DNA of 55,514 nucleotides from positions 1 to 55,514 of the forward strand of contig JBNLBN010000003.1 in the NCBI GenBank assembly GCA_050303335.1, written 5' to 3'. Position 1 is the first letter of the stretch. Every line of letters begins with the position of its first letter. This DNA comes from Candidatus Micrarchaeia archaeon (GTDB taxonomy: Archaea > Micrarchaeota > Micrarchaeia > Anstonellales > Bilamarchaeaceae). Below are positions 1 through 55,514 of this stretch, in pieces. The notes under the pieces were generated by a model, which searched no databases, had not been told where the DNA came from, and worked only from the letters and a program-made list of their open reading frames with translations. Made by a program: the position numbers and the translations under genes.

Positions 1-1
1 A

Positions 2-562
2 CCTGGGAGGGAAGCAATCTTCTTATCAGAAAGCCACGAGAATTTTCTGCATGACAATAGGATTACAGACAACGATGGGACAGCGATCCACCTGGTTCTT
101 TCAAACATGAATGAAATACTCTCGAACCAAATTTCGATCAATGGAATGGGAATAGAACTAAGTGATTCTGATGAAAATACCATCCATGGCAATGACGTAA
201 GTGAAAATTGTGTGGGGGTCAGCCTTTTCGATTCAGATAAAAATCTGATAACGGAAAATACCGTTTATTCAAATAGGCTCAAGGGAGATAGATGCAGCAC
301 CTTAACCGCAGAAAATTTTGGGATCTTGATTGTGGGGGAATCAAACAACAACACTGTTTCCTCCAATGAGGTATTTGATAATGTAAAGGGAATAGGGCTG
401 TCACACTTCAGCTTCCAATACTATGGCGCTGTTTACCCTAAGGAAAACAAAATCTATGACAACAATGCTCATGACAATCAAGAGAATTACTACAAATCCT
501 CAATTTGCTTGATGCTATTCGGTTTGCCTCTTTTGCTGGTTTGGAGTTTCAGAATAAGTTGA
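2..562 (+). CDS. Parallel beta-helix (NosD/CASH-like) repeat surface protein, 5'-truncated by the window edge, with a C-terminal Cys + hydrophobic tail
   Basis: The frame is open from nt 2 with no stop before the listed ATG at 107. It has ~22-aa repeats of the N-x-I-x-x-N...G-I-x-L type (INGMGIELSDSDENTIHGNDVSEN, VGVSLFDSDKNLITENTVYSN, GIGLSHF). It ends SSICLMLFGLPLLLVWSFRIS. Confidence 0.6.
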   Translation, partial: PGREAIFLSESHENFLHDNRITDNDGTAIHLVLSNMNEILSNQISINGMGIELSDSDENTIHGNDVSENCVGVSLFDSDKNLITENTVYSNRLKGDRCSTLTAENFGILIVGESNNNTVSSNEVFDNVKGIGLSHFSFQYYGAVYPKENKIYDNNAHDNQENYYKSSICLMLFGLPLLLVWSFRIS

Positions 563-587
563 ATAAGTTTTCCGTCCAATCTTTTTT

Positions 588-1151
588 ATGGAAATCACAA
601 GGTATATTTTTGAGGCTGGAATGCTGAAAAGAGTCGCAAGATCAGGCTGGTGGGCCGAAAAGGTTACTGATACTGAATCAGTTGCAGATCACTGCTACAG
701 GGCGGCTGTCATTGGATTCCTTCTTGCGAAGATGGAAGGGAAATCCGATGAATCTGCAAAAAAAATCTGCACTGCGCTTGTTTTCCATGACATGCATGAA
801 ACAAGGATGCAGGATCTCCATAAGATCGCCCAGCGGTATATTGATGTGAAGGGGATCGGGAAGAAGATAGAGGAGGATCAGGCAGGCCCTCTTCCGGACG
901 GGATCAGGGAATCGGTCCTCAGGATCCTGGAACTGGATGAAGACGAGGAAAAGATAAAGCATGATGCCGATGCACTTGAATGCGCTTTCCAGGCAAAGGA
1001 GTATTTCGAGATGGGGCATAGGGGCTGCTGGAGCTGGATTGAAAACATAGAGAAGAAGATCCATACGGAGAGTGCCAAAAAGATACTCGGGGAAATGAAG
1101 GAACTCGATTCCAGCTGCTGGTGGAAAGGCCTCAAGAAGTTATCCGATTGA
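588..1151 (+). CDS. HD-domain phosphohydrolase (YfbR-like 5'-nucleotidase family)
   Basis: ESVADHCYRAAVIGFLLA, then VFHDMHETRMQDLH (H...HD...D metal ligands), then a late DADALECAFQA helix typical of HD_3 proteins. Confidence 0.75.
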   Translation: MEITRYIFEAGMLKRVARSGWWAEKVTDTESVADHCYRAAVIGFLLAKMEGKSDESAKKICTALVFHDMHETRMQDLHKIAQRYIDVKGIGKKIEEDQAGPLPDGIRESVLRILELDEDEEKIKHDADALECAFQAKEYFEMGHRGCWSWIENIEKKIHTESAKKILGEMKELDSSCWWKGLKKLSD

Positions 1152-1646
1152 GATTTTTTTTATTTCGAGTTCCCTTAATTTTGCAAGGGCCGTACCCGGA
1201 AGCCTTTTTTCAAGAATTATTGTCAGTTTCGGATTCGGGTATATGTCCGGGTCGTCGCTTACAAGCTGGCGGATTACGATGTTCGAATCGGAAATTATCT
1301 TAGTGACGCTGCTGATTATTCCGACAGCATGGGGCTCCGCTTCGATTTCCAAAACCTCGAAACCAAGGTGTCCTGCCACGTTTTTTATGAATGATGTCGG
1401 CTGGAGTTCGCTGAAGATGTTGTACAGATCTGGAATTTCTGAAATCATCTGCGCGGTTTCAATTACCACCCTCCGGTCAACATCCAATGCACGGGCGATT
1501 TTGACCGGGGAAATTTCGATTTCACCGCAGAAAATCCCCCCTGATTTTTCCACCCGTAAGCCACGTCGGAGAAAGAGATCGGCTACATTTTTGCGCATCG
1601 GGTAGCGGACAAAGGCACTTTCCAGGATAGGATACATGATGTACAA
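1140..1646 (-). CDS. Archaeal ACT-domain regulator of amino-acid metabolism (COG2150-like)
   Basis: 168 aa. N-terminal wHTH-like segment (VADLFLRRGLRVEKSGGIFCGEIEISPVKIARALDVDRRVV), then an ACT-like segment (LEIEAEPHAVGIISSVTKIISDSNIVIRQL). Family assignment is from memory of the fold pattern. Confidence 0.55.
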   Translation of the reverse strand: MYIMYPILESAFVRYPMRKNVADLFLRRGLRVEKSGGIFCGEIEISPVKIARALDVDRRVVIETAQMISEIPDLYNIFSELQPTSFIKNVAGHLGFEVLEIEAEPHAVGIISSVTKIISDSNIVIRQLVSDDPDIYPNPKLTIILEKRLPGTALAKLRELEIKKISIG

Positions 1647-1684
1647 TTTTGTCCATAAAAGCTATAAATATATCATTGTCCAGA

Positions 1685-2107
1685 ATGGAATTTATGAGAA
1701 GATTACTAAAAGCGCCAACAGCCAGGGTTTCCTTGGGGGAACCCGTGGCAGAATCATACAGTTCGATATCCGACCTGAGGATGCTCATACTGAACGCGAG
1801 GCAAAGGCAGAACAAAACGGTCAAAGTCCCTGCAGGGGCATGGGCGGAACCTGAAGAAAAAGAATGCATGCTTCCATCCGAAGGGGCAAATAGGTCTTAT
1901 AGGAGCGCCGTGGAGCTTGCAGGGACTCTGGTCGCAACCACCAGCGACGCCAGGAAGCTTTTCGAGATCCTTGATGTGCTGTCTGATGATCCCATGAAAG
2001 ATATCGGAAAATACGACTTGGCAGAACTGAGGCAACGATGCAATGATAAACTGCTGGACCAGTTCAGGACTAAAGTGCATTCAAGAGCGATAGGCTTCGG
2101 GGTATAA
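1685..2107 (+). CDS. Hypothetical protein (start uncertain)
   Basis: The ORF is listed from 1649. A start there would leave only 2 nt to the divergent gene. A TATA-like CTATAAATATA at about 1661-1671 favours ATG 1685 or 1694. No family recognised. Confidence 0.35.
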   Translation: MEFMRRLLKAPTARVSLGEPVAESYSSISDLRMLILNARQRQNKTVKVPAGAWAEPEEKECMLPSEGANRSYRSAVELAGTLVATTSDARKLFEILDVLSDDPMKDIGKYDLAELRQRCNDKLLDQFRTKVHSRAIGFGV

Positions 2108-2134
2108 ATTACTTTTCTTTAATATTAGTTGCAA

Positions 2135-3202
2135 ATGGGAATCCAGGAAAAAATAAAAGAGATAGAGGAAGAGATGGACCGGACCCAGGTCAACAAGGCA
2201 ACCGAGTACCATCTTGGAATTCTTAAGGCAAAGCTTGCCAAACTCAGAAGGGAGCTTGTGACCCCATCCGGCACCAAAGGGGCCGGCGGCTTCGATGTAA
2301 GGAAAAGCGGGGATGCATCAGTAGTTCTGATCGGGCTTCCATCGGTAGGAAAAAGTACCCTCTTGAACAAGCTTACTGGGGCGAAATCAGAAATCGCTTC
2401 ATACGCATTTACCACCTTGAAATGCATTCCCGGAGTGATGAGATACAAGGATGCAAAGATCCAGATCCTCGATCTTCCGGGCATAATTGAAGGAGCAAAG
2501 GACGGCAAGGGAAGGGGCAGGGAAATTATCGGGGTCGCAAGGACTGCGGATCTAATACTCATTATGGTCGAGGCGGCCAATGAGAAGGCGCGGAAAGTGA
2601 TTGAAACAGAGCTTTACGGCTTCGGCATCAGGATCAACGCGGTAAGTCCGAGAGTTTCGATCTCGAAGAATGCGAAGGGAGGATTGATTATTTCAAGCAC
2701 CGTTCCGCTCAAAAAGATCAGCGAGAACGAGGTGAAGGCGGCCATGAGCGAATACAGGATCTTCAATGCCAACGTGGTCCTCCATGATGATATTACGGTT
2801 GATGAATTCATCGATGTGCTGGAGGGAAACAGGGTGTATACCCCTGCACTTTATGTCATGACAAAGTGCGATCTTGCCAAAGGGAAGCTTCCTGGGGGTT
2901 ACATCAAGATATCGCACAATGACGACAAGAGCATATCAGAACTGCGCGATGCGATATACGACAGGCTTGAACTTATCAATGTCTTCACGAAAAGGCGCGG
3001 CGAAAAGGCGGACCTGGAAGAGGCGATGGTCGTAAAGAAGGGCATTACGGTTGGAGGAGTCTGCGAAAGGCTGCACCGTGACCTGCGCAAAAACTTCCGG
3101 TATGCAATGATCTGGGGAAAGTCCGTGAAACACCCGGCCCAGAGGGTTGGACTGAACCACGTTGTTGCCGATGGCGACATAATCCAGATTGTGAAGCGAT
3201 AG
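2135..3202 (+). CDS. DRG/Rbg-type OBG-family GTPase with C-terminal TGS domain
   Basis: MGIQEKIKEIEEEMDRTQVNKATEYHLGILKAKLAKLRREL (DRG N-terminus), G1 motif GLPSVGKSTLLNKLTG, G3 motif DLPG, TGS-like C-terminus. The track start at 2129 is TTG; the first ATG is at 2135. Confidence 0.9.
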   Translation: MGIQEKIKEIEEEMDRTQVNKATEYHLGILKAKLAKLRRELVTPSGTKGAGGFDVRKSGDASVVLIGLPSVGKSTLLNKLTGAKSEIASYAFTTLKCIPGVMRYKDAKIQILDLPGIIEGAKDGKGRGREIIGVARTADLILIMVEAANEKARKVIETELYGFGIRINAVSPRVSISKNAKGGLIISSTVPLKKISENEVKAAMSEYRIFNANVVLHDDITVDEFIDVLEGNRVYTPALYVMTKCDLAKGKLPGGYIKISHNDDKSISELRDAIYDRLELINVFTKRRGEKADLEEAMVVKKGITVGGVCERLHRDLRKNFRYAMIWGKSVKHPAQRVGLNHVVADGDIIQIVKR

Positions 3203-3251
3203 GGAATAGTTTAATAAAAGTTAGGTAGGCCTAAAAGAATAGGTGAAAAAA

Positions 3252-3860
3252 ATGACTTATGAATTAGAAAAATTGCCCTATGGATATGATGCTCTGGAAC
3301 CTTACATTGACGCAAAGACTATGGAGATACACCACGACAAGCACCACCAGGGATATGTGAACAAGCTTAACGCAGCAGTTGAGAAGCACCCGGAATTGTT
3401 TGAAAAAACAGTGGATGAATTATTGAAGGACTTAAATGCGGTGCCTGAAGACATTAGAAACGCTGTCAAGAACACTGGGGGGGGTACCTCAAATCATAAT
3501 TTGTATTGGAATACAATGAGAAATGGTGGAGGTGGGGAAGCCCAAGGGGAACTTGCAGATGCCATAAAAAAGGAATTTGACACGTTTGACAGTTTCAAGG
3601 AAAAATTCTCGAAAAACGCCATGTCACTCTTTGGTTCAGGTTGGACATGGCTCGTCACTTCAGCTGGAGATCTTAAGATAATGAATCTTCCTAACCAGGA
3701 CAGTCCATTGAGTTTGGGAATGAAGCCAATTCTGGCAATTGACCTTTGGGAACATAGTTACTATTTGAAACACACCTCGAACCGGGCAGGTTACATAAGT
3801 GATTGGTGGAACGTCATAGACTGGCAGAAGGTCGGAGAACTATACAAAGAAAGCTTATAG
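3252..3860 (+). CDS. sod: Fe/Mn superoxide dismutase
   Basis: LPYGYDALEPYIDAKTMEIHHDKHHQGYV, and DLWEHSYYL with the C-terminal metal ligands. An alternative GTG start lies at 3243. Confidence 0.95.
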   Translation: MTYELEKLPYGYDALEPYIDAKTMEIHHDKHHQGYVNKLNAAVEKHPELFEKTVDELLKDLNAVPEDIRNAVKNTGGGTSNHNLYWNTMRNGGGGEAQGELADAIKKEFDTFDSFKEKFSKNAMSLFGSGWTWLVTSAGDLKIMNLPNQDSPLSLGMKPILAIDLWEHSYYLKHTSNRAGYISDWWNVIDWQKVGELYKESL

Positions 3861-4655
3861 ATTTAACCAGTCGACTAAATATTTTTCCTTTTTTGATTTT
3901 AGTTTTATCGTGGTAATATAATCAAAGAACAATCTTACAGAATTTTTTTTATAAATCCTAAGATGGTAAGAGGTTTTTCTGTTAGTAATCGGATTGGATT
4001 TCTGTATCGAGTAATATGATTTTATTTTGAGAGCATTTAACAGGATACCCTTTATTATTTCCAAATGGCGCTTATTTGTATTAGTAATATCCAAGCAGAT
4101 CTTAGGAGTTTTTCTGCATTCGTCATTAATTATTTTGACACATCCTTCAGCATCAAAGAAACCTTCCACGAGATACAGAGATGAAAGAGTATCAAATTTA
4201 CCAATAAGTCCATTAATGAGATTATGATCGCTACGAGCAACCCTGAAAAGCTCGAAAAGTTCATAATTATTGATTTTGACGATCCAGACATTCTTGCGCC
4301 TTATGAGATAGGGTTTTGCAATAGTCCCAGTGCAACAGTGAAGCATTTTTGAAAACTTAGAAGCAAATTCGTATTCACCTGTAAGGATTACATAATTATT
4401 TGTCTTTTTCCATTTATACAAACAACCGTCTCCAAGAAGTGCGCCTAAAACATAAAGCAATTCTTTGCAGATAATTATTTTGCCTTTTCTTCCATAAGGA
4501 CAATGAGATAGGTTATACCAGGTATATAAAGTCCCTGCGGGGATACCAAATTCTGAATTTATCTTATCAACAATAGTTTTCCTTGGACTCCCTTCTTTTT
4601 TAAGTTCAATGAATCTATCAAATGCCTCCATCCGGTATTCACGGTTCCGTCGCAT
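3855..4655 (-). CDS. Free-standing double-motif LAGLIDADG homing endonuclease-like protein with an N-terminal HTH
   Basis: Two LAGLIDADG motifs (LGALLGDGCL and LVEGFFDAEGCV) about 100 aa apart. The N-terminus has an HTH-like segment (IVDKINSEFGIPAGTLYTWYN). The gene is strikingly AT-rich and overlaps the sod 3' end by 6 nt, convergently. Confidence 0.8.
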   Translation of the reverse strand: MRRNREYRMEAFDRFIELKKEGSPRKTIVDKINSEFGIPAGTLYTWYNLSHCPYGRKGKIIICKELLYVLGALLGDGCLYKWKKTNNYVILTGEYEFASKFSKMLHCCTGTIAKPYLIRRKNVWIVKINNYELFELFRVARSDHNLINGLIGKFDTLSSLYLVEGFFDAEGCVKIINDECRKTPKICLDITNTNKRHLEIIKGILLNALKIKSYYSIQKSNPITNRKTSYHLRIYKKNSVRLFFDYITTIKLKSKKEKYLVDWLNL

Positions 4656-4790
4656 ATGCTCATGGTTGATCCCTTTTTTAGGGATATAAATCCAGAGACG
4701 ATTTATTTCCGCGGAAATGAGGTTCTTGCTATCTTATGTGACCTGAACCGTTACAAAAAAGCCCTTTAATTTTTTCTTCTAAATATATCC

Positions 4791-5051
4791 ATGGTCAGGA
4801 AGGAAGAAATCGATAAAATAAAGGAATGGTGCGAGAAGACCAAGGCAGAAAGGAACAGGATCTATGTCCTTGAGAGGAACCCGTTCAGGGACGAAATTGA
4901 ATGGACAAGGAGGTTCATCCTTATCGAGATCGACAGGCCCAAGGAAGTCGCATCAAAGAACAATCTCGTATATGATTCTACGACCAGGACGCTCTGGGAG
5001 TACATGAACAGCGACTGGAGGAAGGTTGAACCGGATATCCGGATCAGCTAA
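4791..5051 (+). CDS. Hypothetical small protein (86 aa)
   Basis: Clean ORF with charged, plausible composition. No recognised motif. Confidence 0.4.
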   Translation: MVRKEEIDKIKEWCEKTKAERNRIYVLERNPFRDEIEWTRRFILIEIDRPKEVASKNNLVYDSTTRTLWEYMNSDWRKVEPDIRIS

Positions 5052-5082
5052 CTATTTAAAGAAAATCTCCGATTTGTACCCC

Positions 5083-7749
5083 ATGCAAAGATCGATGACA
5101 GAGGTCAAAGTCGCCTCCATGCTTGATACCGTCCAAAAAAACGAAAAATTCTGGAGCTCGGTTCTTGTCTTCCTTGCAACACTGTTCCTTGTTTCAACAT
5201 TCCCATTCTACCCGATATATGTGGTGCCTGTGATTGCTCTTATTGCAGCTGTAATCGCATACAGGTTGCCCCCCGTCGGCCTCATAGTCGGATTCTTCCT
5301 TGCGCTTTTTGCAGTGATTTACCAGTCTGCTGTCTTCGGATGGATATACCTGGTCCTGCTCTCGCTGATCATGTTCGAGGCATTCAGCAACTGGAGGATA
5401 ATATCCGTACTGGTCATCCTTATCCTTGCCCCGTTTGCGCTCTCCGGACTTCCATTCATTGGCTGGGTAACCATCCTCGGGATGGCACTATCAGCACTGC
5501 ATTTCGGATCAAAGAAGAGCATCCTTGTGTCACTGCCGTCCGTATTTGCAATACTGCTCCTTTCATCAGTTTGGCTCACAGACAACAGCGCATATCTGCC
5601 GCTGGACCTGGATCTCTACAAACCAGGGGCAGCTGCATTGCAGATCGAAAAAAGCCCTGTTGCGATAATGGGCGTTGTCCCTGAGATCGTAAAATCCCTA
5701 GGGACGTTCCTGAGCCCGAACAATCTTTCAACGATATGGACATCATTCGGCTGGTTCTTCAGCAATGCGATGACGCTTGCAACAGGCGACTCGCTGATCC
5801 TGCAGCTTATCTCATGGGGAATTGCCCTCTACCTGCTTGGTTACCTTCCGGGCATGCTCAAGAAAAGGGCGCAGAGCATCTCGGCCCTGGCGCTGCTCAT
5901 CGTAATAGTGGGAAATTATGCGATCGGGCTGATCTATGGCACCCTGATGAGATATGAGTTCATGGGAGGAATAATCTTCTCGATAATTGTCCTTGTGATA
6001 ATGGAACATGTAGGATGGAACATCAGCAGGGAATCGCAGATCCAGAGATCGGACAGGATGAAATCATACGGCAAGTTCGGAATGTCCGACATGTCGCTTG
6101 GAAAGGGCGAGAAGTCGATGGACGATGTAGGCGGTTATGAGGATGTTAAAAGGGAACTTCGGGATGCGATCATGCTTCCGCTTGAACGAAAGGAGATCGC
6201 ATACACCTACGGTATAAAGCCTCCTGCGGGAATACTCCTGTTCGGCCCTCCTGGTACCGGTAAGACAATGCTAATGCGCGCACTTGCAAAGGAGCTGAAA
6301 TACAACTTCATCGAAGTGAAATGTTCGCAGATACTTTCGCAATGGTATGGCGAATCGGAAAAGAACGTTGCGGAGATATTCGACAATGCGAGGAAGAACT
6401 CTCCTACCGTGCTGTTTTTCGATGAGATCGACTCCCTGGCAAAAAGAAGGTCGGACAGCGCCCATGACACAGTAGGCCCGAGGGTATTGTCCGAGCTGCT
6501 CCAGCAGATCGACGGCGCGAACAAGGCGAAGGGCACTGTGATGGTAGTCGGTGCGACCAACCTACCCAATGAGATAGATCCAGCGTTGCTTAGACCTGGA
6601 AGGCTTGACAAGATAATCTACATGAACCTTCCAAACGAGACCGCAAGGAGGAAGATCTTCGAAGTGCACCTGAAGGGGCTGCCGATACAGGATCTGGACT
6701 TTGAGAAGCTCGTAAAGAAGACGAACAGGTTCTCAGGAGCCGACATAAATAACGTGGTTGTCGAGGCAAAGAGGCTTGCTGCAAAGGAGGCAAGCACCAG
6801 CGGCAAGATAGTCCCGATATCCATGGATTACATAATGAGGATCATCAACAATGTGAAGCCAAGTACAGGAATCAGCCAGCTTGAAACCTATGAGAAATTC
6901 AGGCTTGATTACGAGAGAAGGACCGGGTCCGAGGTCAAGCTCACCAAGAAGAAGGAGGTCAGCTGGGAGGAGGTTGCAGGTCTTGACGATGTTAAGGATG
7001 CACTTCTTGAATCAATACAGCTTCCTCTTCTCCATGAAAAGGAAATGGAACAGTACGGAGTGAAACCAAGCAAGGGAATCCTGCTTTTCGGCCCTCCTGG
7101 TACAGGTAAGACGCTTATTGTAAAGGCAGCTGCATCAGAACTGGATGCCTCCTTCCAGAACCTGAGCGCCGCGGATGTGATGAAAAAAGGATACGGCCAG
7201 GCAGTGACGATAATCAAGGAGACATTCAACCGCGCAAGGGAGAATACACCTGCACTTATATTCGTTGATGAAATTGAAACGTTTGCGCCTGCCCGGGGAA
7301 TGGGTTCGAATGAGATCATAGGGCAGTTCCTTACCGAAATGGACGGCGTTACTGGTTCGAAGGGGGTCGTTGTCATTGCGGCAACCAACAGGCCGAACAT
7401 GATGGATCCGGCAATAATGAGGCCTGGAAGATTCGACAAGATATTCTACATACCGCCTCCGGACGTGCATGGAAGGAAGGAAATCTTCAGGATACACCTT
7501 GGAAGGTTCGCTGATGATGTCAATCTGGACGTCCTTGCAGCAAAGACCCCGGGATTCAGCGGCGCAGACATAGCATCGATCTGCCAGTCAGTCAAGATGA
7601 AGGCTCTGAAAAAGAAGATCAAGGGCAATGAAGAGAAGATATCCAACGATATGATCGTGGAAGTGATAAAGACCAGGAAGCCGTCGATCACTGAGAGCCT
7701 TGTCCGGGAATACGACAAGTTCCTCAAGCAGTACGGGGAGAGGAAATAA
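5083..7749 (+). CDS. Polytopic-membrane N-domain fused to a tandem AAA+ (CDC48/VAT-like D1-D2) ATPase
   Basis: About 330 aa of successive hydrophobic helices come first. D1 follows, with GILLFGPPGTGKTMLMRALA, VLFFDEIDSL and pore loop WYG. D2 follows, with GILLFGPPGTGKTLIVKAAA, LIFVDEIETF and pore loop GYG, ending with GFSGADI. I chose ATG 5083 because the track start at 5026 overlaps the preceding ORF. Confidence 0.9.
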   Translation: MQRSMTEVKVASMLDTVQKNEKFWSSVLVFLATLFLVSTFPFYPIYVVPVIALIAAVIAYRLPPVGLIVGFFLALFAVIYQSAVFGWIYLVLLSLIMFEAFSNWRIISVLVILILAPFALSGLPFIGWVTILGMALSALHFGSKKSILVSLPSVFAILLLSSVWLTDNSAYLPLDLDLYKPGAAALQIEKSPVAIMGVVPEIVKSLGTFLSPNNLSTIWTSFGWFFSNAMTLATGDSLILQLISWGIALYLLGYLPGMLKKRAQSISALALLIVIVGNYAIGLIYGTLMRYEFMGGIIFSIIVLVIMEHVGWNISRESQIQRSDRMKSYGKFGMSDMSLGKGEKSMDDVGGYEDVKRELRDAIMLPLERKEIAYTYGIKPPAGILLFGPPGTGKTMLMRALAKELKYNFIEVKCSQILSQWYGESEKNVAEIFDNARKNSPTVLFFDEIDSLAKRRSDSAHDTVGPRVLSELLQQIDGANKAKGTVMVVGATNLPNEIDPALLRPGRLDKIIYMNLPNETARRKIFEVHLKGLPIQDLDFEKLVKKTNRFSGADINNVVVEAKRLAAKEASTSGKIVPISMDYIMRIINNVKPSTGISQLETYEKFRLDYERRTGSEVKLTKKKEVSWEEVAGLDDVKDALLESIQLPLLHEKEMEQYGVKPSKGILLFGPPGTGKTLIVKAAASELDASFQNLSAADVMKKGYGQAVTIIKETFNRARENTPALIFVDEIETFAPARGMGSNEIIGQFLTEMDGVTGSKGVVVIAATNRPNMMDPAIMRPGRFDKIFYIPPPDVHGRKEIFRIHLGRFADDVNLDVLAAKTPGFSGADIASICQSVKMKALKKKIKGNEEKISNDMIVEVIKTRKPSITESLVREYDKFLKQYGERK

Positions 7750-8239
7750 GGATGTAGAATCCGCTTCCTTTCAGTATTATCGAGAATTCAGGAAACTCAT
7801 CGCGGATGTCATCTGCATTGCTCTGGATAAGGAGATAGCCTTCTTTCTTTAGCACCCTCTTGATTTCAAGCCTGTAATTCTCCCTTTTTTCCGGATCTAT
7901 TTCTTCATAGGTGCCGATGTCTATTGCTACATCGAAAAAACCATCCTCGAAAAGGAGGAAATCCGACACGTCCATGCAATGGGGAAAAACGTTGTGGCCT
8001 TCCAGGTTCCTGAGGGCGTCATCGCTCCGGTCAATTGCATGGACCTCGAAATCGTTCCTTGCGAAGAAAAGGGAGTTGCGCCCGGATCCGCTGCCAAGGT
8101 CTGCAAGCCTTCCTGTCCTGATGTTTTTTCCCTTGAGGAAATCAAGGAGGAACACTGCTGATGCTGAGGGCTCTTGAATGTCCTTTGACGGGACCGCGAC
8201 ATCTTCCGGATCCCAAGGAGTGTCTGGCGATTGTGGCAT
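7724..8239 (-). CDS. Class I SAM-dependent methyltransferase
   Basis: Motif I LADLGSGSGRNSLFFA, then EVHAIDRSD, then FDVAIDIGT. Overlaps the AAA gene 3' end convergently by 26 nt. Confidence 0.7.
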   Translation of the reverse strand: MPQSPDTPWDPEDVAVPSKDIQEPSASAVFLLDFLKGKNIRTGRLADLGSGSGRNSLFFARNDFEVHAIDRSDDALRNLEGHNVFPHCMDVSDFLLFEDGFFDVAIDIGTYEEIDPEKRENYRLEIKRVLKKEGYLLIQSNADDIRDEFPEFSIILKGSGFYILISSPRTA

Positions 8240-8310
8240 GGATAGAAATAAGATCAGTTAGCTATATAACCAATATATAAAAACATTTCATATCATTAAA
8301 AATAACATTA

Positions 8311-8856
8311 ATGGTAATAATTATGGATACACTTCCCAGAATGAGGTATAAGCCTGCAGACATAAGATACAAGAGAGAGAAGGTTGACCCGCTAACATCA
8401 GGGATCATCAGGGCGACCAAGAACGGTGATGTCAATGCCATCAAAAGGCTCCTTGGAGAGGGAGCGAGCATAGAGAGCAAGGACGCCCATGGCAGGTCGC
8501 TTCTTGGAGTTGCTGCAAAAAGAGGGCACGTGGAGGCATTCCAGTTCCTGCTGGAGCAGGGACTTGACGAGAATGCAAGAAATGCTGTGGGGGAATCGGT
8601 ATTCATGGACGCCACCTATGCTGCAGTCTATTTTGGAAAGGACGGAGTGCTCAAAAGAATGCTGTCAAAGGACCTCCAGCCCCATTTCAGGGAAAAATGC
8701 GATCCTGAGCTCAATGTCGTCAGCTTCTATGGTGATAGTGCCCTTGATATTGCAAAACTAGATGAAGGGACCAGAGAGCTGATAGCACAGGAAGGCGGTA
8801 TCTCTGGAGAGCAGATAATAAGAAATAGAAAGAAAAAATTAGATGACGCCCAGTGA
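8311..8856 (+). CDS. Ankyrin-repeat protein
   Basis: GDVNAIKRLLGEGASIESKDAHGRSLLGVAAKRGHVEAFQFLLEQGLDENARNAVGESVFMDA gives 2-3 canonical 33-aa ANK repeats. Confidence 0.7.
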   Translation: MVIIMDTLPRMRYKPADIRYKREKVDPLTSGIIRATKNGDVNAIKRLLGEGASIESKDAHGRSLLGVAAKRGHVEAFQFLLEQGLDENARNAVGESVFMDATYAAVYFGKDGVLKRMLSKDLQPHFREKCDPELNVVSFYGDSALDIAKLDEGTRELIAQEGGISGEQIIRNRKKKLDDAQ

Positions 8857-10833
8857 CTGGGCGATAATCAATCCGGCAAAGACCAGAGAGACAGTGTTTA
8901 CTACTTTTATCAAGGCATTGAGTGCAGGTCCTGCCGTATCCTTGAGGGGATCTCCGACAGTATCGCCTACCACTGCAGCCTTGTGGGCATCTGAACCTTT
9001 GCCACCGAACTGTCCTTCCTCGATCAGCTTCTTGGCATTATCCCATGTAGCGCCTGCTGTTGTCATCGTCAGGGCGAGCATAAGTCCGCCTGCGATTACT
9101 CCTGCAAGGAGCCCTGCAAGCGCCTGTGCACCGAATACGATTCCGACAACAAGGGGGACTATCACAGCCATAGCACCTGGAAGAGCAAGCTCCCTAAGTG
9201 CTGTTGCGGTTGAAATATCAACGCATTTGGCATAGTCTGCCCTGGCTTTGCCTTCCATCAGGCCCTTTATCTCCTTGAACTGTCTTCGCACTTCTTCTAC
9301 AATCTCGAATGCCGCGCGGCCAACGGCCAGCATCAGCAGTGAGGAAAAGACGAATGGAAGAAGGCCTCCGATGAACAGACCGATTACGACCGGGGGATCA
9401 AGAAGGTTTACCGCTTCAAGGTGCGCTTCCTCTGCGAATGCCACAAAGAGCGCAAGAGCCCCAAGTGCCGCACCGCCTATAGCAAAGCCTTTCGTCGTTG
9501 CCTTCGTCGTGTTTCCGACGGCATCCAAAGCATCTGTTACCTTCCTTACTTTTGAGGGAAGTTTAGACATCTCTGCAATTCCACCTGCATTGTCCGTGAT
9601 CGGTCCGTATGCATCAACTGCAATTATTATTCCCGAAAGGGAAAGCATTGCCGCTGCTGCGAGCCCGATTCCATAGAGCCCCGCGACCTTGAATGATATC
9701 ACGATCGCGAAGAGGATCACTATGACTGGAAGGGCGGTTGCTTCCATACCGAGGGCAAGGCCCTGTATGATGTTGGTTGCTGCACCTGTCGTCGATGCGT
9801 TTGCAACATCCTTCACGGGCTTGTGATCCGTTGCAGTGTAGTATTCTGTTATCATGAAGAGAAGCAATGTAACCACGACTCCCATGATTATCGTGACAAA
9901 GAGCGACATTGCAGGGATTGGAAGGTCTGCCAGGTCGTTCAGATAGAGGTAAGATCCTCCGAGCATCACCAATGCCGCAACCAGTATTCCCGTATAGAAA
10001 TAAGACATGATTTTCTTCTGTTCCCCTATTCCGACGAACAAAGAACCTATGATGCTTGCAACCACTCCGATTCCGGCTATTGCAAGGGGGATCTGGATCA
10101 TCAGGTCTGTTGTCGCGAAGGTAAGGCCGATAAGCATCGCAGCGATTACCGTGACGACGAAAGACTCGAAGACGTCTGCAGCCATACCGGCGCAGTCTCC
10201 GACGTTGTCACCGACGTTGTCAGCAATAACTGCCGGATTCCTAGGGTCATCCTCAGGAATTCCTGCCTCGATCTTTCCGACGAGGTCAGCACCGACATCT
10301 GCTGCCTTTGTGTAGATTCCTCCGCCGACCCTTGCAAAGAGCGATATCAGGGATGCACCGAAGCCGTAGCCTATGAGCGGTGCAAGCTCCCCGAAATACA
10401 TATAGAGGGATCCGACCCCGATGAGGCCAAGGCCTGCAAGCGCCATTCCTGTAACCGCTCCGCCGTTGAACGCTATTCCCAGCGCGGGCTTGAGGCCCTT
10501 CTTTGCTGCCTCAGCTACTCGGACATTCGCCCTTACTGAAACCTGCATACCAATGTAACCAGCCAACGCCGATGAGATGACACCTGCCAAAAACGCAACA
10601 GCAGTAAACGTATCAACCCCGAAGTTGATTACAGCCAATAAAACCAAGACTATTGGAGCAAGTGTCTTGTATTGCCTCATCAGGAAGGCATTTGCACCCT
10701 CCTGTATTGCCTTTGAGATCTCTTTCATCTCTTTAGTCCCGTCTGGCGAGCTTATCACCCTCCAGGCGAGGAACAAGGCATAAAGCAAGGTGAGAACACC
10801 TGCAGCCAATGCTAGTGTAACTGCATCTATCAT
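8839..10833 (-). CDS. hppA: Membrane-bound H+(or Na+)-translocating pyrophosphatase
   Basis: 664 aa, about 16 TM helices. Signature segments GGIYTKAADVGADLVGK, DNVGDNVGDCAGMAADVFES, DAYGPITDNAGGIAEM and GDTVGDPLKDTAGPALN. Confidence 0.95.
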   Translation of the reverse strand: MIDAVTLALAAGVLTLLYALFLAWRVISSPDGTKEMKEISKAIQEGANAFLMRQYKTLAPIVLVLLAVINFGVDTFTAVAFLAGVISSALAGYIGMQVSVRANVRVAEAAKKGLKPALGIAFNGGAVTGMALAGLGLIGVGSLYMYFGELAPLIGYGFGASLISLFARVGGGIYTKAADVGADLVGKIEAGIPEDDPRNPAVIADNVGDNVGDCAGMAADVFESFVVTVIAAMLIGLTFATTDLMIQIPLAIAGIGVVASIIGSLFVGIGEQKKIMSYFYTGILVAALVMLGGSYLYLNDLADLPIPAMSLFVTIIMGVVVTLLLFMITEYYTATDHKPVKDVANASTTGAATNIIQGLALGMEATALPVIVILFAIVISFKVAGLYGIGLAAAAMLSLSGIIIAVDAYGPITDNAGGIAEMSKLPSKVRKVTDALDAVGNTTKATTKGFAIGGAALGALALFVAFAEEAHLEAVNLLDPPVVIGLFIGGLLPFVFSSLLMLAVGRAAFEIVEEVRRQFKEIKGLMEGKARADYAKCVDISTATALRELALPGAMAVIVPLVVGIVFGAQALAGLLAGVIAGGLMLALTMTTAGATWDNAKKLIEEGQFGGKGSDAHKAAVVGDTVGDPLKDTAGPALNALIKVVNTVSLVFAGLIIAQSLGVI

Positions 10834-10964
10834 TATTTCACCTTAAAATTTGCAGCAGAATAACCACGAAAATATTTAAAAACAGGAGTGGAGGCCCAAA
10901 CCGGGCATCATAATAATTATAAAGGCTAACTGCATTAGGTTAAGAGAATATTAATGGTGATTTA

Positions 10965-11351
10965 ATGGGACTTTTTGATAAGATCTTTGGCGGAAGTAAT
11001 GAAGAAGCAGATGACGTTCCAGATTTAGAAGATTTGATGCAATCCGAAGGGGATGTAGTAAGCCCCCCGGCTGATTTCTACGTAAAGAGGATCGATCTTA
11101 GAAACGAGGGTGACGGAGACCTTGCATTAAAGGAATTGGATGAGAAGAACATCATTATCGTTAACGTGAAACCATTGTCAAAGCAGCCAAACAGACTGAA
11201 GAACATAATTTCGAAGCTGAAGGTTTATACAGGCAAGATCAATGGAGACATCGCACTCTTGACGCATGAGACGATAATCCTCACACCGAACAATGTCAAG
11301 ATAGTGAAGTCAAAGCCGAAACCTAAAAGAGATGGAACAGTCATCTCCTAA
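10965..11351 (+). CDS. sepF: Cell-division protein SepF
   Basis: N-terminal amphipathic MGLFDKIFGG membrane-targeting peptide, an acidic linker, then a SepF/DUF552-like core (IIIVNVKPLSKQPNRLKNIISKLKVYTGKINGDIALLTHETIILTP). Confidence 0.75.
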   Translation: MGLFDKIFGGSNEEADDVPDLEDLMQSEGDVVSPPADFYVKRIDLRNEGDGDLALKELDEKNIIIVNVKPLSKQPNRLKNIISKLKVYTGKINGDIALLTHETIILTPNNVKIVKSKPKPKRDGTVIS

Positions 11352-12034
11352 TCTTTTTTTAATATTAATATTTCCCCGAAGATAGTATCCTGCCTTATGT
11401 CTATTGATCCTGTCTGTACCAGGTATAATATGCAGAGAAGCGTGTAGACCTTTTCCCTTATGTTGAGCTCTTTTGTTATCTGGGAAAAGAGCGACCATCC
11501 GGATTCGTCGCTGTTGCTCCTTATCTTTTCAAGAACGTCGACCATGTCCTTCTCGACGTCATGCTCATTGAGCTCGAGGTCGACGGTGTCGACTATTGCT
11601 CCTCTCGGAATCTTGACCCTCTCGATGGACTCATATTTTATTATCTTTTCCATCTCGCTTATCAGTTCCTCGGCGGTTATCTGCCTCCTAGGAGGGATCC
11701 TTGATGAAAGCGTGAGCTGGGGGATATCTTCTAGCGGCTCGATATCCTCGTCTGCCGGGAATTCGGTCAGGTCGGACTGGTAATTCAGGTATTTGAGATA
11801 GTCGCTCTTGTACTTCAGGAGAATGGATGCGGCGAGTATTACGTTGGCCTGGATGTTGAAATCCATTGATTCCATCTCCCTGACCTTTGAGATGAAGGCA
11901 TCGGAAAGGTCGATGAGGTCGATGTTCCACGGATCCACCCTGTTTGACGATACCAGGTCCAGAAGTATATCCTTCCAGGTAGGTTTAGATACCATGCTCT
12001 CGAAGTGAGCAAAGGACGTGAGGGTGTTCGCCAT
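11348..12034 (-). CDS. scpA: Segregation and condensation protein A (kleisin ScpA)
   Basis: WKDILLDLVSSNRVDPWNIDLIDLSDAFISKVREME...ANVILAASILLKYKS, plus a C-terminal winged-helix segment (YTLLCILYLVQTGSIDIRQD). Confidence 0.8.
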   Translation of the reverse strand: MANTLTSFAHFESMVSKPTWKDILLDLVSSNRVDPWNIDLIDLSDAFISKVREMESMDFNIQANVILAASILLKYKSDYLKYLNYQSDLTEFPADEDIEPLEDIPQLTLSSRIPPRRQITAEELISEMEKIIKYESIERVKIPRGAIVDTVDLELNEHDVEKDMVDVLEKIRSNSDESGWSLFSQITKELNIREKVYTLLCILYLVQTGSIDIRQDTIFGEILILKKD

Positions 12035-12080
12035 AACGGATATATAATTATTCTTATTTATAGTACTTTCTGTGATCTAT

Positions 12081-13169
12081 ATGGAAATTAAACAAGCAGC
12101 AATACTGGAAAGTTCTGAACCTCTGTCAAAAGCAATTACCAAACTAAACGAAACTCCCGCAGTCATAGTCACAAAGGAAGGTCGATATCATGGCATTATA
12201 GACCACCGGAGCATAAGCTTCGGGATGAGCGATGCAAGCAAGACCAAATGCGAGAATGCAATGGTCAATCCGCCCACCATGGTTGAAACAGCAACGATTA
12301 TGGAACAGATCAGCGCATACCTTCTTGGACATTTCAAGGCCCTGCCGGTAATCGACCACCAGGAGATGCCCATCGGCATTACAACGAGAGTTGAGGCGCT
12401 CAAGGAGATTGACAGCGAGAAGAAGATGCCCAAGGGAGGAGTCGACATCCTGATGAACTCTCCGGTATTCGAGATATCAGAAGATGACGATATCGCAACG
12501 CTCAAGAGGCTCCTCAAGGAAAAGAACGCGCGAAGAATGGTGGTTACAAAGTCTGGTTCCCCGATCGGGGTGGTATCAAGCTTTGATGTAAGCTCCTGGA
12601 CTTCGAGGCCCAATTTCTCTGCAGGACGGAAGGATGTATATTCAGAGAACAAGAACATCGACCAGTTCCTGATAAAGGATTTCCTTAGACCGGACATCAC
12701 AGTAGTTACGGAAAGCGAAACGATAAGCGGTGCGGCAAGGAAGATGATCGAAAAGGAGGTATCCTCTGTCATAGTAGTTGCTAACGGAAAATCAGTAGGG
12801 ATTCTCTCTGCGCTGGACATTTTCAAGAAGATCCAGGACCTGGAAGAGGACAGGCTGGCGATCAACATCTCCGGACTCAACGAGGAAAATAGGGGAGAGT
12901 TCAGCCATATCAATGAGAAGATCGGCGGCGTGATTGACAAGTTCAAGGATTCCTTCAACATCAGAAACGTCAGCGTCCACACCAAGGAGGGAAAATCAAC
13001 CGTAACCGTGAACATCTACTTCGACACGGACAACGGGCACATTTCACTGAGGGGTGAAAGGATGACCATGAAGGAGACTGTAGACGAACTTGCAGACGAG
13101 CTGGATACAATGCTTAGAAGGAAGAAGGACCAGAAGGTCTCCTCAAAATACTACAAGGAGACTTTTTAA
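12081..13169 (+). CDS. Four-CBS-domain protein with a C-terminal HPF/RaiA (S30AE)-like domain
   Basis: Repeated CBS motifs (PAVIVTKEGRYHGIID, ALPVIDHQEMPIGITT, RRMVVTKSGSPIGVVS, SSVIVVANGKSVGILS). The C-terminal ~100 aa (INISGLNEENRGEFSHINEKIGGVIDKF...VSVHTKEGKSTVTVNIYF...ISLRGERMTMKETVDELADELDTMLRRKKDQ) follows the beta-alpha-beta-beta-beta-alpha sequence pattern of hibernation-promoting factors. The track start at 12072 is GTG; the first ATG is at 12081. Confidence 0.7.
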   Translation: MEIKQAAILESSEPLSKAITKLNETPAVIVTKEGRYHGIIDHRSISFGMSDASKTKCENAMVNPPTMVETATIMEQISAYLLGHFKALPVIDHQEMPIGITTRVEALKEIDSEKKMPKGGVDILMNSPVFEISEDDDIATLKRLLKEKNARRMVVTKSGSPIGVVSSFDVSSWTSRPNFSAGRKDVYSENKNIDQFLIKDFLRPDITVVTESETISGAARKMIEKEVSSVIVVANGKSVGILSALDIFKKIQDLEEDRLAINISGLNEENRGEFSHINEKIGGVIDKFKDSFNIRNVSVHTKEGKSTVTVNIYFDTDNGHISLRGERMTMKETVDELADELDTMLRRKKDQKVSSKYYKETF

Positions 13170-13204
13170 AGCCTTTTTATCATATTTAACCACAGTTGAT
13201 TATT

Positions 13205-13651
13205 ATGAAAGGCCAAGTAAGTACTGAACTTCTTATTATCGTCGCATTAGTGCTGTTGATTTTTATCCCGCTCATTACGCTTGTATATTTCAAGGCGAAC
13301 GAGGCAAACCAGCAGATTGGAGCATACCAGGCTGAATTGTCAGTCTCAAGGATAGCATCGCTTGCGAATTCCGTTGGATCGCTAGGAACAGATACTTCTG
13401 TAACCACGGATGTATTCATACCGCCGAACATCGTCGAGCTACGTACTGAGAACATAGGCAACGGTGCAGAGCTTTCGCTCACCCTTGATACCCCGCAGGG
13501 ACCGAGTACCCCTGTCGTGCACATTATCAGGTATCCGGTTGTAAACGACGGTGTCCTGGCCGATTCGAGCCATGCAGGCGGATGGATGAGAATAAAAATC
13601 TCTTCAGAATTCGTCGACAACAGGGCCCAGATAAGGATCCAGAAGGCCTAG
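13205..13651 (+). CDS. Archaeal type IV pilin-like protein (class III signal peptide)
   Basis: MKG|QVSTELLIIVALVLLIFIPLI has a short basic N-terminus, a G-Q prepilin peptidase site, a QxSxE motif and a hydrophobic helix. The track start at 13196 is TTG; the first ATG is at 13205. Confidence 0.65.
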   Translation: MKGQVSTELLIIVALVLLIFIPLITLVYFKANEANQQIGAYQAELSVSRIASLANSVGSLGTDTSVTTDVFIPPNIVELRTENIGNGAELSLTLDTPQGPSTPVVHIIRYPVVNDGVLADSSHAGGWMRIKISSEFVDNRAQIRIQKA

Positions 13652-14817
13652 AATGAGAAATTATCGAATATTATTTTTCCTTCTTTTATTACTGTTTTTG
13701 CTTTTCCCTTGAATCTGAAACCCTCGAACGGGGACCATTTGCATTTCGTCTCGAATAATCCGCCGTCCACTTTCCATTCCTTATTCGGGTCAATGATTGT
13801 TATGTCTGCATCATAGCCTTCTTTCAGGCGGCCTTTTCCTTTCAGGTTGAATATTTCTGCCACTTTGGATGTCATCCTGGATATCACCCAGTGGCGGTCG
13901 GCAATGCCCCGATTGCACAGATCCAGCATTGCGGCAAGGGAGGTCTCAAGCCCCGGGAACCCGGCCGCTCCTGCCTCCTTGTCTTCGACAGTGTGGGGTG
14001 CATGGTCTGTTGCTATGCAGTCTGCAAGTTCCATGGCAGACTGGAGCATCAGCTGTTTCTGGGGCGATTTGAGCGTCGGGAACACGTTCTTCATTCTTCC
14101 AAGCCTCTCGAAGTCCCTTGTTGAAAGCAGGAGGTGATGGGGCGCAACCTCGACTGTGATGTTAGGGTGCTGCTTTGCCATCGTGATCTCCTTTTTCGTT
14201 GACGCATGTGCGATATGGAGCCTCCTCCCATTTGCAGCCCTGTAGACCTGCTCCTGTATCCTGTAGGTTTCCTCGAGATTCTTTTCCTCGTCTTCCAGGT
14301 CTGAGCATGCATGGAGAACAATGGGCCTGTCCCTGGGAAATTCCTCGAAATGCCTTTTTGCAAATGATTCGTCAATCAGCATGTTGCCGGTCGTCTTCCC
14401 GAGATATATTTTCAGGGAATCGGGATCAGCAGCCCTGACATCGGAATAGTTTGTCGCCGTAGCGCCGAAATGGAATAGCACATTGCATATGGCCTTCTTT
14501 GAAAGCTCCTTTTTCTCATCCAGCCGCTCTTTTGTGACTGTCGGCATTGGATTGTTCGGCATGTCGATTACTGTGGTGAACCCTCCTGCAACAGCAGCAC
14601 GTGAACCTGTGTAGAAATCCTCCTTGCTGGTAGCACCCGGCTCTCTCAGGTGCACATGCGGATCGATTAGGCCTGGTGTGACCAGCATGCCTTTTGCATC
14701 GATCATTTCATCTCCGGAAAGATTATCTCCCACCTCTGCAATTTTACCATCCAGGATTCGAATATCACGGTCCAAAAATGCATTGTCGATAAAGGCTTTT
14801 CCGCCTTTAATGATCAT
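13648..14817 (-). CDS. pyrC: Dihydroorotase (amidohydrolase superfamily)
   Basis: GLIDPHVHLREPG, HIAHAST, TDHAPH and an overall DHOase layout. An allantoinase/hydantoinase relative cannot be fully excluded. Confidence 0.8.
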   Translation of the reverse strand: MIIKGGKAFIDNAFLDRDIRILDGKIAEVGDNLSGDEMIDAKGMLVTPGLIDPHVHLREPGATSKEDFYTGSRAAVAGGFTTVIDMPNNPMPTVTKERLDEKKELSKKAICNVLFHFGATATNYSDVRAADPDSLKIYLGKTTGNMLIDESFAKRHFEEFPRDRPIVLHACSDLEDEEKNLEETYRIQEQVYRAANGRRLHIAHASTKKEITMAKQHPNITVEVAPHHLLLSTRDFERLGRMKNVFPTLKSPQKQLMLQSAMELADCIATDHAPHTVEDKEAGAAGFPGLETSLAAMLDLCNRGIADRHWVISRMTSKVAEIFNLKGKGRLKEGYDADITIIDPNKEWKVDGGLFETKCKWSPFEGFRFKGKAKTVIKEGKIIFDNFSF

Positions 14818-16550
14818 ACGATCCTTCCGCCTTCTGTGATGAAGACGACGACCTTGAGGATAGTGACTATTATTGTCTTGAAGATCTTGTAGAGAAGCTT
14901 GTTGAATGACTGGTTTCTTGAATTGATTGTTCCGAGGAGGTCCTTGAATGCCTCCTTTTCACCAGGCCCCATCTTGGATTCAGTAACCTTCTTGTGCTCC
15001 TTGCCGTCTATGATCGTCACTTCCTCCTGCTTTCCGATCTGCTTTTTTGCCTGCTCATACCAGGGCGGAAGCGAAGATCGCTTCTCTGCAATCGCCTTTA
15101 CGAAATCTCCGAGTGTAAGGGACCTCTGCTTTACCTGCTTCTTTGCAACCTCGACAGCGGCATCCCTCTCCATTCCCTGCGAGGTCATGAGATTGTCGGC
15201 CTTCTTCTCTATTGCCTTGAAAGCCTCCCTCCACGGTATAGTCGCTGCGCCGTCCACTATCGCCTTGTGGTCGGCCGATGCATAGCCCATTGTAGCAATG
15301 CCAAGTGCCCAGAATGGAATGAATGGGGCCAATGGCCTTTTCTTCGAATGCATCTTCATTATGGCTACTCGCGAGGAATAATCAGGTTCAGGAATGTAAA
15401 TTGTCTTGCTGAAACGGCCGGATCGCCTGAGGGCAGGATCAACATCCCACGGAGCGTTGGTCGCTGCGATGATAAGAACGTTTGAATTGTTGGCCTCGAC
15501 ACCGTCCATCTCGTAAAGCATCTGGTTGACGGCCATCTTCATGTACTGTTGGCCCTCTCCCCCGTCTCTCCTTCCACCGATAGCATCAACTTCATCGAAG
15601 AAGAGTATGACTGGTGAATTCTTCCTCGCCATCTCAAATACTTTGTGAATGTTCTTTTCTGTGTTACCGACATACATATCGAGAAGGTCTGAAAGCTTCG
15701 CGTTCAGGAATCCTGCTCCGCACTCTCCTGCTGCGGCCTTGACGATGTATGTCTTTCCGCAACCTGGAGGCCCGTACATGAGGATACCTCCTCCTCCAAG
15801 CTTCCCGTACTTCCTTGCAAGGTCAGGGTTCCTCATCGGATAGACGACAGCCTCGCGAATCTCTTCCTTCATCTTTTTCATTCCGGCTACGTCTTCGAAT
15901 GTCATGCTTGGCTTGGAGAGCATCTTGATGTCTGCTGATCCTCCTTCTCCGCCCTTTCCGTCCTGGTCCTTCTTGGCCTTTGCACCTTCAAGATGAGTTT
16001 TTGCCTCAGTCAGGTCAGGATTCAGTTCAAGCGCCTTCTCATAGTCTGCCACTGCAGAGCTGATCGATCCTGCATATTCATTAGCGAGTCCCCGAAGATG
16101 ATATGCCTCTGCAAAATCAGGCTTGAGCTTGATCACTTTCGAAAAATCCTCGACCGCCTTTTCGTATTCTTCCATCGAGGCATATGATAGACCCCGGTTG
16201 TAGAAAGCCTTCAGATAATTAGGATTTAGCGTGATTGCCCGGTCATAGTCCTTCACTGCGTTCTGGAAGTCCTGCTTCCTGTAGAATGCGTCTCCCCTGT
16301 TGTTGAATATGATCGGGTTCTGGGGATCGAGTTCCATTGATTTTGTGTAGTCTGCAATGGACTTGTCGAAATTCTTGAGCTGGTAATAGGAAAGTGCCCT
16401 GTTGAAATATGCCTCGGAAAACACTGGATTGAGGAGAATCGCCATGTTGTAATTTTCGATTCCCCGGTCGTAGTCTCCCTTCTCGTAATAGTCATTCCCC
16501 ATCTGATAATACGTCTTTGCATCTGTAGGGTTTGGTTTTCTCTCAGCCAT
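14814..16550 (-). CDS. TPR-repeat + single AAA+ ATPase with a C-terminal hydrophobic tail anchor
   Basis: About 5 TPR repeats (AKTYYQMGNDYYEKGDYDRGIENYNMAILLNP and similar). AAA core with GILMYGPPGCGKTYIVKAAA, ILFFDEVDAIGG, pore loop YVG and ATNAPWDVDPALRRSGRF. The extreme C-terminus LLYKIFKTIIVTILKVVVFIT is a predicted TM. ATGA overlap with pyrC. Confidence 0.85.
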   Translation of the reverse strand: MAERKPNPTDAKTYYQMGNDYYEKGDYDRGIENYNMAILLNPVFSEAYFNRALSYYQLKNFDKSIADYTKSMELDPQNPIIFNNRGDAFYRKQDFQNAVKDYDRAITLNPNYLKAFYNRGLSYASMEEYEKAVEDFSKVIKLKPDFAEAYHLRGLANEYAGSISSAVADYEKALELNPDLTEAKTHLEGAKAKKDQDGKGGEGGSADIKMLSKPSMTFEDVAGMKKMKEEIREAVVYPMRNPDLARKYGKLGGGGILMYGPPGCGKTYIVKAAAGECGAGFLNAKLSDLLDMYVGNTEKNIHKVFEMARKNSPVILFFDEVDAIGGRRDGGEGQQYMKMAVNQMLYEMDGVEANNSNVLIIAATNAPWDVDPALRRSGRFSKTIYIPEPDYSSRVAIMKMHSKKRPLAPFIPFWALGIATMGYASADHKAIVDGAATIPWREAFKAIEKKADNLMTSQGMERDAAVEVAKKQVKQRSLTLGDFVKAIAEKRSSLPPWYEQAKKQIGKQEEVTIIDGKEHKKVTESKMGPGEKEAFKDLLGTINSRNQSFNKLLYKIFKTIIVTILKVVVFITEGGRIV

Positions 16551-16584
16551 TGTATATCAGTTATTTAGAGGTATATTTTTAAAG

Positions 16585-17991
16585 TCAGCGTCTCAGGGGT
16601 TTCCTGGTTAGAGAATCCCTCAGCGGGTCGTCGTTTGTGCTGCCTTTTGCCGCGGCTTCCAGCAGTTCTCCGGAGGGCGTGCGCTCGAACGTCCTGATCT
16701 TCCCGTCCTTGCCGTAGAGGCCCACCCTTTGGATTATGGTTCCCGTGTCACGTTCGTAGGCTGCAAGAAGGTCCATCACATTGTTTGTCTTCATGCTGAA
16801 AACTTTATTCCAGTCTACGATATAGCCCTTGTCATCGTCGAATGCGAGGGTGATGGAATGGCCGGAAGGCCCTGGGAGGTTGATCGATGCAGTGAAAGTC
16901 CTGAAACCGACCCGCCTCAGGAATTCTGCTGTGAGATTGGTTGCATTGGCACAAATTCCCGGAGGAATCCTTTTGCCTTGAAGGTAATAATCATGCATTG
17001 CCCTGTAGGATTCGTCCGCGTCGTTTGATTCCCCTGGGATTTTTCTAAATACAGACGGAGTTTCAAGGCTTGAGAATTGCGTTTGGATAGACCTGACATT
17101 CTGTGCAAGGTTCGACGCGAACACTATCAGGTCCTGATTGCCTGCTCCTTCCATGCTCGCCACGAGATCATCAAGAGTAGGATTGTCAATTATCGTCTGC
17201 ATGAAAGGCGCATCAAAAAGTTCCAGGCGTTTCGATGCCTGGGTATGGAGTCGTCCTGTCGACTTCTGTATCCTGAGCTCTCCTTTCGGATGCTTCAGCT
17301 GTAGCCCGATCATGAGTTCGTTGGGAGACCCAAGGAGTGGGATGTTCGAGAAATTCCTCCTGTATGTAGAATACACCTCGATTGGAACTTTTGAATTGTA
17401 GGATGCTGAAACCGTCGCACCGGCTGTTGATCTTGAGCCGGTCAGTTCAAAACTCATTGACCCTTGCTCGAATTCGACACTCATCCCTGCTTTTGCCATG
17501 TGGAAGACTGGCCTGTAATCTCTGATCATCTGCCTGTATCCGATCGGATTATCCAGGTCAGTGGTTGCCTGGGCGAAGACTGTGAAATCCCCTTTTAGAA
17601 TGGATACTCCAAAGTCTGTTTCCGGAAAGCCCATCTGCATTGCAGGAGAGAAATCGGAGAATGAGACTCCAGCCCGCATCAGGAAATTGTTGAAGTGAAG
17701 ATCATAGGTCCCGCCGCCTTCATATGAAACGAACTGCATTGGTACTGAATCATCCGTCTTTGGAATTATCGTGACGCGGCCGTTCGCAAAAAGATTAAGC
17801 CTGTCCGAAAGGAATTCGTATCCGGCCTGCGGAGAGACGAAAAACATCGGGGAATCGATAGAATGCAGTTGCAAATTTCCGAAACCTGATCCAAGAGTGA
17901 GGCCGATGCGTTCAAATTTCAGTTTGGGGTGCAGGGATTCTAAGGTTCCTGCCTGGTTTGATACAATCTGCGCATCGAATGTTTCTGTCAT
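16585..17991 (-). CDS. Hypothetical protein with a beta-rich N-terminal half and a transglutaminase/papain-like Cys-His-Asp C-terminal domain
   Basis: C-terminal PGICANATNLTAEFLRRVGF...GHSITLAFDDDKGYIVDWN matches the C...H...D spacing of transglutaminase-like cysteine proteases. The N-terminal ~240 aa have alternating polar/hydrophobic strand-like segments. 4-nt overlap with eno. Confidence 0.5.
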   Translation of the reverse strand: MTETFDAQIVSNQAGTLESLHPKLKFERIGLTLGSGFGNLQLHSIDSPMFFVSPQAGYEFLSDRLNLFANGRVTIIPKTDDSVPMQFVSYEGGGTYDLHFNNFLMRAGVSFSDFSPAMQMGFPETDFGVSILKGDFTVFAQATTDLDNPIGYRQMIRDYRPVFHMAKAGMSVEFEQGSMSFELTGSRSTAGATVSASYNSKVPIEVYSTYRRNFSNIPLLGSPNELMIGLQLKHPKGELRIQKSTGRLHTQASKRLELFDAPFMQTIIDNPTLDDLVASMEGAGNQDLIVFASNLAQNVRSIQTQFSSLETPSVFRKIPGESNDADESYRAMHDYYLQGKRIPPGICANATNLTAEFLRRVGFRTFTASINLPGPSGHSITLAFDDDKGYIVDWNKVFSMKTNNVMDLLAAYERDTGTIIQRVGLYGKDGKIRTFERTPSGELLEAAAKGSTNDDPLRDSLTRKPLRR

Positions 17992-19202
17992 TGCAACTGG
18001 AGTCTCTCTTCCAGCCTTAAAAGCTGGTTATACTTGCTGGTCCTTTCCCCTCTTGCAGGGGCCCCGGTCTTTATCTGGGCTGCATTGATGCCAACGGAAA
18101 AATCGGCTATGAATGAATCCTCAGTCTCGCCGCTCCTGTGGCTAACTATGATGTTCAACCCGTTCTCGCGGCAGAGCCTGATTGCATCCATTGCCTCAGA
18201 GACAGTCCCGATCTGGTTGATCTTCATCAGGAGGGCGCTCATGGAATCATTGTCTATCGCCTGCTTGATCCTCATGGTATTTGTCACCACCAGGTCGTCT
18301 CCAACGATCTGGACATCGTTCAGTTCCTTGTTGAGCGCTGCGAATGCCTGAAAGGATTCCTCGTGGAACGGATCCTCGATCGATACGATGGGATAGCTTC
18401 CGATGAGATCGACATAATAATCAACAAGATCACTTTCGTTCAGGTTTTTCCCGTCGATACTGTAAGCGCCGTTCTTGAAGAATGATGATGCTGCAGCATC
18501 TATGGCGAAACCGCAGCTGTCATGGTATCCTACCTCCTCTACTGCAGAGGCGATGGCATCGAATGCCTCATATGTGTTCCCGATCGGAGGAGCATATCCT
18601 CCCTCGTCACCTACATTCTTTGCCGAGCGGCCGTATTTCTTAACCAGCTTCTCGCCGAGCGAATGGTAGATTTCGCTTGCCTTCCTGAGCCTCTCCGAGA
18701 AAGTTGGTGCTTCGGGTATTATCATGAATTCCTGGATCGATAGCGAGTTTCCTGCATGCTTTCCTCCGTTGATGATATTGAACATTGCATGGGGTATCTT
18801 GGATCCGCCAAGATGGTCTGAGAGCATCTTCGAATTTGCACCTGCACCTGCCCTAAGGCATGCCATGGAAGTTGCAACAATAGCATTCGCGCCAAGTCCG
18901 CTCTTGTCCTTTGTTCCGTCTAAAGAGATCAGTTTCCTGTCGATTGCTTTCTGGTCTGTAACGTCCATACCGATAAGCGCCTTGGCGATTTTTGTATTGA
19001 CGTTGTTTACTGCCTTCAGGACGCCCTTTCCATGGTATCTTACTCCCCCATCCCTCAATTCAACTGCCTCATGGATCCCTGTGGATGCTCCGCTCGGTGC
19101 TGCTGCGGACCCGAAAGAGTTCTCGCAGTAGACATCAACTTCAACGGTCGGGTTTCCCCTGGAATCCAGAATCTCACGTGCCCAAATCGATTTGATCTCC
19201 AT
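17988..19202 (-). CDS. eno: Enolase
   Basis: WAREILDSRGNPTVEVDV, SGASTGIHEAVELRD, IVGDDL, LLMKINQIGTVSEA and SHRSGETED. Confidence 0.95.
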   Translation of the reverse strand: MEIKSIWAREILDSRGNPTVEVDVYCENSFGSAAAPSGASTGIHEAVELRDGGVRYHGKGVLKAVNNVNTKIAKALIGMDVTDQKAIDRKLISLDGTKDKSGLGANAIVATSMACLRAGAGANSKMLSDHLGGSKIPHAMFNIINGGKHAGNSLSIQEFMIIPEAPTFSERLRKASEIYHSLGEKLVKKYGRSAKNVGDEGGYAPPIGNTYEAFDAIASAVEEVGYHDSCGFAIDAAASSFFKNGAYSIDGKNLNESDLVDYYVDLIGSYPIVSIEDPFHEESFQAFAALNKELNDVQIVGDDLVVTNTMRIKQAIDNDSMSALLMKINQIGTVSEAMDAIRLCRENGLNIIVSHRSGETEDSFIADFSVGINAAQIKTGAPARGERTSKYNQLLRLEERLQLQ

Positions 19203-19254
19203 GTTGCTAAATCACAGGTAGATTTTATTATGATTACGCATGACAATATGACAG

Positions 19255-19443
19255 ATGGAACTCGTTTTCGACAACCGTATGGAACAGGTGGACTTTGAAG
19301 GCCCGGTCACAGACCTTCTGAAAAACAGGAAGATCAGCAGGGAAGAAGTAGTGATAAAGGTGAACGGGAAGCTTGCGCCTGAAACCAGGATCGTGGGAGA
19401 AAAGGACAAGGTAGAAATAATAAAGGTAGTTTTCGGTGGCTGA
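19255..19443 (+). CDS. ThiS/MoaD/TtuB-type ubiquitin-like sulfur carrier ending in Gly-Gly
   Basis: 62 aa, beta-grasp-like. The C-terminus is ...VEIIKVVFGG immediately followed by the stop. Overlaps the start of the downstream PP-loop thiolase gene (GTGGCTGA). Confidence 0.7.
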   Translation: MELVFDNRMEQVDFEGPVTDLLKNRKISREEVVIKVNGKLAPETRIVGEKDKVEIIKVVFGG

Positions 19444-20323
19444 CTGTTGCAGGAATGAATCCGTAGTTTATGTCCCTTATTCGAACAAGCACTACTGTGA
19501 GAAGCATTTCCTTGACATGTTCGACAAGCGGTTCAGGAAAACAATACGGGAGTTCTCATTGCTGAAAAAAGGGGAACGGATTGCTGTCGGATTGTCGGGC
19601 GGAAAGGACAGCTGCGCCCTGCTTCATTCACTGAAAAACATGAGCCTCCCTCTTGAACTTGTGGCAATTACCATTGATGAAGGAATTGATGGCTACAGGA
19701 ACAGGACACTAGAGACTGCGAAAAGAGAATGCAAAAAGCTGGGGATCGAACACAAAGTTTTTTCCTTCAAGAAAGAGAAGGGGAAGACGCTCGATGAGAT
19801 TATGTCTGAGAAAAAAGATGACATCCCCTGCAGCCATTGCGGCGTGATCAGGAGGTATCTGCTGAACAAGGCTGCACGAGAGGTGGATGCAGAAAAACTG
19901 GCGCTCGGACACAACCTTGATGATGTGGCGCAGACAGTGATGATGAACATCATGCGAAACGAACCATCCCGCCTCGCAAGATTCAATACGCCCCTTGTGA
20001 CAAGCAGCAGGTTCGTCCAAAGAATCAGGCCTTTCATCCGGACTCCTGAAAAAGAGATTGCGATATACTGCATGCTGAAGGGTATAGAACTTGACCGTGA
20101 CGACTGCCCATATGCAAGGTTTGCACTGCGTGCCAATGTCCGCTCAATGCTCAATACGATGGAAGAGAAATACCCCGGAACGAAATACAAGGTACTGAAT
20201 TCTTTCCTGGAAATGGAGGATGCTCTGGTCGCCAAGTATTCGAAAAACGCCGCTATCAACCATTGTGTTTCCTGCGGGGAGCCGTGTTCGGCGGATGTCT
20301 GCAAGTTCTGCAAAATTGATTAA
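19436..20323 (+). CDS. tRNA 2-thiolation PP-loop ATPase (TtuA/NcsA/Ctu1 family)
   Basis: PP-loop VGLSGGKDSCALLH, Fe-S ligand pattern PCSHCG...DDCPYA, and N- and C-terminal Cys clusters (CC...CEKH; CVSCGEPCSADVCKFC). GTG start. Confidence 0.85.
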   Translation: MADCCRNESVVYVPYSNKHYCEKHFLDMFDKRFRKTIREFSLLKKGERIAVGLSGGKDSCALLHSLKNMSLPLELVAITIDEGIDGYRNRTLETAKRECKKLGIEHKVFSFKKEKGKTLDEIMSEKKDDIPCSHCGVIRRYLLNKAAREVDAEKLALGHNLDDVAQTVMMNIMRNEPSRLARFNTPLVTSSRFVQRIRPFIRTPEKEIAIYCMLKGIELDRDDCPYARFALRANVRSMLNTMEEKYPGTKYKVLNSFLEMEDALVAKYSKNAAINHCVSCGEPCSADVCKFCKID

Positions 20324-21243
20324 ACCCGGTATTCCAGTTTCTGGAGCAGCATGTGCCGGTTAGCTTCGAAAAGAGGTTCGATATTATCAGCAGTTACAGG
20401 GGCTTCTGGCAGATCCAATAACCGGATAGGGCCTCCGATCCTTCTTGTTTCATCAAGCATGAACCTAAGCTGTTTCAGGTCCCCTAAGATGACGGGCATC
20501 TGCTGCGCACTGTGAGAAAGGAAAGCCATCACACAATCGAACTCGTCCGTCCTGTAGTTTGTCTTGAACATTACCCAGAAAGCGCACATGGCACCGAGTA
20601 TGGAGAGGGCTTCGTGGTTCTCAGTTTGTCTTGGATTCATGCTGATGCCATCAATATCAAAAAAGACTATTTTTCCGTCATGTACATGATAATTTGCCTC
20701 CGGATGGTCGATTATTATTCCTGCCCTTGATATTTTCTCGATCGCATCAGCTAATCCAGGAGTCACAATACGCTCAAATTGGATTGCCCGGATCTTGATC
20801 GGGTATCCATCAGCATGCTCGTAGAATTTTTTGCGGTCACGGGTTTTCCTTTCGATTGTGCCTGTACTGTCCGGAACATAATCAGAATAGCTTGAGTAAA
20901 CGAACCTTGGATGGGTACAGTGGGCCCTGAATTCATGGAACCTTGGGAAGTTTTCCGGAAACAATACCCTTGCATACCCATGGGCAAGGAACTTCATTAC
21001 GTGGTGCCCTGGTTCGATCGAGTTGAAGATGCCGTCATCGATATTCCCCCATTGGCTTTTCAGGGTAAATCGCTTCACATCATAGATTGAGAAATCGGCA
21101 AGATTCACGTGCGAGATCCTCTCGACAAGGCCTTCCATTCTGCCGGAAGAGAGCCTGGTCACCTTAGCCTCGTCCCCCCTGCATATGAGGGATCTCCTTC
21201 CCGGCTCTGGCTTTCCCATAATAATCTTCATCAGGTTAATCAT
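20320..21243 (-). CDS. Hypothetical protein (possible atypical kinase-like fold)
   Basis: IIDHPEANYHVHDGKIVFFDIDG resembles a catalytic-loop (HxxxxN) plus DxD metal-loop arrangement. This is a weak, by-eye call only. Confidence 0.45.
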   Translation of the reverse strand: MINLMKIIMGKPEPGRRSLICRGDEAKVTRLSSGRMEGLVERISHVNLADFSIYDVKRFTLKSQWGNIDDGIFNSIEPGHHVMKFLAHGYARVLFPENFPRFHEFRAHCTHPRFVYSSYSDYVPDSTGTIERKTRDRKKFYEHADGYPIKIRAIQFERIVTPGLADAIEKISRAGIIIDHPEANYHVHDGKIVFFDIDGISMNPRQTENHEALSILGAMCAFWVMFKTNYRTDEFDCVMAFLSHSAQQMPVILGDLKQLRFMLDETRRIGGPIRLLDLPEAPVTADNIEPLFEANRHMLLQKLEYRV

Positions 21244-21317
21244 TTCCGAAAAAGTTATTATAAATAGTATTGTATGGAGGGAATTGCTATAAAAAAATAT
21301 GCAGAGTATCTCCCTTA

Positions 21318-22070
21318 ATGGAAATCGTCTTTTTGGGAACCGGAGGCGGCAGGATCAACCTTGTAAAGCAGATTCGCGCAACAGGAGGATTCAGGATAAA
21401 TACATCATCCGGAAATATCCATGTGGATCCGGGACCCGGAGCGCTACTCAACTGCCACAAGGCGAGGGAGGATCCCCTCAAAACCGAATGCATCGTCGTA
21501 ACCCATAACCATACCGACCATGTTACCGATGCAAGGGTCATGATAGAGGCGATGACGAACTATGCTCTCAAGAAGGGAGGGATACTCATTGCGAGTTCCA
21601 ACACCCTGAAGGAGGGGATTGGGGAATTCCATCTCGGACTTGTAGAGACCCTGCATGAGGCGAAATGGGGGGAGAAAATGGAATTCACGACCAAGCAAGG
21701 ATCGCTGAAATTCGAATTCCTCAAGCTCGTCCATGGTGAAGAGAGCATCTTCGGTTTCAAATTATACGGAGAAAAGACGGTAGGATACATTTCCGATACA
21801 GAATATTTCGACGGGCTTGGCAGGGAGTTTTCAGGATGCGACCTTCTTATAGTGAACTGCATGAAGCCGGAAAAGGATGCATACGACGGCCACCTGACAG
21901 TTCCGGGAGTAATAAGCGTGCTCAAGGATGCAAAACCGGGCCAGGCGATATTGACTCATCTTGGCATGAAGATGCAACGGGGCGGGCCAAACAACTATGC
22001 AAAGCAGATCGAAGAGGAGACTGGAATAAAGACAACTCCCGCTAAAGATTTTATGAGAATAAGGCTTTAA
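21318..22070 (+). CDS. Metallo-beta-lactamase-fold hydrolase
   Basis: MEIVFLGTGGG, VVTHNHTDHVTD (HxHxDH), and later H and D ligands (KLVHGEE, ISDTEY, LTHLG). The start was moved to ATG 21318. Confidence 0.8.
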   Translation: MEIVFLGTGGGRINLVKQIRATGGFRINTSSGNIHVDPGPGALLNCHKAREDPLKTECIVVTHNHTDHVTDARVMIEAMTNYALKKGGILIASSNTLKEGIGEFHLGLVETLHEAKWGEKMEFTTKQGSLKFEFLKLVHGEESIFGFKLYGEKTVGYISDTEYFDGLGREFSGCDLLIVNCMKPEKDAYDGHLTVPGVISVLKDAKPGQAILTHLGMKMQRGGPNNYAKQIEEETGIKTTPAKDFMRIRL

Positions 22071-22163
22071 GGATATAAATCACTTATTTACATCAATAAC
22101 AATATATAATTGTTATATTTTATGTAAAATAATAAAAATACTTTGCATCATCAGAATTAAACC

Positions 22164-22571
22164 ATGACATCCAGAAAACGCCATATCAGAGAATTTCCCG
22201 ACGCAACGGATGATCAGCCTTATTCCATGAAGGTAAGGATGCCAAGCTCGCTTAAATGCCAGAGGGCAAATGCCACCAGAAAGAGGACATTCGAGCTTGA
22301 CAGGGAGCTGGAGGAATTGCGCAGATCCGGCACCACTTTCCTTGTTGAAAAGAGCGATTTCGATTTTGTAGGAGACATAGCAACAGGCCGGATAAAGCTG
22401 GATTCCCTTACGAGGGAAAGGCTTGAGAGGATATTTGTAAGCACGATTGGGATGGATCTTCAGGGAGTCCATCCGGATGCCGTAATCAGACATACAATCA
22501 TTCTTCAGGATTGCCTCAGGGTCCGCAGAGATCTGTTCGGGAATCCTCTTGATGAAAAATTGATCAAATAG
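22164..22571 (+). CDS. Hypothetical basic protein (135 aa)
   Basis: Plausible charged/helical composition and same strand as the downstream genes. The competing antisense ORF 22113..22622 has shadow-like composition. Confidence 0.45.
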   Translation: MTSRKRHIREFPDATDDQPYSMKVRMPSSLKCQRANATRKRTFELDRELEELRRSGTTFLVEKSDFDFVGDIATGRIKLDSLTRERLERIFVSTIGMDLQGVHPDAVIRHTIILQDCLRVRRDLFGNPLDEKLIK

Positions 22572-22602
22572 CAGGAATATAAAGCATCCCTGCACATATC
22601 GA

Positions 22603-24042
22603 ATGGGGGATGATATGAACAAATTGAGAATGGCTTTGGCACTTGGTGGAAGTGCTGCACTGGTTTATGGTGCATTCAGATTGATCGAACCGCTAATTGA
22701 AGGACCAAAACTGAAATTTCCAGATGTCAAAGAGATGGATGGAACATATATCTGTAAAGGTACTGTGGACTCTGAAAAAATTGCACCCAGAAAGGTGGAG
22801 ATCCAACGAAGAGGGTTGAAACGTTTTAATATCAAGTCAAGAGTTAAGGACCAGGGATTTGAGACTTACGTAAAAGATATGGAATTCGATGGAGATTCAT
22901 TCTCATATTCCGGAGACATGCAAGTCACGTTTTATAGGAATGGAGAGGATAAAGGAAGCTGTTTTTGGAACGTAACCGCCAGAGGAGAGTATTATGGTAA
23001 TAAAATCGAATTTTCAGAACATCGGACTGCCCTAGCAACCAGAGATGTATGCAAAGCAATAATGAAAGACCACAGTGCAAAAATCTCTTGTCAAAAGATC
23101 TCGGAATCAAAATGTAGACAGGACTATCACAGAGCAGTATTCATAAGACCCTGTAATGGAGATTTCTATTCTGATAAATCGTTTGAGGTAGTACTTGGAA
23201 AAAAATCTGTTGAATCTGTATGCCAGGATTTAAGGGAAAACTGTATTTCAGACATATTCATAGGTATGAAAGTCGACCATCCTGCAGCCAATTGTGGGAT
23301 AGTAGGAACCCCTAATCCAAAGCCTGCAATTGAAAACATCATTAAAGAATGCAATGACATGAACATTCATGCGTGGGTACCTGTTTTTTATGATCCATAT
23401 TTGATCAGCACCGTTGGAGAATCAATAGCTTTGCAAAAAAATGATGGAACGAGACATAGTGAGTTTTTAGATCCTGAAAATCAATTAGTTATTGAAAAAA
23501 AGATGGCCGAGATTAGACTTATAATCGATAATTACGAGGTAGATGGGTTGAATTTGGATTACATAAGATATTCTGAAGAAGAGGGGTATTCTCCAAACCC
23601 GGAAGCGATAGAAAATTTCGTTAAAAAAGTTAAAGCAAATTCAAGAGGTTTGATAGTTTCAGCAGATGTGATGGCTAATCCTGGCATGAGAAACAAGGTG
23701 GGCCAACAGGGCGTTCCGAGATTAGTAGACGTAATTATGCCTATGAGTTACAGCTGGTTTCATACAATATCGACCGGGATAGATCAAAAAGAGATTGCAG
23801 AATTGGTTGAGGATTCTGAACTACGAGCAAATATCGCTCTATTGGCTTCTGAAAATGTCGGCAAGCCGATAATTCCGATTTTGAGGGGCTGGAACATAGA
23901 TAATAGAAGCATCCAGGAGGACATTTCCCATGAAGTAATTGTAGTCAAAGGATTAGGAGTAGAGGGATATGGGATCTTCACATATGAAAAATTATTAATA
24001 GATGGTCATGAAGATAGCATAGGGAGGTTTGAGTTTAAATGA
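22603..24042 (+). CDS. N-terminally anchored protein with a C-terminal GHL10-type (COG1649/YngK-like) glycoside-hydrolase-like TIM barrel
   Basis: N-terminal TM segment LRMALALGGSAALVYGAFRLI, a Cys-containing middle domain, then FLDPENQLVIEKKMAEIRLIIDNYEVDGLNLDYIRY, the hallmark segment of family-10-like hydrolases. Confidence 0.65.
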   Translation: MGDDMNKLRMALALGGSAALVYGAFRLIEPLIEGPKLKFPDVKEMDGTYICKGTVDSEKIAPRKVEIQRRGLKRFNIKSRVKDQGFETYVKDMEFDGDSFSYSGDMQVTFYRNGEDKGSCFWNVTARGEYYGNKIEFSEHRTALATRDVCKAIMKDHSAKISCQKISESKCRQDYHRAVFIRPCNGDFYSDKSFEVVLGKKSVESVCQDLRENCISDIFIGMKVDHPAANCGIVGTPNPKPAIENIIKECNDMNIHAWVPVFYDPYLISTVGESIALQKNDGTRHSEFLDPENQLVIEKKMAEIRLIIDNYEVDGLNLDYIRYSEEEGYSPNPEAIENFVKKVKANSRGLIVSADVMANPGMRNKVGQQGVPRLVDVIMPMSYSWFHTISTGIDQKEIAELVEDSELRANIALLASENVGKPIIPILRGWNIDNRSIQEDISHEVIVVKGLGVEGYGIFTYEKLLIDGHEDSIGRFEFK

Positions 24043-24788
24043 GATACTTGCTCATTGCGATCATAATGCTTGCTGGATGTGTATCGGATAATCATAATTT
24101 TGAAAAAGCCAATGATTGGCTGACAGAAGAATTCAGGGCACCGGGTCAGCCGTCGTGCAATGAGTTTGACAGCTTTGAAAAGTCAGGGCATATATGTGAT
24201 AACATAACCTGGGAAAAGAACAATTTCTCATTAACATTAGTGGATTCATATCTTTATGGCAAAGCATGGCAAGAAAAATCACTCTACATAGAGATCAGAG
24301 GGGGAAATGCATCAGGATTGCTAAAAAATGATGGTGCTGAAAAGGCGTATAATATTGCATGTGAAGATAAGGCGGGGATAGTTATTACCCGAAACGACAC
24401 CAAAATCTTCCTATTTGACAATTTGACATATGTTGGAGAGTCATTTGATAATGTTCCGTGTATCTCCGAAGATCTGGATCTATTGATCCTAGCCGGAGTA
24501 TTCCGGGATTGCACGGGTTCCGGGTGCTATTATGAGAAAATGGAATCCTGCAGGGCTCTTGTAGATGATGATTTATGTTTCTTCGAGATTGCCCAAAAAA
24601 CACTAGACAATCCATTGCGTGCATACGACATATGCCACATGATGGACAACAAAAACAGCAAGAAATGGATTTGTATGAGGAACGTGGCTGAGAAAGTCGA
24701 CCCGGAACTTCTTAAGGAAAGATGCTTTGGTCTTTCAGGGTATGTGCAGGAGTGTTTGGATTCGATCAACGTTAGTGATAGAGGATAA
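24039..24788 (+). CDS. Cys-rich putative lipoprotein
   Basis: MRYLLIAIIMLAGC has a lipobox-like LAGC. About 15 Cys are spread through the mature part. ATGA overlap with the upstream gene. Confidence 0.6.
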   Translation: MRYLLIAIIMLAGCVSDNHNFEKANDWLTEEFRAPGQPSCNEFDSFEKSGHICDNITWEKNNFSLTLVDSYLYGKAWQEKSLYIEIRGGNASGLLKNDGAEKAYNIACEDKAGIVITRNDTKIFLFDNLTYVGESFDNVPCISEDLDLLILAGVFRDCTGSGCYYEKMESCRALVDDDLCFFEIAQKTLDNPLRAYDICHMMDNKNSKKWICMRNVAEKVDPELLKERCFGLSGYVQECLDSINVSDRG

Positions 24789-24792
24789 CAGC

Positions 24793-24867
24793 AATTTATG
24801 TAAAATTCCCAAAAAATAAAGATTAAGAGGTAGAAATCATCCAAGATAGTGGGAAATTTATGTAAAA
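24793..24867 (+). repeat. Two copies of AATTTATGTAAAA (24793-24805 and 24855-24867) in the 174-nt spacer upstream of 24963
   Basis: Exact 13-nt direct repeat, 62 nt apart. A related TTTATGTAAAA occurs at 22119-22129, upstream of the first gene of the AT-rich block. Confidence 0.6.
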
Positions 24868-24902
24868 ATTGATAAAAGTAATATATTATGGTTTTTTATG
24901 AT

Positions 24903-24934
24903 TTTTGCTTCTCTTTTTAAACATTTTGCTTCTC
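24903..24934 (+). repeat. Two copies of TTTTGCTTCTC (24903-24913 and 24924-24934)
   Basis: Exact 11-nt direct repeat, 21 nt start to start, 30-60 nt upstream of ATG 24963. Confidence 0.6.
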
Positions 24935-24962
24935 ATATAATATGTGAGGGGAGGGGTTAATT

Positions 24963-25625
24963 ATGAGGAATATCACAAAACCGGAAACACCGGAAGTTAA
25001 TAGGAGAAGTTTCTTAAAAGTTGCAGGACGGGGACTGGTAGCAGGACTTGCATTTTATACGGCATCAAACATTCTAGGTCCAAGCATCGCTAATTCACAG
25101 GGTCCGGAAACGAGGAATGTCGCAGGACACGAATTGAGGGTTGTGGAACTGAGCGAATCTCTCGAGAAAGTCGAGGAGAAGAGCGAGCACTATCCGAAAA
25201 CAGAAAACACAGTCAAAAAAGATGGAAAGGATGTCTACTTAAACGCTAGAACCGTTCCAGAAAAAGTAAGTTTCACTGTAGGTTTGGGAGAGAGCATGAA
25301 GGCCTTTTCGTTTAGACTTTATGAAACTGGTAAAGTTGGAGAGACTAGCATAGAAAACTTTGTAAGGATTGTAAAGGAGGACACAGGAAAGGACATAACA
25401 AAGGTAAAAATATTGATCGAAAAGGGGTCTTACGAGGAAGGTGGAAAAAGCCACGAATTCATCAATGCATATGTTCTTCCTGTGAATGAAGAGGGAAATC
25501 CTATAACTCATAGAGGAGAGGGTGAATACCTCATATACGGCGCAACACAAATGGGTGAAAAAGTGTTTGCAAAAGAATATGTCATGAAAGACCCGGACCA
25601 CAAGATAGTGGTTGCAAGCAGATAA
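24963..25625 (+). CDS. Exported hypothetical protein with a twin-arginine signal
   Basis: NRRSFLKVAGRGLVAGLAFYTASNILG fits the Tat consensus (S/T-R-R-x-F-L-K). A strong GAGGGGAGGGG purine tract lies just upstream of the ATG. Confidence 0.6.
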   Translation: MRNITKPETPEVNRRSFLKVAGRGLVAGLAFYTASNILGPSIANSQGPETRNVAGHELRVVELSESLEKVEEKSEHYPKTENTVKKDGKDVYLNARTVPEKVSFTVGLGESMKAFSFRLYETGKVGETSIENFVRIVKEDTGKDITKVKILIEKGSYEEGGKSHEFINAYVLPVNEEGNPITHRGEGEYLIYGATQMGEKVFAKEYVMKDPDHKIVVASR

Positions 25626-25632
25626 TTCCATT

Positions 25633-25647
25633 TTTTATATCTTTTTA
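25633..25647 (+). promoter_or_regulatory. TTTTATATCTTTTTA promoter-like (TATA) element upstream of ATG 25662
   Basis: A 15-mer identical to 26638..26652 lies 15 nt upstream of the start codon. Confidence 0.45.
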
Positions 25648-25661
25648 TCTAATTTCTTAAT

Positions 25662-26633
25662 ATGTCAGGAACACGACCAATGGGCATGGAAGATGGGGAA
25701 ATAGCTACTTCTGAGACTTCACAACTTGACCAAATGAGGGTAAATGAGACCGTTACTCAACATCTTCAACAGAGGTTCCCACCACCAGAAATTCCGCAGA
25801 ATGTACCAATTAATGAAAGAGACATAGCACAGCAAGAGGTAAACAGACACAATGCAACACTGGGAGAGATGTCAACAGCTGTAGTAAATCGAGATGAGCA
25901 GGCATTCTCCGAAGGTGCTAGGACACTTGATCCGGAAGTCAATGCAAGGCAAGAATACGAGCAGGCCTTAAGAGTAGCTAACCAAGGATATGCAGCTCAG
26001 GGAAATGATGCAGTTTTGAGGGGGGATACTGAGGCCCAAAGAAGAGCAATAGAAGGTGGAAAAGAGACTAGGGAGGAGATCGTCAGAATAACTCCGGAAG
26101 AGGAACAGTCAGCAGTTTCGGAGGAACTTGACAAGGGGTTTCTTGAAATAATGGGAAGAGATGCTTCTGATCAACAGAGGGAAGACATGCTTAGAATGGC
26201 AGCAGGCATCGGATTCTCCGCTGCAGCCATTATGACATTGGAAAGCCAATGGAAGCTGGGCGAAGATGAAAACGAAGCCCAGAGATCAAGGTTCAAGGGA
26301 GATTTCAACCCGAACGAACAGGTCGCAAGATCCAAATTCCATGAAGCGCTGAGAGAAAGCATCAGGAGGCAGGCACAGGATCTAGATTCACAGATAAACT
26401 GGTCAAAACCCCAACCAAGAGTAGATGATTCACTACAGGAGACACAGGAATACCAGGAGATGAGGGCACAACATGGAAGGGAGATTGTTGACAGATATGC
26501 AAACAGCGACCAGCCCACTACAGAAGCAAGAATTGATGATGCATTAGAGCAATACTACGCATCCAGAAGAATGGTAGGCCCGCCACCAGACACTAATGGT
26601 TTGAGAATGAGACCAGTCGGTCCAACTATATAA
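25662..26633 (+). CDS. Hypothetical Gln/Glu/Arg-rich protein
   Basis: 323-aa clean ORF with no TM or signal. Helical, polar composition. Confidence 0.5.
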   Translation: MSGTRPMGMEDGEIATSETSQLDQMRVNETVTQHLQQRFPPPEIPQNVPINERDIAQQEVNRHNATLGEMSTAVVNRDEQAFSEGARTLDPEVNARQEYEQALRVANQGYAAQGNDAVLRGDTEAQRRAIEGGKETREEIVRITPEEEQSAVSEELDKGFLEIMGRDASDQQREDMLRMAAGIGFSAAAIMTLESQWKLGEDENEAQRSRFKGDFNPNEQVARSKFHEALRESIRRQAQDLDSQINWSKPQPRVDDSLQETQEYQEMRAQHGREIVDRYANSDQPTTEARIDDALEQYYASRRMVGPPPDTNGLRMRPVGPTI

Positions 26634-26637
26634 CACA

Positions 26638-26652
26638 TTTTATATCTTTTTA
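26638..26652 (+). promoter_or_regulatory. TTTTATATCTTTTTA promoter-like (TATA) element upstream of ATG 26678
   Basis: Identical 15-mer, also preceded by CA, about 26 nt upstream of the start codon. Confidence 0.45.
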
Positions 26653-26677
26653 AAACTTTTTTAGCTAATTATATCTC

Positions 26678-27862
26678 ATGAAAAAACTTCTTATCGCCGC
26701 ATGTCTTGCAGGATGTGCAACCGGCCCTGCACCGTATGAGCCTTCAGCTCCTCGGCAATGGGTGAAAAAACCTGCTGTAGAGGAACTTTCAAAATATGAT
26801 TATTCCTCTGAAAACGGACTGTTCAGCGCATCAAAAAGACAGTTTGGCAAATATGAGATAAATATAATCAGCAATGTTCCGGAATTCAGGAACCCTTCCC
26901 TTCTTGATCTGGATGAAGGAAGGATGTACTTTGGAGAGTTCAAAAATGCATTCAGACGATTCGAGGAAGACGATTTGATGATAACATGGAAATCAGTCGT
27001 TATGGGGGCCGTGGCAGGAGAAGAAACTCAAGCGGTAATTGCCCTGGTAAACAGTGAAGGCGCAGCCAGGTTTCCTGAATTTGATGAATTGTTGGTGGAG
27101 TTAAGCGGCAAGAAACCGACAGGATTCAAAATTGCCCAGACAGAATATTTGGACAGGAACAACAGAATGAATAGATTCTCCAATATCATGACGTCATATT
27201 TTATCCCTGAAGATGGTATCGGGAAGGGGGAATGGGGCCAATTAGGAATAGGAATCACGTTCGATGCAGTATCGGAAAGGCGGGAAGCTGGCATTGTTCT
27301 GATACCTGAAAGAATCGAAGCTCTGGAAGAAAAAATTGGAAAATCAATGAGCATATCCACTACAAGTTCATTGGCGGAGTTTGTTAAAGGAACGCAATTG
27401 CAGGAAGTTCCGGCTACTTATGAGATACCTGGGTATGGAAAAATTGTCTATGATGGTAATAAAGTTGCTGTTTTGGCAGCTCAGTATTCAGAGGCTTTTG
27501 AAACGCCTGATTTCAAGCATGGCAGGGTCTGGATGGTCGATAAATCCGGGGCGATAATCATAATACCGGAAGGGCTGGATCAGGAAGGACAGGAGGTACT
27601 GATAGTAAAGATGAAAAAGCCAAAGGTGTATGTGGAGAGGACCTTTTTGAGGCCAAAAAAGGAACAGCAATTCGACCCGGAAATCGTAAAGGATGTTCCC
27701 AGAATATTATTCGTTTTAGATGAAAGCCTGAAAACGCTCCGAGCAATAGGTGAAAAAGCTGATAGCAGGGAGGAGAAGGAAGAGGTCCTTAGATCATTAG
27801 AAAATGAGGGTTTTGGTAAAGACGCTATAGACACTGTGAGAAAGGAATGGAATTTGGATTGA
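26678..27862 (+). CDS. Putative lipoprotein (394 aa)
   Basis: MKKLLIAACLAGCATGP has a lipobox-like LAGC. No other motif recognised. Confidence 0.6.
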   Translation: MKKLLIAACLAGCATGPAPYEPSAPRQWVKKPAVEELSKYDYSSENGLFSASKRQFGKYEINIISNVPEFRNPSLLDLDEGRMYFGEFKNAFRRFEEDDLMITWKSVVMGAVAGEETQAVIALVNSEGAARFPEFDELLVELSGKKPTGFKIAQTEYLDRNNRMNRFSNIMTSYFIPEDGIGKGEWGQLGIGITFDAVSERREAGIVLIPERIEALEEKIGKSMSISTTSSLAEFVKGTQLQEVPATYEIPGYGKIVYDGNKVAVLAAQYSEAFETPDFKHGRVWMVDKSGAIIIIPEGLDQEGQEVLIVKMKKPKVYVERTFLRPKKEQQFDPEIVKDVPRILFVLDESLKTLRAIGEKADSREEKEEVLRSLENEGFGKDAIDTVRKEWNLD

Positions 27863-27893
27863 TTTTTAATCACTTTTCCCTAATTTTGTCCCT

Positions 27894-30203
27894 ATGCTTT
27901 CTAAACGTTATGATAAATCCATAGAGGAGAAATGGCAGAATTACTGGGCGGAAAACGGCACGTATAACTTCGACGACAATTCGGATAAGGAGATCTACTC
28001 CATAGACACCCCTCCGCCTTTTACGAGCGGCGAGCTCCACATGGGCCACGTACTCTCATATTCCTTCTTCGACTTTGCTGCAAGATACAAGAGGATGAGG
28101 GGCTACAATGTCTATTATCCGCAGGGATGGGACACGCAGGGGTTTCCTACGGAAGTGAGGGTCGAGAAGAAATTCGGGAGACTGCCAAGGGAGCAGTTCA
28201 GGGAAAAATGCATCGAATGGACCCATGAGATGATAGCAAGGATGAAGGAGCAGATGCAGGAGATGGGATTCTCCCCTGACTGGAGATTCGAATACAGGAC
28301 AATGGATCCGGAATACCACAAAAAAGTCCAGATGTCCCTCATCAAAATGTACAATGACAAGCTGGTATACATGGACAAGTATCCTGTATACTGGTCACCT
28401 GAACTGGGTTCAGCAGTTGCTAAGGCCGAGCTGGAAGACGTCCAGAAGCAGGGAACGATCTGGGACATAAAATTCAAGGGGCCTGAAGGAGAAGACCTGA
28501 TAATTGCAACTACAAGGCCCGAGATGCTCCATGCATGCGGAGCGATACTTTATTCGCCTGAGGACGAACGGTACAAGCATCTTAACATGAAGAAAGCAAC
28601 CACTCCGCTCGGGCATACTGTTCCAATAATAGCTGACAGGGAAGTTGACAAGGAATTCGGATCCGGGCTTGTCATGGTCTGTACATTCGGTGACAAGATG
28701 GACGTCGTCTGGATGCACAGGCACGAGCTTCCGCTGAAGCAGGTCATTGACTACAATGGCAGGATGATCAATTCCGGGGAGCTTGACGGGCTCAAGGTGG
28801 AGGAAGCAAAAAAGAAGATGATCGAGCTACTTGGGGACAAGGTGGTTTCATCAAAGCCTTTGACGCAGACAGTAAAAGTACATGACAGGTCGAAGAAGCC
28901 TGTTGAATTGCTTCCGTCGCTCCAGTGGTTTGCCGACATCAGGAAGACAGGATCTAAAATCAAGGAGATGGCGCAAAAGATCAAATGGGTCCCTGAATTC
29001 GGGATATCATATCTTATTGACTGGGTGGAGGGTGCAGAATGGGACTGGGTAATTTCCAGGCAGAGGGTATTCGGTACTCCGCTTCCGTTCTATCTTTGCG
29101 AGTGCGGAAAGACTGCTGCTGCAGACGAACTCCCATTCTATCCTGAGAAGGCGAAGGAGAAAAAATGCGAGTGCGGGAAAATGATGAAGCCTGAGATTTC
29201 GACATGCGACTGCTGGGTCGATTCATCGATTTCTCCATTGATAATAGCAGGCTGGCCCGATGAAGAAAAAATGAAGAGGTTCTATCCTGCATCATTGAGG
29301 CCGCAGGGCGTGGAGATCGTGCGGACATGGGCTTTCTACACGATATTCAGGAGCGGCGTTGCGCTTACGGGGATTCCTCCTTTTGATACCATACTCCTTA
29401 ACGGGAATGTGCTTGCTCCCGACGGAAAGAAGATGAGCAAATCAATCGGCAATGTCATTACTCCAAAGGAGATACTACGGGAATACCCCGTCGATGCTGT
29501 GCGCCAGTGGGCTGCAATGAGCGGTGCTATGGCAAAGGACAGGCCGTTCTCATACGAGGACATAAAATACTCGAAGAGCTTTTTGACGAAAATCTGGAAC
29601 GCTGCAAAATTCGTCCAGGGAATGGGTAATGCCGAGAAGACAGAACTGACAATGGTCGATCGATGGATAATTGGAAGGCTGAACGAAACGATCAGGGATG
29701 TTACCGAATCGATGGAAAAATACGAATACCACAAGGCGATTACAAGGATCCAGTCATTCTTCTGGGGAGAATTCTGCGACTATTACCTGGAATACGTGAA
29801 GCACAGGGTATACAACAACATGCCATCAAAAAACGCTGCACTCTATACTTTGAACAAGGTGCTCCATGACACGATAAGGATAATTGCACCGATTGCTCCG
29901 CATATGGCAGAGGAGATAAATGCAATTTATTCAGATAAGCCTGTGCACCTGCAGGGATGGCCTGAGGGGGGAGAACTGTATCCTGAAGATGTCGAAAAAG
30001 TGAAGGTAATGAATGAGATCGTGTCTTTGATCAGGCAGCACAAGTCCAACAACAAGATGGCGCAGAATGCCGAACTTGAAAGGCTAACAATATCGACCCC
30101 CCAAAAACTGGATGATGAACTGATTGAGGAACTGAAAGAAATCAGCAAGATAAAAGAAGTGGAAAATGTCGAGGGGGAAATATCACTGGGGAATAACCCT
30201 TGA
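27894..30203 (+). CDS. valS: Valyl-tRNA synthetase (short archaeal form)
   Basis: Class Ia HIGH region PPPFTSGELHMGHV, CP1 editing region, KMSKS (GKKMSKSIGNV) and an anticodon-binding helical domain. Distinguished from the IleRS at 30683..33496 by size and motif context. The Val versus Leu call is from overall similarity by eye. Confidence 0.85.
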   Translation: MLSKRYDKSIEEKWQNYWAENGTYNFDDNSDKEIYSIDTPPPFTSGELHMGHVLSYSFFDFAARYKRMRGYNVYYPQGWDTQGFPTEVRVEKKFGRLPREQFREKCIEWTHEMIARMKEQMQEMGFSPDWRFEYRTMDPEYHKKVQMSLIKMYNDKLVYMDKYPVYWSPELGSAVAKAELEDVQKQGTIWDIKFKGPEGEDLIIATTRPEMLHACGAILYSPEDERYKHLNMKKATTPLGHTVPIIADREVDKEFGSGLVMVCTFGDKMDVVWMHRHELPLKQVIDYNGRMINSGELDGLKVEEAKKKMIELLGDKVVSSKPLTQTVKVHDRSKKPVELLPSLQWFADIRKTGSKIKEMAQKIKWVPEFGISYLIDWVEGAEWDWVISRQRVFGTPLPFYLCECGKTAAADELPFYPEKAKEKKCECGKMMKPEISTCDCWVDSSISPLIIAGWPDEEKMKRFYPASLRPQGVEIVRTWAFYTIFRSGVALTGIPPFDTILLNGNVLAPDGKKMSKSIGNVITPKEILREYPVDAVRQWAAMSGAMAKDRPFSYEDIKYSKSFLTKIWNAAKFVQGMGNAEKTELTMVDRWIIGRLNETIRDVTESMEKYEYHKAITRIQSFFWGEFCDYYLEYVKHRVYNNMPSKNAALYTLNKVLHDTIRIIAPIAPHMAEEINAIYSDKPVHLQGWPEGGELYPEDVEKVKVMNEIVSLIRQHKSNNKMAQNAELERLTISTPQKLDDELIEELKEISKIKEVENVEGEISLGNNP

Positions 30204-30659
30204 AGTAATCCGCCCTGCAACTACATGTTCAGTTGTCCCGCAATCCTCCCCGATTTCAGATGCGCATGAAACGTAGGAGAAATTGCCGACAAACCTCTTG
30301 ATGTCGCCTTCTGGAACGTCAATCGGGACATCTGCAGTGAACGTCGTGTTCGAGCCGCTCTCCAGTTGTGCATTGCTAGGAAGGCCCGTCAATTCATAGC
30401 CGTCAGTCGTCCGGATGTTGATTTCGGTAATTCTTATCCTGTAGGGGAATGCGTTGAACACGGTTACGCCAAGCTTTGTTCCGCCCTCGTTGTACATTGC
30501 AACCTTGCATGGCAGGTTGTTCCCGAAATTGCACTCTTCTGAAATGAGATATGTAGGCGAGAGTATTCCTGTGGTCATGATCACTCCAACGACTATTACG
30601 AGAGCAAGGATCGCCCATCCGTAGGTCATCAAATATTCGACTGCTGCTTGGCCTTTCAT
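30183..30659 (-). CDS. Archaeal type IV pilin-like protein (class III signal peptide)
   Basis: MKG|QAAVEYLMTYGWAILALVIVVGVIM. Its 3' end overlaps the valS 3' end by 21 nt, convergently. Confidence 0.65.
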   Translation of the reverse strand: MKGQAAVEYLMTYGWAILALVIVVGVIMTTGILSPTYLISEECNFGNNLPCKVAMYNEGGTKLGVTVFNAFPYRIRITEINIRTTDGYELTGLPSNAQLESGSNTTFTADVPIDVPEGDIKRFVGNFSYVSCASEIGEDCGTTEHVVAGRITSRVIPQ

Positions 30660-30682
30660 GCATGATCAACCCATATTAACTA

Positions 30683-33496
30683 TTAATTCTTTTTGATTTC
30701 GATCTTCACGATCCTTCCGTCGATCTTGTATTCCTTCATGGAATCGGATTCTCCGAATTCCAGGGACTTCGAATTGGTCTCGGCCATGATATCCTTTTCA
30801 TGCCTTTTTATTATCGATTCTGTCTCCTTTTCCGTTGAGATCGTCACTGCTATGTTGTCCGATTCCACAAGGGAGGCATCCTTTCTTAGCATCTGGATCC
30901 TCCTCTTTATCTCGTTCGCCATCCCTTCCTCGTAAAGGTCTTCCCCGATATGCTTGTCGATATGCACGGTTCCCTTCTCGAACTCGGTCGATGCCATCTC
31001 TCCGTGCGGCTTCTCTTCGACCACTTTCACTTCCTTGGAATTCACCAACGCAGTGATGGTCTCGGAGAATGCTGTGACAGCATCCTGGATCTCGTGAGAC
31101 TTGGATTCTATGTAAAGGGTCTTGATCGGCCATCTTACCTTTATCCCTGCATCCTGCCTTGCAAGCATTGCTGTTGAAACAATGTCCTTCACTGTTTCCA
31201 CCTGCTTCTCATAAAGCACGTTTATCACGTTCTGGTCCATGGTCTCCAGCTTTATCAGGCTGATCGAATCCTCCTTCTCGAACTTCTTGAAGAAGCGGAG
31301 ATACAGGTGTTCTGATATCATTGGAGCGATGCAGCTAAGCATTTTCAGGGACGAGAGCATTACTGTGTAGATGACAAAGAGTGCTCCTCCGGCATTCTGC
31401 TTTGCCGAGATCCTCTCCTTTGCAAGCTTCATGTAGAACCTGCTCACATCTTCGGTAATAAAATATCTGAGCGCCTTTGCAGCCCTGTTCAGTTCGTAAT
31501 TCTCGAATGATTCCCGGAACACTTTTATCGTGGAATTCAGCCTGCTCAGCATCCATTTGTCAAGAAGCGTCAGTTCTGCATTTTCCACTTTCCCTTGCGG
31601 ATGGAACCTTTCTAAGAAGGTCACCATGTTGAATATTATGTTGAGATCGGATGATGCCTTTTTCATCTCGTCCCAGCTGAATTTGAGCTCTTCCCAGACT
31701 GCATTCGAGATGCTCCAGAGCCTGAAGCTGTCGGCGCCGTATTTTTCCAGGATGTCCTCAATCGGAATGAAGTTCCCCACGGACTTGCTCATCTTCTCCC
31801 CTTTCTCGTCGACGAAGAATCCATGCATCAGAAGCCTCTTGTAAGGGCATGTTCCGTTCCTTACAATGCCCGAACCCAGAAGCGAATAGAACCATCCTCT
31901 TATCTGGTCCTGTCCTTCGAGAATCAGGTCTGCACGCTCGCCGTATTTCTTTGAATCTTCATCGCTAAGGGGCGCCCAGATGGCATTCCCAGAATCGAAC
32001 CAGACATCAAGAACATCGGGGATTCTCTTCATCTTTGAGCCGCAGCTGCATTCAAGGAGGATATCATCGACATATGGCCTGTGGAGTTCCTTAACCTCCG
32101 GCAGCTCGTCCCTTGATGATATTACTTTTATGTTCCCGCAGACGCATTTCCAGATCGGAAGGGGAATACCCCAGTACCTCTGCCTTGATATGCACCAGTC
32201 AGGGGCATTTGTTACAAACAGCTTGAACCTCTCCTTCGCGAAATCAGGATGCCATTCTGTCCTGTCGATCTCGTTGTGCATCTGGTCCTTAAGTTTCGAT
32301 ACTGAAATGAACCATTGGTTCGTTGTAATGTAGATGAGGGGGGTCTTGCATCTCCAGCAATGGGGATACCTGTGTTTTATCCTCGCCTCATAAAGCAGAA
32401 GCCCCTTCTCCTTCAGGAGGTCTATTATAAGTGGATTTGCAGCACGGACGTTCTTGTCCTTGAATGCCCCCTCCGTGTAGCAGCCGTTCCCGTCCACAGG
32501 ACAGTATGGCTCGATGCCGAACCTTTTTCCGATTATGAAATCCTCCGGTCCGTGGCCGGGAGCCATGTGTACAAGTCCGGATCCGTCCTCGAGAGTCACG
32601 TATTCGTCGGAAAGCACCACGATCCTCTTTGCTTCCTTTGCAATTTTATCCTGGAACGGGTGGCTGTACTCAATGTCCTTGAGCTTCCTTCCGGGAAGCT
32701 CCTCGATTATTGTAGCGCTCTTTTCAGTTATCTCCATGAGATGGTCAAGCCTGTCTTTGGCTATGTACCATATCTCATCGTCCACCTTGGCCTTGACATA
32801 TGAATAAGTCGGATGGACCATTACGCCCATGTTGGCAACAAGCGTCCACGGTGTCGTTGTCCAGATGATGAGGAATTCCTTGTCGTTGACAGGGAATTTG
32901 ACATAGATACTCGGATCGGTCTCGTCGTCATATTCAAGTTCGTAGTTGGCAAGGGTGGTCTCGCAGCGGTAGCAATAGGGAAGCACATACACGCCCTCTG
33001 TGAGGAGGCCCTTCTCGCTTGCCTGTGCGATTGTCCTCCACGACGAATTGATGTATTCGTCCTTGTATGTTATATACGGATTTTCATAATCCATCCAGAT
33101 TCCAAGCGACTTGAACTGGTTTCCCATGATTTCGATGTATTTGGTTGCGAATTCCTTGCATTTCTGTATGAACTTTTCTATACCGTATTTCTCGATGTCT
33201 GCCTTGTTCCTGAACTTGAGTTCCTTCTCGACCTTGACTTCTATCGGGAGTCCGTGTGTGTCGTATCCTGGCTGTGCCCGGACATCCTTTCCTATAATCC
33301 GCTGGTACCTGCAGACCGAATCCTTGAGTGTCTTGTTCCAGCCGGTTCCTGGGTGAATCTGGCCTGTGGCATAAGGCGGGCCGTCGCAGAAATAAAAGCT
33401 GTCATTTCCAGAGTTCCTGTCTTTGACCTTCTTGTATATCTCTTTTTTATCCCAGTATTCAAGCACTTCTTTTTCTACTTCCTTGTGATCGTACAT
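30683..33496 (-). CDS. ileS: Isoleucyl-tRNA synthetase
   Basis: GPPYATGQIHPGTGWNK (HIGH-type), TTTPWTL, WCISRQRYWG, KMSKSVGN and Zn-type Cys pairs (CYRCETT, CWRCKTP, CVCG...CSCG). Confidence 0.95.
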   Translation of the reverse strand: MYDHKEVEKEVLEYWDKKEIYKKVKDRNSGNDSFYFCDGPPYATGQIHPGTGWNKTLKDSVCRYQRIIGKDVRAQPGYDTHGLPIEVKVEKELKFRNKADIEKYGIEKFIQKCKEFATKYIEIMGNQFKSLGIWMDYENPYITYKDEYINSSWRTIAQASEKGLLTEGVYVLPYCYRCETTLANYELEYDDETDPSIYVKFPVNDKEFLIIWTTTPWTLVANMGVMVHPTYSYVKAKVDDEIWYIAKDRLDHLMEITEKSATIIEELPGRKLKDIEYSHPFQDKIAKEAKRIVVLSDEYVTLEDGSGLVHMAPGHGPEDFIIGKRFGIEPYCPVDGNGCYTEGAFKDKNVRAANPLIIDLLKEKGLLLYEARIKHRYPHCWRCKTPLIYITTNQWFISVSKLKDQMHNEIDRTEWHPDFAKERFKLFVTNAPDWCISRQRYWGIPLPIWKCVCGNIKVISSRDELPEVKELHRPYVDDILLECSCGSKMKRIPDVLDVWFDSGNAIWAPLSDEDSKKYGERADLILEGQDQIRGWFYSLLGSGIVRNGTCPYKRLLMHGFFVDEKGEKMSKSVGNFIPIEDILEKYGADSFRLWSISNAVWEELKFSWDEMKKASSDLNIIFNMVTFLERFHPQGKVENAELTLLDKWMLSRLNSTIKVFRESFENYELNRAAKALRYFITEDVSRFYMKLAKERISAKQNAGGALFVIYTVMLSSLKMLSCIAPMISEHLYLRFFKKFEKEDSISLIKLETMDQNVINVLYEKQVETVKDIVSTAMLARQDAGIKVRWPIKTLYIESKSHEIQDAVTAFSETITALVNSKEVKVVEEKPHGEMASTEFEKGTVHIDKHIGEDLYEEGMANEIKRRIQMLRKDASLVESDNIAVTISTEKETESIIKRHEKDIMAETNSKSLEFGESDSMKEYKIDGRIVKIEIKKN

Positions 33497-33591
33497 TTAC
33501 GCTACCTCGAATTAGACTTAACTATGAGAGCAAAAGTCTTTTTATTCTTGAGGAAAAGGATATAAAAACATTTTCTATCACTAATTACACC

Positions 33592-34584
33592 ATGAAATTC
33601 AGGAATCTTACTAAAATTACCAGAAAAATGCCCGCGAAGGCATTTTTGGGGGCAGCTTTGCTTGCAGCATGCAGCGAATATCCGGGCATTCCGCCTGCAA
33701 GCCCGATCCCAAAGGGCGCAGAAGTCCAGGAGGCTGAAACGCCGAAAGAGAAGGCTGCGGATGAGGCAGTCGGAGAGATCGAACTCGGCGGGATAGAGAC
33801 CATCGATATGAGCGAAAGGCTTGCAAGGCTTTCTGAAAAGTACAACGTCGGAACATTCGCCGAGAATGTCAATGCCCTATTCAATGGTATGAACCAGTAT
33901 GCCAAGGACGGCGTGAAGGCGAAAAAGATGGACGGTCTTCCGCCAAGGACCGCTGAAGAAGCGCTTGATCAGGGAGGAGACTGTACTGATCTTGCAAGGA
34001 TCGTGATACCCATCCTCAAGGATTGGGGGGTTCCGGGCGGGGCACTCATAGTCAAATTCGAGGGGAAGGAGGAACTCCACATGGTTCCCTATGTTGAACT
34101 TGACGGGAAGAAGACGATAATTGACCTGCAGGTCAAGGAACTTGGAAAGACCGCATATGGAAGCTACGCTGTTGTCCATGACCTCACTTACGACCAGTCA
34201 TCCTACATGTACCATGCCGAGATGGGAGACTATTACCTTGACAAGAAGGATTACATGAAGGCTGCAGGATCATACGAAAAGGCTATCGACAGTTACGGGC
34301 AGGACTCCTACGTGCTTTACAACCTGGGAATCTGCCATCAGCAGATGGACGAACATGACATTGCAGTGGGCTATTTCGAGGCGGCAAGCAAGCTGAATCC
34401 GGAATACAGGCAGATGTACCAGAGGGCAAAATTCAACTCAGAGGCCCAGAAAGCAATGCAGGCAGCAGAAAGCGGAGATATGGAAGGCTGCATAAAGCAC
34501 GGAAAAGCTGCGCTGGAGAACCAGAAGGAAGAAAAATACAGAGCCCCCCTTGAGAAGCTCGTAGAGCAGTGTAAAGGCAATTAG
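33592..34584 (+). CDS. Lipoprotein with a transglutaminase-like Cys protease core and C-terminal TPR repeats
   Basis: Lipobox-like LLAAC. GGDCTDLARIVIPILKDWGVPG...LHMVPYVEL...TIIDLQ gives the Cys-His-Asp pattern. TPR-like YHAEMGDYYLDKKDYMKAAGSYEKAIDSYGQDSYVLYNLGICH. Confidence 0.6.
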   Translation: MKFRNLTKITRKMPAKAFLGAALLAACSEYPGIPPASPIPKGAEVQEAETPKEKAADEAVGEIELGGIETIDMSERLARLSEKYNVGTFAENVNALFNGMNQYAKDGVKAKKMDGLPPRTAEEALDQGGDCTDLARIVIPILKDWGVPGGALIVKFEGKEELHMVPYVELDGKKTIIDLQVKELGKTAYGSYAVVHDLTYDQSSYMYHAEMGDYYLDKKDYMKAAGSYEKAIDSYGQDSYVLYNLGICHQQMDEHDIAVGYFEAASKLNPEYRQMYQRAKFNSEAQKAMQAAESGDMEGCIKHGKAALENQKEEKYRAPLEKLVEQCKGN

Positions 34585-35267
34585 AAGACTTTTTCTCCTA
34601 CATAGACCTTGAAGCCCTGCGGGGTCACCTTGAAGGGTACCAGGTCCCTTGAGTGGTCGGTACCTCTCATCTTGAATATTTCAAGTGCCCTCACACGCCT
34701 GTCTTCCCTGTCGATGTTGTAGAGGTTGATGATTCCATCCATAACGAAATGCTCGATATCGAATTTCATCTCTTCCCTCTTTGCGGTGCTTGCCTCTACT
34801 GTAGTGATCGATGTCACATCCAGATTCCGAAGGAGCGAGAGGAACTCGAAAAGGGTCTGCCTGTACTCTATTTCTGAACCGAATGACATCCTGATCATGG
34901 TTGCAGAATCGATAATCGCCCGTTTTATCCCGTTGTTGGTTATCCTGTCCTCGAGAAGGTTCGCGACGTCTTCCAGGTCGAGCTTGTCCGGTTTTACTAT
35001 CTCGATCTTCTTTTCTTCGACGAGCTGGTTGGTCTGTGAGAGCATCGGGAATGTGCTCTGCATGTTCTCTAGGATGTCCTCGGTTGTTTCTTCGAGAGTA
35101 ATGTAAAGCCCGTTTTCGCCCATAAGGGCGCCCCTGTAGAGGAATTCAAAACAGAAGGAAGTCTTACCTGAACCGGGACCACCGTAGAGGGCAACGTGCC
35201 TTCCTGCCGGTATCCCGCCGTTAAGCATATCATCTAAACCTGAAATTCCTGTGACTACACGATCCAT
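34581..35267 (-). CDS. Single-domain KaiC/RecA-superfamily ATPase (COG0467)
   Basis: TGISGLDDMLNGGIPAGRHVALYGGPGSGKTSFCFEFLYRG...YITLEE has Walker A plus the KaiC-type EE. Confidence 0.85.
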   Translation of the reverse strand: MDRVVTGISGLDDMLNGGIPAGRHVALYGGPGSGKTSFCFEFLYRGALMGENGLYITLEETTEDILENMQSTFPMLSQTNQLVEEKKIEIVKPDKLDLEDVANLLEDRITNNGIKRAIIDSATMIRMSFGSEIEYRQTLFEFLSLLRNLDVTSITTVEASTAKREEMKFDIEHFVMDGIINLYNIDREDRRVRALEIFKMRGTDHSRDLVPFKVTPQGFKVYVGEKVF

Positions 35268-35327
35268 AATATCACTTTGTCTTATCTATCTAACAAAATT
35301 TAAATATCTTGGTTCAGAAGAAAAAGT

Positions 35328-36275
35328 ATGGAAGACATTCTACCATGGACAGAAAAATACAGGCCAAAAAAGCTCGATGAAGTTTCGGGACAGACCGAGA
35401 CAGTAATAAGCCTGAAGGCATTCGTAGAAAAAAAGAACATGCCGAACATGCTGTTTGCCGGTCCGCCCGGTGTCGGGAAGACCACGTGCGCCCTGGCGCT
35501 TGCAAAGGAGCTGTACGGAGAGCTGGCCGGAAACTTCCTTGAACTGAACGCCAGCGACGAGAGGGGGATAGACGTAGTAAGAGGGAGGATAAAGGATTTT
35601 GCGCGCAGCGTTTCACTTGGTGATGCTCCATTCAAGCTTATTTTCCTTGACGAAGGGGACGCACTTACAACGGATGCGCAGCAGGCGCTGCGAAGGACCA
35701 TGGAGGCCAATTCCAAGGTGACAAGATTCATAATTTCAGCAAACTATTCATCCAGGATAATAGAGCCGATACAGAGCAGGTGCGCGATCTTCAGGTTCAT
35801 GCCGCTGACACTGGAAGAGGTTAAGAAATCCCTGGAAAAGGTGGTTTCTGCAGAGGGGCTGAAAGTGAGCGATAGCGCATATGAAGCGATATTTTATGTT
35901 TCGGAAGGAGACATGAGGAAGTCCCTGAACCTGCTTCAGGGAGCTGCAATGCATTCCAAGAACATCGACGAGAAGCTTGTCCACAAGATAAGCAGCCGGG
36001 CGATGCCCAAGGAGATACACGGCATGGTGGATCTTGCGATCAAGGGGAAATTCCTCGAATCCAGGGAGAACCTGGACAAGCTGATAATATCGTACGGCTT
36101 AAGTGGCGAGGACATACTTTTCCAGATCTACAGGGAGATACCTAAGCTTGAAGTGGATGAGAAGAAGAGGGTGGCGCTAATCGAAGCTGTCGGCGAATCG
36201 AACTTCCGCCTGGTCCAGGGAGCTAATGAAAGGATCCAGCTTGAGGCTCTTCTTGCAAAGTTGAGCTGTTTATGA
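35328..36275 (+). CDS. rfcS: Replication factor C small subunit
   Basis: PWTEKYRPKKLDEVSGQ, LFAGPPGVGKTT, IFLDEGDALT and SRC motif IQSRCAIFRF. Confidence 0.95.
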   Translation: MEDILPWTEKYRPKKLDEVSGQTETVISLKAFVEKKNMPNMLFAGPPGVGKTTCALALAKELYGELAGNFLELNASDERGIDVVRGRIKDFARSVSLGDAPFKLIFLDEGDALTTDAQQALRRTMEANSKVTRFIISANYSSRIIEPIQSRCAIFRFMPLTLEEVKKSLEKVVSAEGLKVSDSAYEAIFYVSEGDMRKSLNLLQGAAMHSKNIDEKLVHKISSRAMPKEIHGMVDLAIKGKFLESRENLDKLIISYGLSGEDILFQIYREIPKLEVDEKKRVALIEAVGESNFRLVQGANERIQLEALLAKLSCL

Positions 36276-36847
36276 AGCTGCTGCTTTTCCTTATTTTGCT
36301 GCCTTTTGCTTTCGGAAAGATGATTGCACCTACCATTTACGAGCAGAATGATTTCGGCCCCCTGTCGTATAATGAATTCCTTTACTCCATGAGCGTAGAC
36401 TGTACCGCCGCGACTGTAAACGCGATAATAATGGACGAGGAATTCAAAAGGGTTGAAGGGGCGGCCACGTACCTTAAGTACATAGATTTCGCGCAGCCAC
36501 TGATATCCACCGTCAAATCGGACAAGGACGGACTCGTCCTCCACAAGCTCCCGGGGAATGTAAAACTAATGCGGGGGTTTTTCATTCTGGTGATTGAAAA
36601 AAACGGCTTCAGGAACAAAGAGGTCCATTTCGATATCGGGAAATGCTGGAGGAATGAGACGCCGGTAATAAATCCCCCTGAACCGGAGCCGGTGGAAAGG
36701 GAACCTGAAATAATCCCTATTGAGTCAAACAACAGTCCCATAGTAGAGGACGTTGTCGTTGAAAAGGAAGTGGAATCCGGCGACTGCCTGAGCATCCTGA
36801 TACCCCTAATCATATTTAAAATGAAGGCAATTGATTCTATTTTATGA
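36272..36847 (+). CDS. Exported protein, paralog A (signal peptide, beta domain, Pro/Glu linker, C-terminal Cys-TM tail)
   Basis: MKLLLFLILLPFAFG signal. Shares SMSVDC / QPL / KDG..V.K.PG / GFFILVIEKNGF..KE..F...KC with 37605..38207. Ends SGDCLSILIPLIIFKMK... ATGA overlap with the rfcS stop. Confidence 0.65.
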   Translation: MKLLLFLILLPFAFGKMIAPTIYEQNDFGPLSYNEFLYSMSVDCTAATVNAIIMDEEFKRVEGAATYLKYIDFAQPLISTVKSDKDGLVLHKLPGNVKLMRGFFILVIEKNGFRNKEVHFDIGKCWRNETPVINPPEPEPVEREPEIIPIESNNSPIVEDVVVEKEVESGDCLSILIPLIIFKMKAIDSIL

Positions 36848-37608
36848 GGTTTATCGTTCTGGCCTTGCTGGCCCTTCTGATCGGATGCGTAGGAGAGGAA
36901 GTGGACGAGGGCTGTCCTGAGATCTACAGCCCGGTCTGCGGAGTTGACGGAAAGACGTATGCCAATGACTGCTTTGCAAAGGATGTAGGAATAGGCTACC
37001 AGGGCGAATGCAGGAGCTGCAGCGAGACTGATTCCGGAAAGGATCCTTTCACAAAGGGTTCAACAAATGGGAATATGGACAGGTGCCTTGATTCATCAAA
37101 TCTTCTTGAGTTCTATTGCAATAACAGGGATGTCCTTAACACTACGATAAAATGCGACGACTGCGAAAACGGCGTCTGCATTAACAAGACCGAGGTCCAG
37201 GGCAACTGTTTCGACAGCGACGGTAATGACATATACGAAGTCGGATATGTTACTGAATATGACAACCTCTTCGAGGACCGCTGTGAAGGGGAAAGGGTCC
37301 GGGAGTACTACTGCGACGAGGGATTTGCGACATACAGGATAACTGACTGCCCTGATGAATTCACGTGCAGGGAATCCAGATGCGTCAGGAACAAGATAAA
37401 ATGCACTGACACGGACGGAGGAAACGACATCTATAATGCAGGGCGGGTTACGATCGATGCCCTTATCGATGCAGAATACCTTGACAAGTGCGTGGACAGG
37501 TACAAACTCCGGGAATACTACTGCGAGGCTGATGATCTTGTTGTCAGAGATGTCATATGCCCCGAGGGCTACAGGTGCCTCAATGCCAAATGCGTGGTGG
37601 ATGTATGA
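36844..37608 (+). CDS. Lipoprotein with an N-terminal Kazal-type domain and three Cys-rich repeat modules
   Basis: Lipobox-like LLIGC. CPEIYSPVCGVDGKTYANDCFAKDVGIGYQGEC matches the Kazal consensus (C..Y.PVCG.DG.TY.N.C). Three ~55-65-aa modules follow, of the form C.[DE][ST]D.G.D...D.C....L.E[FY]YC...C...C...C. ATGA overlaps at both ends. Confidence 0.7.
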   Translation: MRFIVLALLALLIGCVGEEVDEGCPEIYSPVCGVDGKTYANDCFAKDVGIGYQGECRSCSETDSGKDPFTKGSTNGNMDRCLDSSNLLEFYCNNRDVLNTTIKCDDCENGVCINKTEVQGNCFDSDGNDIYEVGYVTEYDNLFEDRCEGERVREYYCDEGFATYRITDCPDEFTCRESRCVRNKIKCTDTDGGNDIYNAGRVTIDALIDAEYLDKCVDRYKLREYYCEADDLVVRDVICPEGYRCLNAKCVVDV

Positions 37609-38207
37609 AAATTTTCATTTTATTGATGTTTGTCTCGTTGGGATTCGCAATAACTCCAGACATATATGGGGTGCAGGATACGGGAAGCGAGAGCCTCCCG
37701 GTAATCGATTTCAACCTTTCCTTAGACTGCGGAAACAAGGATCTTCAGGTTGTCACTCTGCTTGATGGGGCGGACCTCACGATGTTCTATACGGATTATG
37801 GATACCAGCCGCTCCCGAACAGGATGAAGACAGGAATCGATGGATCGGCCGTCATGAAAGTGCCCGGAACGCTTGATTTCCTTACAGGACTGTTCATACT
37901 CAGGATAGACAAGCAGGGTTACCAGTCAAGGGAGATAGAATTCACGTACGAAAAGTGCTTTGAAGAGCCGACTTTCGAGGATCCGGTATTCGAGGGCACG
38001 ATGGATGTCGGCCAGCAGGTGGGTGGACCGGAGGAAGTGACTGTCAACGAAACAGAGGTCATCCCTCAAGAGCCTGAAGTCCAGGCTGAGGAACCAGCTC
38101 CAGTAGCGATTGAAGAACCGAAAGAGGAGCAGACGGAAGAAACTCCGGGAGCATGTCCTCTGGGAATATTACTGCTTTCAATGATTTTCCTAAGGTCGAA
38201 GATATGA
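37605..38207 (+). CDS. Exported protein, paralog B of 36272..36847
   Basis: MKIFILLMFVSLGFA signal, the same conserved core, a long Pro/Glu linker, and an end of PGACPLGILLLSMIFLRSKI. ATGA overlaps at both ends. Confidence 0.65.
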   Translation: MKIFILLMFVSLGFAITPDIYGVQDTGSESLPVIDFNLSLDCGNKDLQVVTLLDGADLTMFYTDYGYQPLPNRMKTGIDGSAVMKVPGTLDFLTGLFILRIDKQGYQSREIEFTYEKCFEEPTFEDPVFEGTMDVGQQVGGPEEVTVNETEVIPQEPEVQAEEPAPVAIEEPKEEQTEETPGACPLGILLLSMIFLRSKI

Positions 38208-39565
38208 GAATCGAAGAGGACTTCATCGGGCCCGTAGAGGTTCCGGACAAGGCATATTACGGATCCTTCACTGCCAGGGCAATGAAGAATTTCCAGCTTT
38301 CGGGAATCCTGGTCGAGATGGAACTGATCAGGGCAGTTGCGCTTATCAAGCTGTGCGCCGCCCGCTCGAACAGCGATCTCGGCGTCCTGGAAAAGGACAA
38401 GGCCGAAGCAATAGAGAAAGCCGCTCAGGAAGTGCTCGAAGGAAAGCTTGACTCTCAATTCGTCCTTGATGCCTATCAGGCAGGAGCAGGAACGCCTCTT
38501 CATATGAACGTCAACGAGGTGATTGCGAACAGGGCGAACGAGATCCTCGGCGGTGGACTTGGAACCTATGAGAATGTCCATCCGAACAACCATGTGAATA
38601 TGGCACAATCATCCAACAACGTCGTTCCCAGTGCAGTGAGGATCGCATGCATAAGATTGAGGAAAGGCCTTGTTGCAGAGGGGAAAAAACTCGAGGGGTC
38701 CCTGCGGAAAAAGGCGCAGGAATCCAAAATTACGAAGATCGGAAGGACCCATCTGCAGGATGCTGTCCCGATGACATATGAGCAGACTTTCACTGCATAT
38801 GCGAATGCGCTGGAAAAGGACATAGTTGCACTACAAACTGATATCGGGAAGCTTGGAATCGGAGGAACGGCAACGGGAAGCGGGATAACCGCACATCCAG
38901 ATTTCAGGAAAAAGATAACCGGGGAACTGAAAAAGCATGTTGAAATCGATATGGCAGAAGATGCGATTGAGCGGACGCAGAACATGAATGACCTTCTTCT
39001 CTTTTCTGCCGCCCTTAGAGGCTATGCAGTTACTCTTTCGAGAATAGCAAATGACCTGAGGCTGCTTGCATCCGGACCAAAGGCGGGCATTTCTGAGATA
39101 ATACTCCCTGAGGTCGAACCCGGGTCCTCCATAATGCCTGGAAAGATAAACCCCTCAGTCCCGGAAGCGGTTAACATGGCCGCTTTCCAGGTGATATCGA
39201 ACGACAATGCGATCATGCTCGGAGCGCAGTCAGGGCAGCTTGAATTGAATTTCTGTGCGCCTCTTATCGGGCACAACCTTATCCAGGATATCAGGCTGCT
39301 AACTAACTGCAGCATGATGTTCTGCGAATGCATCGACGGACTTTCCGTTGACGGGAAAAGGTCGGCGGAGAATTTCAACAGGACGTTCGGATATGCTACC
39401 GCACTAAATCCCTACCTTGGATACAAAGAGGTATCAAAGCTGGTAACTGAAGCTTATTCCAGGGGGATCAGCCTCAAGGACCTCATAATTGAAAAGAAGA
39501 TCATGGATGAAGAGGAACTTGAAAAAATAATATCCACTTCTTTCGGTCCTTCAGTAAAGGTATAG
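38204..39565 (+). CDS. aspA: Aspartate ammonia-lyase (class II fumarase/aspartase family)
   Basis: N-terminus RIEEDFIGPVEVPDKAYYGSFTARAMKNFQLSG and signature GSSIMPGKINPSVPEAVN...GQLELN...ALNPYLGY resemble AspA more than FumC (GSSIMPGKVNPTQCE). The start is the ATG overlapping the upstream stop. Confidence 0.85.
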   Translation: MRIEEDFIGPVEVPDKAYYGSFTARAMKNFQLSGILVEMELIRAVALIKLCAARSNSDLGVLEKDKAEAIEKAAQEVLEGKLDSQFVLDAYQAGAGTPLHMNVNEVIANRANEILGGGLGTYENVHPNNHVNMAQSSNNVVPSAVRIACIRLRKGLVAEGKKLEGSLRKKAQESKITKIGRTHLQDAVPMTYEQTFTAYANALEKDIVALQTDIGKLGIGGTATGSGITAHPDFRKKITGELKKHVEIDMAEDAIERTQNMNDLLLFSAALRGYAVTLSRIANDLRLLASGPKAGISEIILPEVEPGSSIMPGKINPSVPEAVNMAAFQVISNDNAIMLGAQSGQLELNFCAPLIGHNLIQDIRLLTNCSMMFCECIDGLSVDGKRSAENFNRTFGYATALNPYLGYKEVSKLVTEAYSRGISLKDLIIEKKIMDEEELEKIISTSFGPSVKV

Positions 39566-40135
39566 CAGGATTGCAAGTATTGTCACTGCCACTATTGCAA
39601 CCAGTATAAGGATTATGGCCTGGATACGGTCAACCGAATATGCGGCCCTCACTGCCCGGTAATGGAGATAATAGCTGTATAGTGCCACTGCAAGAGATAT
39701 CCCGCCGGTGATACACACGAGATCCTCCATGAAAGTGAAGGATGTAAGGATAATATTGGGGACGAGGAAGATCATGTAGATCATTGCCGTCAGATAGGAT
39801 AGGCCCAGAAGATCGCCCTTTGCCTTGAAGATCTTCCTTGCAAGCAGATCAATCAGGTAGACATAGACTCCGAATTGTATAAAGAAGAAAACTGTATCGA
39901 TGGCCGAGTGGAGAATCGTCCTTTCTGTTCCGGGGATTCCGGCAACAGCCAGGTAATCATTGTAGAGGGAATTGAAGATGAAAGTCTGGAACAGGAGCGT
40001 AATGAATGCGTAGGAAAGAAGCAGGATCGCCACGGTCTCGAGATCGGATTTCTTTATCTCCTTTGGATAGTATTCTGAAACAGTCTTGTAGTTGAGGGAT
40101 TCTGTCAGGAATCTTGCGAAATCAGGAATGTGCAT
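39551..40135 (-). CDS. Hypothetical integral membrane protein (about 5 TM)
   Basis: Successive hydrophobic helices. No motif recognised. 15-nt convergent overlap with aspA. Confidence 0.55.
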   Translation of the reverse strand: MHIPDFARFLTESLNYKTVSEYYPKEIKKSDLETVAILLLSYAFITLLFQTFIFNSLYNDYLAVAGIPGTERTILHSAIDTVFFFIQFGVYVYLIDLLARKIFKAKGDLLGLSYLTAMIYMIFLVPNIILTSFTFMEDLVCITGGISLAVALYSYYLHYRAVRAAYSVDRIQAIILILVAIVAVTILAILLYLY

Positions 40136-40158
40136 GTGATCAATTTGAAAGAAAACAA

Positions 40159-41277
40159 TTAAATTGTATCCTTGACCTTCGAGAATATTTTTCCTGATAT
40201 GCCGGAATCGAATGTGCTTGGAACGATTCGTTCGGAGGTCGGGTTTTCAACTGATTCTGCGATCCCTTCTGCTGCCGCGATCTTCATCGCATCCGTTATC
40301 CTGCGCACCCGGAGATCAAGAAGGGCCCTCAGGAATCCTGGAAAGCATAATGAGTTGTTGATCTGGTTCGGGTAATCGCTTCTGCCTGTTCCGAAAACGT
40401 CTATTCCAAGCTCCCTTGCCTGGTCGAGGGTTATTTCAGGATCAGGATTGGAAAGCGCGAATACTATGTTTGGCTTGTTCATTTTTCTTACCGTCTCAAG
40501 CGGGAGCGAACCAGGCTTTGCAGCACTGATTATCACGTCCGCCCCGGAGAATTCGCCGATGGTGCCGTCAAAGCCGTCGTTCAAACCGCAGAGGAAACCC
40601 TTGTATCCGTCCAGGTTCCTCCCCTTGTGGAGTGCCCCTTTAGAATCGAAAACCGTAATGTTTCCGAATCCTGCTGCATGGAGCAGCTTGGCGATCGCGT
40701 ATCCCGCGCTTCCGGCACCGACGATTCCGATTTTTACGGACTTGTCCTTGCCGGTAACCTTGAGTGCGTTGATGAGACCTGCGAGAGTGACCATGGCAGT
40801 GCCGTGCTGGTCATCGTGAAATACAGGAATGTCCAGTTCTTCCGTTAGCCTTTTTTCTATATTGAATACTTTCGGTGTTTCGATGTCTTCAAGGTTTATT
40901 GCGCCAAAAACAGGGGAGATCGCCTTGACGACAGATACTATCTCATCCTCGTTCTTGGTGTTGAGGCATATCGGGAAGGCATCGATTCCTGCAAACTGCT
41001 GCATGATCATGGCCTTGCCCTCCATTACTGGAAGGGCGGCTTCAGGGCCAATGTCCCCAAGCCCGAGCACCCTGGTTCCGTCCGTTACTATCGCAACGGT
41101 GTTGCCCTTGAAAGTCATGGAGTATGCCTTTTCCCTGTCCTTCGAAATTGCGAGGCAGGGTTTTGCAACTCCCGGAGTGTAATAAATTGAAAGGTCTTCC
41201 ATTGTCCGGATGTCCTTTTTCGCCCTTACAGCTATCTTGCCTTTCATCTCCTCGTGTATTTTTATTGGATCCATCAT
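40159..41277 (-). CDS. NAD(P)-dependent malic enzyme (short prokaryotic form)
   Basis: LSIYYTPGVAKPC, VAIVTDGTRVLGLGDIG, INLEDI, FHDDQHGTA, and Rossmann segment IGIVGAGSAGYAIAKLL. Confidence 0.9.
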   Translation of the reverse strand: MMDPIKIHEEMKGKIAVRAKKDIRTMEDLSIYYTPGVAKPCLAISKDREKAYSMTFKGNTVAIVTDGTRVLGLGDIGPEAALPVMEGKAMIMQQFAGIDAFPICLNTKNEDEIVSVVKAISPVFGAINLEDIETPKVFNIEKRLTEELDIPVFHDDQHGTAMVTLAGLINALKVTGKDKSVKIGIVGAGSAGYAIAKLLHAAGFGNITVFDSKGALHKGRNLDGYKGFLCGLNDGFDGTIGEFSGADVIISAAKPGSLPLETVRKMNKPNIVFALSNPDPEITLDQARELGIDVFGTGRSDYPNQINNSLCFPGFLRALLDLRVRRITDAMKIAAAEGIAESVENPTSERIVPSTFDSGISGKIFSKVKDTI

Positions 41278-42152
41278 TCCAGCCTCCTGATCATCACTAC
41301 GGACATGTCATCCCCTTCCGGATAGACCACTTTCCCTGGAAAGACATTGTCACCGAGATATTTTTCGCATACTGCTTCCATTCCCCGTACTACTGAGAAG
41401 GCATCGTCGGACACCCTGAGGAATGAAGCCAAATCAGGGGCCTCTGTAATCCTGCCTTCAGGATCTATTTTTATGTCCAGGGACTTCATGACCCCGTCAG
41501 TTACGAGAAAGAGCTTTTCCCCGGGATTTAGCTTCCCGCAGCGGAATGTCGGCGTATAAGTATGATAGGGCCTGATAGAGGTATCGATCAGGTTCCTGGT
41601 CTCCACATAATCTGAGTGGTGGGCGCCTATTATCGGGATAAAATCCTTATTTTCCTGGCTGAAATAATGGGTCTGGGGGAAGAAATCCGTAACATGCTCC
41701 CCGACCTGGAGTACTGTGGAATCCGCCACAGTCGCTGCGTAGAAGGACCAGTCAGGAAGTATGTGTACAAGTGTTGCCGTCGTTCCCCCGATTATCGTGG
41801 ATGGATGGGCAATAGCGTATTCGTCCAGCATCTGCTTGGCCATAAAAAGCACTGACGGAAGATTCTTGGAGATCTCGATTGCATCCAGGATGAAACCCGC
41901 AACAAGCGATGACACAGTACCGCCCGAACTCTCATGGCCGTCGAATACCCCGAGCACCGTGGACTTGCCGTCCCGGTAAATCAACGCGCTGTCCTGGCAG
42001 CTCTGCCTGACGATACCTTTAGTGACCTGTCCCTGGATTGCTAGCGTCTTCTCCTCATGCCTGAACTTTGCCGACGAAAATACATGGCACAGTTTTTCCG
42101 AAATGACTCCAGGCCGCTTCTGTTCTACCGGGGAGGGGATTAGGTTATCCAT
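41274..42152 (-). CDS. PP2C-family Ser/Thr protein phosphatase
   Basis: LGVFDGHESSGG (the PP2C GVFDGH motif), GTTATLV, LVTDGVMKSL and a C-terminal DDMSVVMI. ATGA overlap with the malic enzyme start, and 4 nt downstream of PEPC. Confidence 0.75.
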   Translation of the reverse strand: MDNLIPSPVEQKRPGVISEKLCHVFSSAKFRHEEKTLAIQGQVTKGIVRQSCQDSALIYRDGKSTVLGVFDGHESSGGTVSSLVAGFILDAIEISKNLPSVLFMAKQMLDEYAIAHPSTIIGGTTATLVHILPDWSFYAATVADSTVLQVGEHVTDFFPQTHYFSQENKDFIPIIGAHHSDYVETRNLIDTSIRPYHTYTPTFRCGKLNPGEKLFLVTDGVMKSLDIKIDPEGRITEAPDLASFLRVSDDAFSVVRGMEAVCEKYLGDNVFPGKVVYPEGDDMSVVMIRRLE

Positions 42153-42156
42153 CAGT

Positions 42157-43623
42157 TCACCCTAGGAAGTTCCTTTTCCAGGCAGCCTGCTTGATCCCTT
42201 CGATCAGCTGCGTATGGTTTCCCTTCATGAAAAATTCAAGGTTCGATTCTACTACCTCGCCGTATTCTTCGTCTGGTTCATAATCCACCCATTCGATTAC
42301 TTTTGTTATCCCTTCCCTGACATGCTTTGGCATCTTTTCGATGTTATTCCTTGAAAGGTACCTGACAGATGCCTTCAGGTCCTCATCGATCTTGACATAA
42401 TGCTCGTGTAAGGCGTCGAATTCCTTTTCATTGAGCGCAGAGAGCCCGAGAAGCTCCGGAGTGATGCCTATCGAATAGAAGGAGGCGCAGAACTTGATTG
42501 CCCGCGGAAGCCTGACGCCGCTAAGGGATCTGGAATATCCGAACAGTCCGACGTGGAGCTTCCTGGCCCTCCTGTTTGGAACGAATGCGGAAATCCCGTT
42601 TATCAGGTCCGCGATCTCGATAATCTGCCTCTCGTACTCCTTTTTCATCTTGGTTACCAGTACCATTGCTCCCTTGTCGTCTATTTCCCTCGGTTTCCTG
42701 CGCCCGAGGTTGTTCAGGGTCTCTATTGCATTAGCAACTGTACGGAAGGAATGGTCATACTTGAATGAGGACTGTATGGAATATGTCTGGACCGATGGGT
42801 ATTCGTCAGTGCAGTTTGCAATGTTGTAGGGAGCAAAATTCCCCCTCATGGGCGAACTGCCAACCCCAAGTATCGGTAGAATGCTAATCCCGGTCTTTTC
42901 CTCGGTGGCATGGAGACGGGAGAGCGCAATCTTGGAAAGCAGGACCGCACTCACAGAGCCGTAGTTCAGTGCCGGGTCGCTCCTTGCGAGGAAGACCCTC
43001 TGGTATTCCAGGTTCTTGTCATCAATGTATTTTTCCACGATGGAACCGCAGTTCAGGAGCGAATCCATATCCTCAAAAAGCGGTATCACGTTGATTGATT
43101 CGGGCTGGAAATCCCCCACCCATTCCTTGATCGTGATCTTCTCCTTTCCGAGTACGCTTTCCTTCTGCCCGATAATTATCTTGTCATAGTAGCTCTTGAC
43201 ACGCTCAAGCTCGTTCTCATGGGTGGTCATGGGAATGATCACCTCGAATATCGGGGCCGTGTCAAAACCTGCTGCATGGGCAACGTCGTAGGCCCTCGGT
43301 ATGCTTGCAAGGGCTTCAAGGAGTATCTTGCCCTGGTCCTTCTCGACAGAAGGATTGGGGACACGGTAGGTGAGGTTGAAATCCTTCCCAAGCGGCTGCT
43401 TCGTGAAGAAGCGCGGGTATTTTGAGAGTAGCTTTTCCACCACCTGGTTGTCCACCGCCTTTCCTTCGCTGTCCCACATCTGCTCTGTGATTCCGAGCTG
43501 AGAGAACACGAAAAATGCCTCCTTCACCTCTGATTCGCCCTGCAGCATGCCCGAATCCGAAAAGAACGGGGTCGACACATTGTCGGGATGCTGGGTACTC
43601 ATACATCTGGGGATATTCCTCAT
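42157..43623 (-). CDS. ppcA: Archaeal-type phosphoenolpyruvate carboxylase
   Basis: N-terminal IPRCMSTQHPDNV and a size of ~490 aa are characteristic of atPEPC. Confidence 0.9.
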   Translation of the reverse strand: MRNIPRCMSTQHPDNVSTPFFSDSGMLQGESEVKEAFFVFSQLGITEQMWDSEGKAVDNQVVEKLLSKYPRFFTKQPLGKDFNLTYRVPNPSVEKDQGKILLEALASIPRAYDVAHAAGFDTAPIFEVIIPMTTHENELERVKSYYDKIIIGQKESVLGKEKITIKEWVGDFQPESINVIPLFEDMDSLLNCGSIVEKYIDDKNLEYQRVFLARSDPALNYGSVSAVLLSKIALSRLHATEEKTGISILPILGVGSSPMRGNFAPYNIANCTDEYPSVQTYSIQSSFKYDHSFRTVANAIETLNNLGRRKPREIDDKGAMVLVTKMKKEYERQIIEIADLINGISAFVPNRRARKLHVGLFGYSRSLSGVRLPRAIKFCASFYSIGITPELLGLSALNEKEFDALHEHYVKIDEDLKASVRYLSRNNIEKMPKHVREGITKVIEWVDYEPDEEYGEVVESNLEFFMKGNHTQLIEGIKQAAWKRNFLG

Positions 43624-43712
43624 AAATAGACCTCTGGAAGTAATAAGGAGGATAACAAATTAAAATCGGGAGTATGAGACTTCTTTAAATAATTTATTAT
43701 AAAGAAAAAATC

Positions 43713-44450
43713 ATGGAAAGTTTGAAAAAAGCATTCGGCAGTGTTTCCAAGCAGCCATTCCACTTCGTCTGGGGCTCGCTTCTCTATCTAGTTATGCTCA
43801 TCCTGCTGCTATTTGCAGGGCTGGGGATATTCCTTTTGTACTTCATGTTCCTCTCTATACTGGAGGTGGAACTTGATTTCACCTCGATTCCGACTATCGG
43901 GGTTGTCTCTTTGATAAGCGTATTCCTGATAATACTTTTCAACGGGATCAACGCCGCTCTTGCAATGACATATAATGAGGCATTATCCGGCAGGAGGATG
44001 AATCTCACCCGCTTCTATTCATACTCCCTTGACAAGGCTGCACATGCGCTCGAGATCGTGATAATCAGGGACGTCATATGGCTGCTCCTGGTGGGGCCGT
44101 TTATAGCATTGTACTTCTATGCCCTCTATGAATACCAATACCTGGATGTCCTCATAGCAGTCTATGGGGTTTTCGTGACGTTCGTGCTGCACATGCTCTT
44201 TACGCCGGCACAGCTGCTTTGCGGCGCATTCGACGCAGGGGTATTTGGATCACTGAGAAAATCATTCGAATTCCTGAAAAAGAAGCATGTATACTTCATC
44301 GGGCTTTACATACTGTTTGCTATCGTATGGCTGTTCAATTTTCTGCCGTTCATACAGATTGCGACGGTCTTCTTCCTTTATCCGATAGCATACAGCGCAA
44401 TGATAATCATGATCAAGGACACAGTAAAGATTGGAGATGAGGACAAATGA
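43713..44450 (+). CDS. Hypothetical integral membrane protein (about 6 TM)
   Basis: Hydrophobic helices throughout. No recognised motif. Confidence 0.55.
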   Translation: MESLKKAFGSVSKQPFHFVWGSLLYLVMLILLLFAGLGIFLLYFMFLSILEVELDFTSIPTIGVVSLISVFLIILFNGINAALAMTYNEALSGRRMNLTRFYSYSLDKAAHALEIVIIRDVIWLLLVGPFIALYFYALYEYQYLDVLIAVYGVFVTFVLHMLFTPAQLLCGAFDAGVFGSLRKSFEFLKKKHVYFIGLYILFAIVWLFNFLPFIQIATVFFLYPIAYSAMIIMIKDTVKIGDEDK

Positions 44451-44749
44451 TCAGGGTATATGAATGCATAAAGAAAGGGGAGATGCTGAAGATCCTGGAG
44501 GCGGATCCTTATGCAGAGGACAGCTTTGCAAGGGTCGGCTACACGCTCAAGGACGGAGCGGTGCTCGACGAGGAGAAGGGCAAGACATACCTCTACATTT
44601 CAGCATCTGAGGACTTCATAAAGAAGGCCGATGAGAGGCTCAAGGATGTGGCTGGTCCGGTCCCCAAGGATATGGAAGAAAGGATCGGGAAGAAGATAAA
44701 GGACGAGGAAAGCGAGGCTGAATCAGGTTTCGGGTCGCTTTTCGGATAG
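44447..44749 (+). CDS. Small acidic protein with a ribosomal P-stalk-like C-terminal tail
   Basis: 100 aa. Ends KKIKDEESEAESGFGSLFG, which resembles the archaeal aP1 / eukaryotic P1-P2 tail (acidic run + G[FL]G.LF[GD]). The N-terminal domain does not look like aP1. ATGA overlap with the upstream membrane protein. Confidence 0.6.
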   Translation: MIRVYECIKKGEMLKILEADPYAEDSFARVGYTLKDGAVLDEEKGKTYLYISASEDFIKKADERLKDVAGPVPKDMEERIGKKIKDEESEAESGFGSLFG

Positions 44750-44777
44750 ATATTTATTTTTTGCATACTTTCTCTAA

Positions 44778-45269
44778 TTGATGGCCATAACCTCCAGGGG
44801 AGTCCCCTCGTCAGAATCATTGTACCTTCCAAGGCACGACAGCGACGAGCTCCGCAGCTTCCAGGACAAGAACGAGAACATAACCAGGAACACCTGGGCT
44901 CTGGAGGAAGTGGTGAATTTCGTATTTTCGAAAAAATACCAGCCTAAATACTACGAGATCGCGCTGGGCTTTCTGAAGCTATTAACTGAAAAAACGAAAC
45001 TAAGCGGCGACCAGACTGCTGAATTCGTCAAGAACAATGGAATCTCGAAGGCGACATTCTATAACCGCGTGATTCCCAGGCTGAAAAGGATCGGAATGAT
45101 AAAGGTCGAGCGCGAAACTATAGTTAACGTGGAATCCAAAAGGAAGTTCAGGCCGATGAACATCTCCCTCAGCAAGACTTTCGGTAATTACCTTATGAAA
45201 ATTGGCGACTCATGGCTCGCTATAGTAGATGATTCTAGAAGCAGGGCTGAGAAGCAGACTACTCTTTAA
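44778..45269 (+). CDS. Hypothetical winged-helix DNA-binding-like protein
   Basis: GISKATFYNRVIPRLKRIGMIKVERE is HTH plus wing-like. Weak call. Confidence 0.45.
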   Translation: MMAITSRGVPSSESLYLPRHDSDELRSFQDKNENITRNTWALEEVVNFVFSKKYQPKYYEIALGFLKLLTEKTKLSGDQTAEFVKNNGISKATFYNRVIPRLKRIGMIKVERETIVNVESKRKFRPMNISLSKTFGNYLMKIGDSWLAIVDDSRSRAEKQTTL

Positions 45270-45846
45270 GATTGATTTCTTTAGGCTCCCTTCTCTCCAG
45301 TACTATTTCGCCATTGACATTCATAACTTTTGAAGTGACATTTCCGGTGAGATAATCTGAGCCGAAACCCATGTATTGGAGTCCGAACTCGACGCCGTCC
45401 TCGGTAATGGCAGTTACCTTGCCATATGGGTCTACGTAAGAATCCAATGCAATTTTTGAAGTGCGGACACTTAGGACTTGGTAGGACCAGTCAGGGCAGC
45501 CGTCCGGGAATTCGATCCGCAGGTCCGGATGCTGAAGATAAAATTTCACTGTCGTACCGCCAAAATCCAGGGATTCGTTGGTGTGGTAGCCGCTTGACAT
45601 CCCGTCAATCGTAAGTGCGACTAATCCATCCACATCTCCATAATAAGTGTAAGTGTTTTTCCTGCCGTTGTCAATGAATGAAAAAGACAGGGAGTCTCCG
45701 ATTATCATATGGCAATTCTCAGGCCGGCTCTTTCGAGCAGCATGTTCGACCTCGCCAGGCTCCGGAATATCGAGCAGCGGGGGCTTTGCTGCCGGGGCTT
45801 TGGAACATCCCAGCGCGACAAGCCCTGCAATTGCAAGCCGCTTCAT
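45259..45846 (-). CDS. Putative lipoprotein
   Basis: MKRLAIAGLVALGCSKAP has a lipobox-like ALGC. ATGA overlap with the upstream coiled-coil gene. Confidence 0.6.
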   Translation of the reverse strand: MKRLAIAGLVALGCSKAPAAKPPLLDIPEPGEVEHAARKSRPENCHMIIGDSLSFSFIDNGRKNTYTYYGDVDGLVALTIDGMSSGYHTNESLDFGGTTVKFYLQHPDLRIEFPDGCPDWSYQVLSVRTSKIALDSYVDPYGKVTAITEDGVEFGLQYMGFGSDYLTGNVTSKVMNVNGEIVLERREPKEINLKE

Positions 45847-47732
45847 TTCTTCTTACCCGGCTTTTTCCTCTGTTTCTTCCTCGGCTTCGCCTTGGATGCC
45901 TTCCTCTGGCTAGTCTTTTCCTCAACTACCTCTTTTGCCTTGGACATCCTTGACTTGACCTTGGAAAGCACCCGGTCATAATCGTCTCCGGAACCATCCT
46001 GGAGTTTTCGCATCATTTCCTTGCTCTCCTTGAGGAGTGCGGCGATCCTTTCCTTGGATTCTGCAATCCTGAGGTCGATATCCTTCTCCCGCTCAGCAGC
46101 ATCATCAAGGCCCTTTTCATGCTGAGCTGAAAGCTTTTCAAGTTCTGCAATGTATTTCTGCAGATAGAGCGATTCTGCCGATTCCTTGAGTTCAGCAATA
46201 TCAGCATCGCTCTCTTCTACATAATTCTCTATGTCCACAATCTTGGACTCGTAATCATTGATGTATTCTGAGACCCACTGCTCGACCTTCTCGATTCCTT
46301 CGAGTTCCTCTTCGAGTGAATCAAGCTCCTCACCGTGTGAAGCGACCGTGTCCTTGACAGATTCCTTGAGTTCCTCAATTTCAGACCTCTTCTCCTGCAC
46401 CTGGTCAAGGTCCTTTGAAAGGTCCTTGATAGTTGAATTGAGGTCGTTCATCTGCCTTCTTGCCTCATCAAGAGTCTCTGTTATCTTTGCTGACTGGTCC
46501 TCGAGTGCGAGGCTTGTTGATTCCAGATCCTCAACCTTTGAGGACTGATCTTCGATAAGCGTCTTCAGCTGGCTGATCTTCTCGTGGACGTCTCCCTTTG
46601 ATCTTTCTATGTTAGCAAGGAAGGTCTCCGCCTTGTCCCTCGTCCTTGTAAGCGCTTGTCCTGTCTCGTCCTTCAGTTCATCCAGCCTGTCCTGTATCTT
46701 CTCGACCTCGTCGATCTTGTCCGGAAGCTCCAGAACATGCTCCTTGAGTTCGGTTATCCTCTTCTGCCTCTGGATGATCTTTTCGGTGATTGCAACTATG
46801 TCTGCCTGCAGCTTTCCTTCGATCTGGGCAAGGTCCTCGTCCATGAGGTTCTCCTTATCCTTCGTGAGCTGGGCAATCTGCTTCTTTTCCCTGTTGATCT
46901 CGTCCATGTAGGATGAAACGAGCCTCTGCATGTCGGAATTCCTCAAAGAACGCCTCGGTTTTTCCTCAGGTTCCATGTGTACCGGCTCATCTTCAACAAG
47001 GTCGACTGGCTCGTGATCCTGGTCAATGCTCTCATCCTCTTCTGGTAGAGTTGGGGGGTTCTTTGGTGAATATTCATCCTCGAACTTGCCCAGTATCTTT
47101 GATTTAACGTCATCTGATGATCTTTTCTTCTCAAGATACCTGTTGAGAAGCTCTTCCGGCTCTTCTGGAGCCTCTGCTTCCTCAGGCTCTTCAGGAACGT
47201 CTGTCATTGCTGATTCTTCCTTGACATCATCATCCTTATCGTCATCAGGGATATCAGCATCCGGAAGTGCAAAAAGGTTGTCTTCTGGAATCTCCTCTTC
47301 TGCCTCAACCTCGGGTCCTACGGGCTCCTCTTGTTTCGGGAATTCCTGATCTTCTTCAAGAGGCACTTCGTTAGAGAATTCTACGGACTTCTTTGGTTCC
47401 TCGTAGGGGACCTCCTCGTATGTCTCATAATGAGGCTCTATCTCTTCTTCCTCAGATTCCCCTTTCCAAATGATGAACGTCCCGCGGATTCCATATTCTA
47501 CTTCTATGTATCCCTCGTCTTCAAGGACTGTCACCCATTTGTCAAGATTCTTCTTGTCAATATTACAAATATCCTTAAGCTCATTCAGCGGAATCTTCTT
47601 CCTGTCTGCTATTGTGCGAATAAGATGGTCAACATCAGTACTTATTTCTGTCAATTCCTCACCCTCCCGATAATATATTTTATGATAGGATAAGTTTTTA
47701 AATATATGACCACAAGATAACACAAAAAACAA
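45843..47732 (-). CDS. wHTH - acidic linker - long coiled-coil protein with a poly-Lys C-terminal tail
   Basis: N-terminal IPLNELKDICNIDKKNLDKWVTVLEDEGYIEVEY (winged-helix-like), about 170 aa of Glu/Asp/Pro-rich linker, about 330 aa of heptad-like charged helix, and an end of KASKAKPRKKQRKKPGKKK. The listed start is TTG, there is no in-frame ATG near the 5' end, and the true start is uncertain. Confidence 0.65.
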   Translation of the reverse strand: MFFVLSCGHIFKNLSYHKIYYREGEELTEISTDVDHLIRTIADRKKIPLNELKDICNIDKKNLDKWVTVLEDEGYIEVEYGIRGTFIIWKGESEEEEIEPHYETYEEVPYEEPKKSVEFSNEVPLEEDQEFPKQEEPVGPEVEAEEEIPEDNLFALPDADIPDDDKDDDVKEESAMTDVPEEPEEAEAPEEPEELLNRYLEKKRSSDDVKSKILGKFEDEYSPKNPPTLPEEDESIDQDHEPVDLVEDEPVHMEPEEKPRRSLRNSDMQRLVSSYMDEINREKKQIAQLTKDKENLMDEDLAQIEGKLQADIVAITEKIIQRQKRITELKEHVLELPDKIDEVEKIQDRLDELKDETGQALTRTRDKAETFLANIERSKGDVHEKISQLKTLIEDQSSKVEDLESTSLALEDQSAKITETLDEARRQMNDLNSTIKDLSKDLDQVQEKRSEIEELKESVKDTVASHGEELDSLEEELEGIEKVEQWVSEYINDYESKIVDIENYVEESDADIAELKESAESLYLQKYIAELEKLSAQHEKGLDDAAEREKDIDLRIAESKERIAALLKESKEMMRKLQDGSGDDYDRVLSKVKSRMSKAKEVVEEKTSQRKASKAKPRKKQRKKPGKKK

Positions 47733-47752
47733 TAATTAAAAAGAAGGTAAAA

Positions 47753-48268
47753 TTACTCTACTACAGTCGAATATTTGCCTGAAATCTTCTTCCTGGCCCT
47801 TATGAAAGCGGTTTTCACATGGTCGACATTCGATTTGTAGGTGTGCACAGTAAAGAGCACTGTTCCGACATTCAGCCGGGCTGCCCTGTCTGTCGGCCTT
47901 CCGAATGACCTCCTCATACCCTTCTGGAGACGGTCGGCACCTGCACCGGAAATCATCTTGTTCTCCCTTATGACATGATGGGGGAATACCCTCAGCACTA
48001 TATAGTATGTGCCTGCCATCTTCGTTTCGAGATATTTGTTTACTGACTGCCTCGCACTTTCGATCGCGTTGTCCCTGAGTATTATTGGAACTTCGCTTGT
48101 AAGGTGCATCACAGTATCGAAATCGTCCTTGAGCACTCCCATCCTGAACTGATGAAGGTCTGCATGCGGCATTGCCTTGATGTAAGACTTTCTGGGCTTA
48201 CTCCTTGAGTACCTCGTCCATGCGACTTTGTCTGCATCTCTGATTGATCTACCAGGTCTAATAGCCAT
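47753..48268 (-). CDS. rpl10e: 50S ribosomal protein L10e (uL16)
   Basis: MAIRPGRSIRD...YSRSKPRKSYIKAMP...RVFPHHVIRENKM...GADRLQKGMRRSFG. ATG at 48268; the track start at 48277 is GTG. Confidence 0.95.
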   Translation of the reverse strand: MAIRPGRSIRDADKVAWTRYSRSKPRKSYIKAMPHADLHQFRMGVLKDDFDTVMHLTSEVPIILRDNAIESARQSVNKYLETKMAGTYYIVLRVFPHHVIRENKMISGAGADRLQKGMRRSFGRPTDRAARLNVGTVLFTVHTYKSNVDHVKTAFIRARKKISGKYSTVVE

Positions 48269-48312
48269 TAAAATCACCGATAATAAGTCTACTTATCTTG
48301 GGTCGAGGGGTT

Positions 48313-49629
48313 TTAAAGAGTTTCTGTAACACGCCTGGCAAGGTAAACTGCAATCACCATCATCAGAACGTTTGCCACAACGATGCCGTAGAATATCCCC
48401 TCCAGGCCGAAAAAGGATGATCCGAGGTAGGCAAGGGGGATTGCTAATACGAAGAGCCTGAGGAATACCAGGAGGGTGGAATAAAGGGGCCGGTGAAGTG
48501 CATTGAATGATGAGGATATGGTAAGGACCACGCCGTAGAAGCCATAGCTTATTGGAACTGTGGTGATGAATGCTATGATCGTTTTGACTACATCCGGATC
48601 GCTGTTGAATATGGAGGCAAGCGGTTCGGCGATAATCTGGAGGATGATGAATACGGCTGCCCCGTATACCAGGGATGCGTTTCGCACGAATTCCAGGGCT
48701 TTGATGATCCTTTTCCGGTTCCTTGCCCCGTAATTCTGCCCCACAAAGGGAGTGATCACTATTGCAAGCGCGAATATGCCTGTCAGGGTCAGCGATTCTA
48801 TTCTCGTTCCGACGCCGAACCCTGCAACAGCATCCGGCCCGTAATCTGAGACCATCCGCACGAGGATTCCGGAAGAAAGGGGGATCAGGAGATTTGTTGC
48901 AGCAGCCGGAAGCCCGATATAAAGGATTTCCCGCCACGATTGCAGGGTGGCTGTCGGGATTATTATCATCTTTTCCCTTGAAACCAGGATCCAGCTTGCA
49001 AAAACGAACATGAGCATCCATGAGATTACCGATGAGAGCGCCGCTCCGAAGAGCCTGAGCTCCGGGAATGGTCCGATACCGAATATCATCAGCGGCGAAA
49101 GGATAACGTTTGCCATTCCTGATATTACCATGATAAGGCTCGGGGTCTTGGTGTCCCCGGTTGCCCGGATAGCGCTGTTTGCCACCATCGGAAGGACCAG
49201 GAACATGATTCCCAGGTAGAAGACAGACATGTACTGCGAAATCATGGGGATAAGATCAGGAGTTGCTCCCAGGAGGCTGAATACTTCGTCAATGGTGAAA
49301 TAGCCCAGTATGGAAAAAAAGAAGACCATTAGGAAAACCAGCAAAAGGCCGTTCGATACCAGGTTCTGGACCTTTCCGTGATTTCCCTCGCCTATTGCCT
49401 TTGATGTCACTGATGAGAGGCCGATTCCTATTCCCATGGAGAGGCTCGTGATGATGAATACCACCGGAAATGTGAATCCCATTGCTGCAAGTTCTGCCGG
49501 GCCAAGCTGGCCGACATAAAAGGTATCCACGAGGTTGAAGAGCATGACCGATACAACCCCCACAAGCATGGGAGCTGCCATTGCGATCATTGTCCTGGGT
49601 ACATCTCCCTCGATTAGATTGTTCTTCAT
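48313..49629 (-). CDS. MATE-family efflux transporter
   Basis: 12 TM with a duplicated 6-TM architecture. N-terminal PMLVGVVSVMLFNLVDTFYVGQLG is typical of MatE. Confidence 0.9.
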   Translation of the reverse strand: MKNNLIEGDVPRTMIAMAAPMLVGVVSVMLFNLVDTFYVGQLGPAELAAMGFTFPVVFIITSLSMGIGIGLSSVTSKAIGEGNHGKVQNLVSNGLLLVFLMVFFFSILGYFTIDEVFSLLGATPDLIPMISQYMSVFYLGIMFLVLPMVANSAIRATGDTKTPSLIMVISGMANVILSPLMIFGIGPFPELRLFGAALSSVISWMLMFVFASWILVSREKMIIIPTATLQSWREILYIGLPAAATNLLIPLSSGILVRMVSDYGPDAVAGFGVGTRIESLTLTGIFALAIVITPFVGQNYGARNRKRIIKALEFVRNASLVYGAAVFIILQIIAEPLASIFNSDPDVVKTIIAFITTVPISYGFYGVVLTISSSFNALHRPLYSTLLVFLRLFVLAIPLAYLGSSFFGLEGIFYGIVVANVLMMVIAVYLARRVTETL

Positions 49630-49652
49630 CCTATCAATCCTGAAAAAATAAC

Positions 49653-49832
49653 GCCGAGAGCAGGAATTTCAGCTTGCTGAAAAATTCAGCCGAAGCTTTT
49701 GAACCTGCAATCCCAAAGGGAGTGCTTTGCAAGTAAGTTTTGGTTAGGCTTTTACCAAAAGCTTAATTCGAGAGCACCGCACTACCGGATTTCACTGGGT
49801 TCCCGAAGGAGACGCATTTATGCGATCTCGGC
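49653..49832. ncRNA. Candidate structured RNA of unknown class (strand undetermined)
   Basis: Nested complementarity in an unusually long 244-nt spacer. Closing pair GCCGAGA (49653-49659) / TCTCGGC (49826-49832). AAGCTTTTG (49692-49700) / CAAAAGCTT (49756-49764). Local hairpins TCCC-AAA-GGGA, GCAT-TT-ATGC and TCC-CGAA-GGA. Confidence 0.3.
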
Positions 49833-49873
49833 ATTAGGAAAGTAATATTAATTCTAATTGAATTTTAATTGTT

Positions 49874-50518
49874 ATGATCATCCTCAACCTTAAGGCATAC
49901 CAGGAAAGCTTCGACAACGCATTGCTTTTCTGCCAGTATGCCAGCGAAGTATCATCTGAGAGCGGCGTCAGGATAATCGTATGCCCTCCTGCTGCATACC
50001 TCCATGAGGCTGCAGAAATCCATTCAGATGTATTTTCCCAGCATGCCGACCCGAACGATGCCGGGGCGTTCACAGGATCTGTTCCTGCATCCATGCTGAA
50101 ATCCGCCGGATTAAAGGGATCCCTGGTGAACCATTCTGAAAAGAGGGTTGAAAAGATCAAGGATACTGTGGAATCGCTCCACAGGAACGGGCTAGAATCA
50201 ATCGTCTGTGCCGCTACCACGAAGGAGGCTGCAGAGTATGCCGATTATTCCCCTGCAATGATCGCGGTAGAGCCTCCTGAACTCATCGGATCGGGGGTAA
50301 GCGTATCAACAGCCAATCCTGACATCGTGGTGAATTCGATACGCGCGGTAAAAGAGATAAATCACAATATTATTGTGCTCTGCGGGGCGGGGATCAGCAG
50401 CAGGCAAGATGTCAAGAAGTCGATTGAGCTTGGTTCCGAAGGGGTGCTTCTTGCAAGCGCATTCGTGAAGGCGCGCAATCCCAAGGAGTTCCTTGAAGAG
50501 CTTGCGGCGGAATTTTAG
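49874..50518 (+). CDS. tpiA: Triosephosphate isomerase (short archaeal type)
   Basis: 214 aa. ILNLKAY, LVNHSEKR, AVEPPELIGSG and GAGIS. Confidence 0.9.
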   Translation: MIILNLKAYQESFDNALLFCQYASEVSSESGVRIIVCPPAAYLHEAAEIHSDVFSQHADPNDAGAFTGSVPASMLKSAGLKGSLVNHSEKRVEKIKDTVESLHRNGLESIVCAATTKEAAEYADYSPAMIAVEPPELIGSGVSVSTANPDIVVNSIRAVKEINHNIIVLCGAGISSRQDVKKSIELGSEGVLLASAFVKARNPKEFLEELAAEF

Positions 50519-50561
50519 CGAGTCTATTATAAACCTTTTCAAGAATAGAATTTGATACTTT

Positions 50562-50635
50562 GCGATTGTAGTCTAATCTGGTTAGGACCTAGGCCTTCCA
50601 AGCCTATGATCCGGGTTCAAATCCCGGCGATCGCA
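50562..50635 (+). tRNA. tRNA-Gly (anticodon UCC), intron-less
   Basis: Hand fold: GCGATTG/CGATCGC acceptor (one G-U), D arm GTCT..GGAC, anticodon arm TAGGC-CTTCCAA-GCCTA, T arm CCGGG-TTCAAAT-CCCGG, discriminator A. 74 nt, no encoded CCA. Confidence 0.9.
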
Positions 50636-50641
50636 TCTTAA

Positions 50642-50774
50642 GCGGTTGTTGTCTAGTCTGGTTAGGACTCGAGCTTCCCACGGACTTTATAATTCGGAAA
50701 AAGCTCGCGACCCGGGTTCGAAATTAGGGTTGCTGCCTATGGCAACAGCCACAACGCAAATCCCGGCAACCGCA
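50642..50774 (+). tRNA. tRNA-Gly (anticodon CCC) with two introns: ~21 nt at 37/38 and ~38 nt in the T-loop
   Basis: The acceptor GCGGTTG/CAACCGC + A and the D arm are near-identical to the neighbouring tRNA. Anticodon stem CGAGC, loop TTCCCA, then an insert (about 50681-50701) before A-GCTCG. T stem CCGGG + TTCGAA, then an insert (about 50723-50760) before T-CCCGG. Removing 21 + 38 nt gives a 74-nt cloverleaf. Exact junctions are ambiguous within A-runs. Confidence 0.75.
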
Positions 50775-50784
50775 AGTGAATTAC

Positions 50785-51822
50785 ATGAAGATGGACTTTT
50801 TACTGGTATTCGTCCCGATTACTCTGGCGCTTAATATGATCGGTGCCGACAGCACCATGCTTTTTTTCTCTTCAATACTCGCCATCCTGCCTCTTGCAGG
50901 GAAAATGGGCGAGGCAACAGAAGAGCTTGCAAAGATATACGGAGGTCAGATCGGGGGGCTTCTCAATGCAACATTCGGGAACATGGCTGAACTCATCATT
51001 GTCATCATTGCAATCAACAGGGGACTGATCGAGATAGTGAAGGCGTCCCTTGCAGGAAGCATCATAGGAAACCTGTTGTTCGTTTTCGGGCTTAGCATTT
51101 TTGTCGGCGGACTGAAATTCAAGGAGCAGAAGATGTCTTTGCATCTTTCAGACCTCAATTCGACCATGCTTATGATCGCCCTCATGAGCATAATGATACC
51201 GAGCCTGTTCCATTTCATTCCTGCAGAGCACTGGGACGGGGACGAGCAGATACTGAGCCTTGCAGTATCAGTTCTATTGATCACATCCTACCTCCTGAGC
51301 ATGGTATTTTCCCTGAAGACTCATGATTACCTTTTCAGATCGGAGGAGAAGGAGACCTCGCGCTGGGATAAGAGATATGCAATTGCAGTCCTTGGAATTG
51401 CAACTATTTTCCTTGCAATTGTCAGCGAGGTTTTTGTGGGACAGATCGAGCAAGTGGCACATGATTTCGGGCTGGGCGAGCTCTTCATCGGTGCAGTGAT
51501 TGTTGCTGTTGTGGGCAATGCAGCAGAACATGTAGCAGCAGTATTCTCTGCATGGAAGAACAATATTGATCTCAGCATGAACGTGACTGTGGGATCCAGC
51601 CTCCAGATAGCTATGTTCGTTGCTCCTGTTGCGGTGTTTGCAGGAGTGCTCTTTGCAAAGCCCATGGACCTCGTTTTCACGCCGTTCGAGATGATAGCGG
51701 TTTTTGCATCCGTACTTGTAGTCAAGGAAATAACGACGGATGGCAAATGCAACTGGTTCGAAGGGGCTCAATTATTAATAATGTACTTGATAATAGCTGT
51801 CCTGTTTTACCTGATCAGATAG
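50785..51822 (+). CDS. Ca2+/cation:H+ antiporter (CaCA/CAX family)
   Basis: Two alpha-repeats (GNMAELIIVIIA and GNAAEHVAAV) in an ~11-TM protein. The track start at 50776 (GTG) abuts the tRNA, so ATG 50785 or 50791 is preferred. Confidence 0.9.
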   Translation: MKMDFLLVFVPITLALNMIGADSTMLFFSSILAILPLAGKMGEATEELAKIYGGQIGGLLNATFGNMAELIIVIIAINRGLIEIVKASLAGSIIGNLLFVFGLSIFVGGLKFKEQKMSLHLSDLNSTMLMIALMSIMIPSLFHFIPAEHWDGDEQILSLAVSVLLITSYLLSMVFSLKTHDYLFRSEEKETSRWDKRYAIAVLGIATIFLAIVSEVFVGQIEQVAHDFGLGELFIGAVIVAVVGNAAEHVAAVFSAWKNNIDLSMNVTVGSSLQIAMFVAPVAVFAGVLFAKPMDLVFTPFEMIAVFASVLVVKEITTDGKCNWFEGAQLLIMYLIIAVLFYLIR

Positions 51823-51925
51823 GCCTCTGTAGCTCAGCCTGGTAGAGCAGCTCTCTCGTAACACGCGGGTTTTCGTCCCGCCGCGGGGAAGGAGAAGGTC
51901 GGGGGTTCAAATCCCTCCTGAGGCT
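51823..51925 (+). tRNA. tRNA-Thr (anticodon CGU) with a 29-nt intron at the canonical 37/38 position
   Basis: Hand fold: acceptor GCCTCTG/CTGAGGC (one U-U mismatch), TA, D arm GCTC-AGCCTGGTA-GAGC, anticodon stem GCTCT, loop CTCGTA|intron 51861-51889|A, 3' stem GGAGA, variable AGGTC, T arm GGGGG-TTCAAAT-CCCTC, discriminator T. The spliced length is 74 nt. Confidence 0.8.
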
Positions 51926-52308
51926 ATTTTTTTCAGCGATACTGCAAGAAGCAAAGCTCCCATTACAACAAGAATTCCAAATATCGTGGACTCTGAGACG
52001 CCCATGCTTTCGAAAGGAATTATGGAATTTATCACAAGCAGTATTGTCGCAAGGGCCATTGAACCGGTGGAAAGAACCAGAGCGCTTGTTTTTTCGTTGT
52101 TATTCTGCTCAAGAATCAGCCGGTGGAATTCAGAAACCCCTTCAGGAGTCAGCCTGAGGTACATCCCGTGGACCCTGCAGTAGTAGGGAAATGCGAACTG
52201 TGAGAACATCATCCATTTTGCCGGACCAACGACAGAAATGAAATCAGCTTCAGTAAGCCTTTCAGGATTTTCGTAAATCGCGCGCATGATTTTCAGGATC
52301 ATCTGCAT
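51907..52308 (-). CDS. Hypothetical protein with a wHTH-like N-terminus and two C-terminal TM helices
   Basis: 133-aa ORF. The last ~19 nt, including the stop, overlap the tRNA-Thr 3' end on the opposite strand. Confidence 0.5.
   Translation of the reverse strand: MQMILKIMRAIYENPERLTEADFISVVGPAKWMMFSQFAFPYYCRVHGMYLRLTPEGVSEFHRLILEQNNNEKTSALVLSTGSMALATILLVINSIIPFESMGVSESTIFGILVVMGALLLAVSLKKIASGGI
51927..51933 (+). terminator. Oligo-T tract (archaeal-type terminator) after tRNA-Thr
   Basis: A run of seven T lies two nt after the tRNA 3' end. Confidence 0.4.
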
Positions 52309-52340
52309 GAATAGATTAGGAAAGGAAAAAAATATATTTT

Positions 52341-53495
52341 TCAGCCCAGGATTTTCTGGAGCTGCTCCTTGAAGTTTTCAGGATGTGAAACGAGTGCGTG
52401 TGCCTTCTTCCTCGTATCCTGGTACTTCGATAGCTTGGAGACGCTCTTTAGGGTCTCAGTATCGGATTTCAGCTGGTCGAGTGCAAGTTCCCTAGAGTCC
52501 TTGTACTTTGCCCTGCTTGCGACATTGAGCAATGCAGAGCTCTGTCCGACTAGCCTTTCTACTGCGACTGCCCGGCAGTCCTCATAGGGAGACATTATTG
52601 CAACTTCGCTTAGCATTTCAGCATCCTCGATCTCATAGACGATGTCTGAAAGCAGCATCAGTGCGGTCGACTTTGCATCCCTGTATTTGGAATCGTGAAT
52701 TATCGATTTCAGTGCCCACGGATGTTCCGAAAGCCTTCCGACAGCAAGATATCTTGCATCCTCGTTGGGCGAGAGCTTTGCAATCTCGATAAGTGTCTCT
52801 ATGTCATTAACTGATTCAACATAACCTGTAAGATCTGCTGCTGCCTTCTTCTTCACATCGGCGTGCTTTGACGTGATGAGAAGGACTGAAAGCGCATCCG
52901 GATCGGTCTTAAGCCTTTTCAGGGCCCTCTGCCTTATTGACTTGTACTTTGAATCAAGCGCGATTTTTGCAAGGGACTCTGTGTCATCAGTGATCTTTTC
53001 CATTGCAGCCTCCCTTGAGTCCTTGTTCGGGCTGTTCGTGGCAATTTGAGACAGCGCATCCGGATCCTCGAGAACTGAAACTGCATCTATCCTCGTCTCC
53101 TTGAACAGGGAGGAGCATGCAACCTCGACAAGGCCCTTGGAGTTGTTCATTGAAAGCTCATCCACAGCTGCTGCCCTCGTATCTGCAAACTGGCAGTATT
53201 TTGCTATTTCGACAAGCGCGTCCTCGTCAAATGTAAGATGTGATATGGCTGCGAGCCTGACAAACTGGAAATTCGAGAAGCATGCCAGTTCAACAAGAAT
53301 CCTTGATTTTCCCTGGAGGCGGTCCACTGCTTTGAGCATCGCGATGCGGTCCCCGCTTGTTAAAACGCTTGCAAGATGCGAGAAGCTGTACCTGTCTGAT
53401 GATTTCTTGAACCTGGAGTCTGGGCGGGAGGGTTTTTTCACTAAACTTTTAGCTTTAGAGCTGGACCTATGGGTCTTTCTTGAACTGGGTGCCAT
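52341..53495 (-). CDS. HEAT/PBS-lyase-type repeat protein with a basic N-terminal tail
   Basis: About 11 tandem ~27-31-aa repeats of the form L..IA..S.Y.D.R..A...L..D..A (e.g. LSQIATNSPNKDSREAAMEKITDDTES, LAKIALDSKYKSIRQRALKRLKTDPDA). N-terminus MAPSSRKTHRSSSKAKSLVKKPSR. The start was moved to ATG 53495 because the listed extension runs into tRNA-Pro. Confidence 0.7.
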   Translation of the reverse strand: MAPSSRKTHRSSSKAKSLVKKPSRPDSRFKKSSDRYSFSHLASVLTSGDRIAMLKAVDRLQGKSRILVELACFSNFQFVRLAAISHLTFDEDALVEIAKYCQFADTRAAAVDELSMNNSKGLVEVACSSLFKETRIDAVSVLEDPDALSQIATNSPNKDSREAAMEKITDDTESLAKIALDSKYKSIRQRALKRLKTDPDALSVLLITSKHADVKKKAAADLTGYVESVNDIETLIEIAKLSPNEDARYLAVGRLSEHPWALKSIIHDSKYRDAKSTALMLLSDIVYEIEDAEMLSEVAIMSPYEDCRAVAVERLVGQSSALLNVASRAKYKDSRELALDQLKSDTETLKSVSKLSKYQDTRKKAHALVSHPENFKEQLQKILG

Positions 53496-53512
53496 GAGGT
53501 ATTTTTCCACAG

Positions 53513-53525
53513 CAAATATAAAAAG
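53513..53525 (-). promoter_or_regulatory. TATA-box-like element (CTTTTTATATTTG on the minus strand) about 24 nt upstream of ATG 53495
   Basis: The spacing fits an archaeal TATA box driving a leaderless or near-leaderless transcript. It lies after the T-run that follows tRNA-Pro. Confidence 0.4.
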
Positions 53526-53549
53526 GTTTAGGCGATTATTTTTGAAAAA

Positions 53550-53622
53550 TGGGGGATCTGTGATTTGAACACAGATCACCAGCTCCCAAAGCTGGCAGCA
53601 TACCAGGTTAGCCCAATCCCCC
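53550..53622 (-). tRNA. tRNA-Pro (anticodon UGG)
   Basis: The reverse complement folds as GGGGGAT-TG-GGCT-AACCTGGTA-TGCT-G-CCAGC-TTTGGGA-GCTGG-TGAT-CTGTG-TTCAAAT-CACAG-ATCCCCC-A. 73 nt, G37, no intron. Confidence 0.9.
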
Positions 53623-53726
53623 GGAAATTTCCTAAGGATCTCTGAGGTTAAAATTTCACAAACTTCCTGAGATTCGACTTAGAAAGTCTAACATCATTTC
53701 ATTTGCTTGATCTTAAAAACATATGC

Positions 53727-54116
53727 TCAGTTGTTAGGCCGTCTAATGAGGGTGTGGACTGTTCCGAATCTCTTAATGGAAAAACCGAATCTTTGGTAAA
53801 GGTAGATTGCAGGGTTCATGACCTTCACCTTGAGGAGGATAGGCCTGTCGATGTCGCTTAGCATCTCAAGCGTGTGCTCAATAAGCATGGTTCCGATTCC
53901 TTCCCCCCTCTTGGACGGGTGGACTCCGATACCCTGAAGAATGATCCTTTCCCCATCATCCACTACGTGAGAGAACCCGACGATCTTGTTTCTCGACTTG
54001 GCAATGAGTATTGTGTCGTATTCTGTTATGTGGACCATGGCCTTTGGGAAAATTGAGCGGATGAATTTTTTTGCATCATCGATCTCATCCGAACGAAGAA
54101 GCATTATGTTGATCAT
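53727..54116 (-). CDS. GNAT-family N-acetyltransferase
   Basis: IVGFSHVV...LQGIGVHPSKRGEGIGTMLIEH (acetyl-CoA motif A, R/Q-x-x-G-x-G/A) ...LYQRFGF. Confidence 0.8.
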   Translation of the reverse strand: MINIMLLRSDEIDDAKKFIRSIFPKAMVHITEYDTILIAKSRNKIVGFSHVVDDGERIILQGIGVHPSKRGEGIGTMLIEHTLEMLSDIDRPILLKVKVMNPAIYLYQRFGFSIKRFGTVHTLIRRPNN

Positions 54117-54727
54117 AGTGTAATAAATTGAACGTCAAGTTTTTTATCATAATATGATAGTTTCGCTGCGCGCATATCCTCAGCTGCTGGAAGCTTGACA
54201 ACCAGTGTCTCGTTAATTCTCGCAAGCCCCTCGTATTCATGAACATGCCCGCAGAGCACAGCGAGCGGATGTTTTTCCTCGATGATTTTCCTTAAGGACA
54301 TGCTTCCGATGTGGTTACCGCGTATTTTATCGAAAATCCCCTGGGGAGGGGCATGTGCAAGTAATATGGTGCTTCCATCTATTGGGAGCATCGCTACCCT
54401 CTTGTAATATTCCTCTTCAGAAATCTCCCCGAATGTCCCGAAGGGGGTTGGCGGCGTCAGTCCGAAACCGACAATGTTCAATTCCCCGATTTCAATCCTT
54501 TTTTCGTGGATCCATATTTTCGAAAATACTGAATGTGCGCGCTCATTGTCCCAGTTTCCTGGAATGATCAGCGGGTTCTTCAGCTCGGAGATTACTTTTT
54601 CAGCAAACTGTTCACTGTGGGTAGTGTCTCCGCAGACAAGGGTATAGTCGGCATTTTTCGACAGTCCGACCAGTTTCCCATATGCATGTTCATCATCGTG
54701 GAGATCTGAAAATGCGAGGAAATTCAT
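54113..54727 (-). CDS. Calcineurin-like metallophosphoesterase
   Basis: FSDLHDD, VCGDTTH, PGNWD, AHAPP and CGHVHE are the canonical MPE metal-binding motifs. Confidence 0.8.
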   Translation of the reverse strand: MNFLAFSDLHDDEHAYGKLVGLSKNADYTLVCGDTTHSEQFAEKVISELKNPLIIPGNWDNERAHSVFSKIWIHEKRIEIGELNIVGFGLTPPTPFGTFGEISEEEYYKRVAMLPIDGSTILLAHAPPQGIFDKIRGNHIGSMSLRKIIEEKHPLAVLCGHVHEYEGLARINETLVVKLPAAEDMRAAKLSYYDKKLDVQFITL

Positions 54728-55503
54728 TTCTTCTCCTTCTTGTACTGATCCATTATCTGGTTGAACCTCTTGTTGAAATCTGCAATCAGCTTTTCCGAGA
54801 TGTCGTTCTTCTTGTATGCATCTGCCTTGGCTGCAAGTGACATCTTGTTCGCGAATGCTCGTGCGATCTTGCCCCTGACCTTTTTCGGAGAGGAGGATAT
54901 CTTTGCGAACTGGAATATGATCCCGTGCTTGGGGGGCGGCACCTTCCTGTTCTTGAGGTGCTTGAAGAGCGCTTTTTCCGCACCTATGACCTGGATTGCG
55001 GAGGCGGGAAGGAGCGAGAGCTTGTTCAATGATCCGACATGCGAGACGAGCTTGGCAGCAACTTCAGGTGTTCCGACCTTTGACATGTTCGGACATAGAT
55101 CCATTGCAAGCTTCTTCTGGTATACTTCAAGGTTTTCCCGAAGCCTTCCGAGGGTTACGATTTCCCTGGCAAGAAGCTGGCATGCTGATAGGTCCTCCAC
55201 GGATATCTCGGCTCCAAGCGTCTTTTCTGACAGGCTTACGATCCTGTCGGCAGTCTTCTCTCCGAACTCCTTTGCAAGATCCTTCTTGTCGATGTTCTTC
55301 CTGTCCAGGTAAAGGACGAGCTCCGCAAATTTTATCTTCTCGTTCTCCTTGTATTCAGGGAAATAGATGCCATACCAGTCCTCGAGCCGCTCTCCGAGCA
55401 GATTGATTGTCTTGTCAAGGTCCTCTATAGATTTTGTAACTCCTGCAAGAAGCATGTCTCGGCTTTTGAGGGCCTCTTTCACGCTCTCCTTGGATTTCTT
55501 CAT
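54724..55503 (-). CDS. Nop5 (Nop56/58) C/D-box sRNP core protein, Nop domain; may extend 5' beyond the window
   Basis: IQVIGAEKALFKHLKNRKVPPPKHGIIFQ and a coiled-coil segment. At 259 aa from ATG 55503 it would lack the N-terminal fibrillarin-binding domain. The frame stays open to the window edge (55514), so the true start may lie outside. Confidence 0.8.
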   Translation of the reverse strand: MKKSKESVKEALKSRDMLLAGVTKSIEDLDKTINLLGERLEDWYGIYFPEYKENEKIKFAELVLYLDRKNIDKKDLAKEFGEKTADRIVSLSEKTLGAEISVEDLSACQLLAREIVTLGRLRENLEVYQKKLAMDLCPNMSKVGTPEVAAKLVSHVGSLNKLSLLPASAIQVIGAEKALFKHLKNRKVPPPKHGIIFQFAKISSSPKKVRGKIARAFANKMSLAAKADAYKKNDISEKLIADFNKRFNQIMDQYKKEKK

Positions 55504-55514
55504 GAAGAGGGCTC

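Follow-up and report, generated by a model that had tools for sequence, protein, structure and literature searches.

A Cdc48-related tandem AAA+ ATPase joined to a ten-helix membrane module and conserved in Micrarchaeota

In a 55,514-nucleotide stretch of DNA from a Candidatus Micrarchaeia archaeon (contig JBNLBN010000003.1 of assembly GCA_050303335.1, called the window below), we found a gene whose product carries a polytopic membrane module followed by two AAA modules and no protease, and this architecture is real and conserved. The best explanation of the sequence is that the product would be a membrane-integral type-II classical AAA+ unfoldase, used by Micrarchaeota as a housekeeping protein. 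By analogy with known systems, we give an about even chance to the proposal that it acts as a hexameric membrane-protein extractase with its D1 ring facing the membrane. The first-pass annotation had not recognised the architecture as a described family, and our literature searches likewise found no description of a ten-helix module combined with tandem AAA modules. The features of the locus are collected in Table 1.

Table 1. Features of the gene and its immediate surroundings, in coordinates of the window.
Feature	Position	Strand	Basis
86-aa orphan gene, directly upstream	4791..5051	+	locus comparison, AF2
Candidate archaeal TATA box TATTTAAA	5053..5060	+	read from sequence; centre ~26 nt upstream of ATG 5083
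Whole gene, predicted 888-aa membrane-embedded tandem AAA+ ATPase	5083..7749, stop included	+	ORF list, translation
Ten-helix membrane module, residues 1-317	5083..6033	+	AF2, Foldseek, Pfam/NCBIfam, K/R distribution
FPFYP motif, after TM1, predicted outer face	5200..5214	+	alignment; cross-architecture pFYP column
YQS motif, TM3 end, predicted outer face	5320..5328	+	alignment; cross-architecture YQ column
FGSKKS motif, cytoplasmic loop TM6-TM7	5503..5520	+	alignment; K/R distribution
~72-aa predicted outer-side region, residues 165-236	5575..5790	+	AF2 secondary structure, alignment, topology parity
Conserved 27-aa linker TM10-D1 (…MKSYGKFG.SD.S…)	6034..6114	+	alignment
AAA module D1	6115..6921	+	Pfam PF00004 + lid, motifs, invariant columns
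D1 Walker A GPPGTGKT, residue 388	6244-6267	+	
D1 pore loop QWYG, residue 420	6340-6351	+	
D1 Walker B VLFFDE, residue 443	6409-6426	+	
D1 sensor-1 TN	6556-6561	+	
D1 RPGR Arg fingers	6592-6603	+	
AAA module D2	6943..7746	+	Pfam, motifs
D2 Walker A GPPGTGKT, residue 670	7090-7113	+	
D2 pore loop KGYG, residue 702	7186-7197	+	
D2 Walker B LIFVDE, residue 725	7255-7272	+	
D2 sensor-1 TN	7384-7389	+	
D2 RPGR	7420-7431	+	
C-terminal YGERK	7732..7746	+	alignment; C-termini of 55 proteins, 58 loci

The gene lies in a single uninterrupted ORF on the plus strand (5026/5083..7749), and translation from the ATG at 5083 gives 888 aa. The candidate TATA box suggests that the gene may have its own promoter and a leaderless mRNA. 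It had been asked at first reading whether the fusion of the N-terminal region and the AAA part was produced by a chimeric assembly or a frameshift. No point in support of this was found. Across 58 Micrarchaeota species genomes, all untruncated loci had the membrane motif in frame with the two Walker A motifs, full-length orthologues from independent sources formed more than 120 clusters, and contigs of an independent mangrove metagenome spanned the junction between the TM and AAA parts without indels (4992-7115, ~99% identity). An artefact of this kind is thereby excluded. The fusion was universal in the 58 genomes, and the fused family was restricted to Micrarchaeota, which are tiny, reduced, symbiotic and host-dependent archaea.

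Kyte-Doolittle windows gave about ten hydrophobic segments between residues 22 and 310, and the AlphaFold model of the membrane module was confident (pLDDT 89.5, pTM 0.86), all-helical and crossed the membrane ten times. The model and the distribution of Lys and Arg support a predicted topology of ten TM helices with both the N- and C-terminal ends in the cytoplasm. The earlier estimate was roughly 9-10 TM helices in about 330 aa before the AAA part; AlphaFold and the K/R distribution support ten, in a module of about 317 aa. The module alone had no match in either Pfam or NCBIfam, residues 1-340 in the context of the whole protein had no Pfam match, and a Foldseek search of the model against PDB returned noise only (best E 0.27, TM score at most 0.2). 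ABC-exporter TMDs, at E 0.27 and a TM score of 0.16, were part of this noise.

Conserved residues were found on both predicted faces of the module. In the family alignment, P44 of the FPFYP motif was invariant with F42 and Y43 conserved in at least 90% of sequences, and Q81 of the YQS motif was invariant. F141, G142, S143 and S146 were invariant in the TM6-TM7 loop, which had a mean of 2.0 K+R. Residues 165-236 contained predicted amphipathic helices and conserved N168, A170 and P173. In the linker that follows the module, K331, G333 and D336 were invariant and K327, G330 and F332 were conserved in at least 90% of sequences; by AlphaFold and the K/R distribution, TM10 ends on the cytoplasmic side, where the linker also lies, and D1 follows only 27 residues further on. 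Such conservation suggests that the linker may serve for coupling and not as a loose tether.

Pfam identified AAA (PF00004) and AAA_lid_3 domains, two of each, and no peptidase domain in the whole protein. The Walker A Lys, the Walker B Asp-Glu, the sensor-1 Asn and both Arg fingers were invariant in both modules among 28 orthologues. Two complete AAA modules with intact Walker motifs and no protease domain had already been proposed for this gene, and Pfam, the motifs and the invariant columns bore this out. The pore loops had been read as WYG in D1 and GYG in D2, which is true of this copy; the D2 loop is degenerate (K-G-Y-G/T), with K-G-Y-T as the family consensus. D2 was 39% identical to D1, and the identity of the AAA part was 61-86% across the more than 120 clusters. 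The best 120 homologue matches of the AAA part contained only the same fused family and no soluble relative. In relatives, inteins were found in the D1 pore loop and in Walker B. Inteins favour functionally critical sites. A free-standing LAGLIDADG gene in the window (3855-4655) was considered as a relic of the intein endonuclease of the family, and was rejected since it had no similarity to the intein-bearing orthologue P0011.

The closest solved relatives were the substrate-threading unfoldases p97, Cdc48 and VAT (PDB sequence matches, E ~1e-117 to 1e-135), with which the protein shares two tandem classical AAA modules with lids and complete catalytic motifs. The first-pass annotation had described the protein as a CDC48/VAT with its N-domain replaced by a membrane domain. 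The order of a polytopic module and then two AAA modules stood, and the ten-helix module, all-helical in the AF2 model and with no Pfam or NCBIfam match, is found where Cdc48/VAT has the double-psi-barrel and beta-clam N-domain. As a whole, however, the description was an oversimplification, and both modules were D2-like. The first AAA module scored 225.8 bits against p97 D2 and 167.2 against p97 D1, and the second scored 224.8 bits against VAT D2 and 177.9 against VAT D1, so that each was ~50-60 bits better against the D2 than the D1 ring of p97/VAT, and the bit scores do not pair the first module with Cdc48 D1 and the second with D2. The NCBIfam CDC48 model (TIGR01243) gave 508.7 bits, below its cut-off of 802.65. 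As both modules are nearer to Cdc48 D2 than to D1, a simple swap of the N-domain does not account for the protein; the membrane domain is, moreover, not peculiar to the AAA fusion, as described below.

We also considered whether the protein belongs to a described family of membrane AAA proteins, namely a protease-less FtsH, Msp1/ATAD1 or the archaeal MBA. FtsH is alike in concept, because its N-terminal membrane anchor puts a hexameric AAA ring under the membrane and it extracts membrane proteins. However, FtsH has an M41 protease, one AAA ring and two TM helices, whereas the window protein has two Cdc48-type AAA rings, ten TM helices and no M41 domain, and its FtsH_fam score was 400.6 against a cut-off of 600. 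Msp1/ATAD1 and Bcs1 are also membrane-anchored AAA motors without a fused protease, of which Msp1 extracts and Bcs1 translocates, but each has one TM helix and one AAA module and belongs to another AAA clade (the meiotic clade for Msp1/ATAD1, with its TM helix N-terminal). The best 60 PDB matches were all Cdc48, p97, VAT, AFG2, NVL or Rix7; FtsH, Msp1/ATAD1 and Bcs1 were not among them. MBA proteins reportedly carry one AAA module, with an outside domain between two TM helices. As classical AAA proteins of archaea anchored in the membrane, they resemble the window protein, and it would be set apart from them by its two AAA modules and ten helices. The 2012 survey in which MBA was named covered 81 archaeal genomes, to our knowledge with few or no Micrarchaeota among them. 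That a cluster of archaeal AAA proteins has been named MBA ('membrane-bound AAA'; PMC3493965, citing Serek-Heuberger et al. 2009), and that NCBIfam gave sub-threshold FtsH and PAN scores, speaks for membership in a known family; the FtsH_fam score, the PDB matches, the two AAA modules with ten TM helices and the restriction to Micrarchaeota speak against it, and we regard such membership as very improbable. In plants, a Spaf-like protein of the Cdc48 family no longer has the N-domain and has acquired a membrane anchor (PMC5070193). It is, however, eukaryotic, and it is anchored through one TM region at the C-terminus and not through a polytopic module.

For the extractase, the steps can be proposed from these relatives. 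The protein would form a hexamer like Cdc48/VAT, and the D1 ring with its canonical WYG pore loop would lie just beneath the membrane, in the position that the AAA ring has in FtsH. The protein would grip cytoplasmic ends or loops of membrane-associated proteins, draw the substrate out of the bilayer by threading it first through D1 and next through D2, and let it go in the cytoplasm in an unfolded state. The motor would be held in place by the membrane module, which would probably also choose the substrates or sense a cue in the membrane. The ERAD retrotranslocon (Hrd1/Der1) with Cdc48 also combines a polytopic membrane part and a Cdc48-type double ring pulling proteins from the membrane. In ERAD the parts are separate proteins, whereas here they would be in one chain; the module has no fold similarity to solved membrane proteins, and no ubiquitin-like system is linked to the gene. 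Counted in favour of the extractase were the intact ORF, the complete motifs and invariant catalytic residues, p97/Cdc48/VAT as the closest solved relatives, the conserved cytoplasmic linker, the universal fusion, the conservation of the AAA part across the clusters, the housekeeping neighbours, the inteins, and the M-Y-R or H-Y-R tails of some orthologues. Counted against it were the lack of a conserved protease, proteasome or adaptor neighbour, the lack of HbYX in this copy, the degenerate D2 pore loop, and the presence of the module on cyclase, KaiC-like and HTH-like proteins, a distribution that a sensor explains no less well than an anchor for recruiting substrates does.

This last point came from an exhaustive search of 1.84 billion proteins with the A2 profile, in whose alignment the window protein is row 1. 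Only 69 representatives of the membrane module were found. Besides the tandem AAA proteins, the module was present on a single AAA module and, in other archaea, N-terminal to a class III cyclase domain (PF00211), a KaiC/RAD55-like ATPase (PF06745) and a weak wHTH domain; the distant matches were weaker, with whole-library E values of 1e-5 to 1e-7. The FPFYP motif was common to nearly all compared architectures with the module, YQ was kept across them, and a related form of the linker FG motif occurred in distant carriers. We named it the PFYP-YQ ten-helix module, defined as a polytopic module of ~300 aa with PFYP after TM1 and YQ ending TM3; the window protein has all of these. Its occurrence on AAA, cyclase, KaiC-like and wHTH proteins indicates from sequence that it is a portable membrane module, and possibly a sensor. 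This distribution marks it as a new family of membrane domains in archaea, one that merits its own entry in Pfam.

This opened a reading that the first-pass annotation had not raised, a signal-gated unfoldase, in which the module mainly senses a membrane or extracytoplasmic cue and switches the AAA motor on and off, so that specific, possibly soluble, regulators are remodelled or destroyed by a one-component 'sensor-unfoldase'. Varied outputs behind one membrane module are a pattern of prokaryotic membrane sensor modules. PFYP and YQ, both predicted to face outward, recur in the modules in front of the PF00211, PF06745 and weak wHTH domains, 317 aa with invariant outer-face residues exceed the need of an anchor, and the linker to D1 is conserved. 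However, the distant matches are weak, the module shows neither an evident ligand site nor a cofactor motif, such sensors are not known to have AAA unfoldases as outputs, and quality control would account equally well for a gene found across the phylum in housekeeping synteny. We consider this reading rather unlikely. The same tentative standing applies to its broader form, in which PFYP-YQ would be an unrecognised archaeal membrane sensor on cyclase, KaiC-like, HTH and AAA outputs, cue-gated in Micrarchaeota, with the HbYX-tailed lineages handing substrates over to the proteasome. If true, regulated unfolding would join the known forms of signal output, and the membrane fold would also be new.

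Another alternative is a translocation motor. Its conduit would be built or gated by six membrane modules, and the AAA rings would push or pull polypeptides to the other side of the membrane, whether for export or for import; in concept this is Bcs1 or an ERAD/SELMA-type channel and Cdc48 in one chain. A hexamer would hold sixty TM helices on the same axis as a threading motor, an arrangement that would permit a conduit, and Micrarchaeota are host-attached DPANN archaea, whose host-dependent lifestyle such a motor could serve. On the other hand, Foldseek found no similarity to a solved channel or translocon in PDB, the module on cyclase and HTH proteins, which are not motors, argues against a dedicated conduit, and no secretion or cell-contact genes were conserved nearby among 57 loci. 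We judge a translocation motor improbable.

The extractase, or a function in feeding a protease as had also been suggested, is a plausible proposal, and the neighbourhood was of the housekeeping kind (DRG GTPase, SOD, H+-PPase, SepF, ScpA). Recurrent neighbours in the 57 loci were an 86-aa gene, H+-PPase, a methyltransferase, aromatic amino-acid genes and DRG GTPase; no conserved protease, proteasome or adaptor gene was found among them. The 86-aa gene was upstream on the same strand in 22-25 loci, often with a gap of 30-90 nt. Its protein was found in Micrarchaeota only, with 64-90% identity, and may possibly be a partner of the AAA protein. A known AAA adaptor (UBX- or ubiquitin-like) was tried and rejected for it, because the AF2 model was confident (pLDDT 94.4), yet it matched no PDB fold and no family, NCBIfam included.

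The C-terminus differed among orthologues. Y884, G885, E886 and R887 were invariant in the 28-sequence family alignment, and the window protein ends in …QYGERK without HbYX. Among the C-termini of 55 proteins and of 58 loci, about 8 orthologues had an acidic or proline-rich tail and then M-Y-R or H-Y-R, an HbYX-like end as in many archaeal Cdc48. The orthologue tree, in which the D2 part is missing in rows WINDOW, L044 and L056, was used only to place these tailed clades. The M-Y-R tail matches the HbYX pattern given for archaeal proteasomal ATPases, [LVIMGAPFYW][FY]x at the extreme C-terminus (PMC3493965). HbYX-like tails are a hint of proteasome docking, and the orthologues with M-Y-R probably dock on the 20S proteasome. 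With YGERK at its end and no protease domain, this copy could pass substrates to a protease only indirectly or through an unknown contact. The HbYX-tailed orthologues would be a membrane-tethered proteasome activator.

As far as we know, FtsH is absent from archaea, and the removal of proteins from archaeal membranes is poorly understood. Cdc48 is the sole AAA subgroup present in all archaea surveyed (PMC3493965). Throughout a phylum, a Cdc48-type double ring is retained in a form covalently integrated in the membrane, by way of a module without a known family or a solved fold. If it is an extractase, the protein would be a compact single-chain model of membrane-protein dislocation, with the motor and the membrane part in one polypeptide, and an attractive target for cryo-EM.

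An ORF scan of the window detected a single ORF without interruption for the tandem AAA protein, and translation from the ATG at 5083 gave 888 aa. P0002, the database copy of this protein, is 884 aa long and starts four codons downstream, at 5095 instead of 5083, beginning at the second in-frame Met (MTEVKV…). Because the TATTTAAA box is centered about 26 nt upstream and the protein shares the start MQ[KR][ST]M with its closest relatives in the alignment, we considered ATG 5083 a reasonable start. The position of the box also suggests that the AAA gene may be transcribed from a promoter of its own, as a leaderless mRNA.

Hydropathy analysis placed about ten hydrophobic segments within residues 22-310. 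Pfam identified AAA domains and AAA lid domains, two of each, found no peptidase domain in the protein, and returned no match for its first 340 residues, while the top NCBIfam model was CDC48 with 508.7 bits, under the cut-off of 802.65. Together with the ORF and the sequence motifs, these results indicated that the first-pass annotation, which described a polytopic membrane part with two intact AAA modules and no protease, was correct.

Table. Genes and sites in the window (nt), motif positions in the 888-aa protein, and membrane module motifs consisting of residues invariant or near-invariant in alignments
Feature	Position	Strand	Remark
LAGLIDADG endonuclease gene	3855-4655	-	Free-standing; between sod and the 86-aa gene
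86-aa orphan gene	4791-5051	+	Directly upstream of the AAA gene
TATTTAAA box	5053-5060	+	First base two bases past the stop of the 86-aa gene
Tandem AAA gene	5026/5083..7749	+	
Site equivalent to the intein insertion	~6340-6360		No intein in the window copy
TPR-AAA gene	14814-16550	-	
Walker A	residues 388 and 670		GPPGTGKT
Walker B	residues 443 and 725		VLFFDE; LIFVDE
Pore loops	residues 420 and 702		QWYG; KGYG
FPFYP	after TM1		Predicted outer face
YQS	end of TM3		Predicted outer face
FGSKKS	TM6-7 loop		Cytoplasmic
LLSS	in TM7		
N-x-A-x-x-P	after TM7		
DS..LQ	before TM8		

The same fusion was found in many relatives. The membrane part alone matched 54 clusters with 35-66% identity over that part. 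The proteins were 876-916 aa long, apart from intein-bearing ones of about 1,400 aa. All members with a name came from Micrarchaeota or Bilamarchaeum, and the annotation was merely "AAA family ATPase" or "VCP-like ATPase". When the AAA part was used as the query, at least 120 clusters with the same fusion were obtained with 61-86% identity, some new and some identical to those above; the few shorter proteins among the matches listed were located on short contigs. In species-representative genomes we found 58 loci, labelled Micrarchaeota, Micrarchaeia or Bilamarchaeaceae except for a few labelled "Candidatus ainarchaeum" or plain "archaeon". Wherever the locus was neither masked nor truncated at a contig end, the FGSKKS motif and two Walker A motifs were in one frame, and contigs from an independent mangrove metagenome tiled 4992-7115 with about 99% identity and no indels, including the TM10 end and the linker. 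A chimeric assembly or frameshift, against which the first-pass annotation had advised a check, is therefore an extremely improbable origin of the fusion.

In both AAA modules, D1 and D2, the Walker A Lys, the Walker B Asp-Glu, the sensor-1 Asn and both Arg-finger arginines were invariant across 28 orthologues, as were W421 and G423 in the D1 pore loop and G703 in the D2 loop. The top solved relatives were Cdc48, p97 and VAT; next came AFG2/SPATA5, NVL and Rix7. D1 scored 225.8 bits against p97 D2 versus 167.2 against p97 D1, D2 scored 224.8 bits against VAT D2 versus 177.9 against VAT D1, and the two modules were 39% identical to each other. Since both modules are D2-like by these per-domain scores, the protein is not simply Cdc48 with a swapped N-domain; the proposal of a CDC48/VAT protein with a replaced N-domain held for the membrane part and the tandem AAA modules, but not for the simple swap. 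A D2-type module was probably fused to the membrane module and later duplicated.

In the alignment, the linker of 27 residues that connects TM10 to D1 had a conserved motif, MK.YGKFG..D.S, which suggests that the linker makes a specific contact and is not a loose tether. Orthologues of about 1,080-1,400 aa carried an intein with a LAGLIDADG-type endonuclease, inserted directly behind the pore loop of D1 (WYGE|S…HN|SEKN). The intein-bearing relatives were P0011, P0013, P0018, P0029, P0031, P0047, P0049, P0051, P0056 and P0064, the last of which (1,912 aa) had another intein immediately ahead of the D1 Walker B. A comparison of the window's free-standing endonuclease (Pfam PF14528, PF00961) with the intein endonuclease carried by these members showed no similarity.

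AlphaFold, supplied with an alignment of 40 membrane parts, modelled the membrane module as all helical (pLDDT 89.5, pTM 0.86). Lys and Arg were concentrated at the N-terminus (mean 3.0), around residue 61 and in two loops, TM6-7 (2.0) and TM8-9 (3.0), and were nearly missing in loops 1-2, 3-4 and 5-6. The model and this pattern agree, and fit a predicted topology of ten TM helices with both ends of the module in the cytoplasm and the 72-residue region 165-236 outside. The module matched no Pfam or NCBIfam family, and no Foldseek hit in the PDB improved on E 0.27 or TM 0.2.

A profile of the module gave just 69 matches among all 1.84 billion representative proteins, including the ~900-aa family. 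The matches also included more distant two-AAA forms, such as BCS90610.1 from the Micrarchaeota genome ARM-1, and single-AAA forms from Anstonellaceae, which would fit the fusion-then-duplication scenario. The Thermoplasmata proteins P0111 and P0115 combined an outside domain, the module and one AAA module. In other proteins the module was joined to a class III cyclase domain (PF00211; P0110, P0113), a KaiC/RAD55-like ATPase (PF06745; P0117, P0119, Nezhaarchaeales), or a coiled coil with a weak wHTH (P0114, P0120). The E-values of these non-AAA forms were modest for the whole library (1e-5 to 1e-7), but we accepted them as homologues because the PFYP, the Pro before TM3, the YQ and the Trp positions were kept in all of them in the cross-architecture alignment. 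The presence of the same PFYP-YQ module on quite different cytoplasmic domains in archaea therefore indicates an undescribed portable membrane domain family.

Placement of a membrane module N-terminal to varied cytoplasmic outputs is typical of sensor or input modules. The main rival to an extracting unfoldase is a signal-gated unfoldase with the module chiefly as a sensor, which we consider somewhat unlikely; a translocation motor is less likely than that, and improbable. Membership in an already described membrane AAA family is very unlikely. Archaeal membrane-bound AAA (MBA) proteins have a single AAA module, and their two TM helices flank an outside domain; this description sets them apart from the present architecture. 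The MBA cluster was named in PMC3493965, which cites Serek-Heuberger et al. 2009, and a plant Cdc48-family protein was reported to have no N-domain and a C-terminal TM region (PMC5070193). The literature covered, which took in few subscription journals, did not describe any fusion of a polytopic N-terminal module to a Cdc48-like double ring.

The family ending YGER[KR] was invariant. About eight species loci and several metagenomic clusters had an extra acidic or proline-rich tail (orthologous loci L003, L037, L043, L044, L046, L050 and L058; homologues P0023, P0045 and P0047-P0049), ending in GMYR, EMYR, MYG, SHYR or THYR. The HbYX pattern was applied to archaeal proteasomal ATPases in PMC3493965, where the motif was shown to be required for Cdc48 to activate the 20S proteasome; the M-Y-R tails match the pattern, and H-Y-R is not a strict match. 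In the family tree, the tailed proteins fell into a well-supported clade of four, a clade of two and one lone branch. The large 31-member clade (support 100/97), which holds the window protein, contained none of them. The C-terminus of the window copy thus lacks a canonical proteasome-docking motif.

Among 57 loci, with neighbors identified by Pfam, no recurrent protease or proteasome gene was found near the AAA gene. The 86-aa gene, located upstream in the same orientation, recurred at 22 of the 57 loci, as did a H+-pyrophosphatase and a SAM methyltransferase, while aromatic amino-acid genes recurred at 13-18 loci and a DRG GTPase at 14. The 86-aa gene was frequently 30-90 nt from the AAA start, and its homologues were found only in Micrarchaeota (64-90% identity). 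The protein had no family matches, and its AF2 model (pLDDT 94.4) had a fold without a PDB match. The protein is a candidate partner of the AAA protein, for which adjacency in about 40% of genomes is no proof. The window also encodes a second membrane-associated AAA protein of 578 aa. It has one AAA module and five TPR repeats, and its residues 553-571 are hydrophobic (KD19 = 2.0), as would be expected of a tail anchor.

We concluded that the protein is real, phylum-wide and uncharacterised, and that its domain architecture is a new one for a known type of machine, based on a membrane module likewise undescribed. Beside the observed architecture, topology signals, intact motifs, conservation and kinship to threading unfoldases, we give an even chance to a membrane-integral hexameric unfoldase that extracts membrane-associated proteins. 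The hexamer would be embedded through the membrane module, which would act as an anchor and also as a selector or sensor, with the D1 ring beneath the membrane. Membrane-associated proteins would be threaded through D1 and D2 into the cytoplasm, where they might be handed over to a protease.

Follow-up and report, generated by a model that had tools for sequence, protein, structure and literature searches.

Six genes, B1 to B6, make up an AT-rich block flanked by an MBL-fold hydrolase gene and valS on a contig of a Micrarchaeota (DPANN) genome; the related records are Micrarchaeota, in keeping with the archaeal host proposed by a sequence-only reading of this DNA. The question raised by this locus is whether these genes form a single novel six-gene module, as that reading suggested, a piece of imported DNA, or an assembly of another kind. 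From the lines of evidence described below, we propose, as the explanation we judge somewhat better than even, that the block represents the local form of a variable exported-protein locus, which in a clade of Micrarchaeota occupies a fixed chromosomal position between the MBL-fold hydrolase gene and valS. The single module gives way to a composite, in which an inherited, fast-evolving and lineage-only trio, B4-B5-B6, would form a first layer, and the window-specific genes B1-B3 would have been added upstream of this trio as a second one.

Composition and neighbourhood of the block

The GC content of the block (positions 22071-27893) is 41.2%, versus 47.9% for the rest of the window (the whole stretch of DNA analysed, 55,514 nt). 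In 1-kb windows, it ranges from 0.38 to 0.45 over 22-27.5 kb and from 0.47 to 0.52 in the flanks, and the tetranucleotide distance is maximal at 22.5-27 kb in the window scan. The GC3 values of B2-B6 (0.34-0.43, versus 0.563 ± 0.061 for the 50 other genes of the window; z-scores of −2.2 to −3.6) place these genes among the six lowest of the window, of which they make up five. The AT-richness first estimated by hand was thus borne out for B2-B6, but not for B1, the GC3 of which (0.52) is normal for the window. All six ORFs are on the + strand, as had been read, and in each of them the annotated frame outscores the other five, the coding scores being low for B1, B2, B3 and B5.

This deviating composition is what would be expected if the whole block were a recent horizontally acquired island from an AT-richer donor or mobile element, an explanation that we regard as unlikely on the basis of the related genomes. 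The 54 valS-linked loci, each of them from Micrarchaeota or Micrarchaeia, share the gene order eno - TtuA - MBL - [gap] - valS - pilin-like gene - ileS. Among the relatives, compared as species-level representatives and not as strains, the MBL-valS interval varies from about 50 bp (41 bp being the lowest value) to 5.8 kb. It is reduced to 41-122 bp in 8 of 35 related species; it harbors a pair of B4-like and B5-like genes directly upstream of valS in 17 of the 35; and in ten relatives it contains unrelated genes encoding TnpB-like proteins, VapC/RHH, giant Cys-rich proteins or other lipoproteins. The TnpB-like gene and the toxin-antitoxin pair that some relatives carry here, the empty interval in eight others, the HerA/VirB4-like ATPase cluster found directly upstream of valS in the closest relative, and the lack of relatives of B1 and B3 wherever searched are all consistent with an island. 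However, B4, B5 and B6 occur at the same position in at least 17 related species, so that, among the six genes, B1 and B3 alone are absent from the site in relatives, B2 being so in part. Furthermore, the GC3 of the B4/B5 orthologues is lower than that of the MBL and valS flanking genes in 14 of 14 relatives (mean difference −0.154), including much GC-richer or GC-poorer genomes, the GC3 of the flanking genes spanning 0.25 to 0.89 in this comparison. The low GC3 is therefore no evidence of import, and in the case of B4/B5 quick and weakly constrained evolution fits better than recent transfer; the low GC3 would then result from weak constraint, rapid divergence and AT-biased mutation. In addition, B1, at the left edge, does not share the low GC3, and the profile searches revealed no integrase, transposase or phage match among the genes of the window. 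Nor did we find any defence or mobile-element match, flanking or boundary repeat or tRNA at the block, the nearest tRNAs being located at 50.5 and 53.5 kb, in line with the borders as originally described. An acquired island could nevertheless be limited to the B2-B3 segment.

Turning back to the variable exported-protein locus, flexible genomic islands carrying cell-surface genes at fixed sites have been described in many bacteria and archaea. The present interval resembles such plasticity zones in its conserved flanks (MBL and valS), its content ranging from nothing to 5.8 kb, its enrichment in secreted, lipo- and Cys-rich proteins, the occasional TnpB or toxin-antitoxin genes, and its deviating composition. 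It differs from them in its inherited core, B4-B5, which is common to half of the relatives, and in that no tRNA or integrase serves as an anchor.

The B4-B5-B6 trio

The description of the six genes as orphans did not survive the homology searches: B2, B4, B5 and B6 have Micrarchaeota homologues, mostly in the same chromosomal neighbourhood. B4, B5 and B6 are all present in the two closest relatives. In one of them (L060), the order is as in the window, namely B4 (41% identity), B5 (31%), B6-like (28%) and valS (82%); in the other (L055), it is MBL-B6′ (37%)-B4′ (47%)-B5′ (41%). The trio orthologues are thus 28-47% identical, versus 78-82% for the flanking ValS, IleS and enolase. These identities, the variable interval and the export signals present in four of the six products lend broad support to the earlier view of a fast-evolving and exported accessory cassette.

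B4 (24963-25625; 220 amino acids) comprises a Tat-type signal followed by a β-rich domain of about 170 residues. The signal, which reads PEVNRRSFLKVAGRGLVAGLAFYTASNILGPSIANS-Q, consists of NRRSFLK, an h-region and ANS-Q, in agreement with the twin-arginine pattern (S/T-R-R-x-F-L-K, then an h-region and an A-x-A-type site). The twin-arginine motif noticed previously (RRSFLK) is therefore present by pattern, but its scores fall short of the curated cut-offs in the two Tat models (12.6 versus 22.7 bits for PF10518; 13.2 versus 16.7 bits for TIGR01409). The Pfam TAT_signal model (PF10518) was found in 4 of 24 members of the B4 family, with E values down to 6.6e-5. The canonical RR is kept in about half of the B4 orthologues (including those of L055, L060, L003, L007 and L009), the others having KR, a lipobox or neither. 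Homologues of B4 occur at 17 syntenic loci and in L055, L043 and L060, and on these sequence relationships B4 founds a family that appears to be restricted to Micrarchaeota. The AF2 model of B4 is of moderate quality (pLDDT 63.5; pTM 0.63); its Foldseek searches returned nothing at E < 0.1 in the PDB and nothing at E ≤ 0.001 in BFVD (best value, 0.026), and the B4 sequence had no match in the PDB.

B5 (25662-26633; 323 amino acids) is acidic (60 D+E versus 38 K+R) and devoid of Cys, signal peptide and TM segment; its conserved centre is QQREDMLRMAAGIGFSAAAI. The B5 family has at least 17 members, always located immediately downstream of a B4 orthologue and never endowed with a signal peptide; no match to B5 was found in Pfam or the PDB. 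The start at 25662 aligns with that of the L055 orthologue; the public B5 start may differ, since the exact annotated B5 sequence is absent from the collection.

The strict adjacency of B4 and B5 in all of these loci (at least 17) raises the possibility that they form a Tat hitchhiker pair, in which B5 would bind the folded B4 in the cytoplasm, leave the cell along with it and, together with B6, build a Micrarchaeota-specific surface complex for host contact. The small and large subunits of hydrogenases are an example of such a pair. Like the exported proteins of this type, B4 possesses the N-RR-S-F-L-K motif, a mild h-region and an A-x-S/A cleavage-like site, and a gene for a signal-less partner lies directly downstream. 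Also in keeping with such a pair, the RR motif is shared by the window and the five orthologues listed above, and an exported protein of another locus (L045:6543) has a B4 domain fused to a stretch resembling the B5 centre. In contrast to hitchhiker pairs, B4 has neither a cofactor motif nor Cys, and its Tat scores are below the cut-offs; the signal that supports the fusion is a weak one, at 19 bits (E 0.018 when searched with the motif). Moreover, the RR motif is not conserved across the family, and some of the B4 orthologues lacking it carry a Sec-type lipobox, which is incompatible with hitchhiking because Sec exports unfolded proteins. Finally, no tatA/tatC or other Tat component is encoded in the window. 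We consider this explanation improbable, and since B5 has no signal peptide, its role in a surface complex is a conjecture. In our preferred reading of a variable exported-protein locus, B4 would be a Tat- or Sec-exported β-rich protein, perhaps folded already when it travels via Tat, and B5 its acidic, signal-less partner.

B6 (26678-27862) is a predicted lipoprotein of 394 amino acids, which starts with MKKLLIAACLAGC and has the lipobox LAGC at residues 10-13. With B6 as the query, an exhaustive HMMER search of 1.84 billion representatives yielded three proteins, namely itself, P0017 (40%), the gene of which adjoins B4′/B5′ in L055, and P0018 (33%), encoded between a B5-like gene and valS in L060, as in the window. 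The N-terminal region of B6, up to about residue 216, contains a stretch (residues 128-216 in the alignment) that remotely matches the B4 domain (hhalign Prob 94.7%, E 5.7e-8 versus the B4 family), with the common motif aY.iP.D..G.pIG.GeWGq...Gi.F. As judged from this alignment, B6 is in its N-terminal part a remote paralogue of B4, with a domain copied from that of B4 and since diverged. The L045:6543 protein mentioned above, with its B4 domain and its B5-like stretch (19 bits), adds another connection of this kind. The 180 C-terminal residues occur only here and in the L055 orthologue; they resemble the B5 centre only weakly (Prob 21.6% with hhalign), and the motif HMM missed this similarity. 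None of the fold or family searches gave a match that explains B4, B5 or B6.

The upstream genes and the cell surface

B1 (22164-22571) is an ORF of 135 amino acids without signal peptide, which the collection lists among its called proteins. It is the weakest gene call of the block (codon score 0.07 versus 0.27 ± 0.06), though its + frame is the best of the six. Neither the 60 loci nor the pattern scans of viral and metagenome sequences revealed a relative, and no match was found in Pfam, NCBIfam, PHROG, PADLOC or the PDB. B1 is thus an orphan specific to the window and a doubtful small ORF.

B2 (22603-24042; 479 amino acids) consists of a hydrophobic anchor (residues ~9-26), found by pattern where an N-terminal anchor had been predicted, a β-rich domain (~47-167) and a (β/α) barrel (~178-420). 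It contains 10 Cys, and its GC3 (0.34) is the minimum of the block. The glycoside-hydrolase-like barrel proposed earlier corresponds to a DUF4015 (PF13200) match at residues 242-413, which barely exceeds the gathering threshold (27.9 versus 27.0 bits; E 1.7e-6); in the precomputed Pfam assignments, B2 and its three homologues (P0014-P0016) all carry PF13200 as well. In L025 and L057, the B2 homologues sit in the TtuA-MBL and MBL-valS gaps. The profile of the B2 family matches the uncharacterised structure 4S1A (E 8.5e-10) and Cwp19 from C. difficile (5OQ2; E 1.7e-3). The AF2 model is poor (pLDDT 58.8), with strand-helix alternation at residues 178-420; its best Foldseek matches are TIM-barrel glycosidases (GH18, GH36, GH31 and GH13; E ~5e-6, prob 1.0), with TM scores of only 0.2-0.3. 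Similarly to 4S1A and Cwp19, B2 has the strand motif G-x-N/D-L-D-Y-I-R-Y in its C-terminal half and is predicted to be extracytoplasmic. Unlike them, it is archaeal, adds the N-terminal membrane anchor and the β-rich domain of about 120 residues, and belongs to a family with six invariant Cys positions. The literature offered no characterised DUF4015 enzyme with an established substrate or catalytic residues, the single paper on the domain describing only its fusions. B2 would probably cleave an envelope or matrix polysaccharide. Micrarchaeota are not known to make peptidoglycan themselves, so that a Cwp19-like substrate of B2 could only be foreign.

The stop codon of B2 overlaps the start codon of B3 (ATGA), which points to co-translation of the two genes. 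B3 (24039-24788) is a predicted lipoprotein of 249 amino acids, starting with MRYLLIAIIMLAGC, with the lipobox LAGC at residues 11-14, 13 Cys and six N-glycosylation sequons. It had no relative in the related loci or pattern scans, and no protein-family or PDB match. Together with B1, B3 appears to be a true, window-specific orphan, the other four genes having relatives. B3 and B6 both conform to the lipobox pattern ([LVI][ASTVI][GAS]C in the first ~25 residues, preceded by a short and basic n-region and by an h-region), in agreement with the LAGC signals reported at 24039 and 26678, both being pattern matches only; lipobox processing is not an established process in DPANN archaea.

From these signals, we propose that B2, translationally coupled to the Cys-rich orphan lipoprotein B3, would be attached to the external face of the membrane through its signal anchor, and B3 and B6 through their lipobox cysteine. 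Together with B4, these proteins may thus belong to the surface proteome of a host-dependent cell, and a cell-surface or host-contact role is plausible. As for the attachment or envelope-remodelling system envisaged before, nothing links the genes to it beyond the signal peptides and the one glycoside-hydrolase-like domain.

Spacers and upstream elements

The intergenic regions bear on a last explanation, in which the block would be ordinary lineage-specific filler devoid of a shared function and made up of independent and weakly expressed hypothetical ORFs, neighbours by chance, some of which, such as B1, would not be genes. In favor of this explanation, each gene except B3, which overlaps B2, has its own upstream spacer, and the spacers that precede B1, B4, B5 and B6 contain TATA-like elements; the gene content of the interval differs among relatives, the coding scores of four genes are low, and five of the six genes have no functional family. 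Yet the adjacency of B4 and B5, the paralogy of B6 with B4 and the conserved promoter region of B4 argue for a functional unit, as do the export signals of four products and the B2-B3 overlap, and we regard filler as very unlikely.

The AT-rich motifs described as repeated in the spacers do recur beyond chance, with three copies of TTTATGTAAAAT (0.32 expected) and two exact copies of TTTTATATCTTTTTA plus one with two mismatches (0.23 expected). One TTTATGTAAAAT (22119-22130) lies in the MBL-B1 spacer (22071-22163; 18% GC), and one exact TTTTATATCTTTTTA (26638-26652) in the B5-B6 spacer (26634-26677; 18% GC). The B4 upstream region (24789-24962; 174 nt, 26% GC) contains TTTATGTAAAA(T/A) twice, at 24795 and 24857; a tandem 21-mer (24893-24934), the second copy of which holds the TATA-like TTTTTAAAC; and the Shine-Dalgarno-like GAGGGGAGGGG at 24946-24956. 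The core TTTTTAAT .. GTAGCG .. GGGAGGGG .. ATG is kept upstream of the B4 orthologues. In the B4-B5 spacer (25626-25661; 14% GC), the other exact TTTTATATCTTTTTA (25633-25647) forms a TATA-like element that precedes the B5 ATG by about 29 nt, which would provide B5, located some 30 nt downstream of B4, with an element of its own. The B4-B5 spacers of the relatives, of about 30 nt, carry a TTTAAA/TTTTAA element at the same place.

Base composition of the block and what it means

The AT-rich block (22071-27893) lies between the gene of an MBL-fold hydrolase (MBL) and valS, in a window that is an entire NCBI contig of 55.5 kb. Its surroundings, which comprise the genes of H+-pyrophosphatase, enolase, TtuA, the MBL-fold hydrolase, ValS, IleS, RFC, PEP carboxylase and fumarase, are typical of Micrarchaeota genomes. 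Using the window's ValS as query, we retrieved 54 related loci, all from Candidatus Micrarchaeota/Micrarchaeia MAGs (ValS identity 53-81%), and one more related contig, L060, whose ValS is 82% identical to that of the window. Since the ValS-related loci all come from Micrarchaeota/Micrarchaeia, the organism is a small DPANN archaeon, as the sequence-only reading had guessed.

The six co-oriented ORFs are B1 (22164-22571), B2 (22603-24042), B3 (24039-24788), B4 (24963-25625), B5 (25662-26633) and B6 (26678-27862). All lie on the + strand, and for each the annotated frame was the best of six under a codon model that had learned its usage from the housekeeping genes of the window. The codon scores are all below typical values (housekeeping genes, 0.27 ± 0.06; B1, 0.07; B2, -0.02). 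GC is 0.412 for the whole block versus 0.479 in the remaining window, ranging from 0.38 to 0.45 across the block versus 0.47-0.52 in the flanks, and the tetranucleotide distance to the window average peaks at 22.5-27 kb. The composition offset sits at third codon positions: the GC3 (GC at these positions) of B2-B6 is 0.34-0.43 (z -2.2 to -3.6), whereas 50 other genes have 0.563 ± 0.061, and B2-B6 make up five of the window's six lowest values. The AT-richness holds for B2-B6 and for the block as a whole, but not for B1, which is compositionally normal (GC3 0.52).

AT-richness as a sign of foreign origin did not survive comparison with relatives. First, B4/B5 orthologues have a GC3 below that of the adjacent MBL and valS genes in 14/14 relatives tested. 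Second, the mean difference from the flanks is -0.154, with flanking-gene GC3 spanning 0.25-0.89 across genomes. Third, B4/B5 GC3 is likewise below the flanks in L060. One recent import can hardly account for an offset that follows the syntenic B4-B5 pair through such different genomes. Fast-evolving, weakly constrained genes drift towards AT, and the low GC3 of B4/B5 fits such a drift. Because the offset recurs across very different genomes, composition by itself is no mark of a foreign block; B2 and B3 could be later arrivals. As low GC3 accompanies the gene family across genomes that differ widely in GC, composition-based "island" calls in such genomes can mislead, flagging fast-evolving native genes instead of imports.

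A second GC dip, at 3.5-5 kb, is caused by a free-standing LAGLIDADG homing-endonuclease gene (3855-4655, - strand; PF14528/PF00961) between superoxide dismutase and Cdc48-like AAA genes, whose GC3 (0.315) is the window minimum.

The MBL-valS interval in related Micrarchaeota

Relatives keep the backbone order eno - TtuA - MBL - [gap] - valS - small pilin-like gene - ileS. Among the 35 relatives with MBL and valS in this order on one contig, the gap between them is near-empty (41-122 bp) in eight. It contains a B4-like gene with a B5-like gene immediately behind it in 17, six of which also carry a second, lipobox-bearing B4 paralogue just upstream. In the other ten it has unrelated content: a gene that is TnpB-like by eye (L047, 5594-6799, - strand), a VapC and RHH toxin-antitoxin pair, also by eye (L019, 6853-7516, - strand), cysteine-rich proteins of 846 residues with 148 Cys (L039/L040, 6568-9114, + strand) and of 873 residues with 52 Cys (L024, 7303-9924, - strand), and other lipoproteins. 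The MBL-valS site is an accessory-gene hot spot.

The description of the block as six orphans is not borne out. In GCA_016926175 (L055), MBL is followed by B6' (37% identical), B4' (47%) and B5' (41%), next to the contig end. In L060, B4 (41%), B5 (31%) and a 252-aa B6-like lipoprotein (28%) precede valS (82%), in the same gene order as in the window. Since both closest relatives, L055 and L060, thus carry all three core genes, B4-B5-B6 is an inherited set. B2, moreover, has homologues in one relative (L025/L057), located in its TtuA-MBL and MBL-valS gaps, a neighbourhood like that of the window. The neighbours evolve far more slowly than the core trio (ValS 81-82%, IleS 78%, enolase 78%, TtuA 71% and MBL 58% identical).

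In the closest relative, a minus-strand cluster at L001 1-9600 stands directly upstream of valS in place of MBL-B6-B4-B5, with similar genes at L057 124-6796. It encodes a P-loop ATPase (GVTGAGKS), several multi-TM proteins and a 704-aa protein; the similar 500-aa ATPase gene in L057 matches DUF87/AAA_10. The cluster could represent an integrated element or a module of the secretion, pilus or conjugation type.

Adjoining the block, between TtuA and MBL, lies an ORF of 307 aa (20320-21243, - strand) with normal GC3 (0.55), no family match and no homologue in the 54 related loci, where TtuA directly adjoins MBL. It is a second lineage-specific insertion beside the block.

Block proteins, export signals and spacers

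Export signals had been read in four products, and as motifs they stand: B2 has an N-terminal hydrophobic anchor, B3 and B6 have an LAGC lipobox and B4 has NRRSFLK, although this Tat signal scores under the curated cut-offs of PF10518 and TIGR01409. Neither a signal peptide nor a TM segment was found in B1 and B5.

B2 is predicted to be glycoside-hydrolase-like: it matches DUF4015 (PF13200) just over the cut-off, its three database homologues have the same domain, and a search with its family profile found PDB 4S1A (E 8.5e-10) and the glycoside-hydrolase domain of Cwp19 (E 1.7e-3). In its AF2 model (pLDDT 58.8), an N-terminal helix is combined with a beta-rich domain and an alpha/beta barrel; the best structural neighbours of the model are GH18, GH36, GH31 and GH13 barrels. 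The model of B4, from a 7-sequence alignment (pLDDT 63.5, pTM 0.63), combines a beta-rich domain with two helices and has no significant structural match in the PDB or BFVD; the best PDB match, to beta-hairpins of the Hia transmembrane domain (62 columns, E 0.17), was taken as noise. Both models are mediocre because the word-indexed protein search returned few homologues (2, 7 and 4 proteins), leaving the alignments shallow. The B4 and B5 families have no Pfam or PDB sequence match, except TAT_signal in four B4 members.

When 1.84 billion representative proteins were searched exhaustively by HMMER, B6 itself, B6' (P0017) and P0018 of L060 were the sole matches to B6. Compared profile to profile, these three align with the B4 family (94.7% probability, E 5.7e-8; B6 128-216, B4 126-217) over the common motif aY.iP.D..G.pIG.GeWGq..Gi.F, and B6 is therefore a B4-domain paralogue, predicted to be lipid-anchored, with a lineage-specific C-terminal extension. 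A long B4 paralogue (L045:6543) has a C-terminal stretch like the conserved B5 centre (19 bits). A similar resemblance of the B6 C-terminus to the B5 central motif is a weak hint on which we do not build (hhalign E 1e-3, Prob 21.6%; the motif HMM missed the similarity). B3 contains 13 Cys and six N-glycosylation sequons. Relatives of B1 and B3 were absent from the 60 fetched loci and from viral and metagenome pattern scans, and B1 is not a diverged copy of the small post-MBL gene of five relatives (hhalign Prob 0.2%).

As had been read, the borders hold no integrase, transposase or tRNA gene: integrase, transposase, phage and defence families were unmatched in the block, and tRNA genes occur only at 50.5 and 53.5 kb. 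Searches for boundary repeats and target-site duplications gave nothing beyond short matches, inverted or direct, of the kind expected by chance. A phage or defence origin was rejected, as PHROGs and PADLOC were empty for B1-B6; viral-contig scans for B1 and B3 and a Foldseek search of the B4 model against BFVD (E<=0.001) returned nothing.

The AT-rich spacer motifs do recur above chance. TTTATGTAAAAT has three copies in the window (0.32 expected), all within the block, one upstream of B1 and two upstream of B4. TTTTATATCTTTTTA has exactly two (0.23 expected), one in each of the short spacers that precede B5 and B6; these 15-mers resemble archaeal TATA boxes. The 30-nt spacer between B4 and B5 in relatives invariably contains TTTAAA/TTTTAA, about equally far from the start of B5, GC-rich genomes included, and the layout TTTTTAA(T/A) ... 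GTAGCG ... GGGAGGGG ... ATG is kept upstream of B4. Given these recurring TATA-like motifs and the kept layout, dedicated promoters are a reasonable inference. B2 and B3 are predicted to be coupled because the stop codon of B2 and the start of B3 overlap (ATGA). A structural RNA or riboswitch in the long B4 leader was rejected, as Rfam had no match there.

Further upstream of the B4 promoter, a TGTAA-N4/5-TTACA palindrome occurs in L060 (~120-135) and L009 (~8000-8016), in degenerate form in L013 (~8090-8106), and as TGTAAAA half-sites in the window (24795-24868). TGTAA[AC]A has eight copies upstream of B4 orthologues versus 2.1 ± 1.45 in shuffles. This motif may be an operator for a regulator; because the pattern was picked after inspection of the data, it counts as a lead rather than a result.

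A possible surface role and other exported proteins of the window

The most likely picture is that a fixed chromosomal site serves as a variable locus for exported proteins, which would combine the inherited, rapidly diverging B4-B5-B6 with strain- or species-specific B2-B3, and perhaps B1. The signal motifs predict B2, B3, B4 and B6 to be placed beyond the cytoplasmic membrane, where B2 would probably act on a polysaccharide. A cell-surface role, possibly in dealing with the host, is plausible for a DPANN archaeon. For B5, a Tat "hitchhiker" route is attractive but weak, as about half of the B4 orthologues lack the RR or have a Sec-type lipobox. It is conceivable, but we think improbable, that B4, B5 and B6 are subunits of an undescribed, Micrarchaeota-specific surface complex, in which a new beta-rich domain would occur both as Tat-exported B4 and as lipid-anchored B6, the signal-less, acidic B5 would be co-exported with B4, host contact would drive the fast evolution, and B2/B3 would be strain-specific accessories fitting the host envelope.

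The sequence-only observation is largely correct and its interpretation partly supported: the accessory-like, exported, fast-evolving character of the cassette is retained, but not the six-orphan unit. The block is probably a flexible surface-protein locus, a known kind, with uncharacterised lineage-specific families; so far it amounts to hypothetical exported proteins and has yet to become a demonstrated system. Literature searches on Micrarchaeota with twin-arginine, and on DUF4015, found nothing relevant to function. The ways in which Micrarchaeota and other DPANN archaea attach to their hosts and exploit them are poorly understood, and their surface proteins are mostly unannotated. An anonymous AT-rich patch has here yielded defined objects: the B4-B5(-B6) gene set, which is conserved but matches no Pfam family, PDB entry or fold, a conserved B4 promoter region, a glycoside-hydrolase-like accessory enzyme and a mapped variable site between MBL and valS. 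These objects are concrete candidates for localisation and host-interaction work in cultivated Micrarchaeota co-cultures.

Elsewhere in the window, a NosD/right-handed beta-helix fragment at the contig start (107-562, + strand; GC3 low, 0.43) has weak PHROG tail-fibre matches, which probably merely reflect the beta-helix fold. The products of 30183-30659 (- strand) and 13196-13651 (+ strand), neither matched by Pfam, both start MKGQ(A/V)..E(Y/L)L and continue with a hydrophobic stretch, an arrangement that by eye resembles an archaeal class III (type IV pilin-like) signal; the former gene is kept between valS and ileS in 37 relatives. Finally, three successive small exported proteins of normal GC are encoded at 36272-38207 (+ strand), one of them (36844-37608) a lipobox protein with a Kazal-type protease-inhibitor domain; this is a further small cluster of surface or secreted proteins.
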